Shown: in pieces, positions 1 to 64,000 of the stretch
How the letters are laid out: each line of letters begins with the position of its first letter
Numbering within the stretch: the stretch's first letter is position 1
Sequence record: PQ604604
DNA: 64,000 nt
Reading direction: 5' to 3' (one strand)
DNA from: Escherichia phage ECP_WGS_SA1
The notes under the pieces: model-generated
What the model was told of the DNA's origin: nothing
Database searches by the model: none
The model's input: only the letters and a program-made list of their open reading frames with translations
Program-made: the position numbers and the translations under genes

Positions 1-360
1 ATTTTGAATTAATTTAAATTAATTTTTTTCTACATCCTCATACTTATACTAAACTTATATTTATACGTATTATCCGTAAGATATAAGTAAAAACAAAGAC
101 TTGCGGCAATACGGATGATACGTCATGATACGCTTCAACCAGCCAGCAGCGGCTAAGTCATTGATTTGCATAACAAGCGGCGAAAGGGATGGATTTCTTT
201 TATGCGTATCAAACAGTACACCACGCACCACGGTCCGATATTCATTCAGCACTATGATTTATGTACGTTTACAGCCAATTTGAACATCAATCTGCACTTG
301 AATATAATGTTCATTCATTGTATAATTCACACTATTAATTTGCACTATGGGATTTGCACT

Positions 361-834
361 ATGAGTCAAGATTATGTAGCAATGCCTGAAGACTTTGAAG
401 ACCCGCGATTTGCAGAGCATAATCAGGCATTATTCGATGAGTTCATTGACCTTGTTATTCAGGGCCATGACATGCGCGCAGCTTTTGCACTAGTATTTGG
501 CATGGAGGTTGCGACCGATAACTACACTGGCCAGCGAATCCTGTGCACGCAGCGCAACCCGTACTACAAGATGCGCTACAAAAAGCGTATGGAAGAGATG
601 CCATTGAAGGAATTGTGGAGTGTAAAGAGTTCCATCCACAATTTAGTGAAGCTTGTGCGTGATCCAGAAGTCGCGGCTTCAGCCAAGCTTAATGCCATTC
701 GTGAACTGAATATCATCTACGGCATCACGATGATTGATGAAAATGGCAATAGTAAAATGGGCCGTTCCATGGACGATTTCTACAAGGATTTTGGAGAGGC
801 AGCCAAAGAGGGTGAGCAATTCTCCCGCCACTAG
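361..834 (+). CDS. Hypothetical protein, 157 aa; start chosen at the ATG embedded in the second repeat copy
   Basis: In-frame part of ORF 166..834; the region upstream of 361 is repeat-rich and looks non-coding. Confidence 0.5.
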   Translation: MSQDYVAMPEDFEDPRFAEHNQALFDEFIDLVIQGHDMRAAFALVFGMEVATDNYTGQRILCTQRNPYYKMRYKKRMEEMPLKELWSVKSSIHNLVKLVRDPEVAASAKLNAIRELNIIYGITMIDENGNSKMGRSMDDFYKDFGEAAKEGEQFSRH

Positions 835-851
835 CCAATTTGCACTATAAA

Positions 852-889
852 ACGGCCCTAGAACACATTTTCTCCACTTCTAGGGCCGT
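852..889. other. Perfect 12-bp inverted repeat ACGGCCCTAGAA / TTCTAGGGCCGT with a 14-nt loop
   Basis: Read directly; lies just after the stop of CDS 361..834; no clear U-tract on the + strand. Confidence 0.5.
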
Positions 890-948
890 TGGTAATACGA
901 CGGGGAAGGCTGCAACCATAAACGCGTTATAAAGTGTATTATTATAAG

Positions 949-1212
949 TCATCTTTTAGTCGCTTTACGTAACAATTTACGACCTTCCGCCGTCCAGTCG
1001 AACGACTCCACCAGCAGATTTGCACTATAACCTAAGACGATGCGCCCCTTCTCGTTATCGACCCGCCAACAAGTCTCGAATAGCATTCGATTTGCACTAT
1101 TAACTATCGCCGCAACGCGCGTTGGGTAAGCGCAATTTGCACTATGGTCGTAAAGGGATAAGGTGCGACCACTGCCGATGGACAACGTAGCGATGAGAAT
1201 AAGCGTATTCAT
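949..1212 (-). CDS. Hypothetical small protein, 87 aa, hydrophobic N-terminus; contains three antisense copies of the repeat motif
   Basis: ORF with GGTGG upstream of the ATG; may instead be non-coding repeat DNA. Confidence 0.3.
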   Translation of the reverse strand: MNTLILIATLSIGSGRTLSLYDHSANCAYPTRVAAIVNSANRMLFETCWRVDNEKGRIVLGYSANLLVESFDWTAEGRKLLRKATKR

Positions 1213-1262
1213 AAGCCACCAATTTGCACTATGAAAAGCGACCCCGAAGGGCCGCCATTCGA

Positions 1263-1889
1263 TTAGATAATCTGGAAGGTGTAGGACTTGTTGCCGAACT
1301 CGAAGTTCAAGCGCCCAGCTTCCTTAAGCTTCATGCGGAAGCGAATGTGTTTGCTATCCGGTAAGCCCAGCGCGGCGAACGCTACGCGGACCGATTTGAA
1401 CTCGCCTACACCCTCGACCATAACGGCGTTACGGGTGAGACGCTTTTGTGCCACTTCCTTGTTATCCCAACTTTTTGCAATACCTTCGCTATTAGAACGG
1501 CGATGGGAAGGAGTTCCATTTTGCACTACGCAATTTGCACTATCGTTTAGGCCGCTCTTAACGAAGGCTTCATACTCTTCGTCGGTCATCGCGTCGAGTT
1601 CTTCCTGAGTCGGCTCGGCCTTTTTAACGACCGCACGCGCCTTATGCGTTTTTACATCGCTGGACACTTCCTCGCGCGGCTTCGCGTCGGGGATGGGCAA
1701 TTCGTTGGACGGCTCATCGAGCGCGTTTAAGGACTCGATTAACGCGATGACGCGAGTCTCAGCGGTGCGACGGTCCACAAACTTCTTAATCGGTTTTGAG
1801 CCGGAGTTGGCATTATAGAATGCAACGAGGTCGGCGGTCTTAGTTGCGATAACGTCGCCGCTAGTAGAAAAGCGATTTAAGCTAACCAT
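1263..1889 (-). CDS. Hypothetical protein, 208 aa
   Basis: ORF with AGGAG-TTTATT-ATG initiation context. Confidence 0.55.
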   Translation of the reverse strand: MVSLNRFSTSGDVIATKTADLVAFYNANSGSKPIKKFVDRRTAETRVIALIESLNALDEPSNELPIPDAKPREEVSSDVKTHKARAVVKKAEPTQEELDAMTDEEYEAFVKSGLNDSANCVVQNGTPSHRRSNSEGIAKSWDNKEVAQKRLTRNAVMVEGVGEFKSVRVAFAALGLPDSKHIRFRMKLKEAGRLNFEFGNKSYTFQII

Positions 1890-1969
1890 AATAAACTCCT
1901 ATTTGTTAGGGCGCTAGGCGCGAAAGAATTTTATTAAAGCGCCGCGCACGACGCTCTAAAAATCCTCTC

Positions 1970-2284
1970 TTACTCTTCGTCGTCTTCGATTAATTCGAAG
2001 GCGAAGGCATAAGCTTTGCTATCGTAATTAACTAAAACGGCGAGTTCGAACTCGTTAATAAACGCCGTTTTACCGCATAAATTTAATTCCGCATCGACTT
2101 CGAAGAATCCGTTTTCGTCGCGCTCTAAGCGAGAAGCAGCGAGTTGCTCGATTACCGTCGCGTCGTTAATTTCTTCGCCTAAGCGAACGCCGGAGAATTT
2201 CGCGAGAATTTCGCCGTAAGTAAGCGTAACACCCTGGACTTCGGCGGTTGCGTTTTCGAGGGTGAAGCGGGTAACGATAGCCAT
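1970..2284 (-). CDS. Hypothetical acidic protein, 104 aa
   Basis: ORF with AGGAG-CTTATT-ATG initiation context almost identical to the neighbouring gene 1263..1889. Confidence 0.55.
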   Translation of the reverse strand: MAIVTRFTLENATAEVQGVTLTYGEILAKFSGVRLGEEINDATVIEQLAASRLERDENGFFEVDAELNLCGKTAFINEFELAVLVNYDSKAYAFAFELIEDDEE

Positions 2285-2377
2285 AATAAGCTCCTAGTTG
2301 GGAGAGGCGTTAACGACCTATTCGTTAACTCATCCCGTCCCGATATGAGTACATTATAATATAGTGTAGAAAAAAGT

Positions 2378-2466
2378 AAAGCACTTTTTCGATAAAAATG
2401 CGATAAATTATTTTATCTTTTTTCTTTACTTCTTCGTACACTCGCGTATACTTGTTTATATCGAGA
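2378..2466 (+). promoter_or_regulatory. Promoter-like repeat unit A: near-palindromic AAAGCACTTT site, CTTTACTTCTTCGTACACT (2424-2442), GTTTATATCGAGA (2454-2466)
   Basis: Near-identical copy at 2811-2864; lies upstream of CDS 2509..2811. Confidence 0.45.
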
Positions 2467-2508
2467 CGGGCGATGGCCCTTTCTTCTACTAGCATCGGGA
2501 GCTTTATT

Positions 2509-2811
2509 ATGACTACTTTAATCTCTTCCATCCTTACTTACGACGAAGACCGCTTAACCGTTCGCTCTCTTATCGCCGCCGTTAACGCGGAACTAGAATC
2601 TAGCGCCATCAAGGTCCGTGCCGTTGCCTTCGTCGGCCTTTCCTTCGACGATATTAAGTATGCAGAGTATAGCGCCATTCGCGTTGTTACTACCGACGAT
2701 AACGCCGTTACCCTTATCGAGACGGTTACGCCGCGCGGCGAAGCGTTAATTATCGTCGAGTATATCGACGTAGAAGGCGATAAAGCTTATAAATATTTTA
2801 TCGCAGAATAA
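2509..2811 (+). CDS. Hypothetical small acidic protein, 100 aa
   Basis: ORF with GGGAG about 7 nt upstream of the ATG at 2509. Confidence 0.5.
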   Translation: MTTLISSILTYDEDRLTVRSLIAAVNAELESSAIKVRAVAFVGLSFDDIKYAEYSAIRVVTTDDNAVTLIETVTPRGEALIIVEYIDVEGDKAYKYFIAE

Positions 2812-2864
2812 CGAAAAGTGCTTTACTTCTTCGTACACTAAGACTATAATGTTTTATATCGAGA
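2811..2864 (+). promoter_or_regulatory. Promoter-like repeat unit B (CGAAAAGTGCTTTACTTCTTCGTACACT ... GTTTTATATCGAGA)
   Basis: Direct repeat of unit A; lies upstream of CDS 2918. Confidence 0.45.
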
Positions 2865-2917
2865 GGGGATGAGGTAGCGAATAGGTCGCTACCCTCCCGA
2901 CTAACTAGGAGAATATT

Positions 2918-2987
2918 ATGATTACTTTATCCGCTATCCGCGCCGCTCGCGTCGAAACTTCCGAAAACTCTAACGTATTTGGCGAAA
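2918..2987 (+). CDS. Hypothetical protein, 5' end only (runs into an N-run)
   Basis: ATG with AGGAG upstream; N-terminus MITLSAIRAARVE resembles that of 2509 (MTTLISSILTYDE). Confidence 0.4.
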
Positions 2988-3187
2988 NNNNNNNNNNNNN
3001 NNNNNNNNNNNNNNNNNNNNNNNNNNNNNNNNNNNNNNNNNNNNNNNNNNNNNNNNNNNNNNNNNNNNNNNNNNNNNNNNNNNNNNNNNNNNNNNNNNNN
3101 NNNNNNNNNNNNNNNNNNNNNNNNNNNNNNNNNNNNNNNNNNNNNNNNNNNNNNNNNNNNNNNNNNNNNNNNNNNNNNNNNNNNNNN
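2988..3187. other. Run of N (masked or unknown bases)
   Basis: Read directly. Confidence 0.99.
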
Positions 3188-3370
3188 TTTAAAATCGTCT
3201 CCTTATAATACCCTTCCGTTACTAATAGGCCGCGCTTAGTCGCGGCTTTTCTTCGTCCCTATCTCGATGCGCTTCTCCGCGAAAACTCCTTTATCCTTCC
3301 CTTCGTCGTCGCATAATCTTCGTCGAGATGCGCCTTAGTTCGCATAACAGGTATTACGTTAAATGGAGAA

Positions 3371-3452
3371 CATCGCGTAAGTCCTTGTTTTATATAGACA
3401 CCTATATCGGACCGTTAGGGAGGGTCGCGTAAGTCGTTGTTTTATAAAGGCG
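3371..3452 (+). repeat. Two direct copies of CGCGTAAGTCnTTGTTTTATA in an ORF-poor segment
   Basis: Read directly; shares the TTTTATA core with the 2454 and 2851 elements. Confidence 0.6.
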
Positions 3453-3725
3453 CAAAACTTTCCCTTCGTTCCGAACTAAAACGAGAAATATGCCGACCCT
3501 TCGCCCGAAAATAGTACGCATACGAAATTACCGACATCTAGAATAATCCGCGCCGATATTATCCTACACGCAATCATTAGCCTTCGAATCATTATGCTTC
3601 ATATTATTATGCTTCGAATCATTCGCTTTCGAATTGTAACGCTGAAAACTGTAACGGCGATTGATTATTGCGTTCGTGTGGTTTTTATGGCATGGGTCTT
3701 TTGGTGCGTTTTGGTACTTGATGAA

Positions 3726-3836
3726 ATTTGCAGTACACTAATCAAAATACGACACATTTGGTCCACTAACTTTTCAAAGAAAAAGTCCTAGACAGTACCG
3801 TACTATTTTGTGCCCACAGTAAATTTGCAGTACACT
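3726..3836 (+). repeat. Two copies of ATTTGCAGTACACT (3726-3739, 3823-3836), a variant of the ATTTGCACTAT family
   Basis: Read directly. Confidence 0.7.
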
Positions 3837-3905
3837 CCTGCGCGGCAGACAAAATAAAGGGCCGCCACAGCGACCCACGATTCACGGTTAAATCAGCAAC
3901 ACCCA

Positions 3906-4286
3906 CTATTCGCTCTTATGGGCATCACCAAAGCCATCCGCAATCTGGCTGATCAATGATTCAATGGACACAGTTTTACCAATTGATCGAGCGGTAATAG
4001 CAAGCATATTATCAATCAAACCATGATTGGATGCATATGATCCAGGTTTTGAATCATCTTCATGACAACCAAAAAGCTGGTCGCGAAGACTTTCAAGAGA
4101 ACGCTCAATATTTTCCAGCTTCTCTTCTAAATCAGATTGGCGACGTAAAACCCATGTTAAGTCGCGGTTGCCGACTTCCAATCCATCAGAATCGCAAGAT
4201 GGAACGTCAATTTTGATACTTCCACCAAAGGCCATTCCGCTGCCTTTAGCATATGTGCCGTGAATAGAATCATTCTTATTTGACAT
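3906..4286 (-). CDS. Hypothetical protein, about 126 aa
   Basis: ORF 3906..4316; start moved to the Met preceded by GAAAGG. Confidence 0.45.
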   Translation of the reverse strand: MSNKNDSIHGTYAKGSGMAFGGSIKIDVPSCDSDGLEVGNRDLTWVLRRQSDLEEKLENIERSLESLRDQLFGCHEDDSKPGSYASNHGLIDNMLAITARSIGKTVSIESLISQIADGFGDAHKSE

Positions 4287-4359
4287 ATCATTACCTTTCA
4301 TGAGGGTGATTAACAATAACTATAATAAAGCCGCATAGCGCGGCATTCAAATCGGTTTG

Positions 4360-4572
4360 TTAATTGTAACGATTGGATTCATCAATCGATACCAACTGCG
4401 CAGGGTCGCCGGATACTGTCGCACCGATAACGCCCATCTGCTGAAAGAACTCTGAATAAACTTCCTTCCAGTATTTACGCGCTGCTTTCTGAGCCTGTCC
4501 TTTGCGCTTGAAGCTTTTACCTTTTACCTTGAAAGATGAAACGGTCGCTTGCCGCGCGATACTCCACCACAC
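4360..4572 (-). CDS. Hypothetical basic protein, 70 aa
   Basis: ORF only. Confidence 0.35.
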   Translation of the reverse strand: MWWSIARQATVSSFKVKGKSFKRKGQAQKAARKYWKEVYSEFFQQMGVIGATVSGDPAQLVSIDESNRYN

Positions 4573-4622
4573 CTTCCAGCCATTGTAAGAACGCTACTGA
4601 TTCATTTTGATTCATGTTAACC

Positions 4623-5078
4623 TCAATATTTTAATAAGAAAGCACCCAACCAACTTTCCTCAACCTCGCGGCCAGTAGCCACACGGTCGGTCTTTGCTAT
4701 GGGTCTGGATTTGCCGCAAGGTAATCCATCTTGTAGTTGTGTACTATTGCCAATTCTCACCAGAACCTTTCCATCAGGGTCGATATAAGCGCGACAACCC
4801 ATGATTTCGAGTCGTTGTAGACACTGGCGAATCGTTTTCAGCCTTTCACCGGACCGGATAGAGCGCATCCTAGACCGCTGACCGTTTTTATTCACTGTCC
4901 GCTTAACGACCGGAATCTCATTGGTGCGTTTCGCTTTCGGTCGGTAATAGGCTTCTTCGCCAGGAGTCGCACCTGGCGTCAATTCACGCTTGAGCGCCTT
5001 TTCAATATCGATGATCATAATTATGCCGCAGCAGCGTGGATGATTACGTAAACTATGCCAAATAGCGCGGCAATACAT
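4623..5078 (-). CDS. Hypothetical basic protein (R/K-rich, possibly nucleic-acid binding); start uncertain
   Basis: ORF; no clear RBS. Confidence 0.35.
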   Translation of the reverse strand: MYCRAIWHSLRNHPRCCGIIMIIDIEKALKRELTPGATPGEEAYYRPKAKRTNEIPVVKRTVNKNGQRSRMRSIRSGERLKTIRQCLQRLEIMGCRAYIDPDGKVLVRIGNSTQLQDGLPCGKSRPIAKTDRVATGREVEESWLGAFLLKY

Positions 5079-5111
5079 ACCGTGCCCCAGAATGCAAAGC
5101 GTCGTGACTCT

Positions 5112-5321
5112 TTATCCATTGTCCACCGCTCCAATATCCTTCAAGAACTTGTGCAAGTCACCTTTCTTATTAAGCTTTTGCATAGTTTTGATATCATCAA
5201 GTGATATGCCTTGATCGCTTTGTTGTTTGTCAATGCAGACAATGCCGCCTTTCTTGGCCTTGATTGTCATGCCTTTGGCTTCAATACTTTTTACGAAATC
5301 GGACAATAATTTAATTTCCAT
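5112..5321 (-). CDS. Hypothetical protein, 69 aa; start abuts an N-run
   Basis: ORF only. Confidence 0.35.
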   Translation of the reverse strand: MEIKLLSDFVKSIEAKGMTIKAKKGGIVCIDKQQSDQGISLDDIKTMQKLNKKGDLHKFLKDIGAVDNG

Positions 5322-5666
5322 NNNNNNNNNNNNNNNNNNNNNNNNNNNNNNNNNNNNNNNNNNNNNNNNNNNNNNNNNNNNNNNNNNNNNNNNNNNNNNN
5401 NNNNNNNNNNNNNNNNNNNNNNNNNNNNNNNNNNNNNNNNNNNNNNNNNNNNNNNNNNNNNNNNNNNNNNNNNNNNNNNNNNNNNNNNNNNNNNNNNNNN
5501 NNNNNNNNNNNNNNNNNNNNNNNNNNNNNNNNNNNNNNNNNNNNNNNNNNNNNNNNNNNNNNNNNNNNNNNNNNNNNNNNNNNNNNNNNNNNNNNNNNNN
5601 NNNNNATACACCTCACTTGTTAACGTATAATGAGTATAACTTAATAGCGCATAAAGTAAAGGCGCT

Positions 5667-7070
5667 NNNAGCGCCTTGAGTGAATTATTTNGCTGCNTTC
5701 AGCGCGACTATNTCTGNNNNNNNNNNNNNNNNNNNNNNNNNNNNNNNNNNNNNNNNNNNNNNNNNNNNNNNNNNNNNNNNNNNNNNNNNNNNNNNNNNNN
5801 NNNNNNNNNNNNNNNNNNNNNNNNNNNNNNNNNNNNNNNNNNNNNNNNNNNNNNNNNNNNNNNNNNNNNNNNNNNNNNNNNNNNNNNNNNNNNNNNNNNN
5901 NNNNNNNNNNNNNNNNNNNNNNNNNNNNNNNNNNNNNNNNNNNNNNNNNNNNNNNNNNNNNNNNNNNNNNNNNNNNNNNNNNNNNNNNNNNNNNNNNNNN
6001 NNNNNNNNNNNNNNNNNNNNNNNNNNNNNNNNNNNNNNNNNNNNNNNNNNNNNNNNNNNNNNNNNNNNNNNNNNNNNNNNNNNNNNNNNNNNNNNNNNNN
6101 NNNNNNNNNNNNNNNNNNNNNNNNNNNNNNNNNNNNNNNNNNNNNNNNNNNNNNNNNNNNNNNNNNNNNNNNNNNNNNNNNNNNNNNNNNNNNNNNNNNN
6201 NNNNNNNNNNNNNNNNNNNNNNNNNNNNNNNNNNNNNNNNNNNNNNNNNNNNNNNNNNNNNNNNNNNNNNNNNNNNNNNNNNNNNNNNNNNNNNNNNNNN
6301 NNNNNNNNNNNNNNNNNNNNNNNNNNNNNNNNNNNNNNNNNNNNNNNNNNNNNNNNNNNNNNNNNNNNNNNNNNNNNNNNNNNNNNNNNNNNNNNNNNNN
6401 NNNNNNNNNNNNNNNNNNNNNNNNNNNNNNNNNNNNNNNNNNNNNNNNNNNNNNNNNNNNNNNNNNNNNNNNNNNNNNNNNNNNNNNNNNNNNNNNNNNN
6501 NNNNNNNNNNNNNNNNNNNNNNNNNNNNNNNNNNNNNNNNNNNNNNNNNNNNNNNNNNNNNNNNNNNNNNNNNNNNNNNNNNNNNNNNNNNNNNNNNNNN
6601 NNNNNNNNNNNNNNNNNNNNNNNNNNNNNNNNNNNNNNNNNNNNNNNNNNNNNNNNNNNNNNNNNNNNNNNNNNNNNNNNNNNNNNNNNNNNNNNNNNNN
6701 NNNNNNNNNNNNNNNNNNNNNNNNNNNNNNNNNNNNNNNNNNNNNNNNNNNNNNNNNNNNNNNNNNNNNNNNNNNNNNNNNNNNNNNNNNNNNNNNNNNN
6801 NNNNNNNNNNNNNNNNNNNNNNNNNNNNNNNNNNNNNNNNNNNNNNNNNNNNNNNNNNNNNNNNNNNNNNNNNNNNNNNNNNNNNNNNNNNNNNNNNNNN
6901 NNNNNNNNNNNNNNNNNNNNNNNNNNNNNNNNNNNNNNNNNNNNNNNNNNNNNNNNNNNNNNNNNNNNNNNNNNNNNNNNNNNNNNNNNNNNNNNNNNNN
7001 NNNNNNNNNNNNNNNNNNNNNNNNNNNNNNNNNNNNNNNNNNNNNNNNNNNNNNNNNNNNNNNNNNNNNN
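5667..7070. other. Almost fully masked block of N; adjacent N-runs at 5322-5605, 7194-7307 and 7354-7611
   Basis: Read directly. Confidence 0.99.
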
Positions 7071-8009
7071 NAGCAATTGTCCGTCTGCAACGACTTCATA
7101 CGGTTGAATATATGCACGACTGTCACGNAAGTGAAAATCACCAACNCCATAGTTCATNACACCGTTCATGCTTGGGCCAACGGTGCCTGTGTTNNNNNNN
7201 NNNNNNNNNNNNNNNNNNNNNNNNNNNNNNNNNNNNNNNNNNNNNNNNNNNNNNNNNNNNNNNNNNNNNNNNNNNNNNNNNNNNNNNNNNNNNNNNNNNN
7301 NNNNNNNTGATCCTGTGCCNCCCATGGAAGTTGGGACGATGCTTTGATCAGCNNNNNNNNNNNNNNNNNNNNNNNNNNNNNNNNNNNNNNNNNNNNNNNN
7401 NNNNNNNNNNNNNNNNNNNNNNNNNNNNNNNNNNNNNNNNNNNNNNNNNNNNNNNNNNNNNNNNNNNNNNNNNNNNNNNNNNNNNNNNNNNNNNNNNNNN
7501 NNNNNNNNNNNNNNNNNNNNNNNNNNNNNNNNNNNNNNNNNNNNNNNNNNNNNNNNNNNNNNNNNNNNNNNNNNNNNNNNNNNNNNNNNNNNNNNNNNNN
7601 NNNNNNNNNNNGATGCACCAGCATTTGCTGATTGATGATATTGACCAAACCATGAACCAGTCAAGGCATTGAGATTTATTCCGTTAGGAATCTCTCCAAA
7701 GTTTCGGACAGTACCCGTCAAAGTTGCGGCAGTGGTTCGAATAGAAAGCATGTCGCCAGCCGCCCATGCACGCGCTGCAGTTCCTTCCTGTGCACGCTGC
7801 ACGGTCAGGACGTTTCCAACAACGGCTGTTACTGTGACGATTTCGAATTGGAGGCCTGTTGCGGCGTCAACGATTGTCGCCACTACACGCTCGTTTGCGC
7901 CCAAGGTCGGAAAGCCCGACCCTGAGCGAATTGTGATTGTGGTGTCTGAAGTCGTCGTTGGCTGAGCGAGCGCGACCTCAAAGTTGTTTTTGAATATTAG
8001 CCTTGGCAT
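5685..8009 (-). CDS. Putative tail fibre or receptor-binding-like protein; largely masked by N, 3' end uncertain
   Basis: Long ORF with GAGGA upstream of the ATG at 8009; readable N-terminal 130 aa is rich in T/S/G/V as in phage fibre N-termini. Confidence 0.4.
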   Translation of the reverse strand: MPRLIFKNNFEVALAQPTTTSDTTITIRSGSGFPTLGANERVVATIVDAATGLQFEIVTVTAVVGNVLTVQRAQEGTAARAWAAGDMLSIRTTAATLTGTVRNFGEIPNGINLNALTGSWFGQYHQSANAGAXXXXXXXXXXXXXXXXXXXXXXXXXXXXXXXXXXXXXXXXXXXXXXXXXXXXXXXXXXXXXXXXXXXXXXXXXXXXXXXXXXXXXXXADQSIVPTSMXGTGSXXXXXXXXXXXXXXXXXXXXXXXXXXXXXXXXXXXXXXNTGTVGPSMNGXMNYXVGDFHXRDSRAYIQPYEVVADGQLXXXXXXXXXXXXXXXXXXXXXXXXXXXXXXXXXXXXXXXXXXXXXXXXXXXXXXXXXXXXXXXXXXXXXXXXXXXXXXXXXXXXXXXXXXXXXXXXXXXXXXXXXXXXXXXXXXXXXXXXXXXXXXXXXXXXXXXXXXXXXXXXXXXXXXXXXXXXXXXXXXXXXXXXXXXXXXXXXXXXXXXXXXXXXXXXXXXXXXXXXXXXXXXXXXXXXXXXXXXXXXXXXXXXXXXXXXXXXXXXXXXXXXXXXXXXXXXXXXXXXXXXXXXXXXXXXXXXXXXXXXXXXXXXXXXXXXXXXXXXXXXXXXXXXXXXXXXXXXXXXXXXXXXXXXXXXXXXXXXXXXXXXXXXXXXXXXXXXXXXXXXXXXXXXXXXXXXXXXXXXXXXXXXXXXXXXXXXXXXXXXXXXXXXXXXXXXXXXXXXXXXXXXXXXXXXXXXXXXXXXXXXXXXXXXXXXXIVALXAXK

Positions 8010-8047
8010 TTTACGGTCCTCGTTTTGTCGACAACCGTATTATAACC

Positions 8048-8389
8048 TTAATTTCTTTTGAGAGGAATATGACGGTTGCTGTCATTATTTGGTTTAATAA
8101 TGAGCATAAAAACGATTAGAAAGATGATGGCTGATATACTTAATTCAATCAGAGCGGCTTGAGATATGGATTGGTCTTCGTGATACTGCTTTTGCATTTC
8201 CGCTTTCTTCTGAGCGCAAACTTCAGGTGATATATAATCGCCTTTTGAGTTGCCATAATAAATCTCGCCATTCTCAGAAATAAGTCTGCCGCAAATATCA
8301 GTTTCAGCCTTTGCGCTTGACATCATAATGACGGTGCCGATGATAGCGGCAATTGTCCAGATTAGCAGTTGTGATAAAGTGTTGTTCAT
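8048..8389 (-). CDS. Small membrane protein, about 113 aa, hydrophobic segments at both ends
   Basis: Internal Met of ORF 8048..8623 preceded by AAGAGG. Confidence 0.45.
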   Translation of the reverse strand: MNNTLSQLLIWTIAAIIGTVIMMSSAKAETDICGRLISENGEIYYGNSKGDYISPEVCAQKKAEMQKQYHEDQSISQAALIELSISAIIFLIVFMLIIKPNNDSNRHIPLKRN

Positions 8390-8585
8390 GATAACCTCTT
8401 TAAATTCCCTTCCCACATCGGGAAGGGTGAATATTATTTTAAACGAAAGAATAGGCGCGTGCCACACAGAGAGTCCCAACGGCCTTCGCCGTCCCATATC
8501 GAACCAACGCCAGCAGTGATTGGGCCAGCAGAATTGGCGGCATTGGCCCAAGCGAGACGTTTCAACTTCCAACTGCACCAACGAT

Positions 8586-8819
8586 TCACAGTTCACCTCC
8601 AGATTGCAAAACAAGTCCCGCATAGAGGATTGCTAAAGCTAAAGGCGCACCACTTCCAGCTTCTCTATTCTCTTTGATTTGAAGAGTGTCCTTAAGGAAT
8701 TGCAGCTGAACGTTGAATTCATTTTCAATTCCAAGCACTCCAGCTAATTCTTTTACAGAATCTGCATATGCCTTGTCTAGCACTTCTTTTGGTACTGTTA
8801 AAGTCAATTCATTTGCCAT
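8586..8819 (-). CDS. Hypothetical protein, about 77 aa
   Basis: ORF with purine-rich RBS-like sequence. Confidence 0.35.
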   Translation of the reverse strand: MANELTLTVPKEVLDKAYADSVKELAGVLGIENEFNVQLQFLKDTLQIKENREAGSGAPLALAILYAGLVLQSGGEL

Positions 8820-9030
8820 TTTCTTTCCACTCCACAAATGCACTTCCACTTGTTTCTCTATTTAGCAGGTATCTGCCGCGCATTCCATGAAGGCTGAACT
8901 CAACCGTCGATGGATTAGATTTTGAAAGCCACATCGCTTGACCGTCGAACGGTCCGCCAACGCATGTGTATTTAGCCTTTGGCTCACTCCTTTTGGGTCG
9001 CTTTGCCCGCTCTTTGATTGATAGTCTCAT
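8809..9030 (-). CDS. Hypothetical protein, 73 aa
   Basis: ORF; stop/start packing with neighbours. Confidence 0.35.
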   Translation of the reverse strand: MRLSIKERAKRPKRSEPKAKYTCVGGPFDGQAMWLSKSNPSTVEFSLHGMRGRYLLNRETSGSAFVEWKENGK

Positions 9031-9245
9031 CAGTCTTCACCTTGAGATTCCAGACAAGTAAGAACAAGCCACGTCATCGGAAGAATCAAAACCAGAGAAA
9101 TAAGGGACCAGATGGACCAGCACAAGATGACAGACTTGAATGTGTGAACGTCGCCAAACGCAGCAGTGAAACAAAATCCCATCACGAAAGCAAGCACAGT
9201 GGAGTGATTATCAATAGCTTTGATGGCACGGTCAATGAGTTTCAT
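9030..9245 (-). CDS. Small protein with two predicted transmembrane segments, 71 aa (holin-like topology)
   Basis: Two hydrophobic stretches and a charged C-terminus in the translation. Confidence 0.4.
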   Translation of the reverse strand: MKLIDRAIKAIDNHSTVLAFVMGFCFTAAFGDVHTFKSVILCWSIWSLISLVLILPMTWLVLTCLESQGED

Positions 9246-9422
9246 ATTACCTCCGGTTTTGAGTTAATATGATTATAACGCAGAGCTTCAGAAAGGCAAA
9301 CTTTTTGTGAATTTANNNTAAAAAAATGGCCAGANNGNNTCTGGCCAAAAGATCACCCTTTATCCACTACTAAGCTGGAATCATAATTTTACTTGATATA
9401 GCTGTCGCAAGCAAACTATAAT

Positions 9423-10883
9423 ATGAATAAAATATTAACACATAATTGGAAAGTCATGTACCAGTTGAATCCTGCTTTAAGAGAAGTCTGGAAGACGAAA
9501 GCGCGATACAAAGTTATATACGGCGGTCGTGCATCTTCCAAATCGCATGATGCCGCTGGTTTTGCTATTTATTTGGCGGCAAATTTTAAATTAAAATTCC
9601 TTTGCGTTCGACAATTCCAGAACAAGATTTCTGAATCAGTATATACGCTATTAAAAGACAAAATAGAAATTTCTGATTTCAAAGATGAGTTCAACTTATT
9701 AAAGAACTCCATTGAACACAAAAGAACAAAATCTGAATTCTTATTTTACGGTATCGCACGCAACGTTGACGAAATCAAATCAACAGAAGGTGTTGACGTT
9801 CTTTGGCTTGAAGAAGCGCACGCGCTGACTGAAGAGCAGTGGGATATTATTGAGCCGACAATTCGTAAGGAAGGGTCCGAAATATGGATCATATTTAACC
9901 CTGATGAAGAGGCTGATTTCGTCTACCAGAACTTTGTTATGCGACCGCCTAAAAATGCCATCGTTAAGAAAATTAACTGGCAGGACAATCCATTCTTGTC
10001 GCAAACAATGCTGGACGTTATCGCTGGCATGTATGAGCGCGACCCGAAAAAGGCAGAACACGTTTATGGCGGAGTACCGAAGACAGGCGGCGACAAGTCG
10101 GTCATCAACCGTGCATTCGTCAAGGCCGCGCTAAACCTCCACAAACACCCTACGTTGGGATGGAGGTTGTCAGGGTCTAACCGTATAGGCTTTGACGTGG
10201 CAGACGACGGCGACGACTTAAACGCCACAGCATTTGTCACGGGCAACGTATTGCGCGGCATCAAGACATGGGAAGGTCTGGAAGATGAATTGCTTAAGTC
10301 CGCAAGCGGAGTTTGGAAAGATGCATTAACATTCGGCGCATCAATTACCTATGACGCCATCGGTGTTGGTGCATTTGCTGGTTCAAAATTTGATGAGCTT
10401 AATGAGTATGCAATCCATGAAAATCCAACATTCCCAAGAATCGAATTTAATGCGTTCAACGCGCAAGGTGCTGTTGATGATCCTGATGACGTCTTCCTTG
10501 AGTTACCACACGTTGAAATACTCAATAAAGACCATTTCGCAAACATAAAAGCGCAAAAATGGACTGAGATTGCCGAACGATTCAGGAAGACATATGAGTA
10601 TGCAACAGGGCAGGCCGTATACCCGACTGATGAGCTGATTTCCATCGACACAGACGGCATTCCAGAACTTGGGATTCCTGCTTGGTCTGCGGAAGAAATT
10701 GAGACATTTCTTTTTGAGATGTCAGCGCCGCGCAAAGACACGTCTGTGCTTGGTAAGTTTAAAGTTGAATCGAAAAAGGATATGGCAAAGCGTGGAGTCA
10801 AATCGCCTAACAAAGCGGACGCAGCAATCATGGCGTTGATGAAACCAATTGTTGCAGCATCCGGCTTCTTCTCTAACCTTTAA
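9423..10883 (+). CDS. Terminase large subunit
   Basis: N-terminal P-loop (YGGRASSKSH) followed by an acidic nuclease-type C-terminal half; sits immediately before the portal gene. Confidence 0.85.
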   Translation: MNKILTHNWKVMYQLNPALREVWKTKARYKVIYGGRASSKSHDAAGFAIYLAANFKLKFLCVRQFQNKISESVYTLLKDKIEISDFKDEFNLLKNSIEHKRTKSEFLFYGIARNVDEIKSTEGVDVLWLEEAHALTEEQWDIIEPTIRKEGSEIWIIFNPDEEADFVYQNFVMRPPKNAIVKKINWQDNPFLSQTMLDVIAGMYERDPKKAEHVYGGVPKTGGDKSVINRAFVKAALNLHKHPTLGWRLSGSNRIGFDVADDGDDLNATAFVTGNVLRGIKTWEGLEDELLKSASGVWKDALTFGASITYDAIGVGAFAGSKFDELNEYAIHENPTFPRIEFNAFNAQGAVDDPDDVFLELPHVEILNKDHFANIKAQKWTEIAERFRKTYEYATGQAVYPTDELISIDTDGIPELGIPAWSAEEIETFLFEMSAPRKDTSVLGKFKVESKKDMAKRGVKSPNKADAAIMALMKPIVAASGFFSNL

Positions 10884-10886
10884 CAA

Positions 10887-11126
10887 TTAAAGCATTCCGT
10901 GCTGAAGGTCGAGTTTTCTTGCGGCAAACGACCTGGCACGGAATCGCTTACCCGCCCTTACTGCCTGTCGAATCTTCTTTTGCAAACACTTACGATCAAA
11001 ATCGTTGCGGTCGACGGCTTCGAGTAAATCACGACGCAGAGCACCCAGTGTCGACTTTTCAGAGACTTCAACGCCCAGCGCGGCTGCAACGTCTTTCAAA
11101 ACATCGAGTTCGGTTAAAGTTCTCAT
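10887..11126 (-). CDS. Hypothetical small protein, 79 aa, basic C-terminus
   Basis: ORF antisense to the flanking morphogenesis genes; 4-bp overlap with 11123..11539. Confidence 0.45.
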   Translation of the reverse strand: MRTLTELDVLKDVAAALGVEVSEKSTLGALRRDLLEAVDRNDFDRKCLQKKIRQAVRAGKRFRARSFAARKLDLQHGML

Positions 11127-11539
11127 TTGATAATCCCCTTGATGTCTGATTCTGCCATAAAGATTGGAGTTCCGCCGCCAGGAACAATCGAGCGCGTGAC
11201 TTTATCAAACATATCGTTTTCTTCAACTTGAATACGATAGAATTTATTTTTGGATGAAGATGGGCACAATCCCATAAATTTGCCGATTCCGCGAACGCAT
11301 TCATCTTCAAAGTATACTGTTTCACCTTGAATTGAGTCGATGTTGTCTACTGGATAGACCTTGCGGCCCAACAACCACTCATCCAAAGTCGCCTGCAAGA
11401 CGTTGCGCGCATCTAAAATCCACGGGTCAATAATAGCACCTTCGTATCGCGCAGCAGTGGCCTTTGCCAGTTCTTCATATTCGCATACGTTAACGACTTC
11501 GCCTTTATGCAAGACGACAAATACAATTGTTGTGCTCAT
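11123..11539 (-). CDS. Hypothetical protein, 138 aa
   Basis: ORF with strong AGGAGA RBS. Confidence 0.5.
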   Translation of the reverse strand: MSTTIVFVVLHKGEVVNVCEYEELAKATAARYEGAIIDPWILDARNVLQATLDEWLLGRKVYPVDNIDSIQGETVYFEDECVRGIGKFMGLCPSSSKNKFYRIQVEENDMFDKVTRSIVPGGGTPIFMAESDIKGIIK

Positions 11540-11701
11540 TTCAATCTCCTTTCGTTTGGTTAACTAAAATATAACTCAAAATGATACAAAAGCAAAATAT
11601 TTTATGAACTATTTATGATCACCATACATATCATTTGCTTACAAACACATGAATATTTATAATATAGATTGATTCCCTTTCACTGTCAGGTGGCGTTAAC
11701 A

Positions 11702-14077
11702 ATGAAAATTCTTGGCATAAAACTCTGGGAGAAGACGCAACCAGAAGCCGAACCAGCGGAGATGCCGCCAGGCGACCCATTGGCACCGTTTGAACGCCTT
11801 GAAAGGCGCGGCAGCGGTCAACGCTGGGAAAAGACTGAAAGCAATCGACCTACCTTTAAAACGGTTGATGACTTCCCTTTGTATGAGCCTGATATTAATG
11901 GCGACGGTGTTGCTATCATAAAAGGTCGTTCAGTCGATTCCGCAACAGTATCCAAAAAAGTTATGGATAATGCCTTGAAGAACATCAGTTCAGAAGGGCA
12001 GGTCAACCCATACACAGTACCTATTCAACTTCAAAACTGGTATTTGTCACAGTCATTCATCGGCTATCAAGCTTGCGCAATCATCGCGCAGCACTGGCTG
12101 GTGAACAAAGCGTGTTCCATGGTAGGCCGCGATGCAGTCCGTAAAGGCTGGGAAGTCAAATCCAGTTCTGAGTCCGAATTATCAGTGCAGGCCAGCGAAC
12201 GCCTAAAGCAAATTGATAAAGAATTTAATATCAAAGAGCACTTAGTTGAAGCCGAACGATTCAAAAATATTTTTGGTATCCGCGTCATCATATTTGATGT
12301 GCGTAGCGATGACCCAGAATACTACAGTAAACCTTTTAACATTGATGGTGTGACAAAGGGGTCTTATAAGGGGATCATTCAGGTTGACCCTTATTGGATG
12401 ATGCCATTTCTGACGTCTGAAAACACCGCCGACCCTGCTTCACAGCACTTTTATGATCCAGAATACTGGGTGATCAGCGGACAACGTTATCATCGCAGCC
12501 ACCTCATAATATTGCGCAACGATGAGCCAGCTGATATTCTTAAGCCGACTTACATCTACGGCGGCATTCCTCTAACTCAGCAGATTTATGAACGCATCTA
12601 TGCCGCTGAACGTACCGCTAACGAAGCACCATTGTTGGCGATGTCTAAACGTACAACGACACTACGGACCGACGTTGACAAGGCGATTGCCAATGAGCGG
12701 TCTTTTGCCGAACGCCTGATGATGTGGATTAAGTACCGCGACAACTATGCTGTTAAGGTACTTGGCCAAAAAGAAGAAATGGACCAGTTCGACATCAACT
12801 TGTCAGACTTCGACAGCATCATCATGAACCAGTACCAGCTGGTGGCCGCAATCGCAAAAGTTCCGTCGACCAAACTGCTTGGTACTTCGCCAAAAGGCTT
12901 TAACGCCACTGGTGAATTTGAGATGGTCAGCTATCACGAAGAGTTGGAAACGTGCCAGCAGCATGACCTGACAAAAATTCTCGACCGCCATTACAAAATC
13001 CTTCTCAAATCAGAAGGGGTGGAAGTCGACGTTAAGGTTGCATGGGAACCAGTTGGCTCACTTACTGCTACTCAACTTGCAGAAATCAACGACAAGCGAG
13101 CTAACACTGGCAAAACTCTCATTGATGCTGGCGTCATTTCTCCTGATGAAGAGCGCGACCGCATCAAAGACGACAAAAACAGCGGTTACAACCGTCTGCC
13201 GGAAGATGCAGCAGAAGAAACCCCAGGGATGTCTCCAGAGAATATGGCATTGCTTGGCAAGTCTGCTGGTGAAGTCCTGCAAGGTAAGGCTGATATTGAA
13301 CAGGCAAAAGCTGATGTCGTTAAGATGGGCGGCCAGTTCTACAGTGAAACAGGTATTATGCCAGAAGGTGCCGCGCGTGGTGAGTTGGCGGAAAACCCTG
13401 ACAGAGCACCTGTCGAAATTAACATGGACGATACCGATGATGAATCAAACCATCAGGTTGATGTCCTAACGCAGTTGAAAGAAGGTCTGGAGGGTATTGC
13501 GGATTACTACCTGAAAGAAGGTCAGGATGTGGATTTTGACCCTCAAAAAGATTCACGGTCGGTGCAGCCGTCTACCCTTCCAAGCGTCAAAGGTAATGTC
13601 GTAAACTTACGACACAACGTTGGCAAGATGGACGCAGCATCATTACCTAAGATGAAGTTGCACGGAATGATTCTTGGGATTGAGAACCCTCGCAACAGCA
13701 TCCGTAGAGGAAATAGCCTTGACGGTGAATGGGCAGTCAAGATGCCGCACCATTACGGATTCATCAAAGGCACCAAGGGCGCGGACGGCGATGAAGTCGA
13801 CTGCTTTGTTGGCACAAATCTGAAGTCGCCGAAGGTCTTTATCGTGAACCAAAACGATAACTACTCTGGCGAGTTCGATGAACACAAGTGCATGCTTGGA
13901 TTCGATTCAGCAGAAGAAGCAAAAGAAGCTTATCAGGCATCATTTGGTAACGGTTGGAACGGATTCGACTCAATCCACGAATTAGATGTGAACTCATTCA
14001 AAGAGTGGTTGAAGGGTGATTGCTCTCAAGCATACGGAGCACTCAATAATCCTACTAATTCACCGAAGCAAGGTTGA
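11702..14077 (+). CDS. Portal protein with a C-terminal extension carrying an inorganic-pyrophosphatase-like signature (DGDEVDC at 13784-13804)
   Basis: Position between terminase and MuF-like gene; size; C-terminal YGFIKGTKGADGDEVDCFVG resembles the family I PPase motif. Confidence 0.6.
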   Translation: MKILGIKLWEKTQPEAEPAEMPPGDPLAPFERLERRGSGQRWEKTESNRPTFKTVDDFPLYEPDINGDGVAIIKGRSVDSATVSKKVMDNALKNISSEGQVNPYTVPIQLQNWYLSQSFIGYQACAIIAQHWLVNKACSMVGRDAVRKGWEVKSSSESELSVQASERLKQIDKEFNIKEHLVEAERFKNIFGIRVIIFDVRSDDPEYYSKPFNIDGVTKGSYKGIIQVDPYWMMPFLTSENTADPASQHFYDPEYWVISGQRYHRSHLIILRNDEPADILKPTYIYGGIPLTQQIYERIYAAERTANEAPLLAMSKRTTTLRTDVDKAIANERSFAERLMMWIKYRDNYAVKVLGQKEEMDQFDINLSDFDSIIMNQYQLVAAIAKVPSTKLLGTSPKGFNATGEFEMVSYHEELETCQQHDLTKILDRHYKILLKSEGVEVDVKVAWEPVGSLTATQLAEINDKRANTGKTLIDAGVISPDEERDRIKDDKNSGYNRLPEDAAEETPGMSPENMALLGKSAGEVLQGKADIEQAKADVVKMGGQFYSETGIMPEGAARGELAENPDRAPVEINMDDTDDESNHQVDVLTQLKEGLEGIADYYLKEGQDVDFDPQKDSRSVQPSTLPSVKGNVVNLRHNVGKMDAASLPKMKLHGMILGIENPRNSIRRGNSLDGEWAVKMPHHYGFIKGTKGADGDEVDCFVGTNLKSPKVFIVNQNDNYSGEFDEHKCMLGFDSAEEAKEAYQASFGNGWNGFDSIHELDVNSFKEWLKGDCSQAYGALNNPTNSPKQG

Positions 14078-14078
14078 T

Positions 14079-14930
14079 ATGGCTTTTAAGGCTTCGAAAA
14101 AACGTGAACGCCGCTCACCCGATAGAATCGGGCGCGGAAGTCCGATAATCCCATCAAACGCTATTGCGATGGCCTACCGTCGTGAGATGAAAGGTCTTTG
14201 CTATGCGATGATTGATGACTATCAGGCAGGCATTTCAGAATGGCTTGACAAGAAGCAGGTGCAGAAGTTTTTTGCGCAAGACTCTGCTGATTCGACATTC
14301 CAGACCCTTATGAAACGGCTGCAACTGAAATGGGCAAAGGCGTTTGCACGTGTTGGGTCGAAGATTGCCGCTGATTTTATCAAATCGGTCGAAAAGGGTG
14401 CCACTTCTGCTACATTCGCAAGCCTTAAGTCCGCAGGCATAGAAGCGCCAAAGGCCACATATAACAAATTCGTTGAGAACACTCTTAGAACAAGCGAGAA
14501 GTTTAACACGACTCTAGTGACTAAGGTCGGCGAGGATATTCACAACAGAGTGTACGAAGCAGTCATGCTTTCGCTGACTTCTCCCGACCCAGCCCAGCAA
14601 GGCACGTCAGGCATTCAGGCGGCATTGCGAAACGTAAAACACTTCTCTGCAAAGAGAGTCGACTTGATCGCTAAAGACCAGACAAGCAAATTGTATTGCG
14701 TTCTAAGCGATGAAAGGATGCGCCAGAATGGAGTCGAAGAATTTGAGTGGGCGCACTCAGGAGCAGGAAAGGAGCCGCGAATATCTCATGAACATGTCGA
14801 CGGAATGAGATTCAAACTTGATGACAAGCGACTATGGGAAGTGGGCGGAGAATTGAAGTTCAAAAAGGGTGACATCGGTCCTCCTGGATGGGCGATACAC
14901 TGCAAGTGCAGAAAAATACCAATCATTTGA
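14079..14930 (+). CDS. Head morphogenesis protein, Mu F-like
   Basis: Immediately follows portal; C-terminal region EFEWAHSGAG...HEHVDGMRF typical of MuF-like minor head proteins. Confidence 0.6.
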   Translation: MAFKASKKRERRSPDRIGRGSPIIPSNAIAMAYRREMKGLCYAMIDDYQAGISEWLDKKQVQKFFAQDSADSTFQTLMKRLQLKWAKAFARVGSKIAADFIKSVEKGATSATFASLKSAGIEAPKATYNKFVENTLRTSEKFNTTLVTKVGEDIHNRVYEAVMLSLTSPDPAQQGTSGIQAALRNVKHFSAKRVDLIAKDQTSKLYCVLSDERMRQNGVEEFEWAHSGAGKEPRISHEHVDGMRFKLDDKRLWEVGGELKFKKGDIGPPGWAIHCKCRKIPII

Positions 14931-14938
14931 GGTCATTA

Positions 14939-15858
14939 TGACGATACCAATCAGCACGTTTCCTCTATCTGGACAAACGCCAGTATTGCCTGCTGTATAT
15001 GCTAACGGCTTGGCGATTGTTTCAGAATTCACATCCGATAAAAACCTGATTGTTCCATTGAGTCCGCCATTGGCGTCTGGATACAATTCAGTTGGCCAAT
15101 TCTTTATGATCGGTAATGATGGCGATTCTACCAGCAAACCGAATCTGACACTTTCAGTTCCAAAAATGAACATAACAGACGTGCAGACTGGTTTAACTGC
15201 ATCTACAATCACCATCGCTTTTGGAGAAGCAGTGATTATAGGCATGGAGTCTGGAGGGTCCAAGAATGCTGTCGCCGTTAAGGTAGTCAAATCCAGCGGC
15301 AACCAATACACGCTACCAGCGGCAACGGCTTCTGTTCTCGGCGGCGTAAAAATAGGAAGTGGCATAAGCGTTGCAGGTGACGGTACAATTAGCGTTACTC
15401 AATACTCGTTACCGATTGCATCAGCATCAGTATTGGGAGGCGTAAAGGTAGGCACGACACTATCAATTGATGGTTCTGGAGTCCTTAATGCTGCAGCAAG
15501 CACTGTCCAAAACGCAAGCAATAGCGTAAGCAATCCTCCGACAACTTTGGTGAATCTGGCGACCTTAAACCTGCCTGCAGGGAAATGGCTTGTGACAGCA
15601 AGTCAGTTGACTGTCGCGACAGCAGGAGTTCAAGCGAATACCGGAATTACAGTCAAACTGTCAACAAGCAATTCAGATATTACGGATGATGCATTTACGA
15701 TGTCAGCTGGCATTCGTGCTGCAGGTCGTTTCGGCGGCAATATTCCAACAAAGATAATTACTCTTGCCGCGCCTGGCAACGTGTATCTAAACTATCAATG
15801 CACAGACGCATTGACATCTACCGTTTACGGACAGATCACCGCAATTAAGTTGAACTAA
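14939..15858 (+). CDS. Fibre-repeat protein (two copies of ASVLGGVK[IV]G)
   Basis: Tandem fibre-type motif read in translation; G/S/T-rich. Confidence 0.5.
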
Positions 15859-15868
15859 AGAGGAAGTT

Positions 15869-16006
15869 ATGCAAAAGATTATTCAGTCACGTTACGTTAA
15901 AGTGCGAAATATTAATTGCAACTCTTTGCTTTCTTGGAAATGGGCTGTTTACGACTCGATGATGATTGGCGTTTTAGTTGCTGGAGTGCTTTTTAATATT
16001 CACTGA
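15869..16006 (+). CDS. Possible small hydrophobic peptide, 45 aa
   Basis: Short ORF with AGGAAG RBS; below the length cut-off of the supplied ORF track. Confidence 0.25.
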   Translation: MQKIIQSRYVKVRNINCNSLLSWKWAVYDSMMIGVLVAGVLFNIH

Positions 16007-16050
16007 ATCGCCTGGCAATGGATTGCCGCAGGATTTTACGCGTATAATGA

Positions 16051-16313
16051 CGTATCATCCGTATCAAGTAAGTAGTTGTTTTCAAAAGAATCTTACGGAT
16101 GATACGGATGATACGCGTTGCCGCGATACTTTATAGGAATTCAAAAAAAATAAAATAAAATTATATATCTAATTTAATTTTATTTTTTTATAAACTCTTA
16201 TATATGAAAAGTATCCGTATCATCCGTATCATCCGTAGCACACCAGTGATAGCGCGGCTTATACACCGATACGGATAAAAATACGCCTCATTTTATCCGT
16301 ATCATCCGTATCA
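16051..16313. repeat. Iteron-like clusters of the 9-bp unit ATCCGTATC in both orientations (16051-16066, 16094-16115 reverse, 16211-16237, 16294-16313) flanking an AT-rich imperfect palindrome (about 16143-16189)
   Basis: Read directly; related copies at 71-132. Confidence 0.8.
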
Positions 16314-16422
16314 CACTAATTAAGGCGCGGCTATATCGGTTGTTATACATATTCAAACCATAATTATTGTTTGCCTAAGTTTTTTTCATTAGATATAATA
16401 CACAATACTTATTTGAGGGTGG

Positions 16423-17841
16423 ATGCGAATGCAAACGGCACGCGAAATTGACAAAAATGGATTCTTGACGATTGTGGGTTGTCCCATTTCGTCATTTGGC
16501 ATTTTTGATTATTCTGCAGGTCAGGTTGGACTTGATGGTGATCCGAATCGCATCGTAAAAGTTTATCGCCCAGAGTCAGCGGTGAAAGACCCCGAAGCGA
16601 TAGATTCATTCAAAAATATCCCTTTCATCGACAATCACGAAATGCTTTCTGGATTCGAAGGTGATGAGGATAACACAGCACCCGAAGAGTATGGCGTTGA
16701 TGGCGTTCTAACTGGCAATGTTTATTATGACAAGCCATGGATGCGCGGCGACCTTAAAGTTTTTAGCCGTCGTCTGAAGAAGGCCATCGATTCTGGAAAG
16801 GTTGACTTGTCTTTGGGCTATGACTGTGAATTCATCATACAGTCTGGAGAGTTTGACGGGCAGCCGTATGAAGTGGTACAGACAACTCTTCGCGGCAACC
16901 ACATTGCTCTCGTGGACGTTGGTCGAGTACCAGGTGCACGGGTGCTGGATGGTCGTTGCTTTGACCATCTTTGTTTGACGACTGTAACACCATCCAACGA
17001 GGATTTAGACATGCCAAAACCGTTAAAAGGTAAAGCGCGTGATAATGCTGTTGAACAGCTGAAATCACTGATCCCTGCGCTCGAACAATTTCTGAATGAA
17101 GAGAGCACCGAAGCTGCTCATCAGGACGAAGTTGAAGTGAAAGCAGAAGAGAAGGATTCAACCGAAGAACGTGAAGAAGTGATGGTTGATCCAGAAGTTA
17201 AAGCAGAAGCGGAAGAAACTCCAGAAGGTGAAGAGAAGTTTGAAGTTGAAACTGAATCTCACGCTGGCGGCGAGCTTCCGCAACTGATCAGCCAAATCGA
17301 AGCACTTATTGCAAAACTGAAAGGTGGCGCGGTAGGTGATGAAGAAGAAGTTGAAGCCGAAGTCAAAGACGAAGAAGTTGAAGTCAAGGCTGAAGACGTA
17401 TCACCTTGCGACAAAGCTGAAGATGTGGTTAGCGGCCTGCAAAACAGCAACGTAAAGGGGGCTTCGGTCGAAAAAGATGACAAACCGACAAAAGCGGCGA
17501 AAGCGTCGCCAGGTCCAGCAAAAGGGGAACACTCAATGGCATCTGATTCAGCAGTTGCTGCTTTCTACGCTGATTCTGCTCGTAAGAATAGCCTCTACCA
17601 GCGCCTGTCTAAAGTTGTTGGTGCCTTTGATCATGCAACTATGGACTCCAAGTCCGTAGCGAAATATGGCGCTAAAAAGTTAGGCTTGAAGTGCGTTGAT
17701 GGTGCTGAGTTTGACGTTGTGGATAACTATCTGCGCGGCGTTGAACACGGTCAAAAACAGCGTGTAGTCGCAAAACAAAAGGCCGCTGCGGATTCTGCAG
17801 CAACTGACGAAGCATTTGAAGCTTGGTTGAAAGGGGAATAA
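16423..17841 (+). CDS. Putative prohead protease/scaffolding protein with an acidic E-rich middle region
   Basis: Position before the capsid gene; low-complexity E/K/A-rich segment. Confidence 0.45.
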   Translation: MRMQTAREIDKNGFLTIVGCPISSFGIFDYSAGQVGLDGDPNRIVKVYRPESAVKDPEAIDSFKNIPFIDNHEMLSGFEGDEDNTAPEEYGVDGVLTGNVYYDKPWMRGDLKVFSRRLKKAIDSGKVDLSLGYDCEFIIQSGEFDGQPYEVVQTTLRGNHIALVDVGRVPGARVLDGRCFDHLCLTTVTPSNEDLDMPKPLKGKARDNAVEQLKSLIPALEQFLNEESTEAAHQDEVEVKAEEKDSTEEREEVMVDPEVKAEAEETPEGEEKFEVETESHAGGELPQLISQIEALIAKLKGGAVGDEEEVEAEVKDEEVEVKAEDVSPCDKAEDVVSGLQNSNVKGASVEKDDKPTKAAKASPGPAKGEHSMASDSAVAAFYADSARKNSLYQRLSKVVGAFDHATMDSKSVAKYGAKKLGLKCVDGAEFDVVDNYLRGVEHGQKQRVVAKQKAAADSAATDEAFEAWLKGE

Positions 17842-17843
17842 AC

Positions 17844-18461
17844 ATGACTTTCCAAACTAGTGTAGGCCGTCAATATACAACTGGCTTTCCTGGCGACATC
17901 GTTCGCGACGGCCCACAGCGTGGGAAGCCAGGCCGAATTGCCAACGCTAACGAAGGCGCAAACGTAAACGCCATCAGCCGTGTGTTCGGTTTTAAGACTG
18001 ACGTATCCTTAATGGGTACTGGTCAAACCAAAACTTTGGGCGCGCAGGACTTTGAAGTTGAGCTGGGCGGCACTAACTACTACGGCATCCTCGGCAATAG
18101 CAAGCGTTACGCGCTGTATGGCAACTCTACTGGTCCTTTGGGTGCCAGCATGGTTCTGCCTCAATATAGCGAAGGCGAGTTCTATGATATGTGCACGGGC
18201 CTCGTAGTTGAAGTATTCAACCCAAGCACCAGTCCGCAGACGCTTAACTATGGCGACCTGCTTGCTTATGTACCTAAAGGCATTTCCAGCGGTAACAACC
18301 CGAACAACTTGCCTATTGGTGCAATTATCGCCTATACTGGCTCATTGCCAACTGGCATGGTTGCCATCCCAGGCGGTATTGTGATTGACCCGACGACTAT
18401 TGCCCTTTCCGGCCCAAGCGTCCAGTCTTCCACTTATACCATTGTACAATTGACTCGTTAA
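17844..18461 (+). CDS. Hypothetical head protein, 205 aa
   Basis: ORF with AAAGGGG RBS; position in head module. Confidence 0.4.
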   Translation: MTFQTSVGRQYTTGFPGDIVRDGPQRGKPGRIANANEGANVNAISRVFGFKTDVSLMGTGQTKTLGAQDFEVELGGTNYYGILGNSKRYALYGNSTGPLGASMVLPQYSEGEFYDMCTGLVVEVFNPSTSPQTLNYGDLLAYVPKGISSGNNPNNLPIGAIIAYTGSLPTGMVAIPGGIVIDPTTIALSGPSVQSSTYTIVQLTR

Positions 18462-18475
18462 TAGGCAGGTGAATA

Positions 18476-19615
18476 ATGACTCGCATTAGCCAAACACACT
18501 CTCGCCTCCCAGCGAGCAAGGTGCGCCCTTTTGATATGCAATCCGTGACCGACGCGGCTGTTTCCCAGCTTGCGCGTATCGGTATTGTGTTTGATTCCGC
18601 GATTGTGCGTGATCAGATTGAGCACTTAAACCGTGCAGGCGCTTTCCGCGTAGGTGACGCCGCATTTACTGCGCCGCAAACCACGCCATCAATCCCGACC
18701 CCGCTGCAGTTCCTGCAACAGTGGCTGCCTGGCTTCGTCAAAATCATGACCGCTGCCCGTAAAATTGACGAGCTGGTTGGTATTGACACCGTTGGTCAGT
18801 GGGAAGATGCAGAAATCGTTCAGGGCATCGTTGAACCAGCTGGCACCGCAGTTGAATATGGTGATTTCACCTCTATTCCTCTGGCAAGCTGGAACGTGAA
18901 CTTTGAACGCCGTTCCATCGTTCGCGGTGAAATGGGCATGGCAGTCGGCATGCTGGAAGAAGGCCGCGCGTCTGCGATGCGTCTGAACTCTGCAGAGACC
19001 AAGCGCCAGCAGGCTGCTGTATCTCTGGAAATCATGCGTAACGCAATCGGCTTCTATGGTTGGTATAACGGGAACAACCGCACGTTCGGCTTCCTGAATG
19101 ATCCAAACCTGCCAGCGGCAATGACTTCAAACACCACTTCCGGCTGGGCTACTGCGACCTTCCAACAGGTGACTGCAGACATCCGTTTGATGGTTCGTCA
19201 AATCCGTGTCAACTCTCAGGACCAGATTGATCCAGAGAAGGTTGATATGACTCTGGCGCTGCCGACCAACTCTATTGATTGGCTGTCAAACACCACCGAC
19301 TTCGGTATTTCTGTACGTGACTGGATCACCCAGACTTATCCGAAGATGAAGATCAAATCTGCACCGGAACTCAACGGCGCACTTGGCAGTGACCCGACTT
19401 TCCTGAACGTGGCATATCTGTACGCTGATCACATCGATTCCTCAATTGATGGCTCAAGCGATGATGGTTCCGTATTCAGTCAGCTGGTCCAGACTAAGTT
19501 TATGACTCTGGGCGTTGAGAAACGCGCTAAGAGCTACGTTGAAGACTACGCAAACGCAACAGCAGGCGTTCTGCTCAAGCGTCCTTTCGCAGTCGTCCGT
19601 ATGACTGGTATCTAA
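18476..19615 (+). CDS. Putative major capsid protein
   Basis: Size (379 aa) and position after scaffold-like gene. Confidence 0.55.
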
Positions 19616-19730
19616 TTGCTGTGATTACACAGTAAAACACATGGGGCGTGGTCGAAAGGCTTCGCCCCATATCAATAGACCTCAAGGGCTGTAGGGGCTT
19701 ATCTGAGGCTTATATAAATAGGACTACAAA

Positions 19731-20195
19731 ATGCCAAAATACATCGTTTCAACTATGTCTATGTCAGTCAACTACACTTTCTATACGGAAGTGAAAGAAA
19801 ACCCGAATGCAAAAGCTGGTTCAGGCGCTCTTCCAAATATTCGCAAACAGATTCTGATCAAGGGCGGTGCTGGTCTTACTTCGGCAACTTCCGGCTTTGG
19901 TGAAATGGCAAAAGGCGCTGATGGTGCACCTTTGTGGACTCCTGAAGGAATCGTCACCGTTGTAAGCGATGCTGATTTTGAACATTTAAAAGATCATCAC
20001 GTATTCAAGCAGCACCTTGAAAAAGGTCTGGTTAAAGTGGTTAACCACGACATCGTTGGCAATCATAAAGCTGTCGCTAAAGAAGTGCGCGGCATGTCAG
20101 ATGACCCGTTCGCACCTATGACGCGTGAGACGGCTGACAAGCGCATCAAGGTTAAATTGAGCGGCGAACAAGAAGATGATTTGTTCCGCGTTTAA
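19731..20195 (+). CDS. Hypothetical virion protein, 154 aa
   Basis: ORF in head-to-tail joining region. Confidence 0.4.
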   Translation: MPKYIVSTMSMSVNYTFYTEVKENPNAKAGSGALPNIRKQILIKGGAGLTSATSGFGEMAKGADGAPLWTPEGIVTVVSDADFEHLKDHHVFKQHLEKGLVKVVNHDIVGNHKAVAKEVRGMSDDPFAPMTRETADKRIKVKLSGEQEDDLFRV

Positions 20196-20200
20196 ATAAG

Positions 20201-20665
20201 GTGAATGCCATGTCATTAGATTACGAAAAGTTCAGAATAAAATTTCCACAGTTTGCTGATCAGGTAAAATTCCCTGACACAACGCTTCAAGTATTCTATG
20301 ACATGGCATGTGAATTTATTGAATCACAAGACAGTCCTTGTCGTGTTTTAAATGGCAGTAAATTGGAGCTGGCATTGGAATATATGACGGCTCATCTTTT
20401 ATGCATAGCCACAGACCAACAGGTGTCTGTGTCTTCTGGTGACGGAGTTGAACAAGGCGGCTTCGTGACTGGTGCAACAATCGGTGACATCACCGTGAAT
20501 AAGGTAGCGCCGCCTGCAAGTGATGGTTGGGAATACTGGCTTTCAAGCACTCCTTATGGCATGGCGCTTTGGGCGCTTCTGCAAGCACTGGCTGTCGGCG
20601 GCTTGTCGTTTGGCGGTCTTCCAGAGCGCGAAGGATTTCGTAAAATTGGTGGGGTATTCTGGTGA
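20201..20665 (+). CDS. Hypothetical head-tail connector-region protein, 154 aa
   Basis: ORF with AAGGTG RBS. Confidence 0.4.
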   Translation: MNAMSLDYEKFRIKFPQFADQVKFPDTTLQVFYDMACEFIESQDSPCRVLNGSKLELALEYMTAHLLCIATDQQVSVSSGDGVEQGGFVTGATIGDITVNKVAPPASDGWEYWLSSTPYGMALWALLQALAVGGLSFGGLPEREGFRKIGGVFW

Positions 20666-21021
20666 GGATTCCTGGCGTAAACTTATATCGAGTTGCGACA
20701 AAGGTCATCGGTCGCCAACCGATTCAATATTACATGTACAAGGGGCGCACTCTTGATAAAATGCGCAACTACGTTACCACTTATGAAGAACCAATCACGC
20801 TACTTGCTTCGGTGCAGGCTGTTCTTCGAAATCAATACGTCGAGCTTGGATTGGAGCTTCAAAAGAACTATGTCAAAATCTGGGTAGACAAAGACATTGT
20901 TGACCTTGACCGCGACGCTTCCGGCGACTATTTGTGTTTGGTGGGAAAACGTATAAAATGGAAGATGAAACGACATGGTTTGACCAAGATGGTTGGACGA
21001 CTTGCCTTGCCGTGGAAATAA
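20662..21021 (+). CDS. Hypothetical protein, 119 aa
   Basis: ORF overlapping the previous stop. Confidence 0.4.
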   Translation: MRIPGVNLYRVATKVIGRQPIQYYMYKGRTLDKMRNYVTTYEEPITLLASVQAVLRNQYVELGLELQKNYVKIWVDKDIVDLDRDASGDYLCLVGKRIKWKMKRHGLTKMVGRLALPWK

Positions 21022-21239
21022 AACAAAGCTTTCCAGTGTCTACTTGAGGTGTATATGACAGATGTCGACCTGATTGNACATGCTGGCAACGCGAATTGAA
21101 GAAGGTCTGGCGGCGTATAGTCGTGCAGACCTTTCTGCTGTTCCGGTCCAGAAAAAGTATCAACCGACTCAACAGGGTATTCCGACTGGTGACCAAATTT
21201 GGTTTAACCTTTTATTCTCAGTTCCGTTTTGGATGGTCC

Positions 21240-21632
21240 ATGAGGAAAAGTGAATTTGTCAATGATGAGTCTCAATTTGTAAACGGAAAATTCAAAGATA
21301 TTGAAGATCAAATATACGCTACACGTTTTCAAATCAGCGGCTTATTTCCAGAAGTTCCTGGCAATCCAGAAAAGCCTACTGCTAATGACGTATTGACTTA
21401 TTTGGCAAGATTCATAACTCATAAAGCGAATTTGAGGGATTGGTTCAAAAAGCATCAGGCATCAGTATATCGAATCGACATGAATAATAATGAAAAGTTT
21501 TATGATGACATGTCGCAATTTGAATCATTCCCTTCTTTTGATTTGGTAATACTTCACAGAAACGCAATTTCAATTGATACTCCTGCTGTTGCAAGAGCTG
21601 TTAATAATGATTTGGGTGATATTCCGGTGTAA
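21240..21632 (+). CDS. Hypothetical protein; start uncertain (ambiguous base at 21077 upstream)
   Basis: ORF 21096..21632, internal Met chosen. Confidence 0.3.
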   Translation: MRKSEFVNDESQFVNGKFKDIEDQIYATRFQISGLFPEVPGNPEKPTANDVLTYLARFITHKANLRDWFKKHQASVYRIDMNNNEKFYDDMSQFESFPSFDLVILHRNAISIDTPAVARAVNNDLGDIPV

Positions 21633-21633
21633 T

Positions 21634-22082
21634 ATGACAAAATCAAAAATGATAGAAAAACAGATTAAGGCGCTTCAGTCTATGAAGGGTCTTACTGTTG
21701 AGGCAGGATGGTTTGATTCTACCAGATACCCTTCAGAAACTGGTGGAGAAGGAAATACTGGTGTCAGAAGTCGCGCGGCTTAACGAGTTTGGTCACATAG
21801 CCGTTTTGAANCTTTGGACAAGGACCAGTCAGGGTAGAAGTGCCACCCAGACCATTCATGAGATATGCCTATGAATTATTCGTTAGTGAGCGCAGTGAAA
21901 TAGAGAATAAAATTGCTAAAAAGATTTTTTCCGGTAAAATAGACGCTAGACAGGCATTGGGTCAAATTGGGCTTGCGATGGAAGCAAAGATTGTCGAATC
22001 AATTAAAAACGGACCGTGGCAACCAAATGCCAGATATACTGTACGTGTGAAGGGGATTCGACAAGCCTTTGATTCACACTAG
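21634..22082 (+). pseudogene. Neck / virion morphogenesis gene (HK97 gp10-like motifs VARLNEFG and PPRPF) split across three reading frames
   Basis: Motif pieces lie in different frames around the ambiguous base at 21811; either sequencing error or a real frameshift. Confidence 0.4.
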
Positions 22083-22134
22083 CCTCATGTGGCAATCTGT
22101 CAGCAGCCAAGTCATTAAATAAGAGGACACCGAC

Positions 22135-23673
22135 GTGATCAGTCAATCTCGTTATATTAAAATTGTATCAGGGGTCGGAGCAGGCGCGGCTGTTGCAGTT
22201 CGCAAACTGTCGCTTCGCGTCATGACTTCTAATACAGTTCTGCCGCCGGGCATTGTAGCAGAATTTTCAACGGCTGATGCTGTTGGATCATATTTCGGTT
22301 ATTCTTCCGAAGAATATAAGCGCGCAGCATTATATTTTGGATTCATCAGCAAGCAAATTAACTCGCCTGATTCAATCAGCTTCTCGCGTATTGTTTCAAC
22401 TGCGATTCCAGCAATGGTCATCGGTGATGCTGAGCCTAAAGTGCTTGCTACGTTTCAAGCATTCACTGGCGCTATTTTAAGCATCACTTATGATGGCACA
22501 GACTACCTGACTGACGCAATTAACCTTTCAGCGGCAACAAGTCTGGCGAATGTGGCTGAACTTCTGGAAACGGCAATCAATACTAAATTTGCAGCAGAAG
22601 GGGGCACGTCGGTGCCTGCACTTGCTGATGCAGAAGTGTATTGGAACGCTAATACTCAGCAGTTCACGCTGGAAGCAGCGCCGTCGACCGCTGGCGCAGG
22701 CAATCTGTCTATCAACGTCACAGGCCAACCGACCGACCCGTCTCAAGCATTAGGTTGGACCACCACTGGCACCGTAACCGTTGCAGGCCAGGGCGTTTCA
22801 AGTCCGGTAGAAGCCATCGCGGCATCTGTGGAAATCTCCAACAACTTTGGCTCATTCCTTTTTGCTGGGGCTGACCGAACTCTGGAAGAAATTACCGCTG
22901 TGGCAGCGTGGACTCATTCGCAGAATAATATGTACATGTATTTATTCTCGACTTCGTTCGCTAATATCGGGTCATACTACACCTCTCTGAAAGGGTACTC
23001 AGGCGTTGGCATGATGATTCGCGCAACTAACCTTGCAAACGATTACATCGACCAAGCACCTGCTGAAATCCTCGCGGCGACAAACTATAATACTGTGAAT
23101 GCGACTCAAAACTACATGTATTATCAGTTTGATACTCGCAACGTGACTGTTTCAACTGACTCTCGTGCAGACACTGCTGATCAAAACCGTGCTAACTACA
23201 TCGGTGCAACTCAGCAGGCCGGACAAACCTTGGCATTCTTCCAGCGCGGCGTATTGATGGGCGGGTCTACCGCAGCAGTTGACATGAATACTTATGCCAA
23301 CGAGATGTGGCTTAAATCTGCTATCACTTCTCAGCTGTTCAGCATGTTCTTGAATCTTGGTCGCGTGCCTGCAAACGAAGAAGGTAAAGCGACTGTACAA
23401 GCCATGATTCAAGTTGCTGTTGACAATGCGAAGGTTAACGGCACCATCTCTGTTGGCAAGGCGCTGACTGAGATTCAGAAACAATACATCACGCAAACTT
23501 CCGGTGACAACACTGCTTGGCGGCAGGTTGAAACTATCGGTTACTGGCTGACTGTAGATTTTGATACTGAAACCACTTCCGATGGGCGCACCGAATACTA
23601 TGCAACATACACGCTAATCTACTCTAAAGATGATGCTGTGCGTCGCGTTGAAGGTCGTGACGTCCTTATCTAA
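22135..23673 (+). CDS. Putative tail sheath protein
   Basis: 512-aa ORF (GTG start with AAGAGG RBS) immediately upstream of tube-like genes. Confidence 0.55.
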   Translation: MISQSRYIKIVSGVGAGAAVAVRKLSLRVMTSNTVLPPGIVAEFSTADAVGSYFGYSSEEYKRAALYFGFISKQINSPDSISFSRIVSTAIPAMVIGDAEPKVLATFQAFTGAILSITYDGTDYLTDAINLSAATSLANVAELLETAINTKFAAEGGTSVPALADAEVYWNANTQQFTLEAAPSTAGAGNLSINVTGQPTDPSQALGWTTTGTVTVAGQGVSSPVEAIAASVEISNNFGSFLFAGADRTLEEITAVAAWTHSQNNMYMYLFSTSFANIGSYYTSLKGYSGVGMMIRATNLANDYIDQAPAEILAATNYNTVNATQNYMYYQFDTRNVTVSTDSRADTADQNRANYIGATQQAGQTLAFFQRGVLMGGSTAAVDMNTYANEMWLKSAITSQLFSMFLNLGRVPANEEGKATVQAMIQVAVDNAKVNGTISVGKALTEIQKQYITQTSGDNTAWRQVETIGYWLTVDFDTETTSDGRTEYYATYTLIYSKDDAVRRVEGRDVLI

Positions 23674-23720
23674 ATAATTGCCGCCGTAACTGGCGGCCAT
23701 CTCTCTGAGAGGAATCTGTA

Positions 23721-24188
23721 ATGATTAACGTTTCCGGTTTTGGCGCTTCGATTCGTTTAGTGGCATCAAACACTTTTCCAAATGGTGTAACTCTTTCTGA
23801 TTTCGCAGATGATGCTGATCCGATTGACGCGCCTGATCTTCAAATCTCTGAAGCGGCAATGGGATTGAACGGTGACTTGGTAGTCTGGAACCGTGCCAAC
23901 CCTCTTGAAGTAGGCGTCAACATCATCCCTACTTCTGAAAGCGATGTAAACTTAGATGTTCTGGCAGCGGCTAACCGTGTAGGCAAGCGCAAGAACTCTG
24001 CGAAAGACGTGATCACCCTTATTCTGACCTACCCTTCTGGCATGGTCATCACACTGAACAAGGGAACTTTGACGACTGGTTCAGTGATTCCTGGCATCCA
24101 GTCTCAGGGTCGTGTAAAAACACGTCAATATCGCTTTAAGTTTGAGAACGTAGTCAAAACTGGCGTGAGCAACCAAGAGATTTTATAA
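23721..24188 (+). CDS. Putative tail tube protein, paralog 1
   Basis: 155 aa; N-terminus MINVSGFGASIRLVA parallels that of 25139..25636. Confidence 0.5.
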   Translation: MINVSGFGASIRLVASNTFPNGVTLSDFADDADPIDAPDLQISEAAMGLNGDLVVWNRANPLEVGVNIIPTSESDVNLDVLAAANRVGKRKNSAKDVITLILTYPSGMVITLNKGTLTTGSVIPGIQSQGRVKTRQYRFKFENVVKTGVSNQEIL

Positions 24189-24517
24189 TGTATCAAATAC
24201 CACTTGACAGCGTACCTAACCAGAATATCAGCTTTAACGTTGACGGTGCTTATTGGCAGCTGCACATATTCGCCGCAATTGAGCACATGTGCGCAGATGT
24301 TTACCGCAATGGCGAATTGTTGATTCAGGGGGTACGTTGTTTTGGTGGTATACCAATGGTGCCTTATAAATATCTCATGATTGGGTACGGCAACTTTATT
24401 TTTGACAGCGTACCCGATTATGAGCATTTTAACTCTGGCGGCTGTAATTTATATTACATGTCAGAATCTGAGTTGGCTGAATTCCAGAAAACTGCTGAAG
24501 CGGAGTTTGCAATTTGA
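24188..24517 (+). CDS. Hypothetical protein, 109 aa
   Basis: ORF. Confidence 0.4.
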   Translation: MYQIPLDSVPNQNISFNVDGAYWQLHIFAAIEHMCADVYRNGELLIQGVRCFGGIPMVPYKYLMIGYGNFIFDSVPDYEHFNSGGCNLYYMSESELAEFQKTAEAEFAI

Positions 24518-24870
24518 CAACTCTAACGATTGAAGTTAATGATAACAATGACCTGTTTCTGCCTGATGGAAGAAATTTGAATATTCTGTCAGGAGAAAAG
24601 GCCATGGTACAAGTTATCAAGGCGGCGCATCAAATGCGACTTGGTGAAGACTTGTACGATGTTGAAAACGGAGTCGATTATTTAGGCACTGTTTTCAAAT
24701 CGCCCGTTGATGAAGACGGTGCGAGAAAGTCGATTGCAGATGCTATTCTGAAGAAAGCAGACGTTGCCGGAATCGACTCATTGACTGTCACCATCCAAAA
24801 CGGTATTCTTGGATTCACCGCTGAAGTGGTGACTATTTATGGCGAACGTATAAAGGTGAGTAATCAATAA
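24514..24870 (+). CDS. Hypothetical protein, 118 aa
   Basis: ORF overlapping the previous stop. Confidence 0.4.
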   Translation: MTTLTIEVNDNNDLFLPDGRNLNILSGEKAMVQVIKAAHQMRLGEDLYDVENGVDYLGTVFKSPVDEDGARKSIADAILKKADVAGIDSLTVTIQNGILGFTAEVVTIYGERIKVSNQ

Positions 24871-25136
24871 TGGCACAAGTAATTCATTTTGCTAATGGCG
24901 TCATGAAATTTGGCGAAAAATTTGAAGACGCATCGGAATTATTCAAAAAGACTTCAAACCCTGTTGCGGAGAAGAAAGAACAGGTTGAAGAGAAGGCAGT
25001 AGAATCGAAAGTTGATTTTGATTCAATGAGCGTCTCTGAATTGAAGGCTTATGCAAAGGAACATGAGATTGACATCAAAGGTCTTTCTTATAAGGATGAG
25101 ATTCTTGCGGCAGTTAAATCTGCATCTGCGGAGTAA
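24870..25136 (+). CDS. Hypothetical acidic protein, 88 aa
   Basis: ORF. Confidence 0.4.
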   Translation: MAQVIHFANGVMKFGEKFEDASELFKKTSNPVAEKKEQVEEKAVESKVDFDSMSVSELKAYAKEHEIDIKGLSYKDEILAAVKSASAE

Positions 25137-25138
25137 AC

Positions 25139-25636
25139 ATGGTCAATATTAGTGGATTTGGCACAAGCATTAGAATTGTCGCTCTCCAATCTTTCCCTGT
25201 TGGGCTGAATATCAGTTCTTTGTCTGATGACCAGGATTCGCTAATTATTGAGGAAGTTGAATCAGTAGGCTATCAACTTACTTATGACGGCGGCATTTGT
25301 ATTTATGATAAGGCCGCCGTCGTTCGCGTATCCATTGCAGTGATCCCAAACACTGAAGACGACATAAACCTAAAGCTTTTGCTTTCCGCTCGTAAAGGCG
25401 GATTCAAGTGGCTTCCTATACAGGATGTCACGTCAATGCTTATTACATATCCTGATGGCGGCAGAGTAGCATTTTCGAACGGGACCATAATCAGCGGTCC
25501 GCTTGGCGACTCCATTGAGCAATCCGGTCGCCGTAAGACAAACAGATACACATTCGTGTTTGCCAGCTACGGCGGCGCACAGAGCACATCGCAAATTGCA
25601 AAAGGCGTGGTGCAGAGCATATTGGGGTCAATTTGA
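25139..25636 (+). CDS. Putative tail tube protein, paralog 2
   Basis: 165 aa; MVNISGFGTSIRIVA and later segments align with the 23721 product. Confidence 0.5.
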   Translation: MVNISGFGTSIRIVALQSFPVGLNISSLSDDQDSLIIEEVESVGYQLTYDGGICIYDKAAVVRVSIAVIPNTEDDINLKLLLSARKGGFKWLPIQDVTSMLITYPDGGRVAFSNGTIISGPLGDSIEQSGRRKTNRYTFVFASYGGAQSTSQIAKGVVQSILGSI

Positions 25637-26169
25637 TGGCTATCGATTTATTGTCATATAGTCTTTCCAACAGAAGCTTCACAATAAGAAGCTTTAACCT
25701 TGGGGAAGTGTCAACGCTTGGTTGGGCGATTGTTAACGTTAAAATAAGACTCCAAGCAAAGATATTCAAGAACCAAAGGGAAGATGGAAGCTATATTGTC
25801 GATGGCAGAGTCAAAATGCCTAGAATATTGACTGTGACTGTAATAGCGCAGACAAAAAGCGCGTCCGACGCAATCGCAAAGATGTTGCAGAACAGGTCCA
25901 CGATATACACAATAAATTCTCGTGGGCTAATATTTGAACGTATGGTGCTGCAAAATAACAATTTCAGCCAAGATGCTGACAATATAACTTCACAACCCAT
26001 ACAACTGGTCTTCCATGAGATATTAACACAGCAGGATGTGTCTATTCAAACAGCGCAAGCAGCCGACTCCACTGTCATTGAGCGCGGCATCGCTTATATA
26101 AAAGAGACTACTGCCAGCGTCACTGGCGTTGCAACAAAGGTGATGAATGGCATCAAGGGGATGTTCTGA
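25633..26169 (+). CDS. Hypothetical tail protein, 178 aa
   Basis: ORF. Confidence 0.4.
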   Translation: MMAIDLLSYSLSNRSFTIRSFNLGEVSTLGWAIVNVKIRLQAKIFKNQREDGSYIVDGRVKMPRILTVTVIAQTKSASDAIAKMLQNRSTIYTINSRGLIFERMVLQNNNFSQDADNITSQPIQLVFHEILTQQDVSIQTAQAADSTVIERGIAYIKETTASVTGVATKVMNGIKGMF

Positions 26170-26729
26170 TGGACTTTGTTTCGATTCTGCTTTCTGGTCA
26201 ATCTCTGACCATAACGAATGAGTCGACAGGGCTTCCTGTCTGGACAAGGCTTTCTCCAGTGTCTGCAGAAATAACATCACCAGCAGAAACTACTCAATTT
26301 CCCCTTGCTGGAACGGCGATGCAGGTGGTGGAAGTATCAAGCACATCCTCAGTAAGCAATTTACAGGCGGCAAAAGTAATAATGCCAGCGCACATGGCGC
26401 TAAACGTAATTTGCAACGACCAATCGACTATTGAAAACATAATTAATACATTCGACAATGATGAAGTCACATTTTCGATAACTTCTCGAAGCATAATTGC
26501 AAGCAAAATGTCGATGTCTGATGTCGAAATAACTCAGTCAGAAGAAAACCTGAATGGAGTCTCAATTGTAATAACATTTGAACAGACGTCATTTAGTATT
26601 CAAGGAAGCTTTGACCCTAAACAGTCCGCAGATGAATCGTCAAATGGCGTGGCTATTAAAGAGCCAGTCAGTTTGACTACAACTGTGAGTTCGTTATATA
26701 ATAAAATAAAATCAACAGTAGGAATATAA
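26169..26729 (+). CDS. Hypothetical tail protein, 186 aa
   Basis: ORF. Confidence 0.4.
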   Translation: MDFVSILLSGQSLTITNESTGLPVWTRLSPVSAEITSPAETTQFPLAGTAMQVVEVSSTSSVSNLQAAKVIMPAHMALNVICNDQSTIENIINTFDNDEVTFSITSRSIIASKMSMSDVEITQSEENLNGVSIVITFEQTSFSIQGSFDPKQSADESSNGVAIKEPVSLTTTVSSLYNKIKSTVGI

Positions 26730-26730
26730 A

Positions 26731-27147
26731 ATGAAGATCACCAATAAACAAACTGGTCGCAAAGTAGAAATTAAAATCAGCAAAATGACTGCGATGGAAG
26801 GTTGGAACATACAGCGCCGATTCATCGAATTTGCGATGTCAAAAGACCCTGCCTTTCGTTCAGAATACACAATGGAAGTATTAAGCTTTGCGAAGGTTGA
26901 ACTTGATGTCGGGCAAGAAATTCCTCTGAGCACTGGCGCACTTATTGACAACCATCTTGGCGACTGGGAAAACTTGAAATTGGTTTTCGAAGCAGTATTG
27001 ATGGAAAACGGAATCAACCCAGAGACTCACGCTGAACGTGAAGGATACTGGGAGCAAGCTGGCGGCGAAATGGCTGCAGCATTTATTGGCGAATCGATGC
27101 GATTAATCGCGCCATTCCTCAGCGGCGAGACTCCAAACAAGGGGTAA
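26731..27147 (+). CDS. Putative tail assembly chaperone
   Basis: Position directly before the tape measure gene. Confidence 0.4.
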   Translation: MKITNKQTGRKVEIKISKMTAMEGWNIQRRFIEFAMSKDPAFRSEYTMEVLSFAKVELDVGQEIPLSTGALIDNHLGDWENLKLVFEAVLMENGINPETHAEREGYWEQAGGEMAAAFIGESMRLIAPFLSGETPNKG

Positions 27148-27150
27148 ACT

Positions 27151-29331
27151 GTGTCTGACTCATTAGAAAAATTTGTTCTTCAATATACGGTGGACTTGAA
27201 AGAGTCCATCAATCGTCTTGAGCAATTGCAAGATAAGGTTGATCAGACAAACAAAAAGGCAAAGTCCGCTGGTAAAGACTTCACCGGAGCATTCAAAGAT
27301 GTGTTTGGTGAGTTGAAGCCTCTCACAGCTGAACTGGGGTCTATTGACGGAATCCTTGCGCGGCTTACTTACCGCTTTGCCGCGCTCGTTCCTGTTGTCG
27401 CAGGATTGGCTGTCGTCGTCAAATCCATTGTTGATGTTCGAAAAGAATACGAAGCGCAAAGGAAGCTGGGATTTGAAGCAGGACTTTCACCAATTGGCGT
27501 GGAGCAATTACAGCGACAATTGAATGAGAGTTCAGGCGGAGTTCTTGGTGCGCAAGGGTCAAGGGATTTAATCAGCAAGGCTTCTAATCTCGCATTCAAC
27601 GCATACACCAACCCCGATGTGATGAACAAGGACAACTTGTTGCTGAACAAGATGGGGACCAGCCCTTTCAACAGTAACGGCGGCATAAAAGACACGAACC
27701 AGCTGCTTGATGAAATTGGCACAAAGCTGAGAAGTGTGAATGAGCAAACCGCTCGTGCTATTGGTGCTCTGGCAGGTTTTACCGCCGATGAAGTCCGTGC
27801 GCTTCGTGAGCGAAATCAATCAGTCAAAGAAAGCACCCGTATAAGCGACGAAGAAACCGCGAAGCTGCAAAGACAGCAGGCTGCGCTTGAAACGATACGA
27901 AACAGCATGGGGCAAATTCAAGAAGACTGGCGACGCATTGAACTGGTAATCGGTGAGAACGTGATGCCAGCATTCTCGACGCTTGTCAGTAAAACCGCCG
28001 ATACAGTCGAAGGATTCCAGATGATGTTCCAAAGAATGTCTGATGGATGGTCCGAATTTGTCGACAATTTCATTGCTGACTTGAAGCACCCGTTTGATAA
28101 ACAGGCGGCTGTTAACGAGCGCCACGAGCGCGCCGTTGATAGATGGATCACACAGATGGCAGACGGCGATGTGAAACGCCAGAGGAACCAGGAGCAAAAC
28201 GCGGCTGAACAACGTTCTGCGCAAGCACTTTTCACTCGCGACATCAACCTGTTTTCAAGTGCCGTTTCAACCTTTGCTGGAGTCATTGATGAGCGACAAG
28301 CATGGGCTGCATGGGCTGGTGAGATAGGACGAAGCGCAGGCCAATCCGCAATGCCTGGCACGCCAGCACTAAGCACTGGTGCGACCGTAGGCAACAACTT
28401 GGGGTCAGGAAATCCGACTGCATATGACTCAATCTATGAGGAAGCCTCCAAGCGTTATGGAATCCCTGTTGCGATGATGAAGGCCGTCACAGAAGTCGAA
28501 TCTGGATTCAACCCTAATGCCGTAAGCGGAGCAGGCGCGACCGGATTGATGCAAATAATGCCTTCCAACTTCAAGGGACTTGGTATCACAGACGGTAACG
28601 ACCCAAGACAAAACATTATGGGCGGCGCTCAACTTCTCAAGGAATATTTAACTGCTGCCAATGGCGATTGGAATCTTGCGCTGACTATGTATCACGGCGG
28701 ATATGACCGCAGCGGATGGGGGAAGAACACCCGTGCATACCCTGGCAAGGTAATGGCCGCTCTCGAACGACAGGCAAATGGAGAATACGCCACGGGAGCG
28801 CCGCAAGGTGCACCAGTTACTCCAGTGCTTAGCGGTAGCGGAGTAGAAGCGCCGAAAGGAAGCTATGCACCAGTACAAGGCCAATCCCGCCAAACGGTGC
28901 AATACAGACAGTTGCAAGAAGCCATTGCAGGATACCTAAACGTGCCAGTTGAGCAGTTGATGCAAGGGCAAGTTAACAAAGGCGATATTGACTTTGCTCA
29001 AACTTACCTTAAACTTGGAACGCAAAGGGATTATATTAAAAACATGCAGCTGGCTTCAACTCCAGGCGTAAGACCGAACATTCAGGCCGAAGCGATGAAG
29101 AATGCTCGTCTTGCCGCATTCCAGCTTGAGGCGTTCCAGAAATACGGCGGCGACCTCTCCGCGAATAGTCGACCTGGTGGGCGTGATATTACTATGGGTC
29201 AGAAAAACGTTGTCATCAACGTCAACGGCGCTCAAGACCCACGAAGCACGGCTATTGAGACTAAGCGCGTGCTTGAACAAGATGATATCAACGACATAAA
29301 CAACCTTACTGCTACACCTTTGAAGTGGTGA
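27151..29331 (+). CDS. Tail tape measure protein with a lytic transglycosylase (SLT) domain
   Basis: Coiled-coil-like N-terminal half; SLT motifs EVESGFNPNAVSGAGATGLMQIMP. Confidence 0.7.
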   Translation: MSDSLEKFVLQYTVDLKESINRLEQLQDKVDQTNKKAKSAGKDFTGAFKDVFGELKPLTAELGSIDGILARLTYRFAALVPVVAGLAVVVKSIVDVRKEYEAQRKLGFEAGLSPIGVEQLQRQLNESSGGVLGAQGSRDLISKASNLAFNAYTNPDVMNKDNLLLNKMGTSPFNSNGGIKDTNQLLDEIGTKLRSVNEQTARAIGALAGFTADEVRALRERNQSVKESTRISDEETAKLQRQQAALETIRNSMGQIQEDWRRIELVIGENVMPAFSTLVSKTADTVEGFQMMFQRMSDGWSEFVDNFIADLKHPFDKQAAVNERHERAVDRWITQMADGDVKRQRNQEQNAAEQRSAQALFTRDINLFSSAVSTFAGVIDERQAWAAWAGEIGRSAGQSAMPGTPALSTGATVGNNLGSGNPTAYDSIYEEASKRYGIPVAMMKAVTEVESGFNPNAVSGAGATGLMQIMPSNFKGLGITDGNDPRQNIMGGAQLLKEYLTAANGDWNLALTMYHGGYDRSGWGKNTRAYPGKVMAALERQANGEYATGAPQGAPVTPVLSGSGVEAPKGSYAPVQGQSRQTVQYRQLQEAIAGYLNVPVEQLMQGQVNKGDIDFAQTYLKLGTQRDYIKNMQLASTPGVRPNIQAEAMKNARLAAFQLEAFQKYGGDLSANSRPGGRDITMGQKNVVINVNGAQDPRSTAIETKRVLEQDDINDINNLTATPLKW

Positions 29332-29335
29332 TCAT

Positions 29336-30208
29336 TTGAAAAAGAGAATACTTAAAGTCACCTTATCCATGCCGGATGGCACAAGCCAAGTGATTGACGA
29401 AGGATTGATGCTTAGATGCCGAATCAAAAAGGCAGCACTTTCCGTTCAGAATAAGGCCACGATTGAAGTTGCAGGATTAACAGGGTACTTGAGAGAGTAC
29501 CTGCTTTCCAACTTCACGGCATTCAACAAACGTCTGCGTGATCAAGGCCAGCTGGCGGCGAACTACGTAAACGTGACTATTGAAGCTGGATACAGAGAAG
29601 GGAGTGTAATCAGCAGCAACTTGGTATACAAGGGACAGGTGACGACAGTTGAGATAACAGCGCCGCCGCCGAATATTGTCATCAGAATCACTTGCTACAC
29701 CAACCAAATAAACAGAACTAAGTTCATCACTCAAGCTGCGCCATCCAACCCGACTTTCAAAGAGTTTGTGGAATGGTCTGCAAAACAAATGGACATCGAT
29801 ACTGTTATTTGCGATACGTCGATTAACAATCAGCGACTTGTGAATCCAGGAAGAACGACATATGTTGCTGCTGCGCTGCTGCTTGAGATCCAGAACTATC
29901 AACGCAACTCCATCGCGGCATACATTGATGACGATACGTTAATTGTCAAGGATAAAGACAAAATTCTAAATCCAGACCAGATTACGGTCATTGAGGAATT
30001 TGTCGGAATACCGATGTGGAACGAGTGGGGTGCAGACTTCACTTGTATGTATAACGCAGATTTGAAGCTTGCACAAGGTGTTAAATTCAAATCAGTCTTA
30101 AACCCAAGCTTGAACGACACCACATTTGTCATCATGCAACTTGAATATGATTTAGCAAGTCGTGATGATATATTTACGGTGACGGGCGGCGTTGCACCAT
30201 CGGCATAA
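29336..30208 (+). CDS. Putative baseplate or distal tail protein; start uncertain
   Basis: ORF after tape measure. Confidence 0.4.
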   Translation: MKKRILKVTLSMPDGTSQVIDEGLMLRCRIKKAALSVQNKATIEVAGLTGYLREYLLSNFTAFNKRLRDQGQLAANYVNVTIEAGYREGSVISSNLVYKGQVTTVEITAPPPNIVIRITCYTNQINRTKFITQAAPSNPTFKEFVEWSAKQMDIDTVICDTSINNQRLVNPGRTTYVAAALLLEIQNYQRNSIAAYIDDDTLIVKDKDKILNPDQITVIEEFVGIPMWNEWGADFTCMYNADLKLAQGVKFKSVLNPSLNDTTFVIMQLEYDLASRDDIFTVTGGVAPSA

Positions 30209-30210
30209 AT

Positions 30211-30732
30211 ATGAGAAAGAATAAAGTAATTGACTTGTTTGGCGTTACTTATGAAATTCATCAATTCAGCGCAATAGATGCATTCGAAATGGTGGACGAC
30301 ATAAGCATATTAACTCCACTTGAATTATTGAGTGAATGTTATGTCATCAAATATGACGGGTCCAAAGTAAGGCTTAATTCTGAAAAAGTAATTAGTGAGG
30401 AAGTGAAAAGCATACCTAATCACTTGCCGCCTAATCTTGTGTTGAAAGTATTAATGGAAGCAGTTAAAAAGCACAACTTTGGATTCCTTAGCGATTGGAA
30501 AGGCACCAAGATTCCAAATAGATTCTTGGCGGATGCACCGACAGTAGAGCCTAATTATCTTGAGCCAATGGTTGCAAGTCTAATAAATAACGGCCTTGCC
30601 TCTTTAAAGGAGTTGGAAGAATACTATTCATTGCGTGATGCATTTGCCATGTTTGATGGTTTAATAGCAAAATCACTTAATGAAGCCTACTCAAACGAAG
30701 CTGCCATTAAAGAATCAAAGTCAAATCGCTAA
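30211..30732 (+). CDS. Hypothetical tail protein, 173 aa
   Basis: ORF. Confidence 0.4.
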   Translation: MRKNKVIDLFGVTYEIHQFSAIDAFEMVDDISILTPLELLSECYVIKYDGSKVRLNSEKVISEEVKSIPNHLPPNLVLKVLMEAVKKHNFGFLSDWKGTKIPNRFLADAPTVEPNYLEPMVASLINNGLASLKELEEYYSLRDAFAMFDGLIAKSLNEAYSNEAAIKESKSNR

Positions 30733-30789
30733 AATATTGCTTATAGACTCCTTATAGATTATAATTTGTTGATCATATATAAGGAGTCT

Positions 30790-31518
30790 ATGATGGCAGA
30801 AAAGTTAACCCAACTTACAAGCCCCAACCAAACTGACAAATCAAGTATGTTTGCCGCTCTGCAGGGAATGCTGGACCGTGGCAAGTATACCACTGATGGC
30901 ATGATTCCTGCGCAAGTAATATCTTATGACCGCAAGAAAAATTTAGCAGTCATAAAACCTGTTATTCATTTCGTAAGTCTTGATGATAAGCCAGTGGAGC
31001 GTCAACCTTTGGTGTCAATTCCGGTACTGGCAATCGGCGGCGGCGGCTTCGTGATCAACTTCCCTTTGAAGGAAGGGGACTTGGGCTGGATATTCGCTGG
31101 CGACCGCGAGTTGTCGACATTCCTTGAAGAATTGAAGCCGACTGCGCCTACCAATGGCCGTGTAAAAACTTTCGCTGATGGACTGTTCATACCGGATGTA
31201 TTCCGAAAATACACCATAAGCGGAGAGGATGCAGGGTCAATGGTAATTCAATCCCTCAGCGGCGCTGTGAGAATTGCACTAAGCGATGACTCAATAAACA
31301 TAAATGCGTCTGCTGGAGTAAACGTCAAGACCCCGATAACCACTATCGATCAACAATTGATAGTAAATGGAAAGGCAACATTCAATGGTGGGATAGAAGG
31401 CAAAGAAGGAACGACGGCAACGCTTCCGACTGGCACAACGGTCGGCGGCATTGATGTATCCACTCACGGGCATATCGGTAACGGGCCTGGAAACAGAACT
31501 GGGAATATGATAGAATGA
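30790..31518 (+). CDS. Putative baseplate protein
   Basis: ORF with AAGGAG RBS. Confidence 0.4.
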   Translation: MMAEKLTQLTSPNQTDKSSMFAALQGMLDRGKYTTDGMIPAQVISYDRKKNLAVIKPVIHFVSLDDKPVERQPLVSIPVLAIGGGGFVINFPLKEGDLGWIFAGDRELSTFLEELKPTAPTNGRVKTFADGLFIPDVFRKYTISGEDAGSMVIQSLSGAVRIALSDDSININASAGVNVKTPITTIDQQLIVNGKATFNGGIEGKEGTTATLPTGTTVGGIDVSTHGHIGNGPGNRTGNMIE

Positions 31519-32786
31519 GTGCACAATATTCTTACATAGTAAGCACTGGTGTGATCACCATTGACACGGCAGATTTATTGGCTGATGTTCAAGGTGAATG
31601 GATTGAGTCTTTAGGGGTCGGGCTTGATGTTGATGCTTCGACGCCGCAAGGCACGCTAATCGCAACAGAGACGTTGGCAAGAACTTCAGTGATGAAGAAC
31701 AATGCCGAATTGGGAAGCCTCATCAACCCTAACTACTCATATGGAGTATACCTTGATGCAATCGCGGCGCTTCTTGGCATCGAGCGCACAAAGAATGTAA
31801 GCACAATGCTGAAAGGTGTGACTGCAGAGGGCACGCCTCTGCTGGAAATTCCTGCTGGAAGTCTTCTTACTGATTCAAATGGTACATACTGGTATGTGCT
31901 GGAAGACGTTCAAATCACTTCGACTGGCAAGACAAGTAATATGACTCTTGCATCAAAAGATTATGGATCATTCACTGTTGCTCCTGATGAAGAGTTTACA
32001 GTGGTGCAAGGTTATGACGTCATCGGATGGTCAAGAACTTATTCAACGTCGGCAACAACGACCGTGCCAGGAACACAATACATGAGCGACGGAGCATTAA
32101 AGGCCGCTCGCGTTAAGCGTCTTTACCAGCAGGGCATTGCATCGCTTGGTGCCATTCGCGCTCGCGCCATGTCGGTCGACGGTGTAGAATCTGTGATGGT
32201 CGTGGAGAACGACACAGGAGCGCCTGGAACGGTGCGCGGCATCACCTTCTCAACGCCTAACGGTGTTTGGGTGTGCGCAAGCGGAACATTTGACAAGCAA
32301 GTGTTTGCGGAGACGATATTCAAGGCGAAGATGGGCGGTCAACCTTGGGACTTTGGCGCTGCTAATCAAGGTGATCCGGTAAACTCGCCTGATGGAATCG
32401 AAGTGGTCGATGCAGAATCACAGCTGTCTTATTTCGTAAAATTCAACACTGCAGTGATATATGATTTGTATGTTGATATAACCGTTTCAAGAGGAACGGC
32501 TACCGCTGATGCTGAGTCTATCATTGCCGCTGTGCTGAATTACGGCAATGGCAATTTTAACGGTGAGCAGGGGTATACAGTAGGGCAATCTCAATCTTCT
32601 TTTGAAATTGCTTCAGCAGTATCCTGCGAATACCCAGGACTTTATATCAAAGATTGCAAAATTGCAGCAGTTAAAAGCGGACAGGCAGCGCCAACTTATC
32701 CTTCCGATTATGGCAGCGAGTGGATTGCCAATCCCTGGGATAAGGCCAATACTATGCGCGGCTTCATCAACGTTAAATTTGTGTGA
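31515..32786 (+). CDS. Putative baseplate protein, 423 aa
   Basis: ORF; position. Confidence 0.4.
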   Translation: MSAQYSYIVSTGVITIDTADLLADVQGEWIESLGVGLDVDASTPQGTLIATETLARTSVMKNNAELGSLINPNYSYGVYLDAIAALLGIERTKNVSTMLKGVTAEGTPLLEIPAGSLLTDSNGTYWYVLEDVQITSTGKTSNMTLASKDYGSFTVAPDEEFTVVQGYDVIGWSRTYSTSATTTVPGTQYMSDGALKAARVKRLYQQGIASLGAIRARAMSVDGVESVMVVENDTGAPGTVRGITFSTPNGVWVCASGTFDKQVFAETIFKAKMGGQPWDFGAANQGDPVNSPDGIEVVDAESQLSYFVKFNTAVIYDLYVDITVSRGTATADAESIIAAVLNYGNGNFNGEQGYTVGQSQSSFEIASAVSCEYPGLYIKDCKIAAVKSGQAAPTYPSDYGSEWIANPWDKANTMRGFINVKFV

Positions 32787-32792
32787 GGAACT

Positions 32793-35531
32793 ATGCAAAA
32801 GTTTGACACAAACCTGTTGCAAAACCTTAAGTGGATGCAGAATAACGCGCCAAACATCACATCTTTGGTTCAGAAGAAGAGTGACTGGTACGAGCGATAT
32901 CAAGATCAGTTTTGGATTGACTGGTACAAGAACATATTCAACATTGATACTTGTGATGCAATGGGCATCTATATTTGGTGTGACATCCTATGCATACCAA
33001 GGGATTTTGTTGACTTAAGCAACTATGAGCACAACTGGGCGTTTGGACCCACACGCGACAACTTCGAAGGGCCGGACAATATCGGCGGCAACTTCTTTGG
33101 TGCTGGCGGAAAGGTTGTGAAAAACATTGAAGAAGCCCGCATCCTTCTGAAGCTTCGTTATCTGACGCTTACAAGTGATGGCCGCATAGAAAGCATCAAC
33201 CGTATGCTTAAGTGGATTTTCAACCGTGGAGAAGATTGGGATTACTCTTCATCGCGCTACGCATATGTGACAGATAATACTCAAGGCGCGGTGTCTTCTT
33301 CTGAATCAACAAACGGTTCATTCCTTCTGTACGACTGGCAGGGGTCAACTGAGATTCAGCACGATTATAAACAAATTCTTTTGAGTCACGGCAACAACGC
33401 AGGACTTACCATAAGTGGGGTGACAGGGACCGTTTCGCGAATGGCACACCCAGACTGGTATTCATGGGGTAATGGGTCCGGCGCTGGTATTGTCGGCGGT
33501 GATACACGCCAATATGGCGGCCCTGACTATTACGGCCAACTGTGCGGTGATTACCCAGGAGAGGCCATAGAGAATTTCGCCAACGCAGTACGGGTCATCA
33601 AGACTGCTTCCAGCGGCGAGCCTGTGTATTCTTTGGCCAGTAATCCAAGTGCCCAATCTATTGCGCTTCCTTCTCAGGCTGGTGTCAACGTTTGCTATAG
33701 CTTCTACATAAAAGTGCTTTCTGAAAACGTGGCTTCTGTTTCCGTAACAGAGAACAGTGATGCATCGAGTAATGGAAAACTTTTCGACCCAGTGACTGGG
33801 CAGTTCAACCTTGACTCTTCTTTGAGTTATTTCATCACAGGCAAGTTCGACGGTGTGAGAAGGGAATCAAACCGTGGTGGCATCAAGGCAATCGGCGGCG
33901 ATTGGTACAGAATCTGGATTGTAGAGCAAACTGCAAACGCGACGGCTGGGGTGAAAACAAGCTTTTCAATTGAGTTGAAAGCAACTGCCGCTGGATCAAC
34001 CCAGACTCGTGAATTGCCTGAAGGGTCTGATGCGCTTCTTTTTGGATACTCCATTTGTGTTTGCGACCCTGTTCAAAATCCTAATGGGCCTGAGCCTTAT
34101 TTCTATGGGACTCAAAATCCTCCTGCAGATGGAACGGCAATTCTGTCTGTTACGGCAGGAACGCTCAACAACATATCTTGCGCAAACGGTCCGTTGACCA
34201 CAAGGAATGGCGTGGTAGGTGAATCATTCATGCAGCCTGGTTCATCGCTTGCATACTCTGGTTCAATCGGCGGCTACCCGTACCCAGGAAACGCAACATT
34301 GATTGCAGAGACAGATGGAATCAGACGCTCATGGAACGTTAGCCGATTGGACGGAGTACCGCCGCCGCCGACCGCTGACTATTACATGGAATATGTCATC
34401 GGACCTTATTTCGCCAACAACTTGTCTGATAACTTTAAGACGCTAGTTGGCGACAGGAATGAAGGATTCTTGCCAGCAAATGCCGGAATACGTTGGCAGC
34501 TTTACCAAGAAGTCGCAGACTTATCTGATATTGATTTGACTGTCAGCAACATAACAGACACGCGAGTTGGATTCGAAACGGAAGGTGTCGCATGGATTAA
34601 CACTGACGGGATCATCAGAGTTGGCGGCATAAACGAGTGGCCGCTGAATGACTTTAAAGGCGTAATACGACAGCTTGAGTCTTTGAAAGGTGTTAACCAA
34701 GTTATCGATGGCGCGCTTGTCAACGACTATTCAATCTCAAAAGCATCAAGAGATGACTTTGGTCGTGAAATCCCACGTGCCGCGATCACAAACTACTGGC
34801 GATACACACAGCCCAATGACGGCACATCTTTTGGCAATATCGTCAAGGACGGAGATAACACGGTAACGGCGACGCCAATCAGCGGTGTGCCCAACCAGTT
34901 CCCATCATTCAAGCTTTCCGCTACAATAGGGACTGTGCCAGCGTCCGGCTATGCACGTGCTGTACTTGCTACTAAATACACTGGCAACCTGACTGGTCCT
35001 TTGTCATTTATCGCAATAGTTAAAAACAACACGGTAAACGGTCAAAAACTTTTCGTAACCGTACCGGATGGTATGGGCGGCTATATCCCTAAATTCTACA
35101 GCATAGGCGCAGGTGATTTGCAACGCATCGAAATTGACCTTGCCGCTGAGATTGTTGCAGGAACGACTTGGGATGGTTCGACAGGTGGAATCAGCATTGG
35201 TTTGATATCAGGGAAAGACTTGCCGACCGAAGTCGGTACGACTCTTGAACTTGATATTTTAAGCTTGATGCTTGTTTCTGGTAATACGATGAATGCGCTT
35301 GCGATTTCAACAAGCGAAGACTTTGCAAAGAAAACTGCAACTTCTATATACATCAAAAACCCAGGGTCATTGGCGACTGGAGTTCAATTGATAGCTTCGA
35401 ATGGGGATGTTGTAGCGACAGTAAACTTTCCAAGAAGTGCTGCTGGCGGTTATGTTTCAAGCATGAATATAACTGACTTAACTGGTGATTGGGCATCAAC
35501 CCTTTTATCAAAAATTAAATACATCGTGTAG
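32793..35531 (+). CDS. Putative tail fibre or baseplate wedge protein, 912 aa
   Basis: Large G/S/T/N-rich ORF with GAGGAA RBS. Confidence 0.45.
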   Translation: MQKFDTNLLQNLKWMQNNAPNITSLVQKKSDWYERYQDQFWIDWYKNIFNIDTCDAMGIYIWCDILCIPRDFVDLSNYEHNWAFGPTRDNFEGPDNIGGNFFGAGGKVVKNIEEARILLKLRYLTLTSDGRIESINRMLKWIFNRGEDWDYSSSRYAYVTDNTQGAVSSSESTNGSFLLYDWQGSTEIQHDYKQILLSHGNNAGLTISGVTGTVSRMAHPDWYSWGNGSGAGIVGGDTRQYGGPDYYGQLCGDYPGEAIENFANAVRVIKTASSGEPVYSLASNPSAQSIALPSQAGVNVCYSFYIKVLSENVASVSVTENSDASSNGKLFDPVTGQFNLDSSLSYFITGKFDGVRRESNRGGIKAIGGDWYRIWIVEQTANATAGVKTSFSIELKATAAGSTQTRELPEGSDALLFGYSICVCDPVQNPNGPEPYFYGTQNPPADGTAILSVTAGTLNNISCANGPLTTRNGVVGESFMQPGSSLAYSGSIGGYPYPGNATLIAETDGIRRSWNVSRLDGVPPPPTADYYMEYVIGPYFANNLSDNFKTLVGDRNEGFLPANAGIRWQLYQEVADLSDIDLTVSNITDTRVGFETEGVAWINTDGIIRVGGINEWPLNDFKGVIRQLESLKGVNQVIDGALVNDYSISKASRDDFGREIPRAAITNYWRYTQPNDGTSFGNIVKDGDNTVTATPISGVPNQFPSFKLSATIGTVPASGYARAVLATKYTGNLTGPLSFIAIVKNNTVNGQKLFVTVPDGMGGYIPKFYSIGAGDLQRIEIDLAAEIVAGTTWDGSTGGISIGLISGKDLPTEVGTTLELDILSLMLVSGNTMNALAISTSEDFAKKTATSIYIKNPGSLATGVQLIASNGDVVATVNFPRSAAGGYVSSMNITDLTGDWASTLLSKIKYIV

Positions 35532-35541
35532 AGGAACGGCA

Positions 35542-37326
35542 ATGCCAACACTTATTAACAGACCTTTCGCGCAAAGCGGTGATGTATCCGTGGTGCCGGA
35601 TGCAAGCCCAAGCGGTTATGTAAACTTCCAGCGCGGCTACACCCCTGACTATGCGCTTGCTCTGGAGGCTGGAAACGTCGCCGCGAAAGCTGTTGAGCGC
35701 GAATCGATGAACTGGTTGCTGAATTTGATCACAGACAACCTTATGTTTATTCAAGATCATGGCGCTCAACAATATTTCTCTTCTGACTTGAAGCCGGATG
35801 GATACCCGAAAAATGCCATCGTTGTCAGCAACTCTGGAACGCCTTCAGCACCTGAGTGGCGCATCTTTCAGAGCGTGGTCGACGGCAACACAAGCGCCGT
35901 ACCAGCTAACGGAGAAACGGAATCTTGGCAGGAATTAACACTGCCCAGCGAAGCGCGAAAATACATTCCGATGCCTGCTGGCGGCGATGCGCAAAACCCG
36001 TACTTTGTTCGCGGATTGATTTCAAGTTTTGTGGACTTCGATAACATCACGACATCCACAACTATCGTCATTCAATCCGATGCCGTCGCCGCTCTGTGCT
36101 CTAACATCCCGAATGCGGTTGGCGCAACGAAGGTTGCAGGTCGACTGCAGGTCTGCGCTTGGCAGGTCGATGCGCAAACCTTTGCCTTGCAGCAATATAC
36201 ATCAATGAATGGCTATTTGTTTACTCGCTCTTATACTTCTGGTGCTTGGAGTGCTTGGATTCAAAATGCCACTGTTCAAGATGTGCAAATTGGAACGCCG
36301 AATCTTGCATCAGGTAAAGGCGCGCAAGATATAATTCTCACCGTTCCAGCAGGGTATTCATGGCCTCCGTCAGCAGGTAGTCGCCTGACAATCGTCAATG
36401 ATGTAACGACTACCGGACCTGTCACCGTGACCATTGGTGTAAACAAAGTTGCCGTTCTTGGATTCGACGGCGGCGAGTTGCCAGCTGGCGCTATCGTAGG
36501 ATTGCTGCCATTCACCATCATTTATGACGGAACTGTTTGGCGTCTCCTTCAGGCGTTTGGCGCGGCGCAAATCGGTGTTGATGCTACTGAGCCGCAACAG
36601 TTTGTTACNNNNNNNNNNNNNNNNNNNNNNGCTGCGAAGTTGATCACTATGGGTGATGTGTTCGAAGTCGGTGAGACTCGATTCCTGACAAACGGGACCA
36701 ACCCAAATACCAAACTGGGTGCTTACGGTCAGGTATGGACGAGACTGCCTGATAACATGGTGATTCGCACGTCCGGCACGGCACGAAACGGTCTTGCCAC
36801 TGGCGGCGCGGACTCTGTTACTCTTACCGCCGCCATGCTTCCTCTCCACAATCACAGCGTGAACATTACCACGCGCCAGAGCGGACCATGGTCCAATACC
36901 ACTGGAGATGCAGGCAATCACAACCACACAGGCGATACAAGCCAAAACGGCGCTCACGTACACGGTATGGATGCNNNNNNNNNNNNNNNNNNNNNNNNNN
37001 NNNNNNNNNNNNNNNNNNNNNNNNNNNNNNNNNNNNNNNNNNNNNNNNNNNNNNNNNNNNNNNNNNNNNNNNNNNNNNNNNNNNNNGATAACTACAAATA
37101 CAACACTTCAACTAATGGCAACCACGTCCATAATATTCAATCTTCTGGATCACACACCCATGGTTTGAATATAAANNNNNCTGGCAATCACAGCCATGGC
37201 TATACCCTTCCCGCTCACACTCACGATGTGGTCGGGAATACTGGCGATGCAGGACAGTCGGTGCCAACGGCTGTTGCGACTTTGCCGCGATACGTTGTTT
37301 TGAATGGCTGGTACAGAAGCGCATAA
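35542..37326 (+). CDS. Putative tail fibre protein with C-terminal histidine-rich HxH repeats; two internal N-runs
   Basis: Repeated GNHNH, HVHG, NHVHN, SHTHG, NHSHG, HTHD in the translation. Confidence 0.5.
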   Translation: MPTLINRPFAQSGDVSVVPDASPSGYVNFQRGYTPDYALALEAGNVAAKAVERESMNWLLNLITDNLMFIQDHGAQQYFSSDLKPDGYPKNAIVVSNSGTPSAPEWRIFQSVVDGNTSAVPANGETESWQELTLPSEARKYIPMPAGGDAQNPYFVRGLISSFVDFDNITTSTTIVIQSDAVAALCSNIPNAVGATKVAGRLQVCAWQVDAQTFALQQYTSMNGYLFTRSYTSGAWSAWIQNATVQDVQIGTPNLASGKGAQDIILTVPAGYSWPPSAGSRLTIVNDVTTTGPVTVTIGVNKVAVLGFDGGELPAGAIVGLLPFTIIYDGTVWRLLQAFGAAQIGVDATEPQQFVXXXXXXXXAAKLITMGDVFEVGETRFLTNGTNPNTKLGAYGQVWTRLPDNMVIRTSGTARNGLATGGADSVTLTAAMLPLHNHSVNITTRQSGPWSNTTGDAGNHNHTGDTSQNGAHVHGMDXXXXXXXXXXXXXXXXXXXXXXXXXXXXXXXXXXXXXXDNYKYNTSTNGNHVHNIQSSGSHTHGLNIXXXGNHSHGYTLPAHTHDVVGNTGDAGQSVPTAVATLPRYVVLNGWYRSA

Positions 37327-37334
37327 GGTGATTT

Positions 37335-37979
37335 ATGATTAATGCAAACGTAATATCTAAAGGGACCGGATGCAGCATGGATGTTGCAGAGAAATGGGTG
37401 GACCCTTTCAAGCAGGCTTGTGAGCACTACGGAATCAAAAGCAAGAATGCCATCGCGGCATTACTTGCAAACGTAGGAGTAGAGACGGGCAGCTTGAAAA
37501 CATTTGTGGAAAATCTCAATTACTCCGCTCAAGGTCTTGCCAATACATGGCCTAGTCGTTACAGCGTCAACGGTCGCTCTGGAAGCGCCCCGAACTCATT
37601 GGCCCTGTCTATTGCCCGTAAACCTGTGGAAATCGCCAATAATACATATGCAAACCGCATGGGCAACGGTTCAGTAGCATCTGGCGACGGTTGGAAGTAC
37701 CGTGGCCGTGGTGCCATTCAGCTGACTGGTAAGGCGAACTATGCGGAATATACGCGCCAATCAGGTTATGATGCATTGAACAATCCTGATATTCTGACTG
37801 AACCAAAATACATCGCTGACAGCGCGGCATGGTTCTTTAAGAATAGCGGCTGTATTCCTCTTGCGGATGCAGGAAATTTTGATTCAACCGTTAAGCGGAT
37901 TAACGGGGCCGCGCCGAACGCAGCAAACCACGGTGAGTTGCGAAGAAAGCGTTACAAAGATGCACTAGCAGTTATGTAA
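37335..37979 (+). CDS. Endolysin, glycoside hydrolase family 19 (chitinase-like)
   Basis: GH19 hallmark GRGAIQLTGKANY; no signal peptide. Confidence 0.75.
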   Translation: MINANVISKGTGCSMDVAEKWVDPFKQACEHYGIKSKNAIAALLANVGVETGSLKTFVENLNYSAQGLANTWPSRYSVNGRSGSAPNSLALSIARKPVEIANNTYANRMGNGSVASGDGWKYRGRGAIQLTGKANYAEYTRQSGYDALNNPDILTEPKYIADSAAWFFKNSGCIPLADAGNFDSTVKRINGAAPNAANHGELRRKRYKDALAVM

Positions 37980-37984
37980 GAAAA

Positions 37985-38011
37985 AGGCCCATATGGGCCT
38001 TTGTTTATTTT
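37985..38011. terminator. Rho-independent terminator (AGGCCCATATGGGCCT stem, T-rich tail), apparently bidirectional
   Basis: Perfect palindrome followed by TTGTTTATTTT; A-run on the other side. Confidence 0.65.
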
Positions 38012-38235
38012 ACGGCTTCAACTTGGACGGGCGGAGCGGAACTTGTATCAATGTCTGGTAAGTCGAAATAATAACCCGCCATACCAATTGCACCCACAAT
38101 CGCGGCCCGTGCCACCTTGTTGCTAATTGACTCCCCAATAAGCTTTACCAACAGGGATAAGATTTGAGACGTCAAAGCCTTTTTCAGCCTTTTGTTTTCT
38201 TCCAAATCTTTCTGCATAACTACCACCCATGTCAA
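38005..38235 (-). CDS. Small protein with one predicted transmembrane segment, 76 aa
   Basis: ORF with 4-bp overlap to the upstream gene. Confidence 0.4.
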   Translation of the reverse strand: MTWVVVMQKDLEENKRLKKALTSQILSLLVKLIGESISNKVARAAIVGAIGMAGYYFDLPDIDTSSAPPVQVEAVK

Positions 38236-38774
38236 CGCACTTCCTGTGTCTTAACATTACCTGAAGCATCTCTCAAGGGCAGTGGATAGTAGGCCATTTG
38301 GTAGTCTGATACGCCTTCAATGTGATAAAACACGATTACGTCTTTGCTGTTGATGAGCATGTTAACGACATCTGATTTATCTTCTGGAGTGAGTATTAGT
38401 GCGCCGCCTGTCCTGCTGTCTACTGCAACAGGGTATGTCTTGTCGACAAGGCCGCTGTCCAATGTATTATACCTGACAACGATTTCAGGGGCATCAACTT
38501 TTGCCATCGACATTCCGAACACAAACGACACGACCTGCCGACCGCGATCATTCATTACGCACATCTTTTCTTTGTCAAATCTTTCTTTTATTACGTCGTA
38601 TTTATTCCAGCAAAACTCAAATGACTGCCCATTGTTAAAATATCTTGTCAACACTTTTGCACTTCCATTCGGCGGCGTAAACATATTTTCAGCCGATGCA
38701 GTCTTGGTGAAGAATATAACTGTCAGCATAGCCATGATGATGATCAAAACAATCTTTAATTTGTTCGCTTTCAT
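38232..38774 (-). CDS. Secreted or membrane-anchored protein, 180 aa
   Basis: N-terminal signal-like sequence MKANKLKIVLIIIMAMLTVIFFTKTASA. Confidence 0.5.
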   Translation of the reverse strand: MKANKLKIVLIIIMAMLTVIFFTKTASAENMFTPPNGSAKVLTRYFNNGQSFEFCWNKYDVIKERFDKEKMCVMNDRGRQVVSFVFGMSMAKVDAPEIVVRYNTLDSGLVDKTYPVAVDSRTGGALILTPEDKSDVVNMLINSKDVIVFYHIEGVSDYQMAYYPLPLRDASGNVKTQEVR

Positions 38775-38850
38775 TATAATTCACCTTTTGATTATGAATA
38801 TTAATAGTATAGGCTTAAGGTTTTGAAAGTAAATACGCCGAAAGTAAATA

Positions 38851-38878
38851 AAAGAAAAGCCGGAAATTTCCGGCTTTG
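38851..38878 (-). terminator. Rho-independent terminator (AGCCGGAAATTTCCGGCT) downstream of the ligase gene
   Basis: Perfect palindrome followed by a T-tract on the minus strand. Confidence 0.6.
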
Positions 38879-38949
38879 TGTATACACTGTATATTAAATT
38901 CTATAAAACGTTGCGATAGATTATACGCACCAATTATTTATCCAGTGTG

Positions 38950-39927
38950 TTAAAAATACTCCATATCGGTAATATCACGGAAGCACTTATACAAGGCAGA
39001 GCGCGGCACGTCAACGATGCCAAAGTTAAAGAATTTATATGTCAGATACTTGTTGCGATAATTCTCGCGATTCTCCCAAAGCATTTTTCTCTCTGCCATA
39101 GGCATTGAACCAGCGGAGACGCGGAAAGGAATCATTTCACCTTTCTCATCAACATATTTTGGATTGACAACCACAAATGATCCAAGGTATCCTTTTGCAA
39201 CCAAGCCTTCAGCCTCTTTCGAACGCTTAGTGCGACCCAACTCATCAATGAATGCTTCGTTGTTGTTCTCCATCATCTCAACGAAGTCTATGATCAGCCC
39301 TTCTTCATCGGTCCACGGCTTGTCCTTCCACACATCACGTGACTTTGGCGTCGCGCGGCCATGCTTGTATTTGCCCGTCCAAGACTTGCCATACAAGCCT
39401 TCATAGCCAAGCTGGTCTGCTTCGATTTGCATCGCCGCGTACTGTTCCATATTTTCGATGTTTCGATATTCGAGAGCGCGAAGGAATGGGCGTCGACCAT
39501 GGTTGATGAGGTGCTGATTGACTTCAGCAACTCTAGCGCGATATTTTGCATAACGCTTTTCAAAAGGCAAATCAGGGTCGCTGAAGTCATCAAACACCCA
39601 CCATGTAAAGTTAGTGATTGCATCAGTGTTCATGCATGCAGTATAGGCCTGTTGCATGACGTTCTTGTCGTTCGGATTACCGTCAATTAGCTCTCCATCA
39701 AGTCCGTGAATCAATTCACCCAAGAATAGGAACTCTTTTTTGATTTGAATATTGCGCAGCGCCATGCCGGACGTGCCCATTGGCAAGTTGTCATACGCCA
39801 TCGCGCGTATGCCATCGACCTTGAAGGATAATCCGCAAGGCAGCGGCACATCTTCGCCGCGCTCGATGATTTGTTTACGCTGGCAGCCTTTCATTGGTTT
39901 TAATGCTTTGATTTCTCCTGCCATCAC
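38950..39927 (-). CDS. ATP-dependent DNA ligase
   Basis: Adenylation motif I KVDGIR near the N-terminus; later EGLVAK-like motif. Confidence 0.65.
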   Translation of the reverse strand: MMAGEIKALKPMKGCQRKQIIERGEDVPLPCGLSFKVDGIRAMAYDNLPMGTSGMALRNIQIKKEFLFLGELIHGLDGELIDGNPNDKNVMQQAYTACMNTDAITNFTWWVFDDFSDPDLPFEKRYAKYRARVAEVNQHLINHGRRPFLRALEYRNIENMEQYAAMQIEADQLGYEGLYGKSWTGKYKHGRATPKSRDVWKDKPWTDEEGLIIDFVEMMENNNEAFIDELGRTKRSKEAEGLVAKGYLGSFVVVNPKYVDEKGEMIPFRVSAGSMPMAERKMLWENRENYRNKYLTYKFFNFGIVDVPRSALYKCFRDITDMEYF

Positions 39928-40517
39928 TCAAACTCCTTATTCATCACTTGTTCCAGCGCATAGGCGTAAGACTGATCAGTCGATTTGATGAACGTTCCGT
40001 TGTACATCACACCTTTACGGTCCTTGATGTCTTCATAGGCGGCTTGAGCGCAATCAGACAGTCGAAGTCCATAATCATGCGCTACGCCGGAAAGATAATC
40101 GACTGCGGCCATTATGGTGACATCAATATCCATACTCTGATTTTTAGCAATGGCGTCACCAAGCCGTCCGAGAGTCTTTGCCAAGCGAAGGATAAACGAG
40201 TGAGGGTGGGCACCTTTGTCAGCGCAACCGCCGCCGTTGATGTCTTCGATTTTTGCACCATTTTGCGCGGCAAGAATAGTTAACACAACAAGGCAATCGC
40301 CGATGTCATCCTTGATTGCAGCTTGTAAATCACAGATGGCCTGCTCTGTATATCCGATTTCAGTGTCAAAGAACACAAGGTCATGTAATTGATCAACGTG
40401 GTCGGTCAACTCCCCAAACTCGCTAATAAGCTTCGGGTATTGGTCCTTAAGGTCGCAGCCTTGGATGATGTTACGGTCAGAAGCCCACTGGCGAATGTTT
40501 GCATAAATCTGGTTCAT
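39924..40517 (-). CDS. Putative MazG-like nucleotide pyrophosphohydrolase
   Basis: Acidic helical motifs (EFGELTDHV); weak call. Confidence 0.3.
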   Translation of the reverse strand: MNQIYANIRQWASDRNIIQGCDLKDQYPKLISEFGELTDHVDQLHDLVFFDTEIGYTEQAICDLQAAIKDDIGDCLVVLTILAAQNGAKIEDINGGGCADKGAHPHSFILRLAKTLGRLGDAIAKNQSMDIDVTIMAAVDYLSGVAHDYGLRLSDCAQAAYEDIKDRKGVMYNGTFIKSTDQSYAYALEQVMNKEFE

Positions 40518-41032
40518 TTATTTTCCTTTGATGCATTGAATTGATCGATTTTAATTTTAGCCTGATTATAAGTATCAATCAAGCTATTAACCTTCTCTTT
40601 TAATCGGTTTGTTTCTGCGGCGAACTGAACAAGAAAACTGACATCTTCTTCTGATAGTCCACAGTTTCCTTCTGGGATAGAGAGGCGTCCAGTGGTCGCA
40701 GAGTCGGGCATACTCCTGAGTAATTCACGGGAGCAGCTGAGTTGCTCGCGCAGCTTGATATTCCCAGACTTGTAACGAGCAATAGTGTCATCAGCAACCA
40801 GTTGCGCTTCCTGGCGACCCTTCTCATATGCCGATGCCGATTCAACCTGTAAAGATGCAATTTGCTCTTCGAGTGCATTTATCTTGTCCTTACGCTCATT
40901 AAGCGATGTCAGATATTGATTATCCTTGGCCAGTGATGCGTTGGTTTGCTGAAGGTCTTCAACGTATGATCCAGCGGCGAACGCGCCAACAAGGGCCAGA
41001 ATCTTCAGAAGCGGTACAATTCTTTCTATCAT
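40514..41032 (-). CDS. i-spanin (Rz-like)
   Basis: N-terminal transmembrane helix then predicted coiled coil; contains an embedded lipoprotein ORF. Confidence 0.6.
   Translation of the reverse strand: MIERIVPLLKILALVGAFAAGSYVEDLQQTNASLAKDNQYLTSLNERKDKINALEEQIASLQVESASAYEKGRQEAQLVADDTIARYKSGNIKLREQLSCSRELLRSMPDSATTGRLSIPEGNCGLSEEDVSFLVQFAAETNRLKEKVNSLIDTYNQAKIKIDQFNASKENK
40600..40827 (-). CDS. o-spanin (Rz1-like) embedded in the +1 frame of the i-spanin
   Basis: Signal peptide with lipobox LGISSC; mature part short, proline-rich, with a second Cys. Confidence 0.55.
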   Translation of the reverse strand: MRRVARKRNWLLMTLLLVTSLGISSCASNSAAPVNYSGVCPTLRPLDASLSQKETVDYQKKMSVFLFSSPQKQTD

Positions 41033-41039
41033 GATGCAC

Positions 41040-41071
41040 CAGATAAATAAAAGGCCGCCAATCGGCAGCCT
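41040..41071 (-). terminator. Possible rho-independent terminator (imperfect GC stem plus T-rich tail)
   Basis: Stem AAGGCCGCC / GGCAGCCTT with one mismatch. Confidence 0.4.
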
Positions 41072-41089
41072 TGTTGATTTGATTGTCGA

Positions 41090-41950
41090 TTAAAACTCTT
41101 CTGCGTCGGTCGGAGTTTCGTTGACAGGACCAGCGGCACCGCTTGCTTCTTCCTGCTTGCTGCGGTCGATGTTAACGTTGCCGCCAACTACGTCGTTGTG
41201 GAACGCTTTGGCGACTTCGTACAGGCCTTTATCCTGCACCAGACCTTCCAGCTCAAACTTCAGAACTGACCAGGTGTTGCCATCTTTGGACTGAGACGCA
41301 GTACCCATGCGAACGATGTTCATAAAGGTCGGCGGAGTTTTCAGACCCTGCGGAGTCTGAACTTTCTTCTGCTGCAGAGCGGTCATCAGCATGCGAGACG
41401 GCTTGATCATGGAAGAAGTAAGAGACAGCATTGCGCTACCAAATTCGCCAGTTTCTTCGTTCAACAGGATCACGAAGTGGTTACGTGTGTCTGCGTAGTA
41501 AGGTGATTTCTTCTCGTGCACTTTGCCGTTTTCATCCGGCACAAATACCTTACCGTTGATTTCAACAGCGCGGCCTGCCGCGACTTCTGCATCAACGTGC
41601 TCTTTGGTGAATTCACCTTTAAAGCCTTTATCGTCGGACTCGCGACCGCCCCAAAGGATGAAGGTGCGTTTGAATGCGCAAGGGATGATCTGCACACCTT
41701 TCTTGCCGTCATACAATTCACCAGTAACGGTGTTGTACAGCATGCCAGCTTTTGCGCCAGGCACGTGTTTTGGATCATCTTCGTCGACCATCGGAGACAT
41801 CTTTTGCAGTACGACGATAAAAGGAATGGCATAAGCGTCGGCATCGGCACCTTCAAAGCCAGCGCCAAAATCGGTCATATCGACAAAATCAGCCATAGCG
41901 GACATCTGGGTGTTTTTCACTGCAACTTCGGTAGTTTCTTTCTTAGACAT
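41090..41950 (-). CDS. Hypothetical protein, 286 aa; possibly ssDNA-binding or annealing
   Basis: Guess from genomic context only. Confidence 0.35.
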   Translation of the reverse strand: MSKKETTEVAVKNTQMSAMADFVDMTDFGAGFEGADADAYAIPFIVVLQKMSPMVDEDDPKHVPGAKAGMLYNTVTGELYDGKKGVQIIPCAFKRTFILWGGRESDDKGFKGEFTKEHVDAEVAAGRAVEINGKVFVPDENGKVHEKKSPYYADTRNHFVILLNEETGEFGSAMLSLTSSMIKPSRMLMTALQQKKVQTPQGLKTPPTFMNIVRMGTASQSKDGNTWSVLKFELEGLVQDKGLYEVAKAFHNDVVGGNVNIDRSKQEEASGAAGPVNETPTDAEEF

Positions 41951-42009
41951 TTGATGTTTTCCTATAGTATCAAGTTTCGTGGCAACCTGATTTCAAGATA
42001 AAGGTTAAA

Positions 42010-42567
42010 TTACTTTTTGCTTTTAGGCAAGGTTATTTTAGCTTCTTTATACTCAAAAACGCTAATATCTTCACTAACTGGATTACCCGCTTCCAGCTGT
42101 TCTTTAACAAATGACTTCAGTGTAGCAGAATGAACGCCTTGTTTCAACGTGGCTTCAACACCGTCTTCACGCAGCGCAGCAACAATCTCTTGCGCTTGCT
42201 CGATTTCTTCGCGACCGAACTCAGCCGTGACGCTGGACTTGATCAAGCCGCCGTAACCGTTGTTGACAAGCCAATCGAATACCTTCAATTCATTTTCTTT
42301 CTTGATTGAAGCATTTACTTTTGACTCGACCTTGATTTTGGTCTTGTCTTCAAGCTTGATTTCGGACACGCCAAGCTCATCCATGACGCCAGGAAGCAGA
42401 ACAGTTTTGATTTCACTGATGCGCTGCTTTTGCATATCAGCTTCATCTTCAAGCTCTGTCAAAGCTTCTTGGCGTTCTGCCAATTCCGATACTAAGCGCG
42501 CAAGGCGCTCTTGAATGCTCTCAGGAGCGACCTGCGGCAAATCATCTTCCCAATTAATGTTGCTCAT
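42010..42567 (-). CDS. Hypothetical acidic coiled-coil protein, 185 aa
   Basis: ORF. Confidence 0.4.
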   Translation of the reverse strand: MSNINWEDDLPQVAPESIQERLARLVSELAERQEALTELEDEADMQKQRISEIKTVLLPGVMDELGVSEIKLEDKTKIKVESKVNASIKKENELKVFDWLVNNGYGGLIKSSVTAEFGREEIEQAQEIVAALREDGVEATLKQGVHSATLKSFVKEQLEAGNPVSEDISVFEYKEAKITLPKSKK

Positions 42568-42827
42568 ATTTTACCTTCTTGCATTAGCCCTTCAACACGG
42601 GTCATTTGATAACGTTCAGGTTTCCAAGCCGCCAAAGCCTTCTCAGCGCCTTTTAAAGTCTTATATGCCTTGATGCCAGGCATAATTACGGTATTCACCC
42701 CAGCACCGTTGCCATAATCAAACTCTTTTACAACGCGGAACATGCCGTCAATTTCTTTGACCAAAAGACGTTTGAACGCGATTGCGCCAGTAGCTTCATT
42801 TTTGTAACGTTCAAGGATGCGTACCAT
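42564..42827 (-). CDS. Hypothetical protein, 87 aa
   Basis: ORF overlapping neighbour. Confidence 0.4.
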   Translation of the reverse strand: MVRILERYKNEATGAIAFKRLLVKEIDGMFRVVKEFDYGNGAGVNTVIMPGIKAYKTLKGAEKALAAWKPERYQMTRVEGLMQEGKI

Positions 42828-42901
42828 TTTGTATTCCTCTATTTCGTTTCGATGAAGTAATTATGACTCATCTTCCGTGACAAGTCAAATTATTTTTGAT
42901 A

Positions 42902-44425
42902 TTAATTCATCTTTTTGCCGTCGAGGATGTGATCAGCAAGCATCGACTTCATACTGAGTGAACGCTGAATTTCTTCGTCGATGGTATCAACACCAATAAA
43001 ATCAACATACAACACGCTTGATTTGGTGCCGATGCGGTGATTTCGGTCTTCGGATTGCTTGCGCAACTCGTTGTCGTAGTTGCAAGAATAATAAATTGCC
43101 AAATCAGCGGCGGTAAGCGTGATGCCGATGCCTGCCGCTGCAGCGTGGCAAACCAATACCTGTGTTCCACCATTCGCGACTGTATTCTTCTGGAAGTCAT
43201 CAATTAAGAACTCGCGCTGCTCTTTGGATGTTTCACCATTGTATACACCAGTGACCACGCCTTCAGACTCAAGCCAGTCCTTAATCTGGTTCATCTCTTC
43301 CTTAAATATGGCCCAAACGATGAATTTGCGCTCTGGGTCGTCTTCCAGCACACCTTCCACATAATCTTTAAAGGCCGTGAATCGTGGGTTGTCTTCCATG
43401 TAGACCATCTCATCATACACCTTAACAAAGCCGGATGTCACCTGCTTCATCTTGGTGCGCGACGCGATCATCTCAAACTTGACGTTTTCTTCCTCGCCCT
43501 TGTATTCCATCAAATAGTTGTACTCATTCTTGAGTTCATCGTAAACATCGCGTTGTTTAGGCGACAACTCGAAGTCAATAAACTTGTACACCTTCTCTGG
43601 AAGGTCAGGCAAGTATTCCGCTTTTGTCGCACGAAAATAGTGCGGTTCCATCAGCCGGATAAGCTTGTCAAGGTTTTTGTACATCGGTCGGCCGAACTGG
43701 TCTTTGCGCGGCACTTGCGGAATACCATGGCCATTGCCGCCGATTTTCTTGAGGATGGCTTGCATCTCTGGGTCGTGCGCTTCAAGTAGCACCGTGAATT
43801 CAGAGTTGAAGGCGCGGAAAGATTTGGTGCCGAGCAAGCCTGCTTCAAGGAAGTGATATTGCATGTAAATATCCGCAGGCGAGCGCGGCAACGGCGTGCC
43901 AGAAAGGATTCGACGGGCCTTTGCCAGCCGTCCCAATTCCACAACCTTGATGGAGCGTTTCGCTGTGTTATTCTTGATGCGCGTTGATTCGTCAATAATC
44001 ATCAGGCAGCGGTATTTCTTCAAGACCGACTCGATATGTTGATAACCTACTGGTGTGTTGACGGTATCGATGTTGAATGAGAAGATGCGCGCAGGCACTT
44101 CGCCTTCAGGGTAGTGATCAGCAAACATCTTCTCCCAAAGCGCCTTGCCCTTTTTAGTCTTCATCTTGTCGTTGCCGCGCCAGTAGTGCCCAATCCACTT
44201 GATGGAAAGGTGTTCTGGTGCTTCACGACGAATCCAGTTGGAGTGGACACCGTTTGGAGCGATGACGACCATGGCATCGAACGCGCCAGCGGTGAAGTGC
44301 TTTTCAAACTCTGCCAAAGCGGTCCAAGTTTTACCAAGACCCTGTTCCATGAAATAGGCAAAGTATTTTCTGCGGCCTGCTTTATCAAGCGCCAGAAGCT
44401 GGTGGCGCATCCCTTGTGTTTTCAT
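42902..44425 (-). CDS. SNF2-family helicase
   Basis: Walker A GLGKT; DExx-like box MIIDESTRIKN; helicase C-terminal domain. Confidence 0.75.
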   Translation of the reverse strand: MKTQGMRHQLLALDKAGRRKYFAYFMEQGLGKTWTALAEFEKHFTAGAFDAMVVIAPNGVHSNWIRREAPEHLSIKWIGHYWRGNDKMKTKKGKALWEKMFADHYPEGEVPARIFSFNIDTVNTPVGYQHIESVLKKYRCLMIIDESTRIKNNTAKRSIKVVELGRLAKARRILSGTPLPRSPADIYMQYHFLEAGLLGTKSFRAFNSEFTVLLEAHDPEMQAILKKIGGNGHGIPQVPRKDQFGRPMYKNLDKLIRLMEPHYFRATKAEYLPDLPEKVYKFIDFELSPKQRDVYDELKNEYNYLMEYKGEEENVKFEMIASRTKMKQVTSGFVKVYDEMVYMEDNPRFTAFKDYVEGVLEDDPERKFIVWAIFKEEMNQIKDWLESEGVVTGVYNGETSKEQREFLIDDFQKNTVANGGTQVLVCHAAAAGIGITLTAADLAIYYSCNYDNELRKQSEDRNHRIGTKSSVLYVDFIGVDTIDEEIQRSLSMKSMLADHILDGKKMN

Positions 44426-44847
44426 GACAATTCCTCTAAATACTTGATGATGTGATGNNNNNNNNNNNNNNNNNNNNNNNNNNNNNNNNNNNNNNNNNNN
44501 NNNNNNNNNNNNNNNNNNNNNNNNNNNNNNNNNNNNNNNNNNNNNNNNNNNNNNNNNNNNNNNNNNNNNNNNNNNNNNNNNNNNNNNNNNNNNNNNNNNN
44601 NNNNNNNNNNNNNNNNNTGACCTTTCTCAAATGCGCTCTTGAAAGGAAGAGTGGTGGCCCTTGCAGGCCACGATTCAAAGAACTTCATTTCAAGCCAAAA
44701 GCCGCGCCCTTTCCGGTTGGTGCCGATTACGTCCGGCACACCATCACCCGTCATTGATTCGATTCTTTGAAGCTTCAAGATTGATTCTGAATGCTTCTTC
44801 AAAGGCACGAATATGTATTTCTGTTCACGGTTATTTGTTGCCATCTG
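44422..44847 (-). CDS. Putative VRR-NUC nuclease; C-terminal part masked by N (44458-44617)
   Basis: GVPDVIGTNRKGRGFWLEMKF resembles the VRR-NUC core. Confidence 0.4.
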   Translation of the reverse strand, partial: QMATNNREQKYIFVPLKKHSESILKLQRIESMTGDGVPDVIGTNRKGRGFWLEMKFFESWPARATTLPFKSAFEKGXXXXXXXXXXXXXXXXXXXXXXXXXXXXXXXXXXXXXXXXXXXXXXXXXXXXXXHHIIKYLEELS

Positions 44848-47728
44848 GATACACCTGTTTGATAACGTCGACGATGAACATGTCAATGCCTTCAAGTTTG
44901 CGGCCTTTCATCAGGAAGAATGCGCCGTTCCCGACGTTCTCTGCAATGTATTTCCCGTATTTCTGGAACTTCTCTGGACGAATCCTGAAGCGCATTGGCG
45001 AGTCGGTCGAATCGTCCTTGCACATAAGGTCAATGAACTGAGTCTCAAGCTTGTTTCCATACTGGTCAAACTCTGCGTAGCGGCCATCAGCTTGAAGACC
45101 CTTTTTAAGTTTGCCGTGCTTTGTATAAATGCCGCGCTCAAGACGTTTACGGATGCGTGTCGCTTCGTTCTCGTCAGCCAGCACTTTCTTGGTCAACTTG
45201 CCGATCACTATTGCACGCTCGTCATCGCCGACTTCCTTCATCTGGCGTATTGAAGCACCGGAAGTAACGCCAATCAGATATGGGTCATTATATGCCCAGC
45301 CGAACTTTGTGTGCATTTCGGTAAGGTCGCCGTATTTAACTTCAGCATTGGCCAATGCGTCCTTTTGTTTTTGCGTTAAGGTTCCGGCTTCACGCGCTTC
45401 GATGTACTTCATCGCCTTCACCATGCCATATCCTTTTGCGTTCATGATGCCGCCGATTAGCTTTCCGTTAGCGATGGTCCAGTTCATTGAAGAGTGATCA
45501 GGGTCGATTGGCACATAATCCACGCCTTCCTTCGCAAGTTCACGTAATATCGCAATCGTCTGGTCTTCGTCCTTAGCAGCGCGTAAGCAGGCAGCGGCAA
45601 ATTCCAACGGGTAGTGTCGCTTAAGCCACAATGTCCAGTAGGTCACGACCGCATAAGACACGGAGTGTGACTTGTTAAAGCCCCATGACCCGAACGTGGC
45701 CATCGCTTGCCAAAGCTTTCTTGCATCCGCTTCCGGTACACCGTTATTTATTGCGCCTGCAACGAAGTCTTCGCCAAGCTTGTTAAAGTATTCCTCACCC
45801 TTACGGCCTGACATTGCCTTACGTACAGCGGATGTTTTCGCCCAGTCAAATGAACCAATCTCTTTAACCACGGCCATGATTTGCTCTTGGTAAAGGAACA
45901 CGCCGTAAGTCTCTTTTAAGTACGGCTCAAGCTGCGGCACGTCATACTCAATCGGCGCACGTCCTGCCGCGCGTTCGATGTATTTCTGGGCCATACCGGA
46001 TGACAACGGGCCAGGTCGACCAAGTGCTGTCAGGTTATCGATTTTGTTGAAGTTGTCAACGTGCACAAAGTTGGTTACTGAGCGTACAGCATCACCTTCA
46101 AACTGAAAGATTCCTGACATCTTGTTTTCGTTAAGGATATCAAGGACGCTTTGGTCATCAAGCTTAATTCCGTACAGCGTTTCAGCATCTATCACGCCAG
46201 TATCAGAAATGATGCCGAGGGTGCGAAGTCCCAATGCATCAAGCTTCAAAAGGTTAAGGTATTCACTGTCAGGCTTGTCAATTTGCGCAATCCCTTCCGC
46301 CGTTACCGTACAGTAATCAGAGATTGGGTCATTACACACGATGATTCCCGCTGCGTGAACGCCAGTGTGGGAAGGGTGAATCTCAAGGTCACCCATGCAT
46401 CGCGCGGCATCGGGATATTTAGCCACAAACTCTTGGCCCGTGGTCGTTGTTGCAAAGGTATCCTCCAGGCCGTGACCATAACGGGCGTCACCAGATGAGT
46501 ATTCAAGCAATGCGTTTTTAATGTTGGCCGTTTCGTGATATCCAATGTTGAACTTCTTACCAACCTGAGCCATTACTGAGTTGGCCTTAAGCGTGTTTAT
46601 GTTGCCAAGTTTTGCAACGTTCATTTCGCCGTATTTTTCTTTAAGGTAATCAAACACCATATAGCGTTTGGTATCCTCAAAGTCAATATCAATATCAGGG
46701 AGGTCGGCACGGCTTACGTCGATGAATCGGGCAAATAGCAGCTTATACGGGATTGGGTCAACTTCCGTGATGCCGAGGCAATAACAAACCAGTGAACCAG
46801 CCGATGAGCCGCGAGCGGGTCCGACGAGCATTTTTGTTTTTGCAAATCGTACAAGGTCCGCTACCACCAGAAAGTATGAGTCGAAATCTTTCAGCTGAAT
46901 CTGGTGAATCTCTTCGTTGAATCGGTCCTCATATTCCTGAGTCCATTCTTTGATGTGACCTGCCTTAAGGCGGTACTCCATCCCCTCACGAGCAAGTTTT
47001 ACCATGTCACCAGCAAGGTGGATAATCGGCGCCTTGCGCAGCTTCAGGTCAAGTCCCACGATTCCGTTTGCAATGTCAACTGCATTGGCCGTTGCTTGAT
47101 TCAACTCATTTTCGGTCAATATTCCTTTAAGCTGTTTGTGCAAGTCTTCCGCGTCAACGATGCAGTGCGGCTTGACCGTGTCGCGAACTTCCCAAGCATA
47201 AGCAAAGTCAACGTGCTCAGGTGAAGGCATGTGGTTGTATCCAGTTAAAACCAGCGGCCTTCCGTTGCTGCGGTGAGCCAATACCTGGCGCTTGGCCAAA
47301 AGGAACGATGACGGGTTGACGTCTATATAATCGTAGTCCTCTGGCCGCAGCAACTCCACGGCCCCGCCACAGAATTTAACGACGCCATCGAGCGCCCCGA
47401 ACTCTGCACGGGTCAGTCCGCCGCGCTGTGTTGCAAGCGTGGTCGCGTTGTAAAAGGATTTCAGGTCAAGCGCCAATATCCAAGCCTTCGGTTTGAATCC
47501 CTTTTTCGGGTCCGCATCAGGGTCAATGATTGGAATCTCCATGCCAAACATAGGTTTGATATCATTCTTCTGACATTCCTTTTCCCAGCGAACGTGACCC
47601 CATGTATTGTTATCAACTAATGCCGCGACTTCGCAGCCCAACTCTTTGAGCCGTGCTATAATTTCAGGATGCCGTCCATATACTTCTTTGAACGTGTAAC
47701 CGCTGCGAACTCTCAATTGTGGAAACAT
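44831..47728 (-). CDS. DNA polymerase III alpha (DnaE)-like replicative polymerase
   Basis: N-terminal PHP-like domain; GSSAGSLVCYCLGITEVDP matches the DnaE palm region. Confidence 0.8.
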   Translation of the reverse strand: MFPQLRVRSGYTFKEVYGRHPEIIARLKELGCEVAALVDNNTWGHVRWEKECQKNDIKPMFGMEIPIIDPDADPKKGFKPKAWILALDLKSFYNATTLATQRGGLTRAEFGALDGVVKFCGGAVELLRPEDYDYIDVNPSSFLLAKRQVLAHRSNGRPLVLTGYNHMPSPEHVDFAYAWEVRDTVKPHCIVDAEDLHKQLKGILTENELNQATANAVDIANGIVGLDLKLRKAPIIHLAGDMVKLAREGMEYRLKAGHIKEWTQEYEDRFNEEIHQIQLKDFDSYFLVVADLVRFAKTKMLVGPARGSSAGSLVCYCLGITEVDPIPYKLLFARFIDVSRADLPDIDIDFEDTKRYMVFDYLKEKYGEMNVAKLGNINTLKANSVMAQVGKKFNIGYHETANIKNALLEYSSGDARYGHGLEDTFATTTTGQEFVAKYPDAARCMGDLEIHPSHTGVHAAGIIVCNDPISDYCTVTAEGIAQIDKPDSEYLNLLKLDALGLRTLGIISDTGVIDAETLYGIKLDDQSVLDILNENKMSGIFQFEGDAVRSVTNFVHVDNFNKIDNLTALGRPGPLSSGMAQKYIERAAGRAPIEYDVPQLEPYLKETYGVFLYQEQIMAVVKEIGSFDWAKTSAVRKAMSGRKGEEYFNKLGEDFVAGAINNGVPEADARKLWQAMATFGSWGFNKSHSVSYAVVTYWTLWLKRHYPLEFAAACLRAAKDEDQTIAILRELAKEGVDYVPIDPDHSSMNWTIANGKLIGGIMNAKGYGMVKAMKYIEAREAGTLTQKQKDALANAEVKYGDLTEMHTKFGWAYNDPYLIGVTSGASIRQMKEVGDDERAIVIGKLTKKVLADENEATRIRKRLERGIYTKHGKLKKGLQADGRYAEFDQYGNKLETQFIDLMCKDDSTDSPMRFRIRPEKFQKYGKYIAENVGNGAFFLMKGRKLEGIDMFIVDVIKQVYPDGNK

Positions 47729-48270
47729 TATTTACTCCAGATGTCATATACGCCAATTTGCTGGCAGACTTTGTGCAGTAATATTACGTCGTCTAATGCA
47801 CGGTGCTTCTGTTCATATTTTCCGAAATATAATTCATACAGCTCTTGAAGCTTAACTCTTCGGCCAAAAATAGGCAAGGTTTGCTCGACCGTACAAATGT
47901 TTATTTCTGGGAAATTAACATCATCAAGTGTAAGTCCTTCGCGCTGTAGTGCATAATCAAGAATGTTCTTATCGAACGCATGGTTGTGCGCGATAGTGGC
48001 ACCAGTCTTCTTGAAGATTTCTTTTAGCTGCGGAACAAAATTGATGAATGGCGGATTGCACTCAAGGTCTTCATTTGTTAATCCGGTAATCTTTGTGATG
48101 ATTTCTTCAATCACGATTTCAGGATTAATTATGAACTCGAACGTTTCAAGAATCTCTTTGCCGTCCGTCAACAGTCCTGCAAATTCAATAGGGCGCGGCT
48201 GCATTCCAAGCGGCGCTTTCGGGTGCACGGTTAATCCGGTTGTTTCGAAGTCATAAGGGAGAAATAACAC
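47728..48270 (-). CDS. DnaQ-like 3'-5' exonuclease
   Basis: Exo motifs YDFETTG, HNHAFD and HRALDD. Confidence 0.8.
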   Translation of the reverse strand: MLFLPYDFETTGLTVHPKAPLGMQPRPIEFAGLLTDGKEILETFEFIINPEIVIEEIITKITGLTNEDLECNPPFINFVPQLKEIFKKTGATIAHNHAFDKNILDYALQREGLTLDDVNFPEINICTVEQTLPIFGRRVKLQELYELYFGKYEQKHRALDDVILLHKVCQQIGVYDIWSK

Positions 48271-48324
48271 ATTGGCCTCCTACAAAAAGGCCGCCCATTA
48301 GGACGGCCACAGATTTAAGATTCG

Positions 48325-48876
48325 TTATACAGTGTACGGAGTACCGTCTTGATTCAACCGCACAATGAACTTAAGGTCGACACCGATGATCTCACGCGTA
48401 TCAAAGATAACATAGTTGTAACGACGCTGACCAGCAATATTTGGGTTGGTGTGAGAGTCGGTTACGACTTCCTGCGCAACCTGAATGCCTTCTTCTTTAA
48501 AGAACTTGCGCCATTCAGCAAGTTCAGCGGCAGTCACGTGCATGCCAAGATGGCTAACCTGATTGTCATGCGCATCGATGTATTCGATGTTTTCGTGAAT
48601 CCAGTTGCAACCTTTTGTATAGTCAAGAATTTCAAGCTCAAGAGGCTTACCAGCGCCGCCATCGGTGCCGTTGCCAGCCTGATAGTTGAAGCGCAAGTCA
48701 GCTTCGTTGGTGCAATCGCCGCGCTGACCCTTAAAGACATCAGCTTCAAATACGCGACCAGTAGCAACAACGTGATCATGGAACCATTCTGTCAGGCCGA
48801 TTTTAGCCAGGAAATTCTGTGCGCGCTGAGCACCTGGAATTGACAGGGCGATTTGTTCAATTTTAAAATGTGGCAT
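48325..48876 (-). CDS. Hypothetical protein, 183 aa (possibly VOC/glyoxalase-like fold)
   Basis: ORF; weak resemblance only. Confidence 0.35.
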   Translation of the reverse strand: MPHFKIEQIALSIPGAQRAQNFLAKIGLTEWFHDHVVATGRVFEADVFKGQRGDCTNEADLRFNYQAGNGTDGGAGKPLELEILDYTKGCNWIHENIEYIDAHDNQVSHLGMHVTAAELAEWRKFFKEEGIQVAQEVVTDSHTNPNIAGQRRYNYVIFDTREIIGVDLKFIVRLNQDGTPYTV

Positions 48877-48966
48877 TTTGTTTCCTTAATTAAATATTAT
48901 TGATTAATTACTGTGTTGCCTTCGNNNNNNNNNNNNNNNNNNNNNNNNNNNNNNNNNNNNNNTGAT

Positions 48967-49650
48967 TTATTTCCCAAATGGAATATCAGTACCAGACATA
49001 AAGCGCCATGCGCCCGTAATTAAGATATGGCGAATGAAGTCAGCAATTACTTGCGGCTCAGTCTCCAATCCATTCATCAGCGCCTTTTTCTGGTATTCAG
49101 CAGCATACTCAGGAGTCCAGCCGCGAGTCGCGCAAACAGCATCTTCAATCTGTTTGGACATGCCAGTACCACGTAGCTTATTAGGACTAATAGAAAATAC
49201 CGTGATCCCGTATTTAGGCGTAAGCTCGTGAGCCATCTGCTTGCTAATCATGAGCGCAGCAGCCTTGGAAGCATTATAACACAAGCTGGACGTCATAGGA
49301 ATATGCGCAGCGTTGGAAACGATATTGATCACAAAACCTTTGTTGTCGATAAGACTTTTCAGCGCGGCTTGAGTCGTGTTGACGAAAGAGAAGGCGTTGG
49401 TGTGCATAACGCGATTGAACTCTTCGTAGTTAACATCTTCAAACCAGTTGTTGGAGTTGACGCCAGCACAGTTGATCAAGCCTTCTACATCATATNNNNN
49501 NNNNNNNNNNNNNNNNNNNNNNNNNNNNNNNNNNNNNNNNNNNNNNNNNNNNNNNNNNNNNNNNNNNNNATGACCGTAAGCGCCAAGGGTGTCAAAAATA
49601 GATTTACCAAGACCGGAATTGGAACCTGTTACAACAATTACTTTTTTCAT
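48967..49650 (-). CDS. Short-chain dehydrogenase/reductase (SDR) family oxidoreductase; internal N-run
   Basis: Rossmann motif TGSNSGLGKS; catalytic YNASKAA (YxxxK). Confidence 0.65.
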   Translation of the reverse strand: MKKVIVVTGSNSGLGKSIFDTLGAYGHXXXXXXXXXXXXXXXXXXXXXXXXXYDVEGLINCAGVNSNNWFEDVNYEEFNRVMHTNAFSFVNTTQAALKSLIDNKGFVINIVSNAAHIPMTSSLCYNASKAAALMISKQMAHELTPKYGITVFSISPNKLRGTGMSKQIEDAVCATRGWTPEYAAEYQKKALMNGLETEPQVIADFIRHILITGAWRFMSGTDIPFGK

Positions 49651-49715
49651 TTATTTATCCTTTTTGGACTTCGTTTCGATGAGATAAATATAACTCATCG
49701 AAACGCACAAGTAAA

Positions 49716-50588
49716 CTATTTATTGAAATTAATATTGTGGGTGTTGACGAGACGTTCACACATGGCGCTGTAAACACCATCGTCGTGTATAGAGTCTTCG
49801 TGCTTCAGGCCGCTGATTGCAAAGCGTGTAAGCTTGACAATCTTAAGCTCGAACAGATGCCACATGTGGTAGTCTTCCGGCGTTTTCAACGTTACGCCAT
49901 TAGGGAAAAGCACCTGCATAACCTGGCCAACCATCACGGCATTATCGCCATAGACAGCGTTGCGCTCACGGAAGGTTGCTGCCATTGCATCAAGAATATC
50001 GGCGGCAGTTGCCGGAGATTGTTCAACTTCCACAGCCTTAGTCTCTTCTTGCCCCGTTGCGCTTGGATCAATTGCTAATTGTTGCACCACTTCACCTGCC
50101 TTGCAAAGATTAAACGTAAAAGCGATTTTATTTTGCGCAACGGAATTATAATACAAGGCTTCATCTTGCATCCGCGCGAGTACGTCTTGTCGGTCGTCGA
50201 ATACATTGATGATTCTATAATCGCCGTGCCGCAATGCGTGCGATAGCCATGCAGATTTCATAATAGTTGATGGACGTTTGTCGCCATAGTCTCTCATCTT
50301 GATTGTAAATTCATCAAAAGGAAAAACATTGTCCAGACGTTCAAAAGTCACTTGTCTGTATTTTTCTGGCCTTGCAGTCCAATATTCAACCGCCTCACCG
50401 CGAAGAGATGCCGACTCTACTGCTGATGCAATGTGAGGATAGAACTGATCATAACCAATACCGCTGTGATAGTCATCATAGTCTGACAACGGACCTGCCA
50501 CCTTGATGCGGTCTAAACGCCAACGGTCATCAAACAGCGTTCCGTCAAGGTCGAATACGTTTAAGATTTCGCTGTTTTTAATGCTCAT
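49716..50588 (-). CDS. HAD-superfamily phosphatase domain fused to an uncharacterised C-terminal domain
   Basis: HAD motif I FDLDGTLFDD at the N-terminus; C-terminal 140 aa unassigned. Confidence 0.5.
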   Translation of the reverse strand: MSIKNSEILNVFDLDGTLFDDRWRLDRIKVAGPLSDYDDYHSGIGYDQFYPHIASAVESASLRGEAVEYWTARPEKYRQVTFERLDNVFPFDEFTIKMRDYGDKRPSTIMKSAWLSHALRHGDYRIINVFDDRQDVLARMQDEALYYNSVAQNKIAFTFNLCKAGEVVQQLAIDPSATGQEETKAVEVEQSPATAADILDAMAATFRERNAVYGDNAVMVGQVMQVLFPNGVTLKTPEDYHMWHLFELKIVKLTRFAISGLKHEDSIHDDGVYSAMCERLVNTHNINFNK

Positions 50589-51388
50589 CCTTTTGATACT
50601 CCATCTTTAGCAACTGGATTGTTGGTGATTGGCATCGCATTCCAAAACTGGATGCGCAACTCTTCTTGCTGTGCCGTGGTATCCATCCAATCACGATACC
50701 ACGGGCAATGGGCTTTACCGTGACGAGGAAACGCGCACTTACCCATACCGATGCATTGCGGCTGCAGTAATGGATTCGCCCACGGGTGCACCTTGAGGAC
50801 TTCCGCAACCATTGCGCGGAACACTTCTTGATACTCTCCTTGTGTGCGCGTGCACAAGCGGTTGGAAGCCATCTGTTGCAGCGTGCGCAAGTTGAACTTT
50901 GCCATGATATGCGTTTGCATATTAGAAGGCAACACGGCACGTGCATCTTGAATCTCTGCGCCAGCCGCGCGAAGCTCTTGATACAAAGCATCGATAGTCG
51001 CCATCGCATCGTCCCANNNNNNNNNNNNNNNNNNNNNNNNNNNNNNNNNNNNNNNNNNNNNNNNNNNNNNNNNNNNNNNNNNNNNNNNNNNNNNNGGACG
51101 AATCGCATCAAACGCAGATGATTCCTGAGCGCGGCTTGTGCGTTCTTGATATGCGCCTGTGCGTGTGCGTACCATCTGATGCGTCATGTTCTTTGATACA
51201 TCTGTGATGTCAAATATATAGTCCACAAAGTCAAAAGGCGACTTGATTGTATCAAGCATGTAGCGCCAATGCTCTTGCTTCTCTGATTCCGTCATCTCAG
51301 AGACAGGCTTACCAGTCATGCGCGTGTTCTTTGTTTCCAGCAAAAGGTCAAGTGCATCTTGGGTGTATCGAATTAATTCAACTTTCAT
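50585..51388 (-). CDS. Flavin-dependent thymidylate synthase (ThyX)-like protein with a non-canonical signature; internal N-run
   Basis: Segments ARAVLPSN..T and C-terminal CPW align with ThyX; signature position reads RTR where RHR is expected. Confidence 0.55.
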   Translation of the reverse strand: MKVELIRYTQDALDLLLETKNTRMTGKPVSEMTESEKQEHWRYMLDTIKSPFDFVDYIFDITDVSKNMTHQMVRTRTGAYQERTSRAQESSAFDAIRXXXXXXXXXXXXXXXXXXXXXXXXXXXWDDAMATIDALYQELRAAGAEIQDARAVLPSNMQTHIMAKFNLRTLQQMASNRLCTRTQGEYQEVFRAMVAEVLKVHPWANPLLQPQCIGMGKCAFPRHGKAHCPWYRDWMDTTAQQEELRIQFWNAMPITNNPVAKDGVSKG

Positions 51389-51401
51389 TTTAATTATCCT
51401 A

Positions 51402-51848
51402 TTAACGGTAATTCACTAGTTGCTGATCACCAGAGAAGGTGCAATGATAAACGAATTGTGCGTTATAAAGCAACTGAAAACTTTTCTTTGGTTCATTATT
51501 AGAACTCATTGATGTAAAGATTTCTGCACCAGAACGGTTTTCACCAATCAGATTGATAAAGCCGCCAGTTGAACGAGGCTGGACGAAAGTGAAACGTTGC
51601 ACCCACGGAGTACGGTTGGCACCTTTCCCTGTGAATCCCTGAATCTGAATATTCAGACCTTCTTGCTCGTTAACACCGATGTAAGTGGTAATCTTTGCAC
51701 CAGTCGTTGCTGCGGTCTTACCGTCCATCGCTTCGCAATCGTAAACAGCGATTGAATCGGAAGTACGGATGGCAGCTTCAGTCGCTTCCATATACATGGT
51801 GCCGAGAATAGCAGTCGCGGCAAGAGCGATTCCAGTGATTCGTTTCAT
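51402..51848 (-). CDS. Secreted protein, 148 aa
   Basis: Signal-peptide-like N-terminus MKRITGIALAATAILG. Confidence 0.45.
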   Translation of the reverse strand: MKRITGIALAATAILGTMYMEATEAAIRTSDSIAVYDCEAMDGKTAATTGAKITTYIGVNEQEGLNIQIQGFTGKGANRTPWVQRFTFVQPRSTGGFINLIGENRSGAEIFTSMSSNNEPKKSFQLLYNAQFVYHCTFSGDQQLVNYR

Positions 51849-51913
51849 TTTCGTTTCCTCTATGAGTTCTGCTTCAATGATTAAAGTATACGCCCATTGA
51901 AGAAGAAAGCAAA

Positions 51914-52909
51914 TTATTTATTAGCAATATAAGCAAATTTTTGATAGTTATTTGCTTTGATGAGTTTTTCAACTTCAACAAGGTCATGAGCGACGTCATC
52001 AAGCAAAATGTTGCGCCAGGTAGCAAATCGACCGACACTGAACACGTTCAAATCCATAGTCAGCTGCAGGAGTAGGGCGTGTCGCAAGTCTTTCGGAATG
52101 TCGACAATCTTGCCATATTTCTGGTCGACCTTTTCAACTTCTTCAAGAGCGATGTCACTCCATGAAAGGCCAAATGCAGTCAACACTTCGTCGACTTCTG
52201 CGCGAAGCTTCATGTCACGGTAACGAGTGATGCCGCCGGCAGCTTCAACTGCAGCTTCACTTACGCTGACTAAAGGAATTGTTTCAATGATAAGCGTGTC
52301 ACCAGTAATTGATGCGCGGTAAGTTCTGACGGAGTAGTCAGGGAAGTAAATTGTCTGATACAAATCACACTTACGTTTAATCTTAAAGCGGTAAACGCGA
52401 ATGTTTGCTTTATCAAATGAGAAATCAAGCTTTTGATCAATCCCAGCCAGCTTCATCATGACTGGCAGCGGCGACGTATTGATGATTGGTGTCTCGCTAT
52501 AGCCACAAAGAGTATCAACCGGAGTATTAAAGAATATGCGGTCACCCAGTTTGTCGACAAGCTGATCATAAAAGTCATCAGGCGCAATATAACGCGTTGC
52601 AGCCTTAAGCTTCATGATTGAACGGCTACCAAACTGATTGGTGACCTTCATGGAATACATATTGGCAAGGTTAATTGGGCAATGGTCGTGGTAGTAGTTG
52701 CCGCGAAAATACACAGCCTTGTCAACTGTCACGGCCTTAAAGGGGATTCCGGTAATACGGCTTACTTCTTCGCCACGGAAGCGTAGCAACGCCTTGTGCT
52801 GTTGCACCCGTTCCCCTGCTTCGTACACAATAGAGTTCGGGAAGTGACACGCTGTGATAAGTCCTGCTAATCCGCCGCCGATAATCATTACAGGTTGTTT
52901 CATGTTCAT
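51914..52909 (-). CDS. FAD/NAD(P)-binding oxidoreductase
   Basis: N-terminal dinucleotide-binding motif VMIIGGGLAGL; AAAGGA RBS. Confidence 0.5.
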   Translation of the reverse strand: MNMKQPVMIIGGGLAGLITACHFPNSIVYEAGERVQQHKALLRFRGEEVSRITGIPFKAVTVDKAVYFRGNYYHDHCPINLANMYSMKVTNQFGSRSIMKLKAATRYIAPDDFYDQLVDKLGDRIFFNTPVDTLCGYSETPIINTSPLPVMMKLAGIDQKLDFSFDKANIRVYRFKIKRKCDLYQTIYFPDYSVRTYRASITGDTLIIETIPLVSVSEAAVEAAGGITRYRDMKLRAEVDEVLTAFGLSWSDIALEEVEKVDQKYGKIVDIPKDLRHALLLQLTMDLNVFSVGRFATWRNILLDDVAHDLVEVEKLIKANNYQKFAYIANK

Positions 52910-53042
52910 TTGTCCTTTGTGGGTGATATGAGAAGTATAATAGCTAAATTATTTTACAGCAACAAGTCATTTTATTTAGTACAGATGAAAAAAAGACCCA
53001 CAACAAGTGTGGGTCAATTACCGCTGCATAACCGTCCTAAGG

Positions 53043-53888
53043 TTATTCCGCTTGATCACCGTCTTCGGCATCTTCGTTGGATTCAACATCGACAAACTCG
53101 ATGTGACCCATCTCTTCCAGCTTGCTCAGGTAGGAGCGAACGGAAGCGCCAAACAGTTGATCTTTAACTTTTTCGCCCAGCTCATCGATAGACTGCGCCA
53201 CGCCAACTTCGCCTTCTTTGATCGCCGCCAGAACGCGTCCACGGGTGGAATGCTCTTGCGGCTGGCTCAGGCCATTGCCAGTGTAGATGAAGTGGGTTGC
53301 TTTTGCACGACGCTGACCGTTCGCCTTTTTAGCAGCCTTACGTTCTGCGATGGCTTTGCGACGTTCTTCAGCTTCTTTCTTACGCTGTTCTTTCTGCTTT
53401 TCTGCAGCTTCTTTAGCCGCAATCTTAGCAGCTTCACGCTCTGCCTTGCGTTTCGCTTTAGCTTCTTCTTTAGCCTTCTCTTTTTCGGCCTTCGCTGCAG
53501 CACGGGCCTGATCACGCTCTGCTTTCTTAGCAGCAGCTTGTTCAGCTTTCAGGCGCTTGGCTTCTTCTTTAGCCTTTGCCTTTTCGATTTCTTTTGCTGC
53601 TTTAGCGGCTTCACGCTCTGCTTTCTTAGCAGCGGCCTTTTCTGCACGCTCTTTAGCTTTCTTAGCTGCTTCTTCAGCACGCTTCTGAGCCTTCTCATCA
53701 GCAGCCTGCTTGCGTTTCAGCGCAGCTTCTTCACGCTTGGCTTGTTTTTCCTGCTCACGCTTCTGGCGTTTTTCTTCGGCTTCTTTCTTTTTAGCCAGAC
53801 GTTTTTCTTCAGCCACGCGACGACGTTCTGCTGCAGCTGCTTGTTTTTCTTCTTTAGATAATACTTTGATTGCTTCGGCCATGTTCAC
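53043..53888 (-). CDS. Highly charged K/E/A-rich protein (predicted long single alpha-helix) with a small C-terminal domain
   Basis: About 200 aa of alternating K/R and E with A; periodic AAGAAGC repeats in the DNA. Confidence 0.55.
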   Translation of the reverse strand: MNMAEAIKVLSKEEKQAAAAERRRVAEEKRLAKKKEAEEKRQKREQEKQAKREEAALKRKQAADEKAQKRAEEAAKKAKERAEKAAAKKAEREAAKAAKEIEKAKAKEEAKRLKAEQAAAKKAERDQARAAAKAEKEKAKEEAKAKRKAEREAAKIAAKEAAEKQKEQRKKEAEERRKAIAERKAAKKANGQRRAKATHFIYTGNGLSQPQEHSTRGRVLAAIKEGEVGVAQSIDELGEKVKDQLFGASVRSYLSKLEEMGHIEFVDVESNEDAEDGDQAE

Positions 53889-54041
53889 AGTCCTTAAATA
53901 AATTAGTTTATTTTATATTCCCCGTTTGGGATAACTTAATTATGCCTTCAGTCGCCGCCAGTAGCAACTAAAAACTCTGGCGGCAATGCCACTTTAATTA
54001 AACTGATTTTCAGTTTTATTTTTCGTAAATTTACGTCAACA

Positions 54042-55226
54042 TTAACGCGCTTTCAAATCACGGTACACGGTCAGATTCTTCTTAGCGCGGGTAATAGCGG
54101 TGTACATCATCTTGGCATACGGAACGCCGCGTAAGATTTCTTCCAGCACGCACACATTGTCCCACTCGCTGCCTTGCGATTTGTGCACCGTTATGACATA
54201 GCCATAGTCCATGCCTCCAACAGCGCGTTGGGCCTCTTTGCGCACTTCCTGATCAGTAGAGAAGGAAAGAGGATTTATCTTCACCTTTATATCTTTGCCA
54301 TCGGTAAGCGAGCGCAAATTGACATACATTATTTCATTGGATTCATCTTCATCCCTTTCAAAGTCCGGCACGGGCTCATAACTAATAACAATCCCTTGCT
54401 CGCCATTACAGAATCCTGGACCGTGTTGGTTGAATGTGCAAATAACTTTCTCGCCGATTCCTGGCATTGGCGTTATACGTCCGCTCACTTGCCGCAATAA
54501 TGAATTCCATTTATCTTTGGTGCTATTATATGAACAAATAATTTGATCATCTTCGCCCATAAATTTCTTCAGTGCGGTAACGCGCGGCGATTCAGCCAGA
54601 ACCTTTACGTCATCGTATTCACGCGGAGGAAGTCGGTTTCCCTGTCGAACGAAGAAGGAAGCGCGGATTATGTTGGACTCTTTCCCCTGCCGCATGATTT
54701 CGGTTAACAGCACGTCAACGGCATCTTCAGTAAAGTAGGCGGCGGCCTTTACCGGAGGAACTTGTCCAATGTCGCCTAATGCCAGCACAGGGATGCGGTG
54801 ATCAAGAAGGCGCTCTGTGTCCCACTCGCCGACCATTGAAGCTTCATCAAGAACTACAAGATGCGGTTTTTCGTCCAGCTTTGACTTTCTCGAAAATATT
54901 GGCTCATTGTCGTCATTTACGCCGCGCACATTATAGATGAACTGGTGAAGGGTCTTAGCGCCACGACATCCTTTTTGCTTCAATCGGCTGGCGGCCTTTC
55001 CGGTCGGCGCAATATAAATGGCGCCGTACTCACCGACACAACGGCGCACAATCTCACGCGCAATAGAGGTTTTACCTGTTCCTGCATAGCCAGCGATGAA
55101 AAACACGCGCTTCGTCGTTTTACCGTCCTGCAATCGCTTGTACCATGCAACGGCCTTTTCGATGGCGTCAATCTGTTGCGCGTTGAACTGAATCGCTGGC
55201 TCATTATTAAATTCTGGAATGTTCAT
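54042..55226 (-). CDS. Dda/RecD-like superfamily 1 DNA helicase
   Basis: Walker A GYAGTGKT; Walker B VVLDEASM; C-terminal YTAITRAK. Confidence 0.8.
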   Translation of the reverse strand: MNIPEFNNEPAIQFNAQQIDAIEKAVAWYKRLQDGKTTKRVFFIAGYAGTGKTSIAREIVRRCVGEYGAIYIAPTGKAASRLKQKGCRGAKTLHQFIYNVRGVNDDNEPIFSRKSKLDEKPHLVVLDEASMVGEWDTERLLDHRIPVLALGDIGQVPPVKAAAYFTEDAVDVLLTEIMRQGKESNIIRASFFVRQGNRLPPREYDDVKVLAESPRVTALKKFMGEDDQIICSYNSTKDKWNSLLRQVSGRITPMPGIGEKVICTFNQHGPGFCNGEQGIVISYEPVPDFERDEDESNEIMYVNLRSLTDGKDIKVKINPLSFSTDQEVRKEAQRAVGGMDYGYVITVHKSQGSEWDNVCVLEEILRGVPYAKMMYTAITRAKKNLTVYRDLKAR

Positions 55227-55552
55227 TATAACTCCACTACGCTTTCAAGGTCCAGATATACTGGAATAAAATGGCAATCTTCTTTTCGTTCAAACATCTC
55301 ACCGTCAACTTGGCTGAAGAAAACAGTCGTGTTTGGTATCTTCCACCCTTGCTCGTCGCGCACCAGGTACGCCATGGATTCAACAGGGATGTAAAGCGAT
55401 ACCGGATTTGCGGCAAAGATGAATTTGATTCTGTCTGGTTGACCCAGGAATCGCATAATTGTAAGACTTGAATTCAGCCTTGTATTAAGGAAGGACTCAA
55501 CGATGCCGACGTGTGTTGCACGTTCGCGTTGCTTCGTATCTTTTTCGTTCAT
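55226..55552 (-). CDS. Hypothetical protein, 108 aa
   Basis: ORF with stop/start overlap to the helicase. Confidence 0.4.
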   Translation of the reverse strand: MNEKDTKQRERATHVGIVESFLNTRLNSSLTIMRFLGQPDRIKFIFAANPVSLYIPVESMAYLVRDEQGWKIPNTTVFFSQVDGEMFERKEDCHFIPVYLDLESVVEL

Positions 55553-55655
55553 TTCAGGCGACCTTTGTTAGTGCGGAAATATTTTCTGATAGTATAATTG
55601 CAGATATAGTATAAAGCAAAGTAAATCGAAATTGTGAACTAAATGGTAAATATTG

Positions 55656-55683
55656 TTGACTTTGTATCACTCAATATTATACT
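55656..55683 (+). promoter_or_regulatory. Sigma70-like promoter TTGACT-16 nt-TATACT upstream of the primase gene
   Basis: Hexamers read directly, about 30 nt before the RBS/ATG at 55713. Confidence 0.45.
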
Positions 55684-55712
55684 GCAGGTATTGATCACCG
55701 AAGGAAAGAAAG

Positions 55713-56795
55713 ATGGCTAGTTTAAGAGAAGAAGCAAAAATAATCGAAGAGTTTTTGACGGAACTCCAAAGAGGCATTCCAGAAGATGAACGCGTCATGA
55801 CCGTGTTTGCGCCTGAAGCAACGGTGCAGACCGACGAGCGCGGCAAAAAGATTAACAGCAGCTTCTGGCCTAAGCCTTGGAAGCTTGGCAAGCCGCTGAT
55901 GCAACATCAGAACGGTTACGCCTGCATAAGTTCAATGCGTAAGTCTCCCAACCCAAAGACAGGCGAGATGCGATACTGGCGCACGGAATCGGCCTTTGGT
56001 CATGGCATGGCGATGATGGTCGACGACATCGGTCACGGTAAAGGGTCTAAAGGCGATTTAGATTTGGAGTTCTTTTTCGAGCGTCTGAAGCCAACCGTCA
56101 TCATTGAGACTTCGCCGAACAACCACCAGCTGTGGTATTTCTTTAAAGAACCAATTGACCATCTTATTCAGTTCAAAGCATTCCTTGGGTCTTTCGTAAA
56201 CATGGTACTCAAGAAGGGCGGCGACAATACGATTAAAGACGTGACGCGCGTGGGCCGTGTTCCTGGGTGCATCAATAACAAGCGTGTGACTCACGACGGC
56301 CCTTATAAATATGTCGATGAGAACGGCGACCCGTTCCGCTGCCGACTTGTCCATGCAGACTATTCTTTGCGCTACACAATCGAAGAGATTTGCCAAGCCT
56401 TCGGTTTCCACGTCGTTATGCCGCAAAAGCGTGAAATTCAAATCGACGTTGACGAATACAAATATGACGCTGTTTGGTATAAGATAGCCCAGCAAATCCT
56501 TGCGCGCAATAAGATGGGCGAAGGGTCCGACGGCGATGTTGTTGAAAATATGTCAGGTAAATGCCGCATCATCTGTCCTTGGGGTGAAGAGCACACCAAC
56601 GGCGACCCATACGGCGCTTATTTTCGCGGCCCCATCCCTGGCGCTGAACATGAATTCGTTTTCGGTTGCGCTCACGACTGTCACCGGAAAGGGGAAGGCA
56701 AGAAAGGATGGACCGCTTTTGTTGAAGCAGTAGTCATGCCTTATATTGAGAATCAACTTGATATGATAAATCGTCGCGCAGGTGGCATAAAATAG
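55713..56795 (+). CDS. Archaeo-eukaryotic-type primase-polymerase (PrimPol-like) with a C-terminal Cys/His cluster
   Basis: hhhDhD-type motif MMVDDIGH; sxH-type motif SPNNH; Cys/His cluster near the C-terminus. Confidence 0.5.
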   Translation: MASLREEAKIIEEFLTELQRGIPEDERVMTVFAPEATVQTDERGKKINSSFWPKPWKLGKPLMQHQNGYACISSMRKSPNPKTGEMRYWRTESAFGHGMAMMVDDIGHGKGSKGDLDLEFFFERLKPTVIIETSPNNHQLWYFFKEPIDHLIQFKAFLGSFVNMVLKKGGDNTIKDVTRVGRVPGCINNKRVTHDGPYKYVDENGDPFRCRLVHADYSLRYTIEEICQAFGFHVVMPQKREIQIDVDEYKYDAVWYKIAQQILARNKMGEGSDGDVVENMSGKCRIICPWGEEHTNGDPYGAYFRGPIPGAEHEFVFGCAHDCHRKGEGKKGWTAFVEAVVMPYIENQLDMINRRAGGIK

Positions 56796-56853
56796 TTTGC
56801 TTTTATTTTTCTAGCAACTATAATCATTTTATGAACTGAAGCAGAGGTGATTT

Positions 56854-57000
56854 ATGCAAAGCGAAGAATTGAACATCGAGCTTGAAGGTTTGTTAAATTC
56901 GTTAGAACCTAAGCCCGTAGAGCTTCCCACCCTTGAAGGTGTCATGGCTCACCACCAATCGGCTGCGGCCAAACACTACTCTGAATTTGTTAAGGGATAA
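56854..57000 (+). CDS. Possible small protein, 48 aa
   Basis: Short ORF with GAGGTG RBS. Confidence 0.3.
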   Translation: MQSEELNIELEGLLNSLEPKPVELPTLEGVMAHHQSAAAKHYSEFVKG

Positions 57001-57001
57001 A

Positions 57002-57292
57002 ATGAACGAACCAAAAATGATGACCACTGAAGAAGCACAAAAACTTCGCGTGGAGAACGAGCTTAAGCTTGTCAATGAAATTCTTCCTCTGTTTAAAGGC
57101 TATGCGGTTGAAGAAGTCGTTGGCGCAATCCTTAATGTGTCGACGCACGTAGCGATGAATCTGAATGCAGAGCGTTTCAATACTTTGCTGACGATCAACA
57201 AATTTACTGTCAGTGCAACATTCACCGTTGAGCCAGTAAATTTTGAAGAAGCTGCAGCCGCAATTCAACAACAGCGAGATCAAGAGGTGTAG
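57002..57292 (+). CDS. Hypothetical protein, 96 aa
   Basis: ORF. Confidence 0.4.
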   Translation: MNEPKMMTTEEAQKLRVENELKLVNEILPLFKGYAVEEVVGAILNVSTHVAMNLNAERFNTLLTINKFTVSATFTVEPVNFEEAAAAIQQQRDQEV

Positions 57293-57293
57293 C

Positions 57294-57557
57294 ATGGGCG
57301 CTTTCCGCAACGAGTTTATTTGGAACGTCACAAGCAGTCTTTCGACTTGTCCTAACTGTGCGAGCGATGTGATCAAGGTGCGGCAACATCGCAATGCAGA
57401 GGAAGGTGCCTGGGAGGACGGCGACCTTGTAGAGTGCCAGTGCTGCTCTCACGAAGGCGTGGTGGAGCTTTACGCAGGAGAAGGTTGTCCACCAGCAGAA
57501 CGTTCAGCACGCGTTGAATGGGATGCGACAGACTACATCGGTGATCCTCAACAGTAA
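57294..57557 (+). CDS. Small Cys-rich (zinc-ribbon-like) protein
   Basis: CPNC ... CQCC pairs; AGAGGTG RBS. Confidence 0.45.
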   Translation: MGAFRNEFIWNVTSSLSTCPNCASDVIKVRQHRNAEEGAWEDGDLVECQCCSHEGVVELYAGEGCPPAERSARVEWDATDYIGDPQQ

Positions 57558-57676
57558 ATTTAGGTATAGATACATATGAAAGCCGTAAAGAAATACACAT
57601 TAATCATTTCCCTTGTAATCATCCTGGGGCTATTATATGTATTGGATATGACATATTATTTGGCAGGGGTGAGTAA

Positions 57677-57967
57677 ATGAATATTGTAATTCTTTATGGT
57701 GAGAATATCAGCGATGACGACATCGAAGTTGCCGTTGATGTTTACGGTATCGATGAGGTGAAACGTGTTGAAGAAATTAATGGCTCAAATCTTAATGAGA
57801 TTGCCAAAGAAGCTGGTTGCCCTTCGGAAGAGATTCTGGTGGTTACTAACGATGACCTGTCTTCTATGGATTGTTTGCGCCGCATCTTCACCGATTGCCA
57901 ATACCTTCATTCTGTTCAGTCAGTAAACAAATTGAGAAAGGCATACGCTGACCAATTTCCTTGCTGA
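57677..57967 (+). CDS. Hypothetical protein, 96 aa
   Basis: ORF. Confidence 0.4.
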   Translation: MNIVILYGENISDDDIEVAVDVYGIDEVKRVEEINGSNLNEIAKEAGCPSEEILVVTNDDLSSMDCLRRIFTDCQYLHSVQSVNKLRKAYADQFPC

Positions 57968-58103
57968 TAGTTCACCAGTTATATTGCTTTAAACTGAGTT
58001 TTACTATATTAATATACAACGCCAGATTTCTGGCGTTTATTTACCGCACCCTGAAAGGATATATCCATGCAACAATATAACAAAGCCGTATCAGGAGGAT
58101 TAA

Positions 58104-59774
58104 ATGTCAATTGAACATGACAATCTTCCAGAGGATACAGGTGATGAATTTGGTGCAATCTTTGACGAAATTCAAGACGCTGGTGTTTCAGAAGAAATGC
58201 AAGCGGCAGAGCAGCAAGGCACCAGAGCTAAAATCAGCCTACAGCACAAGGCTGTTGAGAAAGATGCAGAGCGCATGGAATGCTACGGTGAAGAAGACTT
58301 GGTTGAAAGAGCACGTTTGCTCGCCTCACTTCAGGTAATCAAGTTCCCTCATTATAAACCGACGAAAGATGATTTTGTTCTTCAGGCGGACCGGACGAGT
58401 GACATGAACCGTTATGCGGTTTTCGACGCGTTGTTTGATAAGGGAAGCGGCGTTGTTCCATTCCCTCACAAAGATACTTTTCGTGGGCGCTTAGTCGACC
58501 ATCGCGGCGAAACATTCACCGACCGGACGTTGGAAGTCACAGAGATAGTTGCCGCTGTCGACGCAGCAGGACTGTCCAACCCAAATTCACGTCAGGTCGC
58601 TCAATCCTATAAGGAATGGGCCATGCGTTATCAGCGCGATGACCTGATGGACTTCTTCTACAAGAAGCTGCCTGAATGGGACGGTACTGCGCGCATTGAG
58701 AAATACCTTATCGAGCTATTCCGACCGTTCGATACAGAGTTAAACCGACAAATCGGTGTGTATTTTTGGCTATCGCTCTATAACCGCCTGACCAACCCTG
58801 GCTGTCAAGCGCCAATCTCCATTGCGCTCATCGGCGGCCAGAACGCAGGGAAGAGTTATTTTAGTAAGCTGCTTTGCGAAGCTATTATGAACGACCGCCA
58901 CGCAACACCGATTCCGTTGAACTTGGCCGCGCAGAACTTCAACCCGTTCTTGCGAGCTATTACGGGTCGCTCAATTATCGCGAACGTTGGCGAGATGACA
59001 GGCTTTAAAAAGGCCGACATCGAAAACATGAAAGCATTCCTGACTAAGACGGAAGATGACCTGGACTTCAAATTTGAAGACACGCAGGTTAAACCACGCC
59101 AGTGGATTGCGATCATGGACGGCAACGAATACGCAGGCATGCAGCGTGACGATACGGGCAACCGTCGTGTGTATCCTATCTTTGTTGGCCAACTCGCCGA
59201 CAAGGACGGGCAACCGAACTGGTCGAAAGACTTCCAAGCTGACCTTTCCACTTTGAAAGAAGATGTTTGGCAGTTGATGGCTGAGTGCGCTGCGTGGATG
59301 GAGAAGCACGGCGAAGCAGGTTACAATGCCTTTGTTGGTGAAACATCTCGTATGCTTACTGAGTTCAGTAAGAACGAAATGGAACGCGCTCGCGGCGTTA
59401 TCCGTGATGAGATGGTCGACAACGACCTTGTTGAAGTCATCATTACCGCGCCTTATGACCGACATCACAGCGGACGCTGGCACATCACCAGTGGTGCAAT
59501 CGCTATGGGATTCAGAGCTAAGTGCGGCAAGTCGCCTTTCTCACGTACCCTTGCGCCGCACATGTCGAAGCTTGGATTTGAGCCTGCAACCTATCGCAAC
59601 CAGCGTGGCTACTTTACGCCGCTGATTAAGAATGAAGCAGGGGAATACATTTCTGACTTGATGACTATCTTAGCGTATCTTATCCGCGACGAGTCTGACC
59701 CTGAAGATATTGAATTCTTGAAGAAGGTTATTGAACGCAAACGTTCTTTAGGAAGAGATAAGGATGAATTCTGA
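58104..59774 (+). CDS. P-loop NTPase, D5/VirE-like primase-helicase
   Basis: Walker A IALIGGQNAGKSYF in the central region; position after the primase. Confidence 0.5.
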   Translation: MSIEHDNLPEDTGDEFGAIFDEIQDAGVSEEMQAAEQQGTRAKISLQHKAVEKDAERMECYGEEDLVERARLLASLQVIKFPHYKPTKDDFVLQADRTSDMNRYAVFDALFDKGSGVVPFPHKDTFRGRLVDHRGETFTDRTLEVTEIVAAVDAAGLSNPNSRQVAQSYKEWAMRYQRDDLMDFFYKKLPEWDGTARIEKYLIELFRPFDTELNRQIGVYFWLSLYNRLTNPGCQAPISIALIGGQNAGKSYFSKLLCEAIMNDRHATPIPLNLAAQNFNPFLRAITGRSIIANVGEMTGFKKADIENMKAFLTKTEDDLDFKFEDTQVKPRQWIAIMDGNEYAGMQRDDTGNRRVYPIFVGQLADKDGQPNWSKDFQADLSTLKEDVWQLMAECAAWMEKHGEAGYNAFVGETSRMLTEFSKNEMERARGVIRDEMVDNDLVEVIITAPYDRHHSGRWHITSGAIAMGFRAKCGKSPFSRTLAPHMSKLGFEPATYRNQRGYFTPLIKNEAGEYISDLMTILAYLIRDESDPEDIEFLKKVIERKRSLGRDKDEF

Positions 59775-60421
59775 TGAATAAAGCAATCAACATCGCTAAA
59801 TTCTTTCAAAATCTCGGTGAACTGAACAAAGAGAGTGACGTTCACGGAGAAGAAATGAACCGGATGATTTCAACCGTGTTGCGTGGTTTTGGGTACGATA
59901 AGGACTCCATCACCTGTAAACGCACGAAGCTTGTCGATGAGACATACCTTTACTACGTTGAATTGCGCGTAGGCAAAGATTTGATGATCATCGACCCTAA
60001 ATTGGAAGGGGCGCATTGTTTTGGCGCTCACCCTCGTGCAAGTGAATTCAAGGGGCGCGGTCGCAACCGACTCCAGAAGCTTGATGATGCAGGCGACCTG
60101 AACATCTCAATGTTCCTCAAAGAGTTCCTTGCGCTGCCGAAGGTCGCATCTTCAACGGGTCGTGATGACCTGTGCAAGATTGGATTCAGAACTAAAGATT
60201 TGCGCAATGCGCTACGCAAGAAGGGATTTGTGCCTTCTTATGATAACGTCGCCGCGCTGATGGCTTCCATGGAGGAAGCTGAAGCAATGGATAAGGTGCG
60301 CGGATATTTCCTGAATACAGGCTACACAATGTATGAGTGGCACAACAAAGGATTGACGGTCGCCGACTTCATCTATTCATTAGAGCAGAAGTATGTACGC
60401 AATATGCAGGCCACAGGATAA
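59774..60421 (+). CDS. Hypothetical protein, 215 aa
   Basis: ORF. Confidence 0.4.
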   Translation: MNKAINIAKFFQNLGELNKESDVHGEEMNRMISTVLRGFGYDKDSITCKRTKLVDETYLYYVELRVGKDLMIIDPKLEGAHCFGAHPRASEFKGRGRNRLQKLDDAGDLNISMFLKEFLALPKVASSTGRDDLCKIGFRTKDLRNALRKKGFVPSYDNVAALMASMEEAEAMDKVRGYFLNTGYTMYEWHNKGLTVADFIYSLEQKYVRNMQATG

Positions 60422-60460
60422 TTATCATCAAAATATTTGCTTTTCTGACGAGGTGATATT

Positions 60461-60685
60461 ATGATTAATTTAGACAGGATTGAGTTAGCACTTAGTACCT
60501 TAATCAAATATTACCAGTTTGCTTTTAAGGCAAGTTTGTTTGGCTTGTTCAATCCTCATCAAGCAGCAAAGGCGCGAAGCAATGCCAACCGCCTGCGCTG
60601 CACTGGTATAGTCATCCACGACCGGATATTGACAGAGGGTAGATTCAGCCATGAATACACAAGGGAGAATAACAAAGCAACGTAG
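60461..60685 (+). CDS. Hypothetical protein, 74 aa
   Basis: ORF with GAGGTG RBS. Confidence 0.4.
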   Translation: MINLDRIELALSTLIKYYQFAFKASLFGLFNPHQAAKARSNANRLRCTGIVIHDRILTEGRFSHEYTRENNKAT

Positions 60686-60860
60686 GGCTTTACAAGTCCT
60701 CATCTACTACCTGACACGCCTTTATCCAACGGCGCACGAGCAGAATCCATCAACGGGTCACCTGTTTAAGCGCCGTAACCTTTCGTTGAAAACATTCGCT
60801 TTAATCCAATACGACCGCTACCTGGACGGGCGCTACTGCGGCCCGAAGGACTCACTATGA
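60651..60860 (+). CDS. Hypothetical protein, 69 aa
   Basis: ORF; overlaps the previous gene by 35 bp. Confidence 0.3.
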   Translation: MNTQGRITKQRRALQVLIYYLTRLYPTAHEQNPSTGHLFKRRNLSLKTFALIQYDRYLDGRYCGPKDSL

Positions 60861-61135
60861 TTACTACATACAAAGTATTCTTTGTCAAATGCACATCATC
60901 AATTGATGACCAGTTTACTGCTGGAAAGAATTATCCCGTGATTTCTGAGTCAAGGTTAGATATAATCTTGAACGATCATGAAATCTATGAGCCGATGCCA
61001 GCAACTGCGTTTGATGTTATCGGTCACGTTCGGATTAAGACGAATGTTGAAACGATGCATGACCCGTTGTTCAAGAAACAAATTAAGAATGCCATGCAAG
61101 ACTTTTGCGCGGCTATGTTCAAATACTATAAGTGA
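60857..61135 (+). CDS. Hypothetical protein, 92 aa
   Basis: ORF. Confidence 0.4.
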   Translation: MITTYKVFFVKCTSSIDDQFTAGKNYPVISESRLDIILNDHEIYEPMPATAFDVIGHVRIKTNVETMHDPLFKKQIKNAMQDFCAAMFKYYK

Positions 61136-61142
61136 GTTGAAG

Positions 61143-61364
61143 ATGAGCAAGAAAACTCTTAAGGCTGGCGACCGTATCCGTTGGGTGTCGGGACAAAATA
61201 TGCGCGCAGGCACCATCCTTGAGCTGGATCAATACCTTACTGATTCGCGCGGTCGCAATCATTACCGTGTTCGAATCGATACGGTAAAAGAAGATGACAA
61301 GTCACTTGTTGGTGAAGTGGTCATCGTTACTCCACGTCAAATTAAGGCGGCTTGTGAAGCATGA
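61143..61364 (+). CDS. Hypothetical protein, 73 aa
   Basis: ORF; start at MSKKTLKAG. Confidence 0.4.
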   Translation: MSKKTLKAGDRIRWVSGQNMRAGTILELDQYLTDSRGRNHYRVRIDTVKEDDKSLVGEVVIVTPRQIKAACEA

Positions 61365-61516
61365 ATAAATTTCAGTTCAACGATAACAAGATAAGTAAAG
61401 CAGACGCAATCAAGCAGCTTCGCCGCGTACTTGAAGCCAGCGGCCATACGAAAGAGCGTGCACGCGTCCTAGCCAAAGAACATTATAAACGTTTTGTGTC
61501 ACAAATCAGAGGTTGA
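61361..61516 (+). CDS. Possible small protein, 51 aa
   Basis: Short ORF with ATGA overlap. Confidence 0.3.
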   Translation: MNKFQFNDNKISKADAIKQLRRVLEASGHTKERARVLAKEHYKRFVSQIRG

Positions 61517-61518
61517 CC

Positions 61519-61866
61519 ATGGCTCATGTTAAAGACGAAGTTTTATACGGCGCAGAGATTAAGAAGCGNNNNNNNNNNNNNNNNNNNNNNNNNNNNNNNN
61601 NNNNNNNNNNNNNNNNNNNNNNNNNNNNNNNTGGCGTATCCGGCACGAAGGAGATGGGCGTGTTGGTGAAAGACATTCGCGTTGGGGATGTCATGGTCAT
61701 CGACCGACAAGCGCGAGTCGTTATCCAGGTGCAACCGAACGATGATGAAGGGTGTGTCCTATTGAAGCTGAAGAAGCTTTCATCCAGCCCAGCAAAGGCT
61801 ATCATCAAGAAGGTCTGGCCCGAAGGATTACGCAAACTCATTCGTCGACCCGTGGAGAATGTGTGA
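61519..61866 (+). CDS. Hypothetical protein; internal N-run
   Basis: ORF. Confidence 0.35.
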   Translation: MAHVKDEVLYGAEIKKXXXXXXXXXXXXXXXXXXXXXXGVSGTKEMGVLVKDIRVGDVMVIDRQARVVIQVQPNDDEGCVLLKLKKLSSSPAKAIIKKVWPEGLRKLIRRPVENV

Positions 61867-62102
61867 TGGAAGATTATATTAACGCCATGTATATTGCATT
61901 CTATGTCGTTCAACTTCCCAATGGCGCGGTATTTTATGGCGAGTACACCTTTGACGTTCAATATGACGTTTCAGAGCGTACAGTGTTAACAAGAGAGTTG
62001 ATTGCGGACCTTAAGGACGACATCAAACGCGTCGCGCGGCAGCAGTTCAATTTGGATGACACAGTCATCGTTCGTATAACCGGAATAACAGAGGTGCAGT
62101 GA
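61866..62102 (+). CDS. Hypothetical protein, 78 aa
   Basis: ORF with stop/start overlap. Confidence 0.4.
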   Translation: MEDYINAMYIAFYVVQLPNGAVFYGEYTFDVQYDVSERTVLTRELIADLKDDIKRVARQQFNLDDTVIVRITGITEVQ

Positions 62103-62431
62103 TGACCCGTGATCAGATACTCGCCGCGCATGAACGTGNNNNNNNNNNNNNNNNNNNNNNNNNNNNNNNNNNNNNNNNNNNNNNNNNNNNNNNNNNNNNN
62201 NNNNNNNNNNNNNNNNNNNNNNNNNNNNNNNNNNNNNNNNNNNNNNNNNNNNNNNNNNNNNNNNNNNNNNNNNNNNNNNNNNNNNNNNNNNNNNNNNNNN
62301 NNNNNNNNNNNNNNNNNNNNNNNNNNNNNNNNNNNNNNNNNNTCTATCGATTCTCTCACCGGACGGGTGATACAAAGATAACAAGGACACGTGACCAGAT
62401 AGAGATTGACCTACTCCACTATGTAAAATGA
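62102..62431 (+). CDS. Hypothetical protein; mostly masked
   Basis: ORF spanning N-run 62139-62342. Confidence 0.3.
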   Translation: MTRDQILAAHERXXXXXXXXXXXXXXXXXXXXXXXXXXXXXXXXXXXXXXXXXXXXXXXXXXXXXXXXXXXXXXXXXXXXXYRFSHRTGDTKITRTRDQIEIDLLHYVK

Positions 62432-62433
62432 AT

Positions 62434-62460
62434 ATCAAAAAGGTGAGCTAAATGCTTGCC
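62434..62460 (+). repeat. 27-bp sequence TCAAAAAGGTGAGCTAAATGCTTGCCT, repeated exactly at 63974-64000
   Basis: Read directly at both positions. Confidence 0.85.
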
Positions 62461-62516
62461 TTTTCTTTTATCAATACTTATACTCTTTTCATCAATACTA
62501 ACAAGCGAGGTGAATT

Positions 62517-62834
62517 ATGATTTACTTAGGCATCGACCAGGAACAAGACGAGCGGTTAGGAAGCGTGTTAAACGTAGAATTAAACACAGCTGTACACGTC
62601 AAGCCTTGGCCAGAGGCTCATCCCGACGTAGTTGTACCCGTTGCGCCTTGGACGCGTTACGTTGCCATTGACGATGAAGGCCTTGTGCATTGTTACTCAG
62701 AAAAACCGACATACTTCGAAAAGTATCGCCAATGGCTTATGACTGGTTGGGCAAAGGTGCGCTGTTGCGGCGAAGTCGGTCTGGAAGGCTGGAGCTTCAA
62801 GGCTAGTGAATCGTGTGTCGAGGTGCAATTATGA
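62517..62834 (+). CDS. Hypothetical protein, 105 aa
   Basis: ORF with GAGGTG RBS. Confidence 0.45.
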   Translation: MIYLGIDQEQDERLGSVLNVELNTAVHVKPWPEAHPDVVVPVAPWTRYVAIDDEGLVHCYSEKPTYFEKYRQWLMTGWAKVRCCGEVGLEGWSFKASESCVEVQL

Positions 62835-63049
62835 ATGCCGCGCTGGGTAAGCTGTCTTTCAACAAGCGCAATGAGTTGCGCATGGTGTCTCGTTTTCAAN
62901 NNNNNNNNNNNNNNNNNNNNNNNNNNNNNNNNNNNNNNNNNNNNNNNNNNNNNNNNNNNNNNNNNNNNNNNNNNNNNNNNNNNNNNNNNNAACAATTACN
63001 ANATGCTGCTTATAANCTGCAGCAATATGCTATGGAGTATGCAAAATGA
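62831..63049 (+). CDS. Hypothetical protein; mostly masked
   Basis: ATGA overlap start; N-run 62900-62990. Confidence 0.3.
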   Translation: MNAALGKLSFNKRNELRMVSRFQXXXXXXXXXXXXXXXXXXXXXXXXXXXXXXXQLXXAAYXLQQYAMEYAK

Positions 63050-63330
63050 AGATGCAAAGATGTCCACATTGCTTGTCCACGATGCGGCTTACTGCTGAAG
63101 AATATTTACATCACGTTAACGTTTGTGAGGCTAATCCTGAAAATTCGACGCGTTACTATTATCACTATCACGCAGAAGCGGAAGATGGATCAGGCGCAAC
63201 AGGAATCGTTACCACGAAAGAAATGGTGATCACCAAAAAGGCGTATGAAAGTCTGCTTGATACAATAAAGGAAGTATCTGGAAAAGAAATAATCTGCATC
63301 AAATCTTTGTCTTTCTTACACGAGGTGTAA
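63046..63330 (+). CDS. Small CxxC protein, paralog 1
   Basis: N-terminus MKMQRCPHCLSTMRL ... H..C.ANP. Confidence 0.45.
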   Translation: MKMQRCPHCLSTMRLTAEEYLHHVNVCEANPENSTRYYYHYHAEAEDGSGATGIVTTKEMVITKKAYESLLDTIKEVSGKEIICIKSLSFLHEV

Positions 63331-63331
63331 A

Positions 63332-63715
63332 ATGAGAATGAAACGTTGTCCGTATTGCCACGATGTAATGCATCTTCCGCATGAAGAGTTCGTGCAGCAC
63401 ATGACTAATTGTGATAAGAATCCTAAGAGCGAAAGCCAGCTTGAAGAAAGAATGTTTCTGGTGTCATTCAANNNNNNNNNNNNNNNNNNNNNNNNNNNNN
63501 NNNNNNNNNNNNNNNNNNNNNNNNNNNNNNNNNCATTGAGAAGCGACATTGACTCAATGCAGCTTGCGGCCTGGATTAACGTTAAGGAAGGCATCACTCC
63601 GCACTTTATCGCGCGCATCCAGTCCCAGATTCTACAAATCAAGCGCGAATACAACCGTGACATCACTGAAGTGAAGGTTCTTTCCATAACGCCGATGAAT
63701 AAGGAGTTACCGTGA
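63332..63715 (+). CDS. Small CxxC protein, paralog 2; internal N-run
   Basis: N-terminus MRMKRCPYCHDVMHL ... H..C.KNP. Confidence 0.45.
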   Translation: MRMKRCPYCHDVMHLPHEEFVQHMTNCDKNPKSESQLEERMFLVSFXXXXXXXXXXXXXXXXXXXXXXLRSDIDSMQLAAWINVKEGITPHFIARIQSQILQIKREYNRDITEVKVLSITPMNKELP

Positions 63716-63972
63716 ACAAGGGTCCGATGACTAAACTGGCCGTTGCCGCGCGGAAGCTTCGACAGGCCGTTAATGGGTCGCGGCCCGTGGTGTTAACACT
63801 CGACGACGCAAAGGCGCTGGTAGAGCTACTCGACGAGCACAACCGACGCAAGAATCTGGAGAACACATTACGCTGGCGCGTCACTCCAGCCGGACGGGAG
63901 AGCGAGAAGAAAGCTTACTTGCGACGCAAACTAAGGTCAGTCGGCCTTCACGAAGAGGCGAAGAAGATTTGA
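63712..63972 (+). CDS. Hypothetical basic protein, 86 aa
   Basis: GTG start with AAGGAG RBS. Confidence 0.4.
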   Translation: MNKGPMTKLAVAARKLRQAVNGSRPVVLTLDDAKALVELLDEHNRRKNLENTLRWRVTPAGRESEKKAYLRRKLRSVGLHEEAKKI

Positions 63973-63973
63973 T

Positions 63974-64000
63974 TCAAAAAGGTGAGCTAAATGCTTGCCT
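63974..64000 (+). repeat. Second copy of the 27-bp repeat, at the window edge
   Basis: Identical to 62434-62460. Confidence 0.85.

Follow-up and report, generated by a model that had tools for sequence, protein, structure and literature searches.

Between the endolysin gene and the ATP-dependent ligase gene of Escherichia phage ECP_WGS_SA1 (PQ604604) stands a pair of minus-strand genes, and the question that this locus raises is what the two products do for the phage. The window, the whole 64,000-nucleotide stretch of DNA that was analysed, is collinear with Escherichia phage vB_EcoM_WFH (genus Wifcevirus, PB1-like family Lindbergviridae). Wifcevirus and the relatives carrying the unit are virulent PB1-like myoviruses, and few phages are used in therapy as widely as the PB1-like group, Pbunavirus and its relatives. 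Both genes are conserved and already stand in public records as "hypothetical"; they are two genuine conserved phage genes (38005-38774) of unproven function. The endolysin has no signal, transmembrane or SAR (signal-anchor-release) segment, and it therefore needs help to cross the membrane. An earlier note on this DNA had proposed the pair as the missing holin or antiholin, or as a superinfection-exclusion module, on the ground that no obvious holin adjoins the endolysin. This ground is sound: no membrane protein is recognisable there, the WFH, Mansfield and MTx records name no holin, and Pbunavirus has automated labels only.

Boundaries and transcription of the unit

The endolysin gene, which is convergent with the unit, and the ligase gene flank the pair as the earlier note had placed them (Table 1). 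The two palindromic terminators that were said to bracket the pair are borne out by the scan, RNA folds, public annotation and genus-wide conservation, since both sites combine a G+C-rich hairpin with a U-tract after a stop codon and both are kept across Wifcevirus. The terminator next to the endolysin stop is a hairpin of 8 pairs, 5 of them G-C, followed by a T-tail in the + strand scan, and it folds at -15.3 kcal/mol (z -4.4) on the + strand and at -13.2 kcal/mol (z -3.8) on the - strand. It is common to the endolysin gene (+) and the two-gene unit (-). Mansfield has it annotated for both strands, WFH and WFC for the + strand, and an annotated bidirectional equivalent exists in PB1 and 14-1. 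The other terminator, which lies 3' of the ligase gene and ends the spanin-MazG-ligase transcript, has 9 pairs, 5 of them G-C, and folds at -13.7 kcal/mol (z -5.8; scan and RNA fold). The WFH, WFC and Mansfield records all list it as a terminator, and Kyle, PA1 and 14-1 have a similar ...CCGG(G/C)TTTTC... tail after their ligase genes.

Table 1. Features of the two-gene unit and its flanks in the window
Feature	Position	Strand	Remarks
Endolysin	37335-37979	+	flanks two-gene unit, convergent
Bidirectional intrinsic terminator	37983..38012	both	stem AAAGGCCCATATGGGCCTTT at 37983-38002, T-rich tails either side
Small gene, 70 aa (WFH_00049)	38005..38217	-	phrog_5165; ortholog of PA1-LRP, PB1 gp49 and 14-1 gp48
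Shine-Dalgarno GGGTGG	38223..38228	-	5 nt upstream of ATG 38217; Mansfield RBS at equivalent position
Large gene, 180 aa (WFH_00050)	38232..38774	-	residues 1-28 signal peptide, then predicted Ig-like beta-sandwich
Shine-Dalgarno AAGGTG	38782..38787	-	upstream of ATG 38774; conserved in genus; Mansfield RBS at equivalent position
Sigma70-like promoter	38806..38833	-	TTTACT (38833-38828), 16-nt spacer, TATACT (38811-38806)
Intrinsic terminator	38846..38877	-	stem AAAGCCGGAAATTTCCGGCTTT at 38877-38856, then tail TCTTTTATTT
ATP-dependent ligase	38950-39927	-	flanks two-gene unit on other side

Directly behind the ligase terminator, the scan finds a sigma70-like promoter with 9 of 12 matches, whose hexamers are identical in five other Wifcevirus genomes. 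A TATAAT-like -10 element occupies the aligned position in Kyle and PA1, and one also lies upstream of gp48 in 14-1. The promoter type gives no timing, because PB1 has an annotated sigma70-type promoter before a structural gene too. In Kyle, a 42-aa gene has been annotated between the ligase and large genes; it reads across terminator and promoter and was rejected as a spurious ORF. The unit is thus insulated, as had been claimed, by a promoter and terminators of its own, and its 14-1 ortholog is an experimentally independent transcription unit: the gp48 locus (TU021) has its own start and termination sites, mapped by ONT-cappable-seq, and was described as "moron-like", with a single gene in the transcription unit (PMC10914365). 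By orthology with 14-1, the unit in the window would likewise be transcribed independently.

The gene starts have to be revised. The 76-aa length and the 4-bp gene overlap given before depend on a TTG start at 38235, which was dropped in favour of ATG 38217 on the strength of annotations, Shine-Dalgarno sequence and ortholog starts. The most likely start of the small gene is ATG 38217, which gives 70 aa and leaves no overlap with the upstream gene, because the gene's own Shine-Dalgarno sequence precedes this ATG. In line with this, ATG 38217 is the start in every public annotation, and orthologs in other genera begin at the equivalent Met and have no 4-bp overlap.

The two proteins

The 180-aa ORF does carry the signal-like N-terminus ascribed to it. 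In particular, MKANKLK is followed by a 15-residue strongly hydrophobic core (Kyte-Doolittle 3.27) and then by ASA|EN, the arrangement of a Sec signal, and an N-terminal hydrophobic segment with a small-residue site recurs in 13/13 family members; in Carpasina gp33 an anchor plus linker takes the place of the cleavable-type signal. Judged by these features, the product is very likely exported. Two cysteines, C55 and C72, are invariant in the 13-member alignment, and dN/dS values of 0.09-0.13 indicate purifying selection. AlphaFold2 yields a usable model (pLDDT 87.8, pTM 0.76) from a 13-sequence alignment gathered by profile search, compared with pLDDT 42.7 from a 4-sequence input, and it confidently predicts that the protein after its signal is an Ig-like beta-sandwich of roughly 150 residues.

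Searches of Pfam, PHROG, NCBIfam, PADLOC and PDB sequences give nothing significant for the 180-aa protein, and the top Foldseek PDB matches (Kir channel, TEAD domains; TM 0.15-0.26) reflect only a generic Ig-like sandwich likeness. The closest sensible solved fold is the periplasm-facing beta-sandwich of Bartonella IalB (PDB 3dtd; Foldseek probability 0.98, TM 0.40/0.48, 130 columns, E-value 0.04), yet the Pfam IalB family (PF06776) matches 0/13 family members at E up to 1. This weak resemblance says nothing on mechanism, because the molecular function of IalB is itself unclear. In an exhaustive search of 1.84 billion representatives, it has matches in only 6 clusters and no bacterial homologs; one match, the 1250-aa P0011, is a repeat protein and is likely to be spurious. 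The 180-aa protein defines a tiny family of exported beta-sandwich proteins, whose members found here all come from these phages or from metagenomic contigs of the same gene order.

The small protein matches the phrog_5165 profile at E 1.7e-7 (relatives 1.4e-7 to 6.9e-13). It consists of a charged N-terminus, an amphipathic helix, an invariant G-E...R loop, a Gly/Ala-rich helix of marginal hydrophobicity and an acidic, proline-rich tail of about 17-25 variable residues. Residues L15, G28, E29 and R37 are invariant in an alignment of nine sequences from five genera, and purifying selection on the gene is strong (dN/dS 0.02-0.06). Its second helix shows the small-xxx-small spacing that is typical of membrane helix packing. 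The description of a single-pass membrane protein is nevertheless not secure, since the best 19-residue Kyte-Doolittle mean is 1.23 against a threshold of 1.6, and the Hessa-scale sum of the best helix is +7.4 kcal/mol; in this genome the i-spanin anchor has a sum of +4.0, and segments that are clearly transmembrane range from -3.0 to -0.65. Most orthologs give +6 to +9 kcal/mol, and the MTx type alone goes down to +3.0. On these values the hydrophobic helix cannot be called a clear transmembrane segment.

Neither protein matches any holin, antiholin, lysis, superinfection-exclusion or defence family in profile searches; in PADLOC, which holds anti-phage defence and exclusion profiles, 0 families are matched by either. 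For the 180-aa protein, no antiholin of the T4 RI type or any other appears among the best 50 Foldseek matches listed per library.

Distribution and relatives

A tblastn search with PB1 gp49 finds the small gene in 331 phage records, and its position was confirmed by locus inspection in Pbunavirus, Wifcevirus, Kylevirus, Myosmarvirus and Carpasinavirus. In every inspected locus of these five genera the leftward genes end with it, and it faces the convergent endolysin gene. The unit is present in 28/28 of the Wifcevirus records matched, and the other genera have it at the same position. The large gene accompanies the small gene in all inspected loci of four genera and in metagenomic relatives, and it never stands alone. 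The pair is also kept in relatives that have a phrog_90 endolysin instead of GH19, as would be expected of a generic role at the membrane and not of a partner specific to one endolysin.

Pbunavirus has the small gene and lacks the large one. Here the unit consists of the small gene alone, which encodes 83 aa with a longer lysine/glutamate-rich tail, and where Wifcevirus has the 180-aa gene there are about 280 nt of non-coding DNA. Otherwise the likeness is close: PB1 gp49 is 37.7% identical to the Wifcevirus orthologs over 53 aa (tblastn), and in PB1 and 14-1 the gene lies between the ligase gene and the convergent endolysin gene, with a post-ligase terminator, its own promoter and a bidirectional terminator.

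The relative that bears most directly on function is the "lysis-related protein" of Pantoea phage PA1 (PA1-LRP), a phage that PMC11538084 places in Chaseviridae and GenBank in Kylevirus. Its orthology to the small protein is verified by primer and sequence match: the two are 52% identical over 52 aa (tblastn), the core motif ILSLLV(K/R)LIGE(S/T) is common to both, and in PA1, too, the gene stands directly before the convergent endolysin gene with a gene of roughly 180 aa upstream. PA1-LRP cuts growth and raises beta-galactosidase leakage and the number of dead cells, and its fusion to the endolysin kills more strongly; PA1-LRP and endolysin do not interact in a two-hybrid assay (PMC11538084). 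These data come from over-expression and fusions in E. coli, with no phage genetics, and consist of 24-h end points with optical density drops of 13-20% and no abrupt lysis (PMC11538084). By orthology, the small protein in the window may have the same membrane-damaging activity. Neither the family-wide distribution nor the upstream partner gene was recognised in the PA1 paper.

Function of the unit

Our preferred reading, held tentatively and at somewhat below an even chance, is that the unit serves lysis as an accessory envelope module and is not a canonical holin/antiholin pair. It would be an autonomous, vertically inherited two-gene transcription unit, in which the sigma70-like promoter drives two close-packed genes and the terminator shared with the endolysin gene ends the transcript. 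The large protein would be exported by Sec and either cleaved at ASA|EN or anchored by its N-terminus, and its beta-sandwich, probably disulfide-bonded, would act at the periplasmic side of the inner membrane. For the small protein we infer a charged N-terminus and amphipathic helix at the cytoplasmic face, a short Gly/Ala-zipper helix held weakly in the inner membrane, and an acidic tail in the periplasm. In this arrangement, it may be a membrane-active lysis accessory that eases the access of the soluble endolysin to the wall, whether it perturbs the membrane itself or assists or times a genus-specific holin, and the large protein may be its periplasmic partner or modulator in lineages that carry it. 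That lysis genes do occur on the leftward arm is shown by the spanin genes, which share the strand of the unit and stand three genes upstream of it. Against this reading stand the lack of a robust transmembrane domain in most orthologs, the weakness of the PA1-LRP data, the location of the unit outside the late structural operon under its own sigma70-like promoter, the absence of any lysis-family resemblance, and the fact that Pbunavirus manages without the large gene.

As for the holin/antiholin proposal, what stands of it is the report of permeabilisation by PA1-LRP and the exported 180-aa product, which, together with the endolysin neighbour and the absence of an annotated holin, could suggest that the small gene encodes a canonical holin and the large gene a periplasmic antiholin, comparable to T and RI of T4. 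The small protein resembles lambda S105, S21 68 and T4 T in its small size, its location near an endolysin unable to export itself, and the membrane damage reported for its ortholog, but it differs from them in having no clear transmembrane domain, no sequence relationship, and a separate unit on the opposite strand from the endolysin gene. Canonical holins stand in a lysis cassette with their endolysin and are expressed together with it late, but this gene, though adjacent, lies on the opposite strand in a separate unit with its own sigma70-like promoter. Its tail would offer only some 17-25 variable residues to the periplasm, the Foldseek matches listed include no antiholin, the Pantoea experiments showed no abrupt lysis (PMC11538084), and annotators at the Center for Phage Technology gave the small protein no holin label in either Mansfield or MTx. 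Better canonical-holin candidates exist elsewhere in the window, namely two genus-specific, strongly hydrophobic proteins with strong transmembrane segments (8051-8389 and 9030-9245), and a canonical pair at this locus is accordingly very improbable. No multi-transmembrane protein is common to the genera, PB1 gp10 being confined to Pbunavirus, and gp017 of the window and a 113-aa ORF to Wifcevirus. Of the other proteins considered, MTx_060 and Carpasina gp34 fall short of the threshold for a clear membrane protein, and WFH gp019 and gp020, next to the terminase gene, are neither membrane proteins nor counterparts of PB1 gp10. A bolder version of the lysis reading, in which phrog_5165 is a conserved membrane-lesion or lysis-trigger factor of a new, non-canonical holin class, made of an amphipathic helix and a sub-threshold Gly/Ala-zipper helix, and the Ig-like sandwich its periplasmic regulator in enterobacterial and xanthomonad lineages, is quite unlikely; if true, it would account for the lack of an identified conserved holin in the PB1-like group.

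Apart from lysis, two unrelated passengers of one transcript may be considered, the small protein being a soluble core factor with two helices (a transcription or replication regulator, or an assembly factor) and the large one an independent periplasmic accessory. Charged positions K/R24, E29 and R37, in or between the two helices, are invariant or conservatively kept, the N-terminus is basic in most orthologs, the hydrophobicity is below threshold, and the small gene does without the large gene in Pbunavirus; moreover, adjacency in phages can reflect descent rather than function. The membrane leakage upon PA1-LRP expression (PMC11538084) speaks against it, as do the small-xxx-small spacing in helix 2, the transmembrane-like hydrophobicity in the MTx lineage, and the large gene never occurring without the small one in inspected loci, and we consider such a pair somewhat unlikely. 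Superinfection exclusion, that is, an early envelope-remodelling module that blocks DNA entry or tail lysozyme of later related phages, like T4 Imm/Sp or P1 Sim, is unlikely. T4 Sp and Imm are one exported protein and one small membrane-associated protein, and the unit has the same general make-up, in a virulent phage, under a host-type promoter that sets it apart from neighbouring operons; the large gene, with its 6 clusters and its absence from Pbunavirus, is lineage-restricted, as accessory exclusion genes often are. This part of the earlier proposal is weakened in that neither protein resembles an exclusion or defence family in sequence or fold, and in that the small gene is no accessory: its retention in five genera on five host genera, with a dN/dS of 0.02-0.06, would be uncommon among exclusion genes. 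That objection bears on the small gene, and the 180-aa protein could still serve in exclusion. Should lysis turn out not to require the unit, exclusion would become a candidate role for it. Barely probable is a horizontally acquired moron that serves the host rather than the phage, an idea that the 14-1 authors raised for gp48 (PMC10914365). The promoter-gene(s)-terminator layout would suit it, and the GC content of the two genes (0.42 and 0.45) is slightly below the window mean of 0.46, but the phages are virulent, the unit stands at one conserved position in every inspected genome of the genus under strong purifying selection, and neither a sporadic distribution, nor atypical composition, nor a temperate carrier, nor any bacterial homolog in the exhaustive search is found.

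Returning to the lysis-accessory module, the small gene offers a concrete and cheap target for asking how PB1-like phages release a soluble endolysin, because it is found across genera, faces the endolysin gene, is separately transcribed, and has an ortholog that damages membranes. The BASEL Wifcevirus isolates Bas98-101 now plate on E. coli K-12 delta-9CP with restored O16 antigen, an engineered host.

A two-gene transcription unit between endolysin and ligase

By megablast, positions 37300-39950 match 31 phage records. One of them, Escherichia phage vB_EcoM_WFH (MK373776, Wifcevirus), is collinear without any shift in coordinates (98.5% identity), both proteins of the gene pair studied here being 100% identical to WFH products. 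This genus is now placed in the Lindbergviridae, the family of PB1-like phages, which also includes Pbunavirus, Kylevirus, Myosmarvirus and Carpasinavirus, among others (PMC12451628). Masked bases (N runs, for example at 5717-7071, 36975-37086 and 44458-44617) amount to 3,144 in the window, mostly in tail-fibre genes, and 37983-38950 is free of them.

The earlier note had placed two terminators around a minus-strand pair between endolysin and ligase, and these are real, as judged from a consensus scan, RNA folds, public annotation and conservation in the genus. Of the 13 terminator-like hits in 8 kb, where chance would give 8.4, only one is stronger than these two hairpins. Specifically, the endolysin-side hairpin folds at -15.3 kcal/mol (z -4.4) and -13.2 kcal/mol (z -3.8), one value per strand, and the ligase-side hairpin at -13.7 kcal/mol (z -5.8), with 0 of 200 shuffles folding as well. 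Terminators are annotated at both positions in WFH, WFC and Mansfield, the first one on both strands in Mansfield, and both hairpins are essentially unchanged in 5 other Wifcevirus genomes, in which the neighbouring genes have diverged (dS 0.3-0.7).

Features of the gene pair, spanins and holin candidates in the window
Feature	Coordinates	Strand	Description
Terminator hairpin	37983-38002	+	8 pairs, 5 G-C; tail GTTTATTTTA; consensus scan
Terminator hairpin	38877-38856	-	9 pairs, 5 G-C; tail TCTTTTATTT; consensus scan
Sigma70-like promoter	38833-38806	-	TTTACT, 16 nt, TATACT; directly after ligase terminator; scan
Large ORF	38232-38774	-	180 aa
Small ORF, longest frame	38005-38235	-	76 aa from a TTG
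i-spanin	40514-41032	-	Three genes upstream of the unit on the same strand, amid DNA-metabolism genes
o-spanin	40600-40878	-	Embedded in i-spanin gene; lipobox ISSC
Holin candidate gp017	9030-9245	-	71 aa with two transmembrane segments, in size and layout like a class II holin
Holin candidate 113-aa ORF	8051-8389	-	MNNTLSQLLIWTIAAIIGTVIMMSSAKA...; Mansfield_015

The promoter is unchanged across Wifcevirus, and in the Kylevirus phages Kyle and PA1 a -10-like TATAAT lies at the aligned position. The Pseudomonas phages PB1 and 14-1 share this layout: the ligase gene is followed by a terminator whose tail contains ...CCGGGTTTTC..., after which come a TATAAT element, the small gene and, towards the endolysin, a bidirectional terminator. 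The 14-1 homolog of the small gene, gp48 (35833-36084, minus strand), by itself constitutes transcription unit TU021 by ONT-cappable-seq, which is listed among the 14-1 units with a mapped start and termination site on either side (PMC10914365). Because gp48 alone forms TU021, orthology lends experimental support to the view that the unit is probably transcribed independently in the window phage as well, and the proposed insulation, with its own promoter and terminators, stands. The structural claims, an autonomous unit encoding one exported beta-sandwich protein and one small cross-genus protein, are secure. In Pantoea phage Kyle, the annotated 42-aa KYLE_60 (4270-4398 of that locus) is probably not a gene, its reading frame crossing both the ligase terminator and the promoter.

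The small protein and its orthologs

The 76-aa length and the 4-bp overlap with the large gene proposed in the earlier note are not confirmed. In all public annotations the small gene begins at ATG 38217 and encodes 70 aa, a GGGTGG lies 5 nt upstream of this ATG, and the orthologs of four other genera start at the aligned methionine with a gap of 15-55 nt to the upstream stop; the overlap is therefore most likely an artefact of taking the longest frame, and this start-codon correction is new. The gene is under purifying selection (dN/dS 0.02, window versus WFC, Bas98 and SP13), and its product matches phrog_5165 (E 1.7e-7), a family annotated as of unknown function. By tblastn with PB1 gp49 as query, it is present in 331 phage records, of which 292 come from Pseudomonas phages and most others from Escherichia, Serratia and Pantoea phages; metagenomic relatives hold further copies. 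In all inspected loci it ends the run of leftward genes and is convergent with the endolysin. Nine sequences from five genera, a breadth of conservation described here for the first time, have in common the core (I/L)(L/I)xxL(V/I)(K/R)(L/I)xGE(S/T)xKxxxxR, with L15, G28, E29 and R37 invariant, preceded by a charged, usually basic N-terminus and followed by a Gly/Ala/Ser-rich helix and a variable acidic or proline-rich tail.

That this is a single-pass membrane protein is not secure, its best helix being only marginally hydrophobic. Admittedly crude scales give a 19-residue Kyte-Doolittle maximum of 1.23 and a best-helix Hessa-scale sum of +7.4 kcal/mol, against +6.3 to +8.9 for other orthologs (the MTx type, at +3.0, being the exception), +4.0 for the i-spanin anchor and -3.0 to -0.65 for clear membrane segments of the window genome.

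The exported 180-aa protein and its predicted fold

The signal-like N-terminus described earlier for the 180-aa protein is borne out: MKANKLK, a hydrophobic core of 15 residues and TKTASA|EN make up what is predicted to be a textbook Sec signal, and a hydrophobic N-terminal segment occurs in every member of a 13-sequence alignment. Invariant in this alignment are C55, C72, Y102, N103, D106, Y114, E131, D132, S143, Y150 and P164; because the two invariant cysteines sit in an exported protein, a disulfide is suggested. The gene is under purifying selection (dN/dS 0.09-0.13, same comparison), and the family is very small. When 1.84 billion representatives were searched exhaustively by profile, 6 proteins came out at E up to 0.001, including one probably spurious repeat protein, and a profile search of a larger collection gave 15 proteins; Pfam, PHROG (best E 0.011), NCBIfam, PADLOC and PDB sequences gave no match.

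AlphaFold2 reached pLDDT 42.7 with 4 input sequences, and pLDDT 87.8 and pTM 0.76 with 13. The latter model has a signal helix followed by a ten-strand sandwich with one helix at residues 130-141. Against the PDB, Foldseek returned nothing below E 0.001, the only sensible match, amid generic Ig-like sandwiches, being Bartonella IalB (3dtd; probability 0.98, TM 0.40/0.48). Among predicted viral structures it matched the MTx ortholog (E 3.3e-7), an uncharacterised RB16 protein (E 3.9e-4) and an uncharacterised 253-aa protein of Xanthomonas phage Carpasina (E 2.7e-3), which we take as gp33 because gp33 is the only 253-aa product at that locus; gp33 occupies the same genomic position and has an N-terminal membrane anchor and linker in place of the cleavable signal. 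The modelled fold points to a location at the periplasmic face of the inner membrane and says nothing on mechanism. Between gp33 and the endolysin, Carpasina carries an unannotated small ORF of the phrog_5165/LRP family (~3932-4177 of its locus, plus strand; VARRKKPVKL...LLIKLVGESVKGRLLRAALIG...).

A stretch of about 400 nt (~38170-38560) is almost invariant across Wifcevirus genomes. It covers the 180-aa gene except for its 5' third, and also the 5' part of the small gene. The remaining third of the large gene is far more diverged, as are the endolysin and ligase genes on either side. Over whole genes, dS is 0.26-0.31 in the large gene and 0.34-0.74 in the neighbouring ones. Recent recombination or nucleotide-level constraint could account for the near-invariance.

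Holin candidates and functional readings

The endolysin (phrog_181, E 5e-69; GH19, E 2e-7) is without a hydrophobic N-terminus and, by what is established for phage lysis, reaches the wall only via a membrane lesion. No holin is annotated in the WFH or Mansfield records, and the MTx paper reports finding none. A hydropathy scan over all ORFs of the WFH genome gave two candidates, both confined to Wifcevirus. One is gp017, the first gene of a leftward cluster, which matches the YijD family only weakly, below threshold, and nothing in PHROG. The other, a 113-aa ORF unannotated in WFH and hypothetical in Mansfield (CPT_Mansfield_015), has an N-terminal signal or anchor, a ~55-residue two-cysteine loop, a very hydrophobic C-terminal transmembrane segment (Kyte-Doolittle 2.9) and a tail of basic character; a holin role is plausible for it. 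Both are better canonical holin candidates than the unit proteins. That the unit pair is a true holin and antiholin is very improbable. PB1 gp10, a multi-transmembrane protein to which an automated pipeline gave the name "holin" in some Pbunavirus papers (PMC9583000), is Pbunavirus-specific; since these three proteins are each confined to one genus, each genus may have its own holin. Among the genera examined, that of phrog_5165 is the one shared small protein found that may be membrane-active.

The leading reading, itself tentative, is that the small protein acts as a lysis accessory, the large protein being its partner or modulator in the periplasm. The 73-aa ORF beside the endolysin of Pantoea phage PA1 is the published PA1-LRP and the PA1 ortholog of the small gene; it begins MVRRRRR and ends KVEQQK, exactly matching that paper's primers. 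PA1-LRP induction lowered optical density by 13-20%, raised beta-galactosidase leakage and left 24.65% dead cells versus 1.03% with empty vector; fusion to endolysin strengthened killing, and two-hybrid assays gave no interaction with the endolysin (PMC11538084). These experiments used fusions and long end points, with no saltatory lysis and without phage genetics (PMC11538084), and are suggestive but weak for a lysis role. Alternatively, the two genes may be functionally unrelated and the small protein a soluble core protein, which is doubtful but not far-fetched. The large gene lies upstream of the small gene in all inspected loci of Wifcevirus, Kylevirus, Myosmarvirus and Carpasinavirus and in four metagenomic contigs, and was never seen without it; Pbunavirus has ~280 nt of non-coding DNA where the large gene would be. 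In two metagenomic relatives the endolysin is swapped at its fixed position for a ~150-aa phrog_90 class enzyme rather than GH19 (3803-4255 and 3822-4277 of loci L017 and L018, minus strand). The pair is kept despite this, which speaks against a chaperone or inhibitor dedicated to the endolysin and would fit a generic function at the membrane or envelope. Superinfection exclusion, also raised in the earlier note, or remodelling of the envelope is unlikely. A moron benefiting the host, in line with the 14-1 authors calling TU021 possibly moron-like (PMC10914365), is the least probable reading, with hardly any weight.

The sequence features themselves had all been annotated before, the genes as hypothetical and the hairpins as terminators, and the orthologous unit and small protein had each been noted once in the literature. 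New here are the tying of the 14-1 and PA1-LRP reports to each other and to this locus, the recognition of a co-inherited exported beta-sandwich family with a confident predicted model, and the list of alternative holin candidates.

The spanin genes belong to the operon of MazG and DNA ligase, not to that of the endolysin, and the embedded o-spanin is annotated in Mansfield and missing from WFH records. The endolysin (37335-37979, plus strand) has a variable annotated start, at 37377 (201 aa) in WFH and WFC and at an upstream ATG equivalent to 37335 (214 aa) in Mansfield, Bas98, SP13 and kaset.

What the first reader, a model, noticed from the sequence alone, without database searches (positions are those of the whole stretch)
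48325..52909. Redox and nucleotide-enzyme cluster next to the replication genes: candidate nucleotide or DNA modification pathway
Six co-directional minus-strand genes sit between the DnaQ-like exonuclease and the K/E-rich gene: an unassigned 183-aa protein, an SDR oxidoreductase (TGxxxGxG, YxxxK), a HAD phosphatase domain fused to an unassigned 140-aa C-terminal domain, a ThyX-like enzyme with an altered signature, a signal-peptide protein and an FAD-binding oxidoreductase. A ThyX alone would be ordinary dTMP supply, but two extra redox enzymes and a phosphatase fusion in the same block are not needed for that. Together they look like a multi-step pathway acting on a nucleotide or on DNA.
Basis: partly seen in the sequence, partly recalled or inferred. 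Interest (0 to 1): 0.7.

Follow-up and report, generated by a model that had tools for sequence, protein, structure and literature searches.

The report
Candidate DNA thymine hypermodification gene block
A terminator-bounded block of enzyme genes in this PB1-like coliphage, built around an unusual ThyX, a phage-only flavoenzyme and a phosphatase fusion, is the best available candidate for the still-unassigned genes that attach sugar-like groups to thymine at TG sites in this phage family's DNA.

Summary
Six minus-strand genes (48325-52909) lie between two terminator hairpins, in a phage about 97% identical to Escherichia phage WFH (Wifcevirus, Lindbergviridae).

Three genes form a core that travels together. 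These are the 331-aa flavoenzyme, a divergent ThyX and a HAD phosphatase fused to a four-helix domain. They occur in about 360 sequenced phages, in all 44 informative viral contigs, and in an unrelated Rhizobium jumbo phage. The SDR and the VOC-like gene are an optional pair, present or absent together. The signal-peptide gene is a genus-specific insert.

A 2025 preprint showed that Pbunavirus relatives F8 and 14-1 carry sugar-type hypermodified thymidine at TG, with the genes unknown. Both have the core trio. BASEL data show Wifceviruses resist EcoRI and EcoRV but not EcoP1I.

I found a sequence-only signature in the window. Of 108 GATC sites, 107 abut a TG, as do all 14 EcoRI, 7 EcoRV and 9 AatII sites. 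EcoP1I sites do not. Lambda lacks this signature and F8 shows it for other sites.

Best reading, about 50%: the block encodes this modification pathway. No step is demonstrated. The main rival is plain dTMP supply plus unrelated enzymes.

The parts
52995..53015 (-). Intrinsic terminator hairpin upstream of the block. It ends the K/E-rich gene's transcript.
   Evidence: 8-bp stem with 5 GC pairs followed by a T7 run. Annotated as a terminator in NC_048194.
51914..52909 (-). 331-aa FAD-type flavoenzyme (phrog_4828), a phage-only family. Its fold belongs to the UGM / amine-oxidase / PPO / group-A monooxygenase class. Core member 1.
   Evidence: - N-terminal IIGGGLAGL motif. PHROG hit 2.5e-149, function unknown. 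No Pfam or NCBIfam hit.
- AF2 model: pLDDT 84.4, pTM 0.81.
- Foldseek against PDB: best TMq 0.65 to UDP-galactopyranose mutase 4dsh_B at 14% identity. MAO, PPO and flavin monooxygenases score equally well by E-value.
- Distribution: 1955 homologs, 1132 clusters at 50% identity, 361 phage records.
51402..51848 (-). 148-aa protein with a predicted signal peptide. It is a Wifcevirus-specific insert and probably not part of the pathway.
   Evidence: No family hit in any library. Homologs were found only in the three Wifcevirus loci L013-L015 among 80 related loci.
50585..51388 (-). 267-aa divergent ThyX-like flavoprotein. Core member 2.
   Evidence: - Thy1 1.7e-27. TIGR02170 scores 81.8 bits, below its 87.9 cut-off.
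- Compared with T. maritima ThyX in 62 family members: R78, R80, R90, R147, R165, R174 and Q75 are invariant. H53->I, H59->F and H178->R occur in 62/62; H79->T/S and Y91->V/A in 61/62.
- Its stop overlaps the HAD gene's start by 4 nt.
50094..50588 (-). N-terminal HAD phosphatase domain (PNKP-type, no cap, no kinase domain) of the 290-aa fusion protein. Core member 3a.
   Evidence: HAD_PNKP at 33.5 bits, above the 27.6 cut-off. The DxDGT, T, K/R and DD motifs are nearly invariant in alignment A2. phrog_4889 hit 8e-122.
49719..50018 (-). C-terminal domain of about 100 aa forming a four-helix bundle, distantly related to DUF6378. Core member 3b.
   Evidence: - AF2 pLDDT 92.4, four helices.
- In close relatives it is far better conserved than the HAD domain.
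- 15 of 27 family members hit DUF6378 weakly, best E-value 0.0012.
- It stands alone as gene 59 in Microbacterium phage Sparcetus (hmmsearch 6e-25) and is fused to a HAD domain in Rhizobium phage RHph_Y65 gp205.
48967..49650 (-). 227-aa classical short-chain dehydrogenase/reductase. Optional sub-module, paired with the VOC-like gene.
   Evidence: - adh_short 3.4e-29. TGCNSGLG and YNASK motifs are present. An Asp at the end of strand beta-2 (..VGIDL..) suggests NAD rather than NADP, by inference.
- All NCBIfam hits fall far below family cut-offs.
- In 44 informative loci, SDR and VOC are both present in 32 and both absent in 11.
48325..48876 (-). 183-aa VOC (glyoxalase/dioxygenase-superfamily)-like protein. 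Optional sub-module, paired with the SDR.
   Evidence: - Glyoxalase_4 E-value is only 0.091 for this protein. However, 11 of 25 family members hit it, best 6.7e-6.
- tblastn finds it in 54 phage records, none of them Pseudomonas.
- It lies next to an SDR in Microbacterium phage Sparcetus (34% identity).
48289..48308 (-). Intrinsic terminator hairpin closing the block, before the Pol III epsilon-like gene.
   Evidence: 8-bp stem with 7 GC pairs followed by a T5 run. Annotated as a terminator in NC_048194 and Mansfield.

Best explanation
**Claim.** The block is the Wifcevirus version of a conserved, flavin-centred module. It supplies or installs the TG-specific, sugar-type thymidine hypermodification of PB1-like phages (Lindbergviridae) and so protects the phage DNA from restriction.

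**What is shown.**
- The core trio (UGM-fold flavoenzyme, divergent ThyX, HAD phosphatase plus four-helix domain) is co-inherited one-to-one-to-one across the family and beyond it.
- Relatives with the trio carry modified T at TG.
- This genome's restriction sites are arranged as if T in TG were protected.

**What is inferred (proposed mechanism).**
1. The ThyX-like enzyme and the flavoenzyme carry out flavin chemistry at C5 of uracil or thymine through the exocyclic-methylene intermediate known from ThyX. This happens either while the nucleotide is made or by re-oxidising the thymine methyl group in DNA.
2. A sugar, or a sugar phosphate or polyol, adds to that carbon.
3. The cap-less HAD phosphatase removes a phosphate left on the adduct or on its precursor.
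4. Where present, the NAD-type SDR and the VOC-like metalloenzyme oxidise and isomerise the sugar part.

Which protein reads the TG context is unknown.
For: 1. **Discrete unit.** The six genes lie between two terminators, and the ThyX and HAD genes overlap by 4 nt.
2. **Co-distribution.** The flavoenzyme is in 361 phage records, the helical domain in 363, and this ThyX subfamily in 356 at >=80% coverage, with the same genus counts. In 44 viral contigs with enough downstream DNA, ThyX is present in 44, HAD in 42 and the helical domain in 43. The same order holds in six divergent MAG contigs, where the flavoenzyme and ThyX ORFs overlap in three.
3. **Independence of lineage.** The 206-kb Rhizobium phage RHph_Y65 (Kleczkowskaviridae) has the flavoenzyme (35% identity), this ThyX type (38%) and a HAD+helical-domain fusion within 6 kb. 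Microbacterium phage Sparcetus has an FAD oxidoreductase, HAD, SDR, VOC and the helical domain as five consecutive genes.
4. **Experimental link.** Pbunaviruses F8 and 14-1 have novel thymidine derivatives of 362 and 390 u replacing about one quarter of T, in a TG motif. The responsible genes are not identified (PMC12191111). Both phages carry the trio.
6. **Sequence signature in the window.** Sites with a TG abutting them: 107/108 GATC (null 0.52, p 3.5e-29), 14/14 GAATTC, 7/7 GATATC and 9/9 GACGTC. Only 16/70 AGACC (EcoP1I) sites do. The pattern recurs in Bas99 (GATC 83/83), Pantoea Kyle (28/28), Serratia (138/148) and Aeromonas (20/21) phages. F8 shows it for GTAC, GTCGAC and GACGTC. Lambda does not show it.
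7. **Elimination.** Outside structure and replication, the window shares few genes with F8:
   - Recognisable enzymes: the trio, a MazG-like protein and a ligase.
   - No recognisable enzyme domain: two Pam3-like proteins, the K/E-rich protein and two unknowns.
8. **Systematic changes in ThyX.** The ThyX subfamily has lost His53 in 62/62 members and His79 and Tyr91 in 61/62. His53 is the residue that stacks on folate in T. maritima ThyX (my knowledge of Koehn et al. 2012).
Against: - No enzyme activity or knockout exists, so every mechanistic step is inference.
- The synteny is largely within one phage family and always sits next to the DnaE/epsilon replicase. It could reflect shared descent of a replication and nucleotide-supply module.
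- The ThyX-like protein keeps all dUMP- and FAD-binding arginines. A mononucleotide enzyme cannot by itself explain TG specificity.
- No glycosyltransferase, DNA-recognition domain or kinase is detectable in the block.
- F8 and 14-1 make their modifications without the SDR and VOC genes.
- RHph_Y65 carries the trio but shows no TG signature. The possibly analogous module in mycobacteriophage Benzema shows none either.
- Other shared proteins of unknown function could be the real modifying enzymes. These are the homologs of F8 ORF076 and ORF077 and the Pam3 gp33/gp34-like proteins.
- Moderate flank biases occur in every genome tested, including lambda. Only the near-100% cases carry weight.
Confidence: 0.5

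Rival explanations
1. **Ordinary nucleotide supply.** The ThyX-like protein is simply the phage's dTMP synthase for a fast DnaE-type replicase. The HAD fusion is a nucleotidase or 3'-phosphatase. The flavoenzyme, SDR and VOC proteins are unrelated accessory enzymes that stay nearby by descent. The TG modification is made by other genes.
For: - Thy1 homology, with all dUMP/FAD-binding arginines kept.
- The module always sits beside the Pol III alpha and epsilon genes.
- Cluster D mycobacteriophages and Gordonia phages have a similar FAD / HAD 5'-nucleotidase / SDR / DnaE / ThyX-like layout, with no known modification.
- Other shared proteins of unknown function exist.
Against: - It does not explain why a phage-only flavoenzyme is co-inherited 1:1 with this ThyX type, with overlapping ORFs in some lineages.
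- It does not explain the subfamily-wide loss of His53, His79 and Tyr91.
- It does not explain why the trio reappears in an unrelated jumbo phage that already has RNR and dUTPase genes.
- It leaves the proven Pbunavirus modification without any enzyme candidate.
Confidence: 0.3
2. **Cofactor support for ThyX.** The flavoenzyme acts as a reductase or electron or one-carbon donor for the altered ThyX. The SDR acts as a FolM/PTR1-like pterin or folate reductase. Together they keep dTMP synthesis running independently of host pools, with no role in DNA modification.
For: - The flavoenzyme and ThyX genes are tightly linked.
- The folate-stacking His53 is lost, which suggests a changed co-substrate site.
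- SDRs of the FolM/PTR1 type exist in ThyX-using organisms (my knowledge).
Against: - The SDR's best NCBIfam matches are generic sugar, polyol and acyl reductases, not FolM, and all are far below cut-off.
- The SDR and VOC genes are absent from about 300 Pbunaviruses that keep this ThyX.
- The flavoenzyme fold class (UGM / MAO / PPO) is not a typical NAD(P)H:flavin reductase.
- The idea gives the HAD phosphatase and the helical domain no role.
Confidence: 0.1
3. **Sugar or cell-envelope auxiliary genes.** A true UDP-galactopyranose mutase, a sugar dehydrogenase, an isomerase and a sugar phosphatase remodel host surface glycans such as Galf-containing O-antigen.
For: - The Mansfield and Hera annotators named the flavoenzyme UDP-galactopyranose mutase.
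- The best TM-score is to UGM.
- BASEL Wifceviruses depend on the Galf-containing O16 antigen (the O16 structure is from my knowledge).
Against: - There is no GLF or other Pfam hit, and no sequence or profile match to any solved UGM. Identity is 11-14%, and amine oxidases and monooxygenases score equally well.
- The gene is fixed in the replication module of phages of Pseudomonas, Xanthomonas, Rhizobium, Burkholderia and others with unrelated surface glycans.
- It is always next to ThyX.
Confidence: 0.03

Closest known systems
TG-motif thymidine hypermodification of Pbunavirus F8 and 14-1 (Yee et al. 2025 preprint, PMC12191111)
   Same: - Same phage family, Lindbergviridae.
- Same conserved trio in the same place in the genome.
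- The window shows a TG-linked restriction-site signature, as F8 does.
- The phenotype is resistance to many restriction systems.
   Different: - The chemistry of Wifcevirus DNA has not been measured.
- Wifceviruses add an SDR and a VOC gene that Pbunaviruses lack.
- F8 DNA is cut by EcoRI. Wifceviruses resist EcoRI in vivo, apparently because all their sites abut TG.
- The preprint names no biosynthetic genes.
Known thymidine hypermodification pathways of phages M6, ViI, PaMx11, phiW-14 and SP10 (Lee et al. 2018; PMC8989533)
   Same: - The target is C5 of thymidine, only part of the T is replaced, and the role is anti-restriction.
- The proposed chemistry goes through an exocyclic C5-methylene.
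- A flavoenzyme acts on DNA in PaMx11.
   Different: - Those pathways use a ThyA-type dUMP hydroxymethylase, a P-loop 5-hmdU DNA kinase and aGPT-Pplase amino-acid:DNA transferases. None of these was detected here.
- The appended groups there are amino-acid derived, not sugar-like.
- The flavoenzyme here matches PaMx11 gp47 only in the GxGxxG motif.
Canonical flavin-dependent thymidylate synthase ThyX (for example T. maritima TM0449, PDB 1O26)
   Same: Clear homology (profile E-value 2.7e-12 to 3n0b). All arginines that bind dUMP and FAD are kept, as is Gln75.
   Different: - The RHR...S.R signature becomes R(T/S)R...(T/S/A).R.
- His53, His59 and His178 are replaced in all 62 family members; His79 and Tyr91 in 61 of 62.
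- It scores below the TIGR02170 equivalog cut-off.
- Lindbergviridae members add a C-terminal extension of about 60-100 aa.
- It is always paired with the flavoenzyme gene.
UDP-galactopyranose mutase and the wider amine-oxidase / PPO flavoenzyme fold
   Same: - N-terminal FAD-binding beta-alpha-beta motif.
- A C-terminal GR(F/L)a.(W/Y) motif (by eye).
- Best structural superposition, TMq 0.65.
- UGM uses flavin N5 as a nucleophile on a sugar carbon. This is chemically akin to the N5-iminium of ThyX (my knowledge).
   Different: - 11-14% identity.
- No Pfam or PDB sequence or profile match.
- About 40-180 residues shorter than the solved UGMs that matched.
- Substrate-binding residues were not checked.
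- The family is found only on phage or phage-like contigs.
Base J of kinetoplastids and glycosylated hydroxymethyl-pyrimidines of T-even phages (my knowledge)
   Same: - The product class is a sugar attached through the 5-methyl carbon of a pyrimidine in DNA.
- Base J is made on DNA from thymine, in specific sequence contexts.
   Different: - Base J needs an Fe/2-oxoglutarate JBP hydroxylase and a glucosyltransferase.
- T-even phages need a ThyA-type hydroxymethylase and glycosyltransferases.
- No such protein is detectable here.

Membership tests
ThyX (flavin-dependent thymidylate synthase, Pfam Thy1 / TIGR02170) | Sequence homology to the Thy1 domain | tested here: met
   Pfam Thy1 1.7e-27, 96.9 bits against a 24.8 cut-off. 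The family profile hits 23 solved ThyX chains, best 2.7e-12.
ThyX (flavin-dependent thymidylate synthase, Pfam Thy1 / TIGR02170) | ThyX signature RHRxxSxxxxSxR | tested here: not met
   The window/WFH protein reads RTRTGAYQERTSR. Across 62 family members, His79 is T/S in 61 and Ser88 is T in 43, S in 15 and A in 4.
ThyX (flavin-dependent thymidylate synthase, Pfam Thy1 / TIGR02170) | Score above NCBI's equivalog cut-off | tested here: not met
   TIGR02170 gives 81.8 bits against a cut-off of 87.9.
ThyX (flavin-dependent thymidylate synthase, Pfam Thy1 / TIGR02170) | dUMP/FAD-binding arginines (Tm R78, R80, R90, R147, R165, R174) | tested here: met
   All are invariant in 62/62 sequences.
ThyX (flavin-dependent thymidylate synthase, Pfam Thy1 / TIGR02170) | Folate-stacking His53 and Tyr91 | tested here: not met
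   His53 is Ile in 62/62. Tyr91 is Val or Ala in 61/62.
ThyX (flavin-dependent thymidylate synthase, Pfam Thy1 / TIGR02170) | Catalyses dUMP + CH2-THF + NADPH -> dTMP | not testable with these tools
   This needs an enzyme assay.
UDP-galactopyranose mutase | FAD-binding Rossmann motif and overall fold | tested here: inconclusive
   GxGxxG is present. The best TMq is 0.65 to 4dsh_B, but flavin monooxygenases, MAO and PPO have equal or better E-values at 9-14% identity.
UDP-galactopyranose mutase | Sequence membership (Pfam GLF, or a match to solved UGMs) | tested here: not met
   No Pfam or NCBIfam family hit. phmmer and a 25-sequence profile against PDB found no UGM.
UDP-galactopyranose mutase | UDP-sugar-binding arginines and tyrosines; mutase activity | not tested
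   No structural superposition at residue level was available.
Known thymidine hypermodification systems (5-hmdU route) | ThyA-type dUMP hydroxymethylase, 5-hmdU DNA kinase, aGPT-Pplase transferase | tested here: not met
   None appeared in Pfam, PHROG or NCBIfam scans of 29 non-structural proteins of the genome (9+10+10). Small ORFs and structural genes were not scanned. The BASEL authors also report no known protection genes.
Known thymidine hypermodification systems (5-hmdU route) | Homology to the PaMx11 gp47 flavin-dependent lyase | tested here: not met
   hhalign of profile A1 against gp47 aligned only 24 N-terminal columns, probability 28%.
Classical short-chain dehydrogenase/reductase | TGxxxGxG cofactor motif, S...YxxxK catalytic motif, adh_short profile | tested here: met
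   adh_short 3.4e-29. VTGCNSGLG and YNASK are present in the unmasked sequence. No specific subfamily reached its cut-off.
HAD phosphatase, PNKP type | DxDxT nucleophile motif and HAD motifs II-IV; profile above cut-off | tested here: met
   HAD_PNKP at 33.5 bits, above 27.6. The motifs are nearly invariant in A2.
Polynucleotide kinase/phosphatase (as annotated in RefSeq) | P-loop kinase domain | tested here: not met
   There is no kinase domain. The rest of the protein is a linker plus the four-helix domain.
VOC (glyoxalase / bleomycin-resistance / dioxygenase) superfamily | Profile match | tested here: inconclusive
   The window protein scores 13.5 bits against a cut-off of 27. 11 of 25 homologs match Glyoxalase_4, best 6.7e-6.
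DUF6378 / all-alpha NTP-pyrophosphatase-like domains | Profile match or fold match | tested here: inconclusive

The most novel reading that the evidence does not exclude
**Proposal.** The trio performs a folate-, kinase- and glycosyltransferase-independent, purely flavin-driven alkylation at C5.

**How it could work.** The UGM-like flavoenzyme forms a flavin-N5 iminium with an open-chain aldose, as UGM does. Alternatively, the ThyX chemistry runs backwards on DNA thymine to regenerate the exocyclic methylene. The sugar carbon or a sugar hydroxyl is then joined to C5 or its methyl carbon.

**Why the published data do not exclude it.** The published masses are isomeric with C-C linked products:
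- 362 u = dU + 1-deoxypentitol-1-yl = C14H22N2O9
- 390 u = dU + hexosyl = C15H22N2O10

The thymine 'methyl' carbon could therefore come from the sugar rather than from folate. This would fit the family-wide loss of the folate-stacking His53. If true, it would be a new enzymatic way to write bulky groups into DNA.
Probability: 0.12. Interest if true: 0.95.

Novelty: new variant of a known kind. Interest (0 to 1): 0.78.

Why it matters
Pbunaviruses are among the most used therapeutic phages for Pseudomonas aeruginosa. In 2025 their DNA was found to carry a new sugar-type thymidine hypermodification whose genes are unknown.

This work contributes four things:
- **A short candidate list.** Three core genes and two tailoring genes make the pathway directly testable by knockout and reconstitution.
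- **An explanation for an unexplained phenotype.** It accounts for the restriction resistance of Wifceviruses noted by the BASEL authors, and predicts exactly which enzymes will and will not cut their DNA.
- **A sequence-only test.** Checking whether restriction sites survive only when they abut TG can flag this modification in uncultured phages.
- **Scale.** The flavoenzyme family has over a thousand 50%-identity clusters in metagenomes. If it is a DNA- or nucleotide-modifying enzyme, it is a large unexplored enzyme class and a possible tool for site-specific DNA derivatisation.

Tried and rejected
- **Flavoenzyme by sequence.** phmmer and a profile against PDB hit only the GxGxxG stretch. 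I therefore rejected the 'UDP-galactopyranose mutase' name used in some records.
- **VOC protein.** A PDB profile search and hhalign against E. coli GloA both gave nothing. The assignment rests only on Pfam hits of relatives.
- **Cysteine motif in ThyX.** Nine Lindbergviridae sequences share a four-cysteine motif in the ThyX C-terminal extension. It looked like a metal site, but no Cys column is conserved in >=60% of 62 wider family members. I dropped it.
- **Hexamer-palindrome test.** Avoided sites lack TG/CA (p 5e-4 to 5e-3). The test is confounded, because AA/TT-containing palindromes are equally spared even in lambda. I keep it only as supporting evidence.
- **CCGG flank bias.** 74/76 sites have a 5'T or 3'A, which looked like a second signature. 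It is explained by overlapping avoidance of CCSGG, RCCGGY and TCCGGA.
- **F8 versus 14-1 comparison.** I looked for the gene behind their different adducts. The most divergent protein is ORF70 (57% identity). It has only sub-threshold Pfam matches (best to a DnaJ-type zinc-finger domain), so its function stays unknown. Inconclusive.
- **Actinophage FAD oxidoreductases.** Homology of the Benzema, Ranch and Sparcetus proteins to the flavoenzyme is unproven: hmmsearch E-value 7, hhalign probability 45%.
- **Literature.** I found no paper naming the Pbunavirus modification genes.
- **Reference genomes.** A scan of 185,579 reference genomes found the flavoenzyme on only six MAG contigs with phage-like synteny, so there is no cellular context to learn from.

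Full report
**Identity of the window.** The region 48325-52909 is 97.4% identical, at the same coordinates, to Escherichia phage vB_EcoM_WFH, and 93-97% identical to 27 other Wifcevirus records. Wifcevirus belongs to the PB1-like family Lindbergviridae, whose members share only 12 proteins (PMC12451628). The window contains 32 masked N runs. Three fall in the block, so I read the missing residues of the SDR and ThyX proteins from the WFH record.

**Checking the observation.** All six minus-strand ORFs exist as described. They lie between the RNase_T/DnaQ-like exonuclease and a K/E-rich protein. Two strong terminator hairpins bracket them, at 53015-52995 and 48308-48289, and other annotators marked the same hairpins. 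The ThyX stop overlaps the HAD start by 4 nt. The block is therefore a discrete transcription unit.

**What each protein is.**
- The SDR is a classical short-chain dehydrogenase (adh_short 3.4e-29). No specific subfamily could be assigned.
- The 290-aa protein has two parts. The first is a catalytically complete, cap-less HAD phosphatase of the PNKP type (33.5 bits, above the 27.6 cut-off), with no kinase domain. The second is a linker and a C-terminal domain of about 100 aa.
- The ThyX-like protein is a true Thy1 homolog (1.7e-27) but falls below the TIGR02170 equivalog cut-off.
- The 183-aa protein is weakly VOC-like. It scores E 0.091 itself, while 11 of 25 relatives hit Glyoxalase_4, best 6.7e-6.
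- The 148-aa protein matches nothing.
- The 331-aa protein has a GxGxxG motif and no Pfam or NCBIfam match, and belongs to phrog_4828 of unknown function. Its AlphaFold model has pLDDT 84. The model resembles UDP-galactopyranose mutase best by TM-score (0.65). It resembles amine oxidases, protoporphyrinogen oxidase and flavin monooxygenases equally well by E-value, all at 9-14% identity. Sequence and profile searches of PDB found no UGM. The 'UDP-galactopyranose mutase' label in some records is therefore not justified. 'FAD enzyme of the UGM/amine-oxidase fold' is as far as the evidence goes.

**A conserved module.**
- The flavoenzyme has 1955 homologs in the large protein collection, almost all on contigs of about 60-73 kb. 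It forms 1132 clusters at 50% identity.
- In the annotated phage collection it occurs in 361 records: 292 Pseudomonas, 26 Escherichia, and Serratia, Rhizobium, Xanthomonas, Pantoea and others. The helical domain occurs in 363 records with the same genus counts.
- The ThyX subfamily occurs in 356 records at >=80% coverage. There is an identity gap between these (>=38%) and all other phage ThyX proteins (<=33%).
- In 80 IMG/VR loci the order is always flavoenzyme, ThyX, HAD, helical domain, optionally SDR and VOC, then Pol III epsilon and alpha. Among the 44 loci with at least 7 kb downstream, ThyX is present in 44, HAD in 42 and the helical domain in 43. SDR and VOC are both present in 32, both absent in 11, and split in 1.
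- Pbunaviruses have only the trio. The 148-aa gene is found only in Wifcevirus.
- Reference genomes contain the flavoenzyme on only six MAG contigs with the same synteny. In three of them the flavoenzyme and ThyX ORFs overlap.

**Beyond the family.**
- The 206-kb Rhizobium phage RHph_Y65 has the flavoenzyme, this ThyX type and a HAD+helical-domain fusion within 6 kb.
- Microbacterium phage Sparcetus has five consecutive genes next to DnaE: an FAD oxidoreductase, a HAD phosphatase, an SDR (36% identity), the VOC protein (hmmsearch 1e-48) and a free-standing helical domain (6e-25). A glycosyltransferase and a ThyX-like gene lie nearby.
- Cluster D mycobacteriophages and Gordonia phages show a looser analogue, whose homology I could not prove.

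**The ThyX subfamily.** I aligned 62 distinct ThyX-like proteins that sit next to the flavoenzyme with T. maritima ThyX. Every arginine that binds dUMP or FAD is invariant, and so is Gln75. His53, His59 and His178 are replaced in all 62; His79 and Tyr91 in 61 of 62. From my knowledge of the T. maritima folate complex (Koehn et al. 2012), His53 stacks on the folate. The nucleotide site therefore looks intact, while the co-substrate site looks different.

**Link to DNA modification.**
- Yee et al. (PMC12191111) found that F8 virion DNA resists enzymes whose sites contain TG.
- They also found that F8 and 14-1 contain new nucleosides of 362 and 390 u replacing about a quarter of T. They read these as a tetrose sugar-alcohol derivative and a cyclised pentose derivative of thymidine.
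- They stress that Pbunaviruses lack known modification genes.
- F8 and 14-1 both carry the trio.
- I found no later paper naming the genes.
- Its raw data give EOP 0.3-0.9 on EcoRI and about 1 on EcoRV, EcoCFT_I and EcoCFT_II, with no plaques on EcoP1_I. The study's S2 table lists 38 EcoRI, 8 EcoRV and 89 EcoP1_I sites for Bas99.

**A sequence-only signature.**
- In the window, 107 of 108 GATC sites have a 5' T or a 3' A. That puts a TG dinucleotide against the site on one strand (null 0.52, p 3.5e-29). All nine flank classes without TG are empty apart from one site.
- The same holds for 14/14 EcoRI, 7/7 EcoRV and 9/9 AatII sites.
- Among hexamers, AGATCT, CGATCG and GGATCC are absent while TGATCA has 48 copies. 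AGTACT, CGTACG and GGTACC are absent while TGTACA has 10.
- EcoP1I sites (AGACC) contain no TG, and only 16 of 70 abut one. This matches the one sensitivity seen in vivo.
- Bas99 repeats the pattern (GATC 83/83). So do Pantoea phage Kyle (28/28), Serratia phages (138/148) and an Aeromonas phage (20/21).
- F8, the positive control, shows it for GTAC (77/104, null 0.40), GTCGAC (9/9) and GACGTC (7/7). Lambda, the negative control, shows nothing comparable.
- Caveats. An unbiased scan finds moderate flank biases in every genome, so only the near-complete cases are meaningful. A similar-looking CCGG bias is explained by overlapping site avoidance. The hexamer-palindrome version of the test is confounded by base composition.
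- The simplest reading is that T in TG is protected in this phage too. Sites for the relevant host enzymes have survived only where that T touches them.

**Narrowing the candidates.** A six-frame comparison of the whole genome with F8 shows few shared genes outside structure and replication:
- Recognisable enzymes: a ligase, a MazG-like protein and the trio.
- No recognisable enzyme domain: two Pam3 gp33/gp34-like proteins, the K/E-rich protein's C-terminus and two unknowns of about 210 aa.

**Mechanism.** None of it is demonstrated. I propose that the two flavoproteins work at C5 through the exocyclic-methylene chemistry known for ThyX. A sugar or sugar phosphate is then added, the cap-less HAD phosphatase removes a phosphate, and the NAD-type SDR and VOC protein tailor the sugar where they are present. 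The difficulties are real:
- The ThyX-like protein looks like a mononucleotide enzyme, which cannot explain TG specificity.
- No DNA-recognition or transferase domain is visible in the block.
- Pbunaviruses manage without the SDR and VOC genes.
- RHph_Y65 shows no TG signature.

The main rival is that ThyX is just the dTMP synthase of a DnaE-type replication module, and the modification is encoded by one of the unknown shared genes.

**Novelty and verdict.** Thymidine hypermodification is a known kind of system, and the Pbunavirus adducts are already reported. Three things are new here:
- A concrete candidate gene set, unrelated to the known 5-hmdU kinase and transferase route. There is no hydroxymethylase, kinase or aGPT-Pplase, and no similarity to PaMx11 gp47 beyond the FAD motif.
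- The extension of the modification to Wifcevirus and other enterobacterial genera by a sequence signature.
- An explanation for the BASEL restriction phenotype.

I give the best explanation 0.5 confidence and the finding an interest of 0.78.

Noticed in passing
whole window; for example GATC sites, GAATTC sites, TGATCA (48 copies): Restriction sites survive only where they abut a TG dinucleotide: GATC 107/108, EcoRI 14/14, EcoRV 7/7, AatII 9/9. The same holds in Bas99 and in Pantoea, Serratia and Aeromonas relatives. F8 shows it for other sites, and lambda does not show it.
   Followed up: yes
whole window: Very strong avoidance of hexamer palindromes. 22 of 64 occur at <=25% of expectation; for example AGCGCT, CCGCGG, CGATCG, GAGCTC, CTCGAG and GGATCC all have 0 copies. 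GGTCTC (Eco31I/BsaI) has 1 copy against about 10-24 expected. CCGG occurs only as (A/G)CCGGA or TCCGG(C/T), which fits combined avoidance of CCSGG, RCCGGY and TCCGGA.
   Followed up: partly
window 53043-53888 (-): K/E/A-rich 281-aa protein (phrog_4765, called TolA-like in one record). Its non-repetitive C-terminal domain of about 85 aa is 54% identical to F8 ORF066. It keeps the same position, between the Dda helicase and the flavoenzyme, in the loci that also carry the Dda helicase upstream. It may bind DNA.
   Followed up: partly
window 38950-39927 (-) and 39924-40517 (-): An ATP-dependent DNA ligase-like gene and a MazG-like pyrophosphatase are adjacent and are shared with F8 (gp048, gp049). 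The MazG-like enzyme could belong to the same nucleotide or modification pathway.
   Followed up: no
window 41090-41950 (-) and 42010-42567 (-): Two conserved proteins match the Pfam families 'Pam3 gp34-like' (4e-86) and 'Pam3 gp33-like / DUF7307' (3e-37). Their function is unknown and they are shared with Pbunavirus, so they are alternative candidates for the modification machinery.
   Followed up: no
window 157-831 (+) and 1266-1898 (-): ORFs homologous to F8 ORF076 and ORF077, of unknown function with no Pfam hit. The same sequences recur at 67739-69480 of the WFH record, so that record carries a long terminal repeat.
   Followed up: no
window 2988-3187, 5322-7611 (several runs), 44458-44617, 48925-48962, 49496-49569, 51017-51095, 61569-63533 (several runs): 32 masked N runs totalling 3144 bases. 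Three lie inside the finding, and two of those interrupt the SDR and ThyX ORFs. Outside the masks, the window differs from the WFH record by about 2.6% in this region.
   Followed up: partly
window 50585-50770 (C-terminal part of the ThyX-like gene); L011:7032-7949: Lindbergviridae ThyX-like proteins carry a C-terminal extension with a CxxxxxxC...C motif, plus a Cys next to the catalytic Arg174 equivalent (RLC). It is conserved in 8 of 9 sequences from named phages, but not across the 62 wider family members.
   Followed up: partly
L093 (Mycobacterium phage Benzema) 6530-14790; L094 (Gordonia phage Ranch) 5802-16352: Actinobacteriophages with DnaE-type polymerases have a similar gene string: FAD oxidoreductase, HAD 5'-nucleotidase, methyltransferase, small helical protein, SDR, DnaE, ThyX-like. 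Their FAD proteins end in IGRYGxWxKGVLT, which resembles SIGRFATWRNILLDD in the window protein. Homology is unproven.
   Followed up: partly
L011 13894-15090 versus L012 13997-15301: F8 and 14-1 carry different adducts. In the replication region they differ most in ORF70 (57% identity; only sub-threshold Pfam matches, best to a DnaJ-type zinc-finger domain) and in the linker of the HAD fusion (81%). ORF70 has no counterpart in the window.
   Followed up: partly

Follow-up and report, generated by a model that had tools for sequence, protein, structure and literature searches.

The window analysed here is a 64,000-nucleotide stretch of Escherichia phage ECP_WGS_SA1 (record PQ604604), a Wifcevirus with about 97% identity to phage WFH. 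Within it, two terminator-like hairpins bracket six genes, one of which carries an existing annotation as a flavin-dependent thymidylate synthase (ThyX). From upstream to downstream, the unit and the features inside its ThyX-like gene are:

52995..53015, minus strand: terminator-like hairpin that precedes the unit; NC_048194 annotates it as a terminator
51914..52909, minus strand: putative UGM/PPO-type FAD protein (phrog_4828) that carries GGGLAG near its N-terminus; its gene opens the unit and is a conserved upstream partner
51402..51848, minus strand: small ORF (148 aa) whose N-terminus resembles a signal peptide, lying between the genes of the two flavoenzymes
50585..51388, minus strand: ThyX-like (Thy1-fold) ORF of 267 aa with an ATG start, ortholog of WFH gp065 and PB1 gp61
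51245..51247, minus strand: Ile48, aligned to the position of T. maritima His53, which stacks on folate and reduced flavin (PMC11940539)
51131..51169, minus strand: motif region R74-T-R-T-G-A-Y-Q-E-R-T84-S-R86, aligned to ThyX R78-H-R-x7-S88-G-R90 (HMMER against PDB ThyX, MAFFT mapping)
51128..51130, minus strand: Ala87, aligned to T. maritima Tyr91, which is proposed as general acid and as partner of H53 (PMC11940539)
51017..51095, no strand: masked stretch (N-run) inside the ThyX-like ORF, covering an insert of low conservation that separates the motif from helix 113-141
50705..50854, minus strand: four cysteines (C179 in R-L-C, C212, C218 and C228) and A-F-P-R-x-G, a putative metal site with its last three Cys in a C-terminal extension
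49716..50588, minus strand: HAD phosphatase (PNKP-type, DLDGT motif; Pfam HAD_PNKP, E=5e-8) joined to a conserved domain of about 110 aa at the C-terminus, here called HAD-X
48967..49650, minus strand: short-chain dehydrogenase/reductase (SDR, FabG-like; Pfam adh_short, E=1e-31)
48325..48876, minus strand: gp062, 183 aa, possibly VOC/glyoxalase-like (weak Glyoxalase_4 match, E=0.09), last gene of the unit
48289..48308, minus strand: terminator-like hairpin that follows the unit, likewise a terminator in the NC_048194 annotation

The ORF at 50585-51388 is an intact Thy1/ThyX-fold protein, as an earlier note on this DNA had recognised by eye. It matches the Pfam profile PF02511 over positions 2-191 of 191 (E=1.7e-27; score 96.9 bits, cut-off 24.8), and structural prediction agrees, since the best PDB match of its AF2 model (pLDDT 87) in Foldseek is T. 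maritima ThyX (1o27 and others; E ~2e-10, TM ~0.75). A full-length ortholog with 48% identity, PB1 gp61, is found in Pbunavirus. The run of Ns that interrupts the gene begins at 51017, rather than at 51007 as first noted, and the masked residues can be recovered from the WFH ortholog (PAKFTYPEDDPKGWTRHDEKAAELAEK). Against TIGR02170, the curated ThyX equivalog with a cut-off of 87.9 bits, the window protein (72.8 bits, masked) and an unmasked ortholog (P0001, 83.1 bits) both fall short. Among other non-canonical members, P0230 scores 81.5 bits, while PB1 (88.0) and P0150 (93.8) just pass; the controls, T. maritima ThyX and the canonical P0250, reach 227 and 183 bits.

The same note had reported that threonine replaces the histidine of the ThyX signature R-H-R-x7-S, and alignment bears this out. 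The peptide VRTRTGAYQERTSRA is present in the ORF, with R74-T75-R76 at nt 51161-51169. In a HMMER alignment to the solved T. maritima ThyX, R-T-R falls on R78-H79-R80 and the motif serine S88 is matched by T84, so that the protein reads R-T-R-x7-T. No RHR lies elsewhere in the protein, the masked part (with WFH residues) included, because RTR is the sole R-x-R of the unmasked ortholog scanned for this pattern. Every one of the 120 homologs compared, down to about 53% identity, has RTR, as do 78 of 81 loci (80 from IMG/VR and that of Rhizobium phage TM39), which rules out a sequencing artefact, a one-off mutation or a chance variant.

Position 79 (T. maritima numbering) varies within the wider subfamily, with T in 71, H in 21, Q in 14, S in 9 and N in 6 of 124 non-canonical representatives, and Thr also occurs there on an otherwise canonical background (P0226). 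In solved ThyX structures, the motif His only hydrogen-bonds the phosphate and ribityl groups of FAD (PMC6514825), and Thr could make the same contacts. The change from His79 to Thr is the least diagnostic of the protein's differences, and the earlier emphasis on it was misplaced. Because the position toggles between T and H, His79 appears to be dispensable in this scaffold, which favours a functional but divergent flavin-dependent thymidylate synthase that makes dTMP from dUMP for the dTTP supply of fast replication. This explanation is nearly as likely as the one preferred below, and further points for it are the clear Thy1 family membership and fold, and the position of PB1 and P0150 just above the TIGR02170 cut-off.

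The active site differs from that of T. maritima ThyX at several further positions. In T. maritima numbering, the substitutions are H53I, H59F, H79T, N85Q, S88T and Y91A, and the H53/N85/Y91 triad is represented by I48, Q81 and A87. The subfamily likewise has Ile for H53, Phe for H59 and Ala for Y91, and replaces N85. H53, N85 and Y91 are replaced in 122 of 136 representatives, H53 and Y91 co-vary (11 / 122 / 3 in the same 136), and about 40% of members differ at S88. Y91 and N85 of T. maritima ThyX hold H53 in place through hydrogen bonds (PMC11940539). Y91 and S88 have been called strictly conserved and critical in ThyX, and mutation of Y91 makes flavin oxidation about 1000-fold slower (PMC11940539). 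That Y91, S88 and H53 are missing or changed argues against a divergent synthase, under which other residues, or a partner such as the UGM/PPO-type flavoprotein acting as its reductase, would have to make up for the lost triad.

The predicted binding sites are retained. Residues of the dUMP site (Q75, R78, R90, R147 and R174 in T. maritima) are kept as Q71, R74, R86, R150 and R177, all of them invariant (the arginines in 72 of 72 aligned sequences). Those of the FAD site (S/T55, E58, R78, R80, N163 and R165) correspond to S50, D53, R74, R76, N166 and R168, with D53 being E in most relatives. On the strength of these residues, it is proposed that the protein still binds FAD and dUMP, and their full retention also counts for a divergent synthase. 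Nothing points to a change of nucleotide substrate, for example to dCMP, since the arginines that bind uracil and phosphate have all been retained.

Loss of residues that are critical in canonical ThyX, together with a score below the equivalog cut-off, might also point to a ThyX relic that is inactive or in decay and has lost any catalytic function. This is scarcely credible in view of the strong purifying conservation (79 invariant columns over 72 aligned sequences, every substrate- and FAD-binding arginine among them), the hundreds of family members (360 cluster representatives at E<1e-10), and the intact ORF, confident model and conserved operon position.

The mechanistically relevant differences, which the earlier note had not picked up, are the loss of H53, N85 and Y91, the change at S88, a C-terminal four-cysteine extension and conserved gene partners. 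The extension of about 60 aa, which distinguishes the window protein from canonical ThyX, holds three of the four invariant cysteines. Its C228-P-W had been taken for the C-terminal C-P-W of ThyX; the C-P-W of T. maritima aligns instead with H201-P-W203, and the extension is absent from that enzyme. The Cys motif is invariant in 72 of 72 aligned sequences of the Wifcevirus/Pbunavirus-type clade, and the region is modelled at pLDDT ~93. In the wider subfamily, 38 of 81 loci carry the four-Cys site, which makes it an accessory feature; with 43 of 81 loci lacking it, it was rejected as a subfamily-defining one.

By sequence comparison, the ThyX-like protein appears to belong to a deep, large and almost only viral subfamily, which looks virus-restricted. 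Cellular lineages using the non-canonical type were sought in 185,579 species genomes. The scan found the type only on seven small phage-like MAG contigs; the relatives on chromosomes, those of Melainabacteria, are all canonical ThyX. Canonical thyX passes readily between viruses and cells (PMC2826268), and that the scan found the subfamily on the chromosome of no cellular lineage is a point against a divergent synthase. Long family members contain inteins inside the domain and unannotated N-terminal regions, with no other fusion partners. Inteins are typical of core nucleotide-metabolism enzymes, and their position inside the domain speaks for a divergent synthase.

The two flavoenzyme genes are closely linked. 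The UGM/PPO-like gene lies directly upstream of the ThyX-like gene in 79 of 80 viral loci (38-99% identity), and counts across phage groups match. On the other side, the start of HAD-X overlaps the ThyX-like stop by 4 nt, and the HAD-X C-terminal domain follows the ThyX-like gene in 76 of 80 viral loci and also in Rhizobium phages; in one locus (L170) this domain is a separate ORF. The SDR gene is accessory, being present in about half of loci and missing from Pbunavirus, and gp062 co-occurs with it in nearly all loci that have gp062. The module of UGM/PPO-like, ThyX-like and HAD-X genes is also found in the unrelated 207-kb jumbo Rhizobium phage RHph_Y65. A divergent synthase gives no obvious reason for this linkage in two unrelated phage families, and a change of substrate or chemistry gains support from the gene context. 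Common descent of a conserved replication module might account for part of this gene order, since DNA polymerase is syntenic too.

Other neighbours suit a divergent synthase. In Rhizobium phages, the ThyX-like gene adjoins those for dUTPase and RNR, and the LFQ branch has a dCMP deaminase gene close to it; Rhizobium phage TM39 has kept its ThyX-like gene and lost the UGM-like gene. A validated ThyA query found no ThyA-family gene in the window or in the whole genome of the Wifcevirus Bas99, leaving the ThyX-like gene as the sole thymidylate-synthase-superfamily gene available. No dNMP kinase, 5-HMUDK-type kinase, aminoacyl or glycosyltransferase was recognised among the neighbours or in the genome with Pfam, PHROGs and NCBIfam. 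The small ORF at 51402-51848 had no matches in family profile searches, and searching PDB, Pfam and NCBIfam with the sequences of phrog_4828, phrog_4765, the HAD C-terminal domain, gp066 and gp062 yielded nothing informative. Conserved uncharacterised neighbours comprise phrog_4765, the HAD C-terminal domain, a Pam3_gp34-like protein and DUF7307.

PB1 gp61 and F8 ORF059, labelled 'FAD-dependent thymidylate synthase', share with the window protein the RTR, I53, F59 and A91 signature and the Cys motif. Flanking genes common to Wifcevirus and PB1 are those for Dda helicase, phrog_4765, the UGM/PPO-like protein, HAD-X and DNA polymerase. PB1 differs in that its Cys module is enlarged by an insert of about 38 aa, several small ORFs separate the flavoenzyme genes, and SDR and gp062 are missing. 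Hypermodified DNA is shown for Pbunavirus; for Wifcevirus, what is reported is resistance to restriction-modification systems.

In the Pbunavirus phages F8 and 14-1, sugar-type modified T with nucleoside masses of 362 and 390 was detected by LC-MS in 2025 (PMC12191111). The modified form accounts for about a quarter of the Ts, lies in TG context and occurs without known modification genes; one novel nucleoside was reported per phage, and free 5-hmdU was not mentioned (PMC12191111). Arithmetically, 362 and 390 equal 5-hmdU plus tetritol or pentose minus water, and 26.5% of the window's Ts lie in TG. Phages of Wifcevirus, a related coliphage genus, resist restriction by no known mechanism, with insensitivity to EcoRI and EcoRV reported; the window contains 14 EcoRI and 7 EcoRV sites. 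A TG-only modification would not explain this insensitivity, but sensitivity to EcoP1_I fits the idea, because AGACC has neither TG nor CA. Pyrimidine hypermodifications known so far mostly begin with an enzyme of the thymidylate synthase superfamily (PMC13326640). Phage T-dioxygenases are now known as well, and a preprint on them makes no mention of Pbunavirus- or Wifcevirus-type phages.

The reading preferred here, with a probability of roughly 45%, is that the ThyX-like protein is a dUMP C5-modifying enzyme, such as a 5-hmdUMP synthase, that feeds a sugar-type thymidine hypermodification. Taken for the virus-only subfamily and held just as tentatively, this would mean that its members are not thymidylate synthases but committed flavin-dependent enzymes of an unrecognised thymidine-hypermodification pathway, making 5-hydroxymethyl-dUMP or sugar-alkylated dUMP. 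Such a pathway would be common to Pbunavirus, Wifcevirus, Myosmarvirus, Kleczkowskaviridae and many uncultured phages. The site for the carbon donor and the second half of the reaction would have been remodelled, with FAD and dUMP binding retained, and the enzyme would functionalise C5 of dUMP rather than simply make dTMP. In the simplest version, water instead of flavin hydride would capture the exocyclic-methylene intermediate to give 5-hydroxymethyl-dUMP. The partners (the UGM/PPO-type flavoprotein and HAD-X, and in some phages SDR and the VOC-like protein) would then prepare and attach a sugar or polyol. In favour of this reading are the replaced triad beside retained dUMP- and FAD-site residues, the virus-restricted distribution, the linkage to the UGM/PPO-like gene, the bracketing of six genes by two terminator-like hairpins, the modified T of Pbunavirus, the lack of a ThyA-family gene and the scores around or below the TIGR02170 cut-off. 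The fold, the residue pattern, the distribution and the gene linkage are observations, as is, in the literature, the modified T of orthologous Pbunavirus phages; we infer dUMP as the substrate, and likewise the product and any link between the ThyX-like gene and the modification.

There is a case against this preferred reading. The retained arginines would serve ordinary dTMP synthesis just as well, no kinase or glycosyltransferase is recognised, dUTPase, RNR and dCMP deaminase as neighbours are classical dTMP-pathway settings, and TM39 does without the UGM-like gene. In Pbunavirus, roughly three quarters of T stay canonical and the modification is TG-specific, a pattern that enzymes acting on thymine in DNA after replication would explain no less well than a precursor made at the nucleotide level, and phage T-dioxygenases are now known. 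The single novel nucleoside reported per phage, with no mention of free 5-hmdU, also counts against the preferred reading. The predominance of canonical T and the TG-specific modification in Pbunavirus are also in keeping with a divergent synthase, under which any DNA modification would come from other genes acting on DNA.

A different C5 alkylation may be considered, although it is improbable. Here, the reduced flavin would carry a sugar-derived rather than a folate-derived carbon and couple it reductively to dUMP. The product would be a C-C-linked polyhydroxyalkyl-dUMP, like the dihydroxypentyl-uracil of Bacillus phage SP-15, and the UGM-type partner would supply or activate the sugar. The UGM family forms flavin-N5 to sugar-C1 adducts, and the tight coupling to a UGM-type flavoenzyme gene is consistent with this chemistry, as is the loss of the folate-stacking His to an aliphatic residue. 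The sum of dU (228) and aldopentose (150) less O (16) is 362, the F8 nucleoside mass, and is isomeric with the ether-linked alternative. SP-15, with its C-C-linked pentyl-uracil, encodes two Thy1-family proteins, one of them directly after an SDR.

Compared with canonical ThyX (T. maritima TM0449, M. tuberculosis ThyX and PBCV-1 A674R), the window protein has the same fold, predicted FAD/dUMP-site residues and catalytic-domain length. It is unlike them in its RTRx7T for RHRx7S, its replaced H53, H59, N85 and Y91, its score below the equivalog cut-off, its viral-only occurrence and its linkage to partner genes absent from canonical thyX. The ThyA-family dUMP/dCMP hydroxymethylases and 5-hydroxy-dCMP synthase of phages (T4 gp42, SPO1 gp29 and RB69 gp48) have altered active sites that divert the reaction to a non-methyl C5 product, seeding DNA hypermodification. 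The likeness to them is one of functional analogy only: the Thy1 fold is unrelated to that of ThyA, and their diagnostic residue changes are experimentally verified. PolB of polyoxin biosynthesis, a ThyX paralog and UMP/dUMP C5-methylase, is a precedent for the ThyX fold in secondary nucleotide chemistry with changed specificity (PMC5954106); it differs in that it still methylates, is bacterial and lies in an antibiotic gene cluster. In SP-15, a phage with hypermodified T, the Thy1-like gp130 adjoins an SDR and has been hypothesised to make 5-hmdUMP (PMC5977210). This protein belongs to another subfamily and is extremely divergent, with most conserved arginines missing in the alignment, and gp130/gp129 were rejected as homologs of the ThyX-like/SDR pair, as no significant similarity was found.

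Few phages see more therapeutic use against P. aeruginosa than those of Pbunavirus, and the locus offers a compact candidate gene set for their T modification, consisting of the ThyX-like protein, the UGM/PPO-type flavoprotein and HAD-X, with SDR and the VOC-like protein in some phages. If the enzyme is an ordinary synthase, His53, His79 and Tyr91 would be dispensable for ThyX catalysis, which would be relevant to mechanism studies and inhibitor design. If the preferred reading is true, DNA modification would gain its first enzyme of the ThyX fold whose chemistry yields a non-methyl product. The restriction resistance of Wifcevirus would then be accounted for as well, though a TG-only form would not cover the insensitivity to EcoRI and EcoRV. 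With a product other than dTMP, the theme of phage thymidylate synthase homologs with diverted chemistry, so far limited to the ThyA fold, would reach the unrelated ThyX fold too, and the signature of non-His53, Phe59 and non-Tyr91 would find such phages in metagenomes.

The ThyX-like gene is an intact ORF of 267 codons on the minus strand (50585-51388), and one N-run (51017-51095) falls inside it. The window and the Wifcevirus Escherichia phage vB_EcoM_WFH are collinear over the 24.8 kb compared (38585-63388), with identical coordinates, ~97% identity and zero indels, and the masked ThyX-like residues were recovered from WFH as PAKFTYPEDDPKGWTRHDEKAAELAEK. The window holds 32 masked N-runs totalling 3144 bases, with runs at 2988-7611 among them. 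Among these are large masked blocks of the structural region (5717-7071), and short ones that fall within the ThyX-like gene and within that of a short-chain dehydrogenase/reductase (SDR; 49496-49569).

The encoded protein belongs to the Thy1 superfamily. It matches the Pfam Thy1 profile end to end (E=1.7e-27), and its AlphaFold model (pLDDT 87) aligns with T. maritima ThyX at a TM of ~0.75. On the curated ThyX equivalog model (cut-off 87.9), non-canonical members lie at the margin: the protein scores 83.1 and its full-length ortholog Pbunavirus PB1 gp61 (48% identity) 88.0, against 183-227 for canonical enzymes. Several features that define canonical ThyX are missing from the protein, and it should therefore not be classified as a ThyX equivalog. 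The protein also carries a C-terminal extension of ~60 residues. In the Wifcevirus/Pbunavirus-type clade, this extension and the cysteine of R-L-C together provide four invariant cysteines and an A-F-P-R-x-G motif, possibly a metal site. The feature is missing from 43 of the 81 loci of the wider subfamily (80 IMG/VR loci and Rhizobium phage TM39), and is thus accessory.

The earlier note had reported RTR in place of the RHR signature, and this observation is correct and not a chance variant: in an HMMER alignment with solved ThyX structures, R74-T75-R76 falls on R78-H79-R80 and T84 on S88, no RHR occurs anywhere in the unmasked ortholog, and RTR is found in 120/120 homologs, down to ~53% identity. 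The note had also proposed that the change could mean altered substrate or chemistry. Of the two, an altered chemistry is plausible and a switch to another nucleotide substrate is not indicated; replacement of His79, however, is not the decisive alteration. In ThyX crystal structures, the motif histidine forms hydrogen bonds only with the phosphate and ribityl groups of FAD (PMC6514825). Position 79 is variable within the non-canonical subfamily to which the protein belongs (T 71, H 21, Q 14, S 9, N 6), and protein P0226 has Thr79 on a background that is canonical in other respects.

This large subfamily emerged when 150 cluster representatives were placed on T. maritima numbering. Its members share joint changes of H53 to I/L/V, H59 to F, N85 to A/Q and Y91 to A/V/T/F, and S88 is T or A in ~40% of them. 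Co-variation of H53 and Y91 is near perfect (H/Y 11, neither 122, mixed 3, as raw counts that ignore phylogeny). In T. maritima ThyX, H53 stacks on folate pterin or on reduced flavin, and Y91 and N85 keep it in position; Y91 and S88 have been termed strictly conserved and critical, and mutation of Y91 makes flavin oxidation ~1000-fold slower (PMC11940539). The residues that bind or activate dUMP (Q75, R78, R90, R147, R174) and those that bind FAD (S55, E58, R80, N163, R165) are all conserved. Consequently, the side of the active site that handles the nucleotide is conserved, and the carbon-donor or second-half side is remodelled. An inactive ThyX remnant would be a very improbable reading. Two metagenomic non-canonical proteins, P0167 and P0268, have inteins within their Thy1 domains, and five other long family members (P0159, P0219, P0230, P0252, P0253) carry 150-350 aa at the N-terminus without a Pfam match.

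The ThyX-like protein is found in Pbunavirus, Wifcevirus and Myosmarvirus, and in phages of Xanthomonas, Pantoea, Erwinia, Burkholderia and Rhizobium. A scan of 185,579 species, one genome each, returned seven non-canonical copies only. Each of them is on a small MAG contig that bears the same phage replication genes. Relatives located on chromosomes came from Melainabacteria and were all canonical. With one peptide pattern as its query, the scan makes absence of the subfamily from cells likely and falls short of proof.

Six genes of the window lie between two strong terminator hairpins (53015-52995 and 48308-48289).

Genes of the terminator-bracketed unit
51914-52909, minus strand: GxGxxG flavoprotein (UGM/PPO-like)
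51402-51848, minus strand: small ORF, 148 aa, signal-peptide-like N-terminus (MKRITGIALAATAILG...), between both flavoenzyme genes
50585-51388, minus strand: ThyX-like gene
49716-50588, minus strand: HAD phosphatase fused to a C-terminal domain (HAD-X); 4-nt overlap between its start and the ThyX-like stop
48967-49650, minus strand: SDR
48325-48876, minus strand: gp062, possibly VOC-like, with VOC/glyoxalase-like motifs (Pfam Glyoxalase_4, E=0.09 only)

The 331-aa GxGxxG protein is conserved, has a putative fold resembling that of UDP-galactopyranose mutase or protoporphyrinogen oxidase, and matched nothing in Pfam or NCBIfam. Its public annotations are inconsistent ('hypothetical', 'oxidoreductase', 'galactopyranose', 'putative flavoenzyme' and, in RHph_Y65, 'polysaccharide deacetylase'). 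The small ORF matched no family in any library searched. The C-terminal domain of HAD-X (~110 aa, residues ~180-290) is more conserved than the HAD domain, with up to 68% identity across distant phages, forms its own ORF in some phages (viral locus L170, 9314-9649), and matched no known family. The HAD-X protein is annotated 'polynucleotide kinase/phosphorylase'.

In 79 of 80 IMG/VR loci (ThyX-like identity 38-99%), the UGM/PPO-like gene is the immediate upstream neighbour of the ThyX-like one, the sole remaining locus being cut off by a contig end, and the HAD C-terminal domain lies downstream in 76. Counts of the two flavoenzymes agree in phages of Pseudomonas (292/292), Escherichia (26/26), Serratia (9/9) and Xanthomonas (6/6), and are 10 and 8 in Rhizobium phages. 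The SDR and gp062 pair occurs in roughly half the ThyX-like loci and is missing in Pbunavirus, a pattern suggestive of an optional tailoring step; where present, gp062 adjoins the SDR in nearly all loci. The module's partner genes are missing from a distinct branch of LFQ type (P0230), which has a dCMP deaminase nearby. Genes for a MazG-like pyrophosphatase (39924-40517, minus strand), a Pam3_gp34-like protein (41090-41950, minus strand) and a DUF7307 protein (42010-42567, minus strand) also recur close to the module in distant phages (L004, L006 and L170), and may belong to the same nucleotide-handling system.

The reading we favour, with a probability of roughly 45%, is that the ThyX reaction is diverted to a non-methyl C5 product, which would seed a sugar-type modification built by the conserved partners; the simplest such product would be 5-hmdUMP. 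It is favoured by selective remodelling of the active site on its carbon-donor side, by the probable confinement of the subfamily to viruses, by a linkage to a UGM/PPO-type flavoprotein that is kept in unrelated phage families, and by the finding of no other thymidylate-synthase-superfamily gene. Neither ThyA nor dUTPase homologs were found in the window or in the whole genome of the Wifcevirus Bas99.

Almost equally likely is that the protein is a divergent but ordinary thymidylate synthase, the modification being made on DNA by other genes. The retained dUMP site is consistent with this, and so is the setting of the gene in some relatives, where it is grouped with dUTPase, RNR and deaminase genes. 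Rhizobium phage RHph_Y65 (L168), from an unrelated family with a 207-kb genome, carries the same module adjoining dUTPase and ribonucleotide reductase. Its relative RHph_TM39 (L087) has lost the UGM/PPO-like gene and kept a 99% identical ThyX-like gene, which also argues for an ordinary synthase. The stretch missing from TM39 includes several small ORFs; HAD-X, dUTPase and RNR are kept. This natural deletion could be used to ask whether the two flavoenzyme genes depend on each other.

In the Pbunavirus phages F8 and 14-1, restriction digests and LC-MS show that about a quarter of thymidines are replaced, in a TG context, by nucleosides of masses 362 and 390, described as a tetrose sugar-alcohol derivative and a cyclised aldopentose derivative. 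Emphasis was put by the study on the lack of known modification genes in these phages, and no candidates were named (PMC12191111). A partial, TG-specific modification suits post-replicative chemistry, and hence an ordinary synthase. G follows 26.5% of the T's in the window. By our arithmetic, the two masses equal 5-hydroxymethyl-dU plus tetritol or pentose minus water; 362 also equals dU plus aldopentose minus one oxygen. A sugar-alkylating variant of the enzyme would be a minor, improbable alternative. Known phage pyrimidine hypermodifications mostly derive from a non-canonical nucleotide made by a ThyA-fold thymidylate-synthase homolog (PMC13326640; PMC8989533). Bacillus phage SP-15 is the only one for which a hydroxymethylase of the Thy1 family has been hypothesised (PMC5977210), and its proteins are not specifically related to the ThyX-like protein. 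Restriction sites in the window are strongly skewed (XbaI 1, 17 expected; BsaI 1, 25 expected; HindIII 47, 17 expected; PstI 27, 12.5 expected), and TA dinucleotides are depleted (odds 0.68).

Two recent questions thereby become directly testable: the source of the modified thymidine of Pbunavirus, and the cause of restriction resistance in Wifcevirus.
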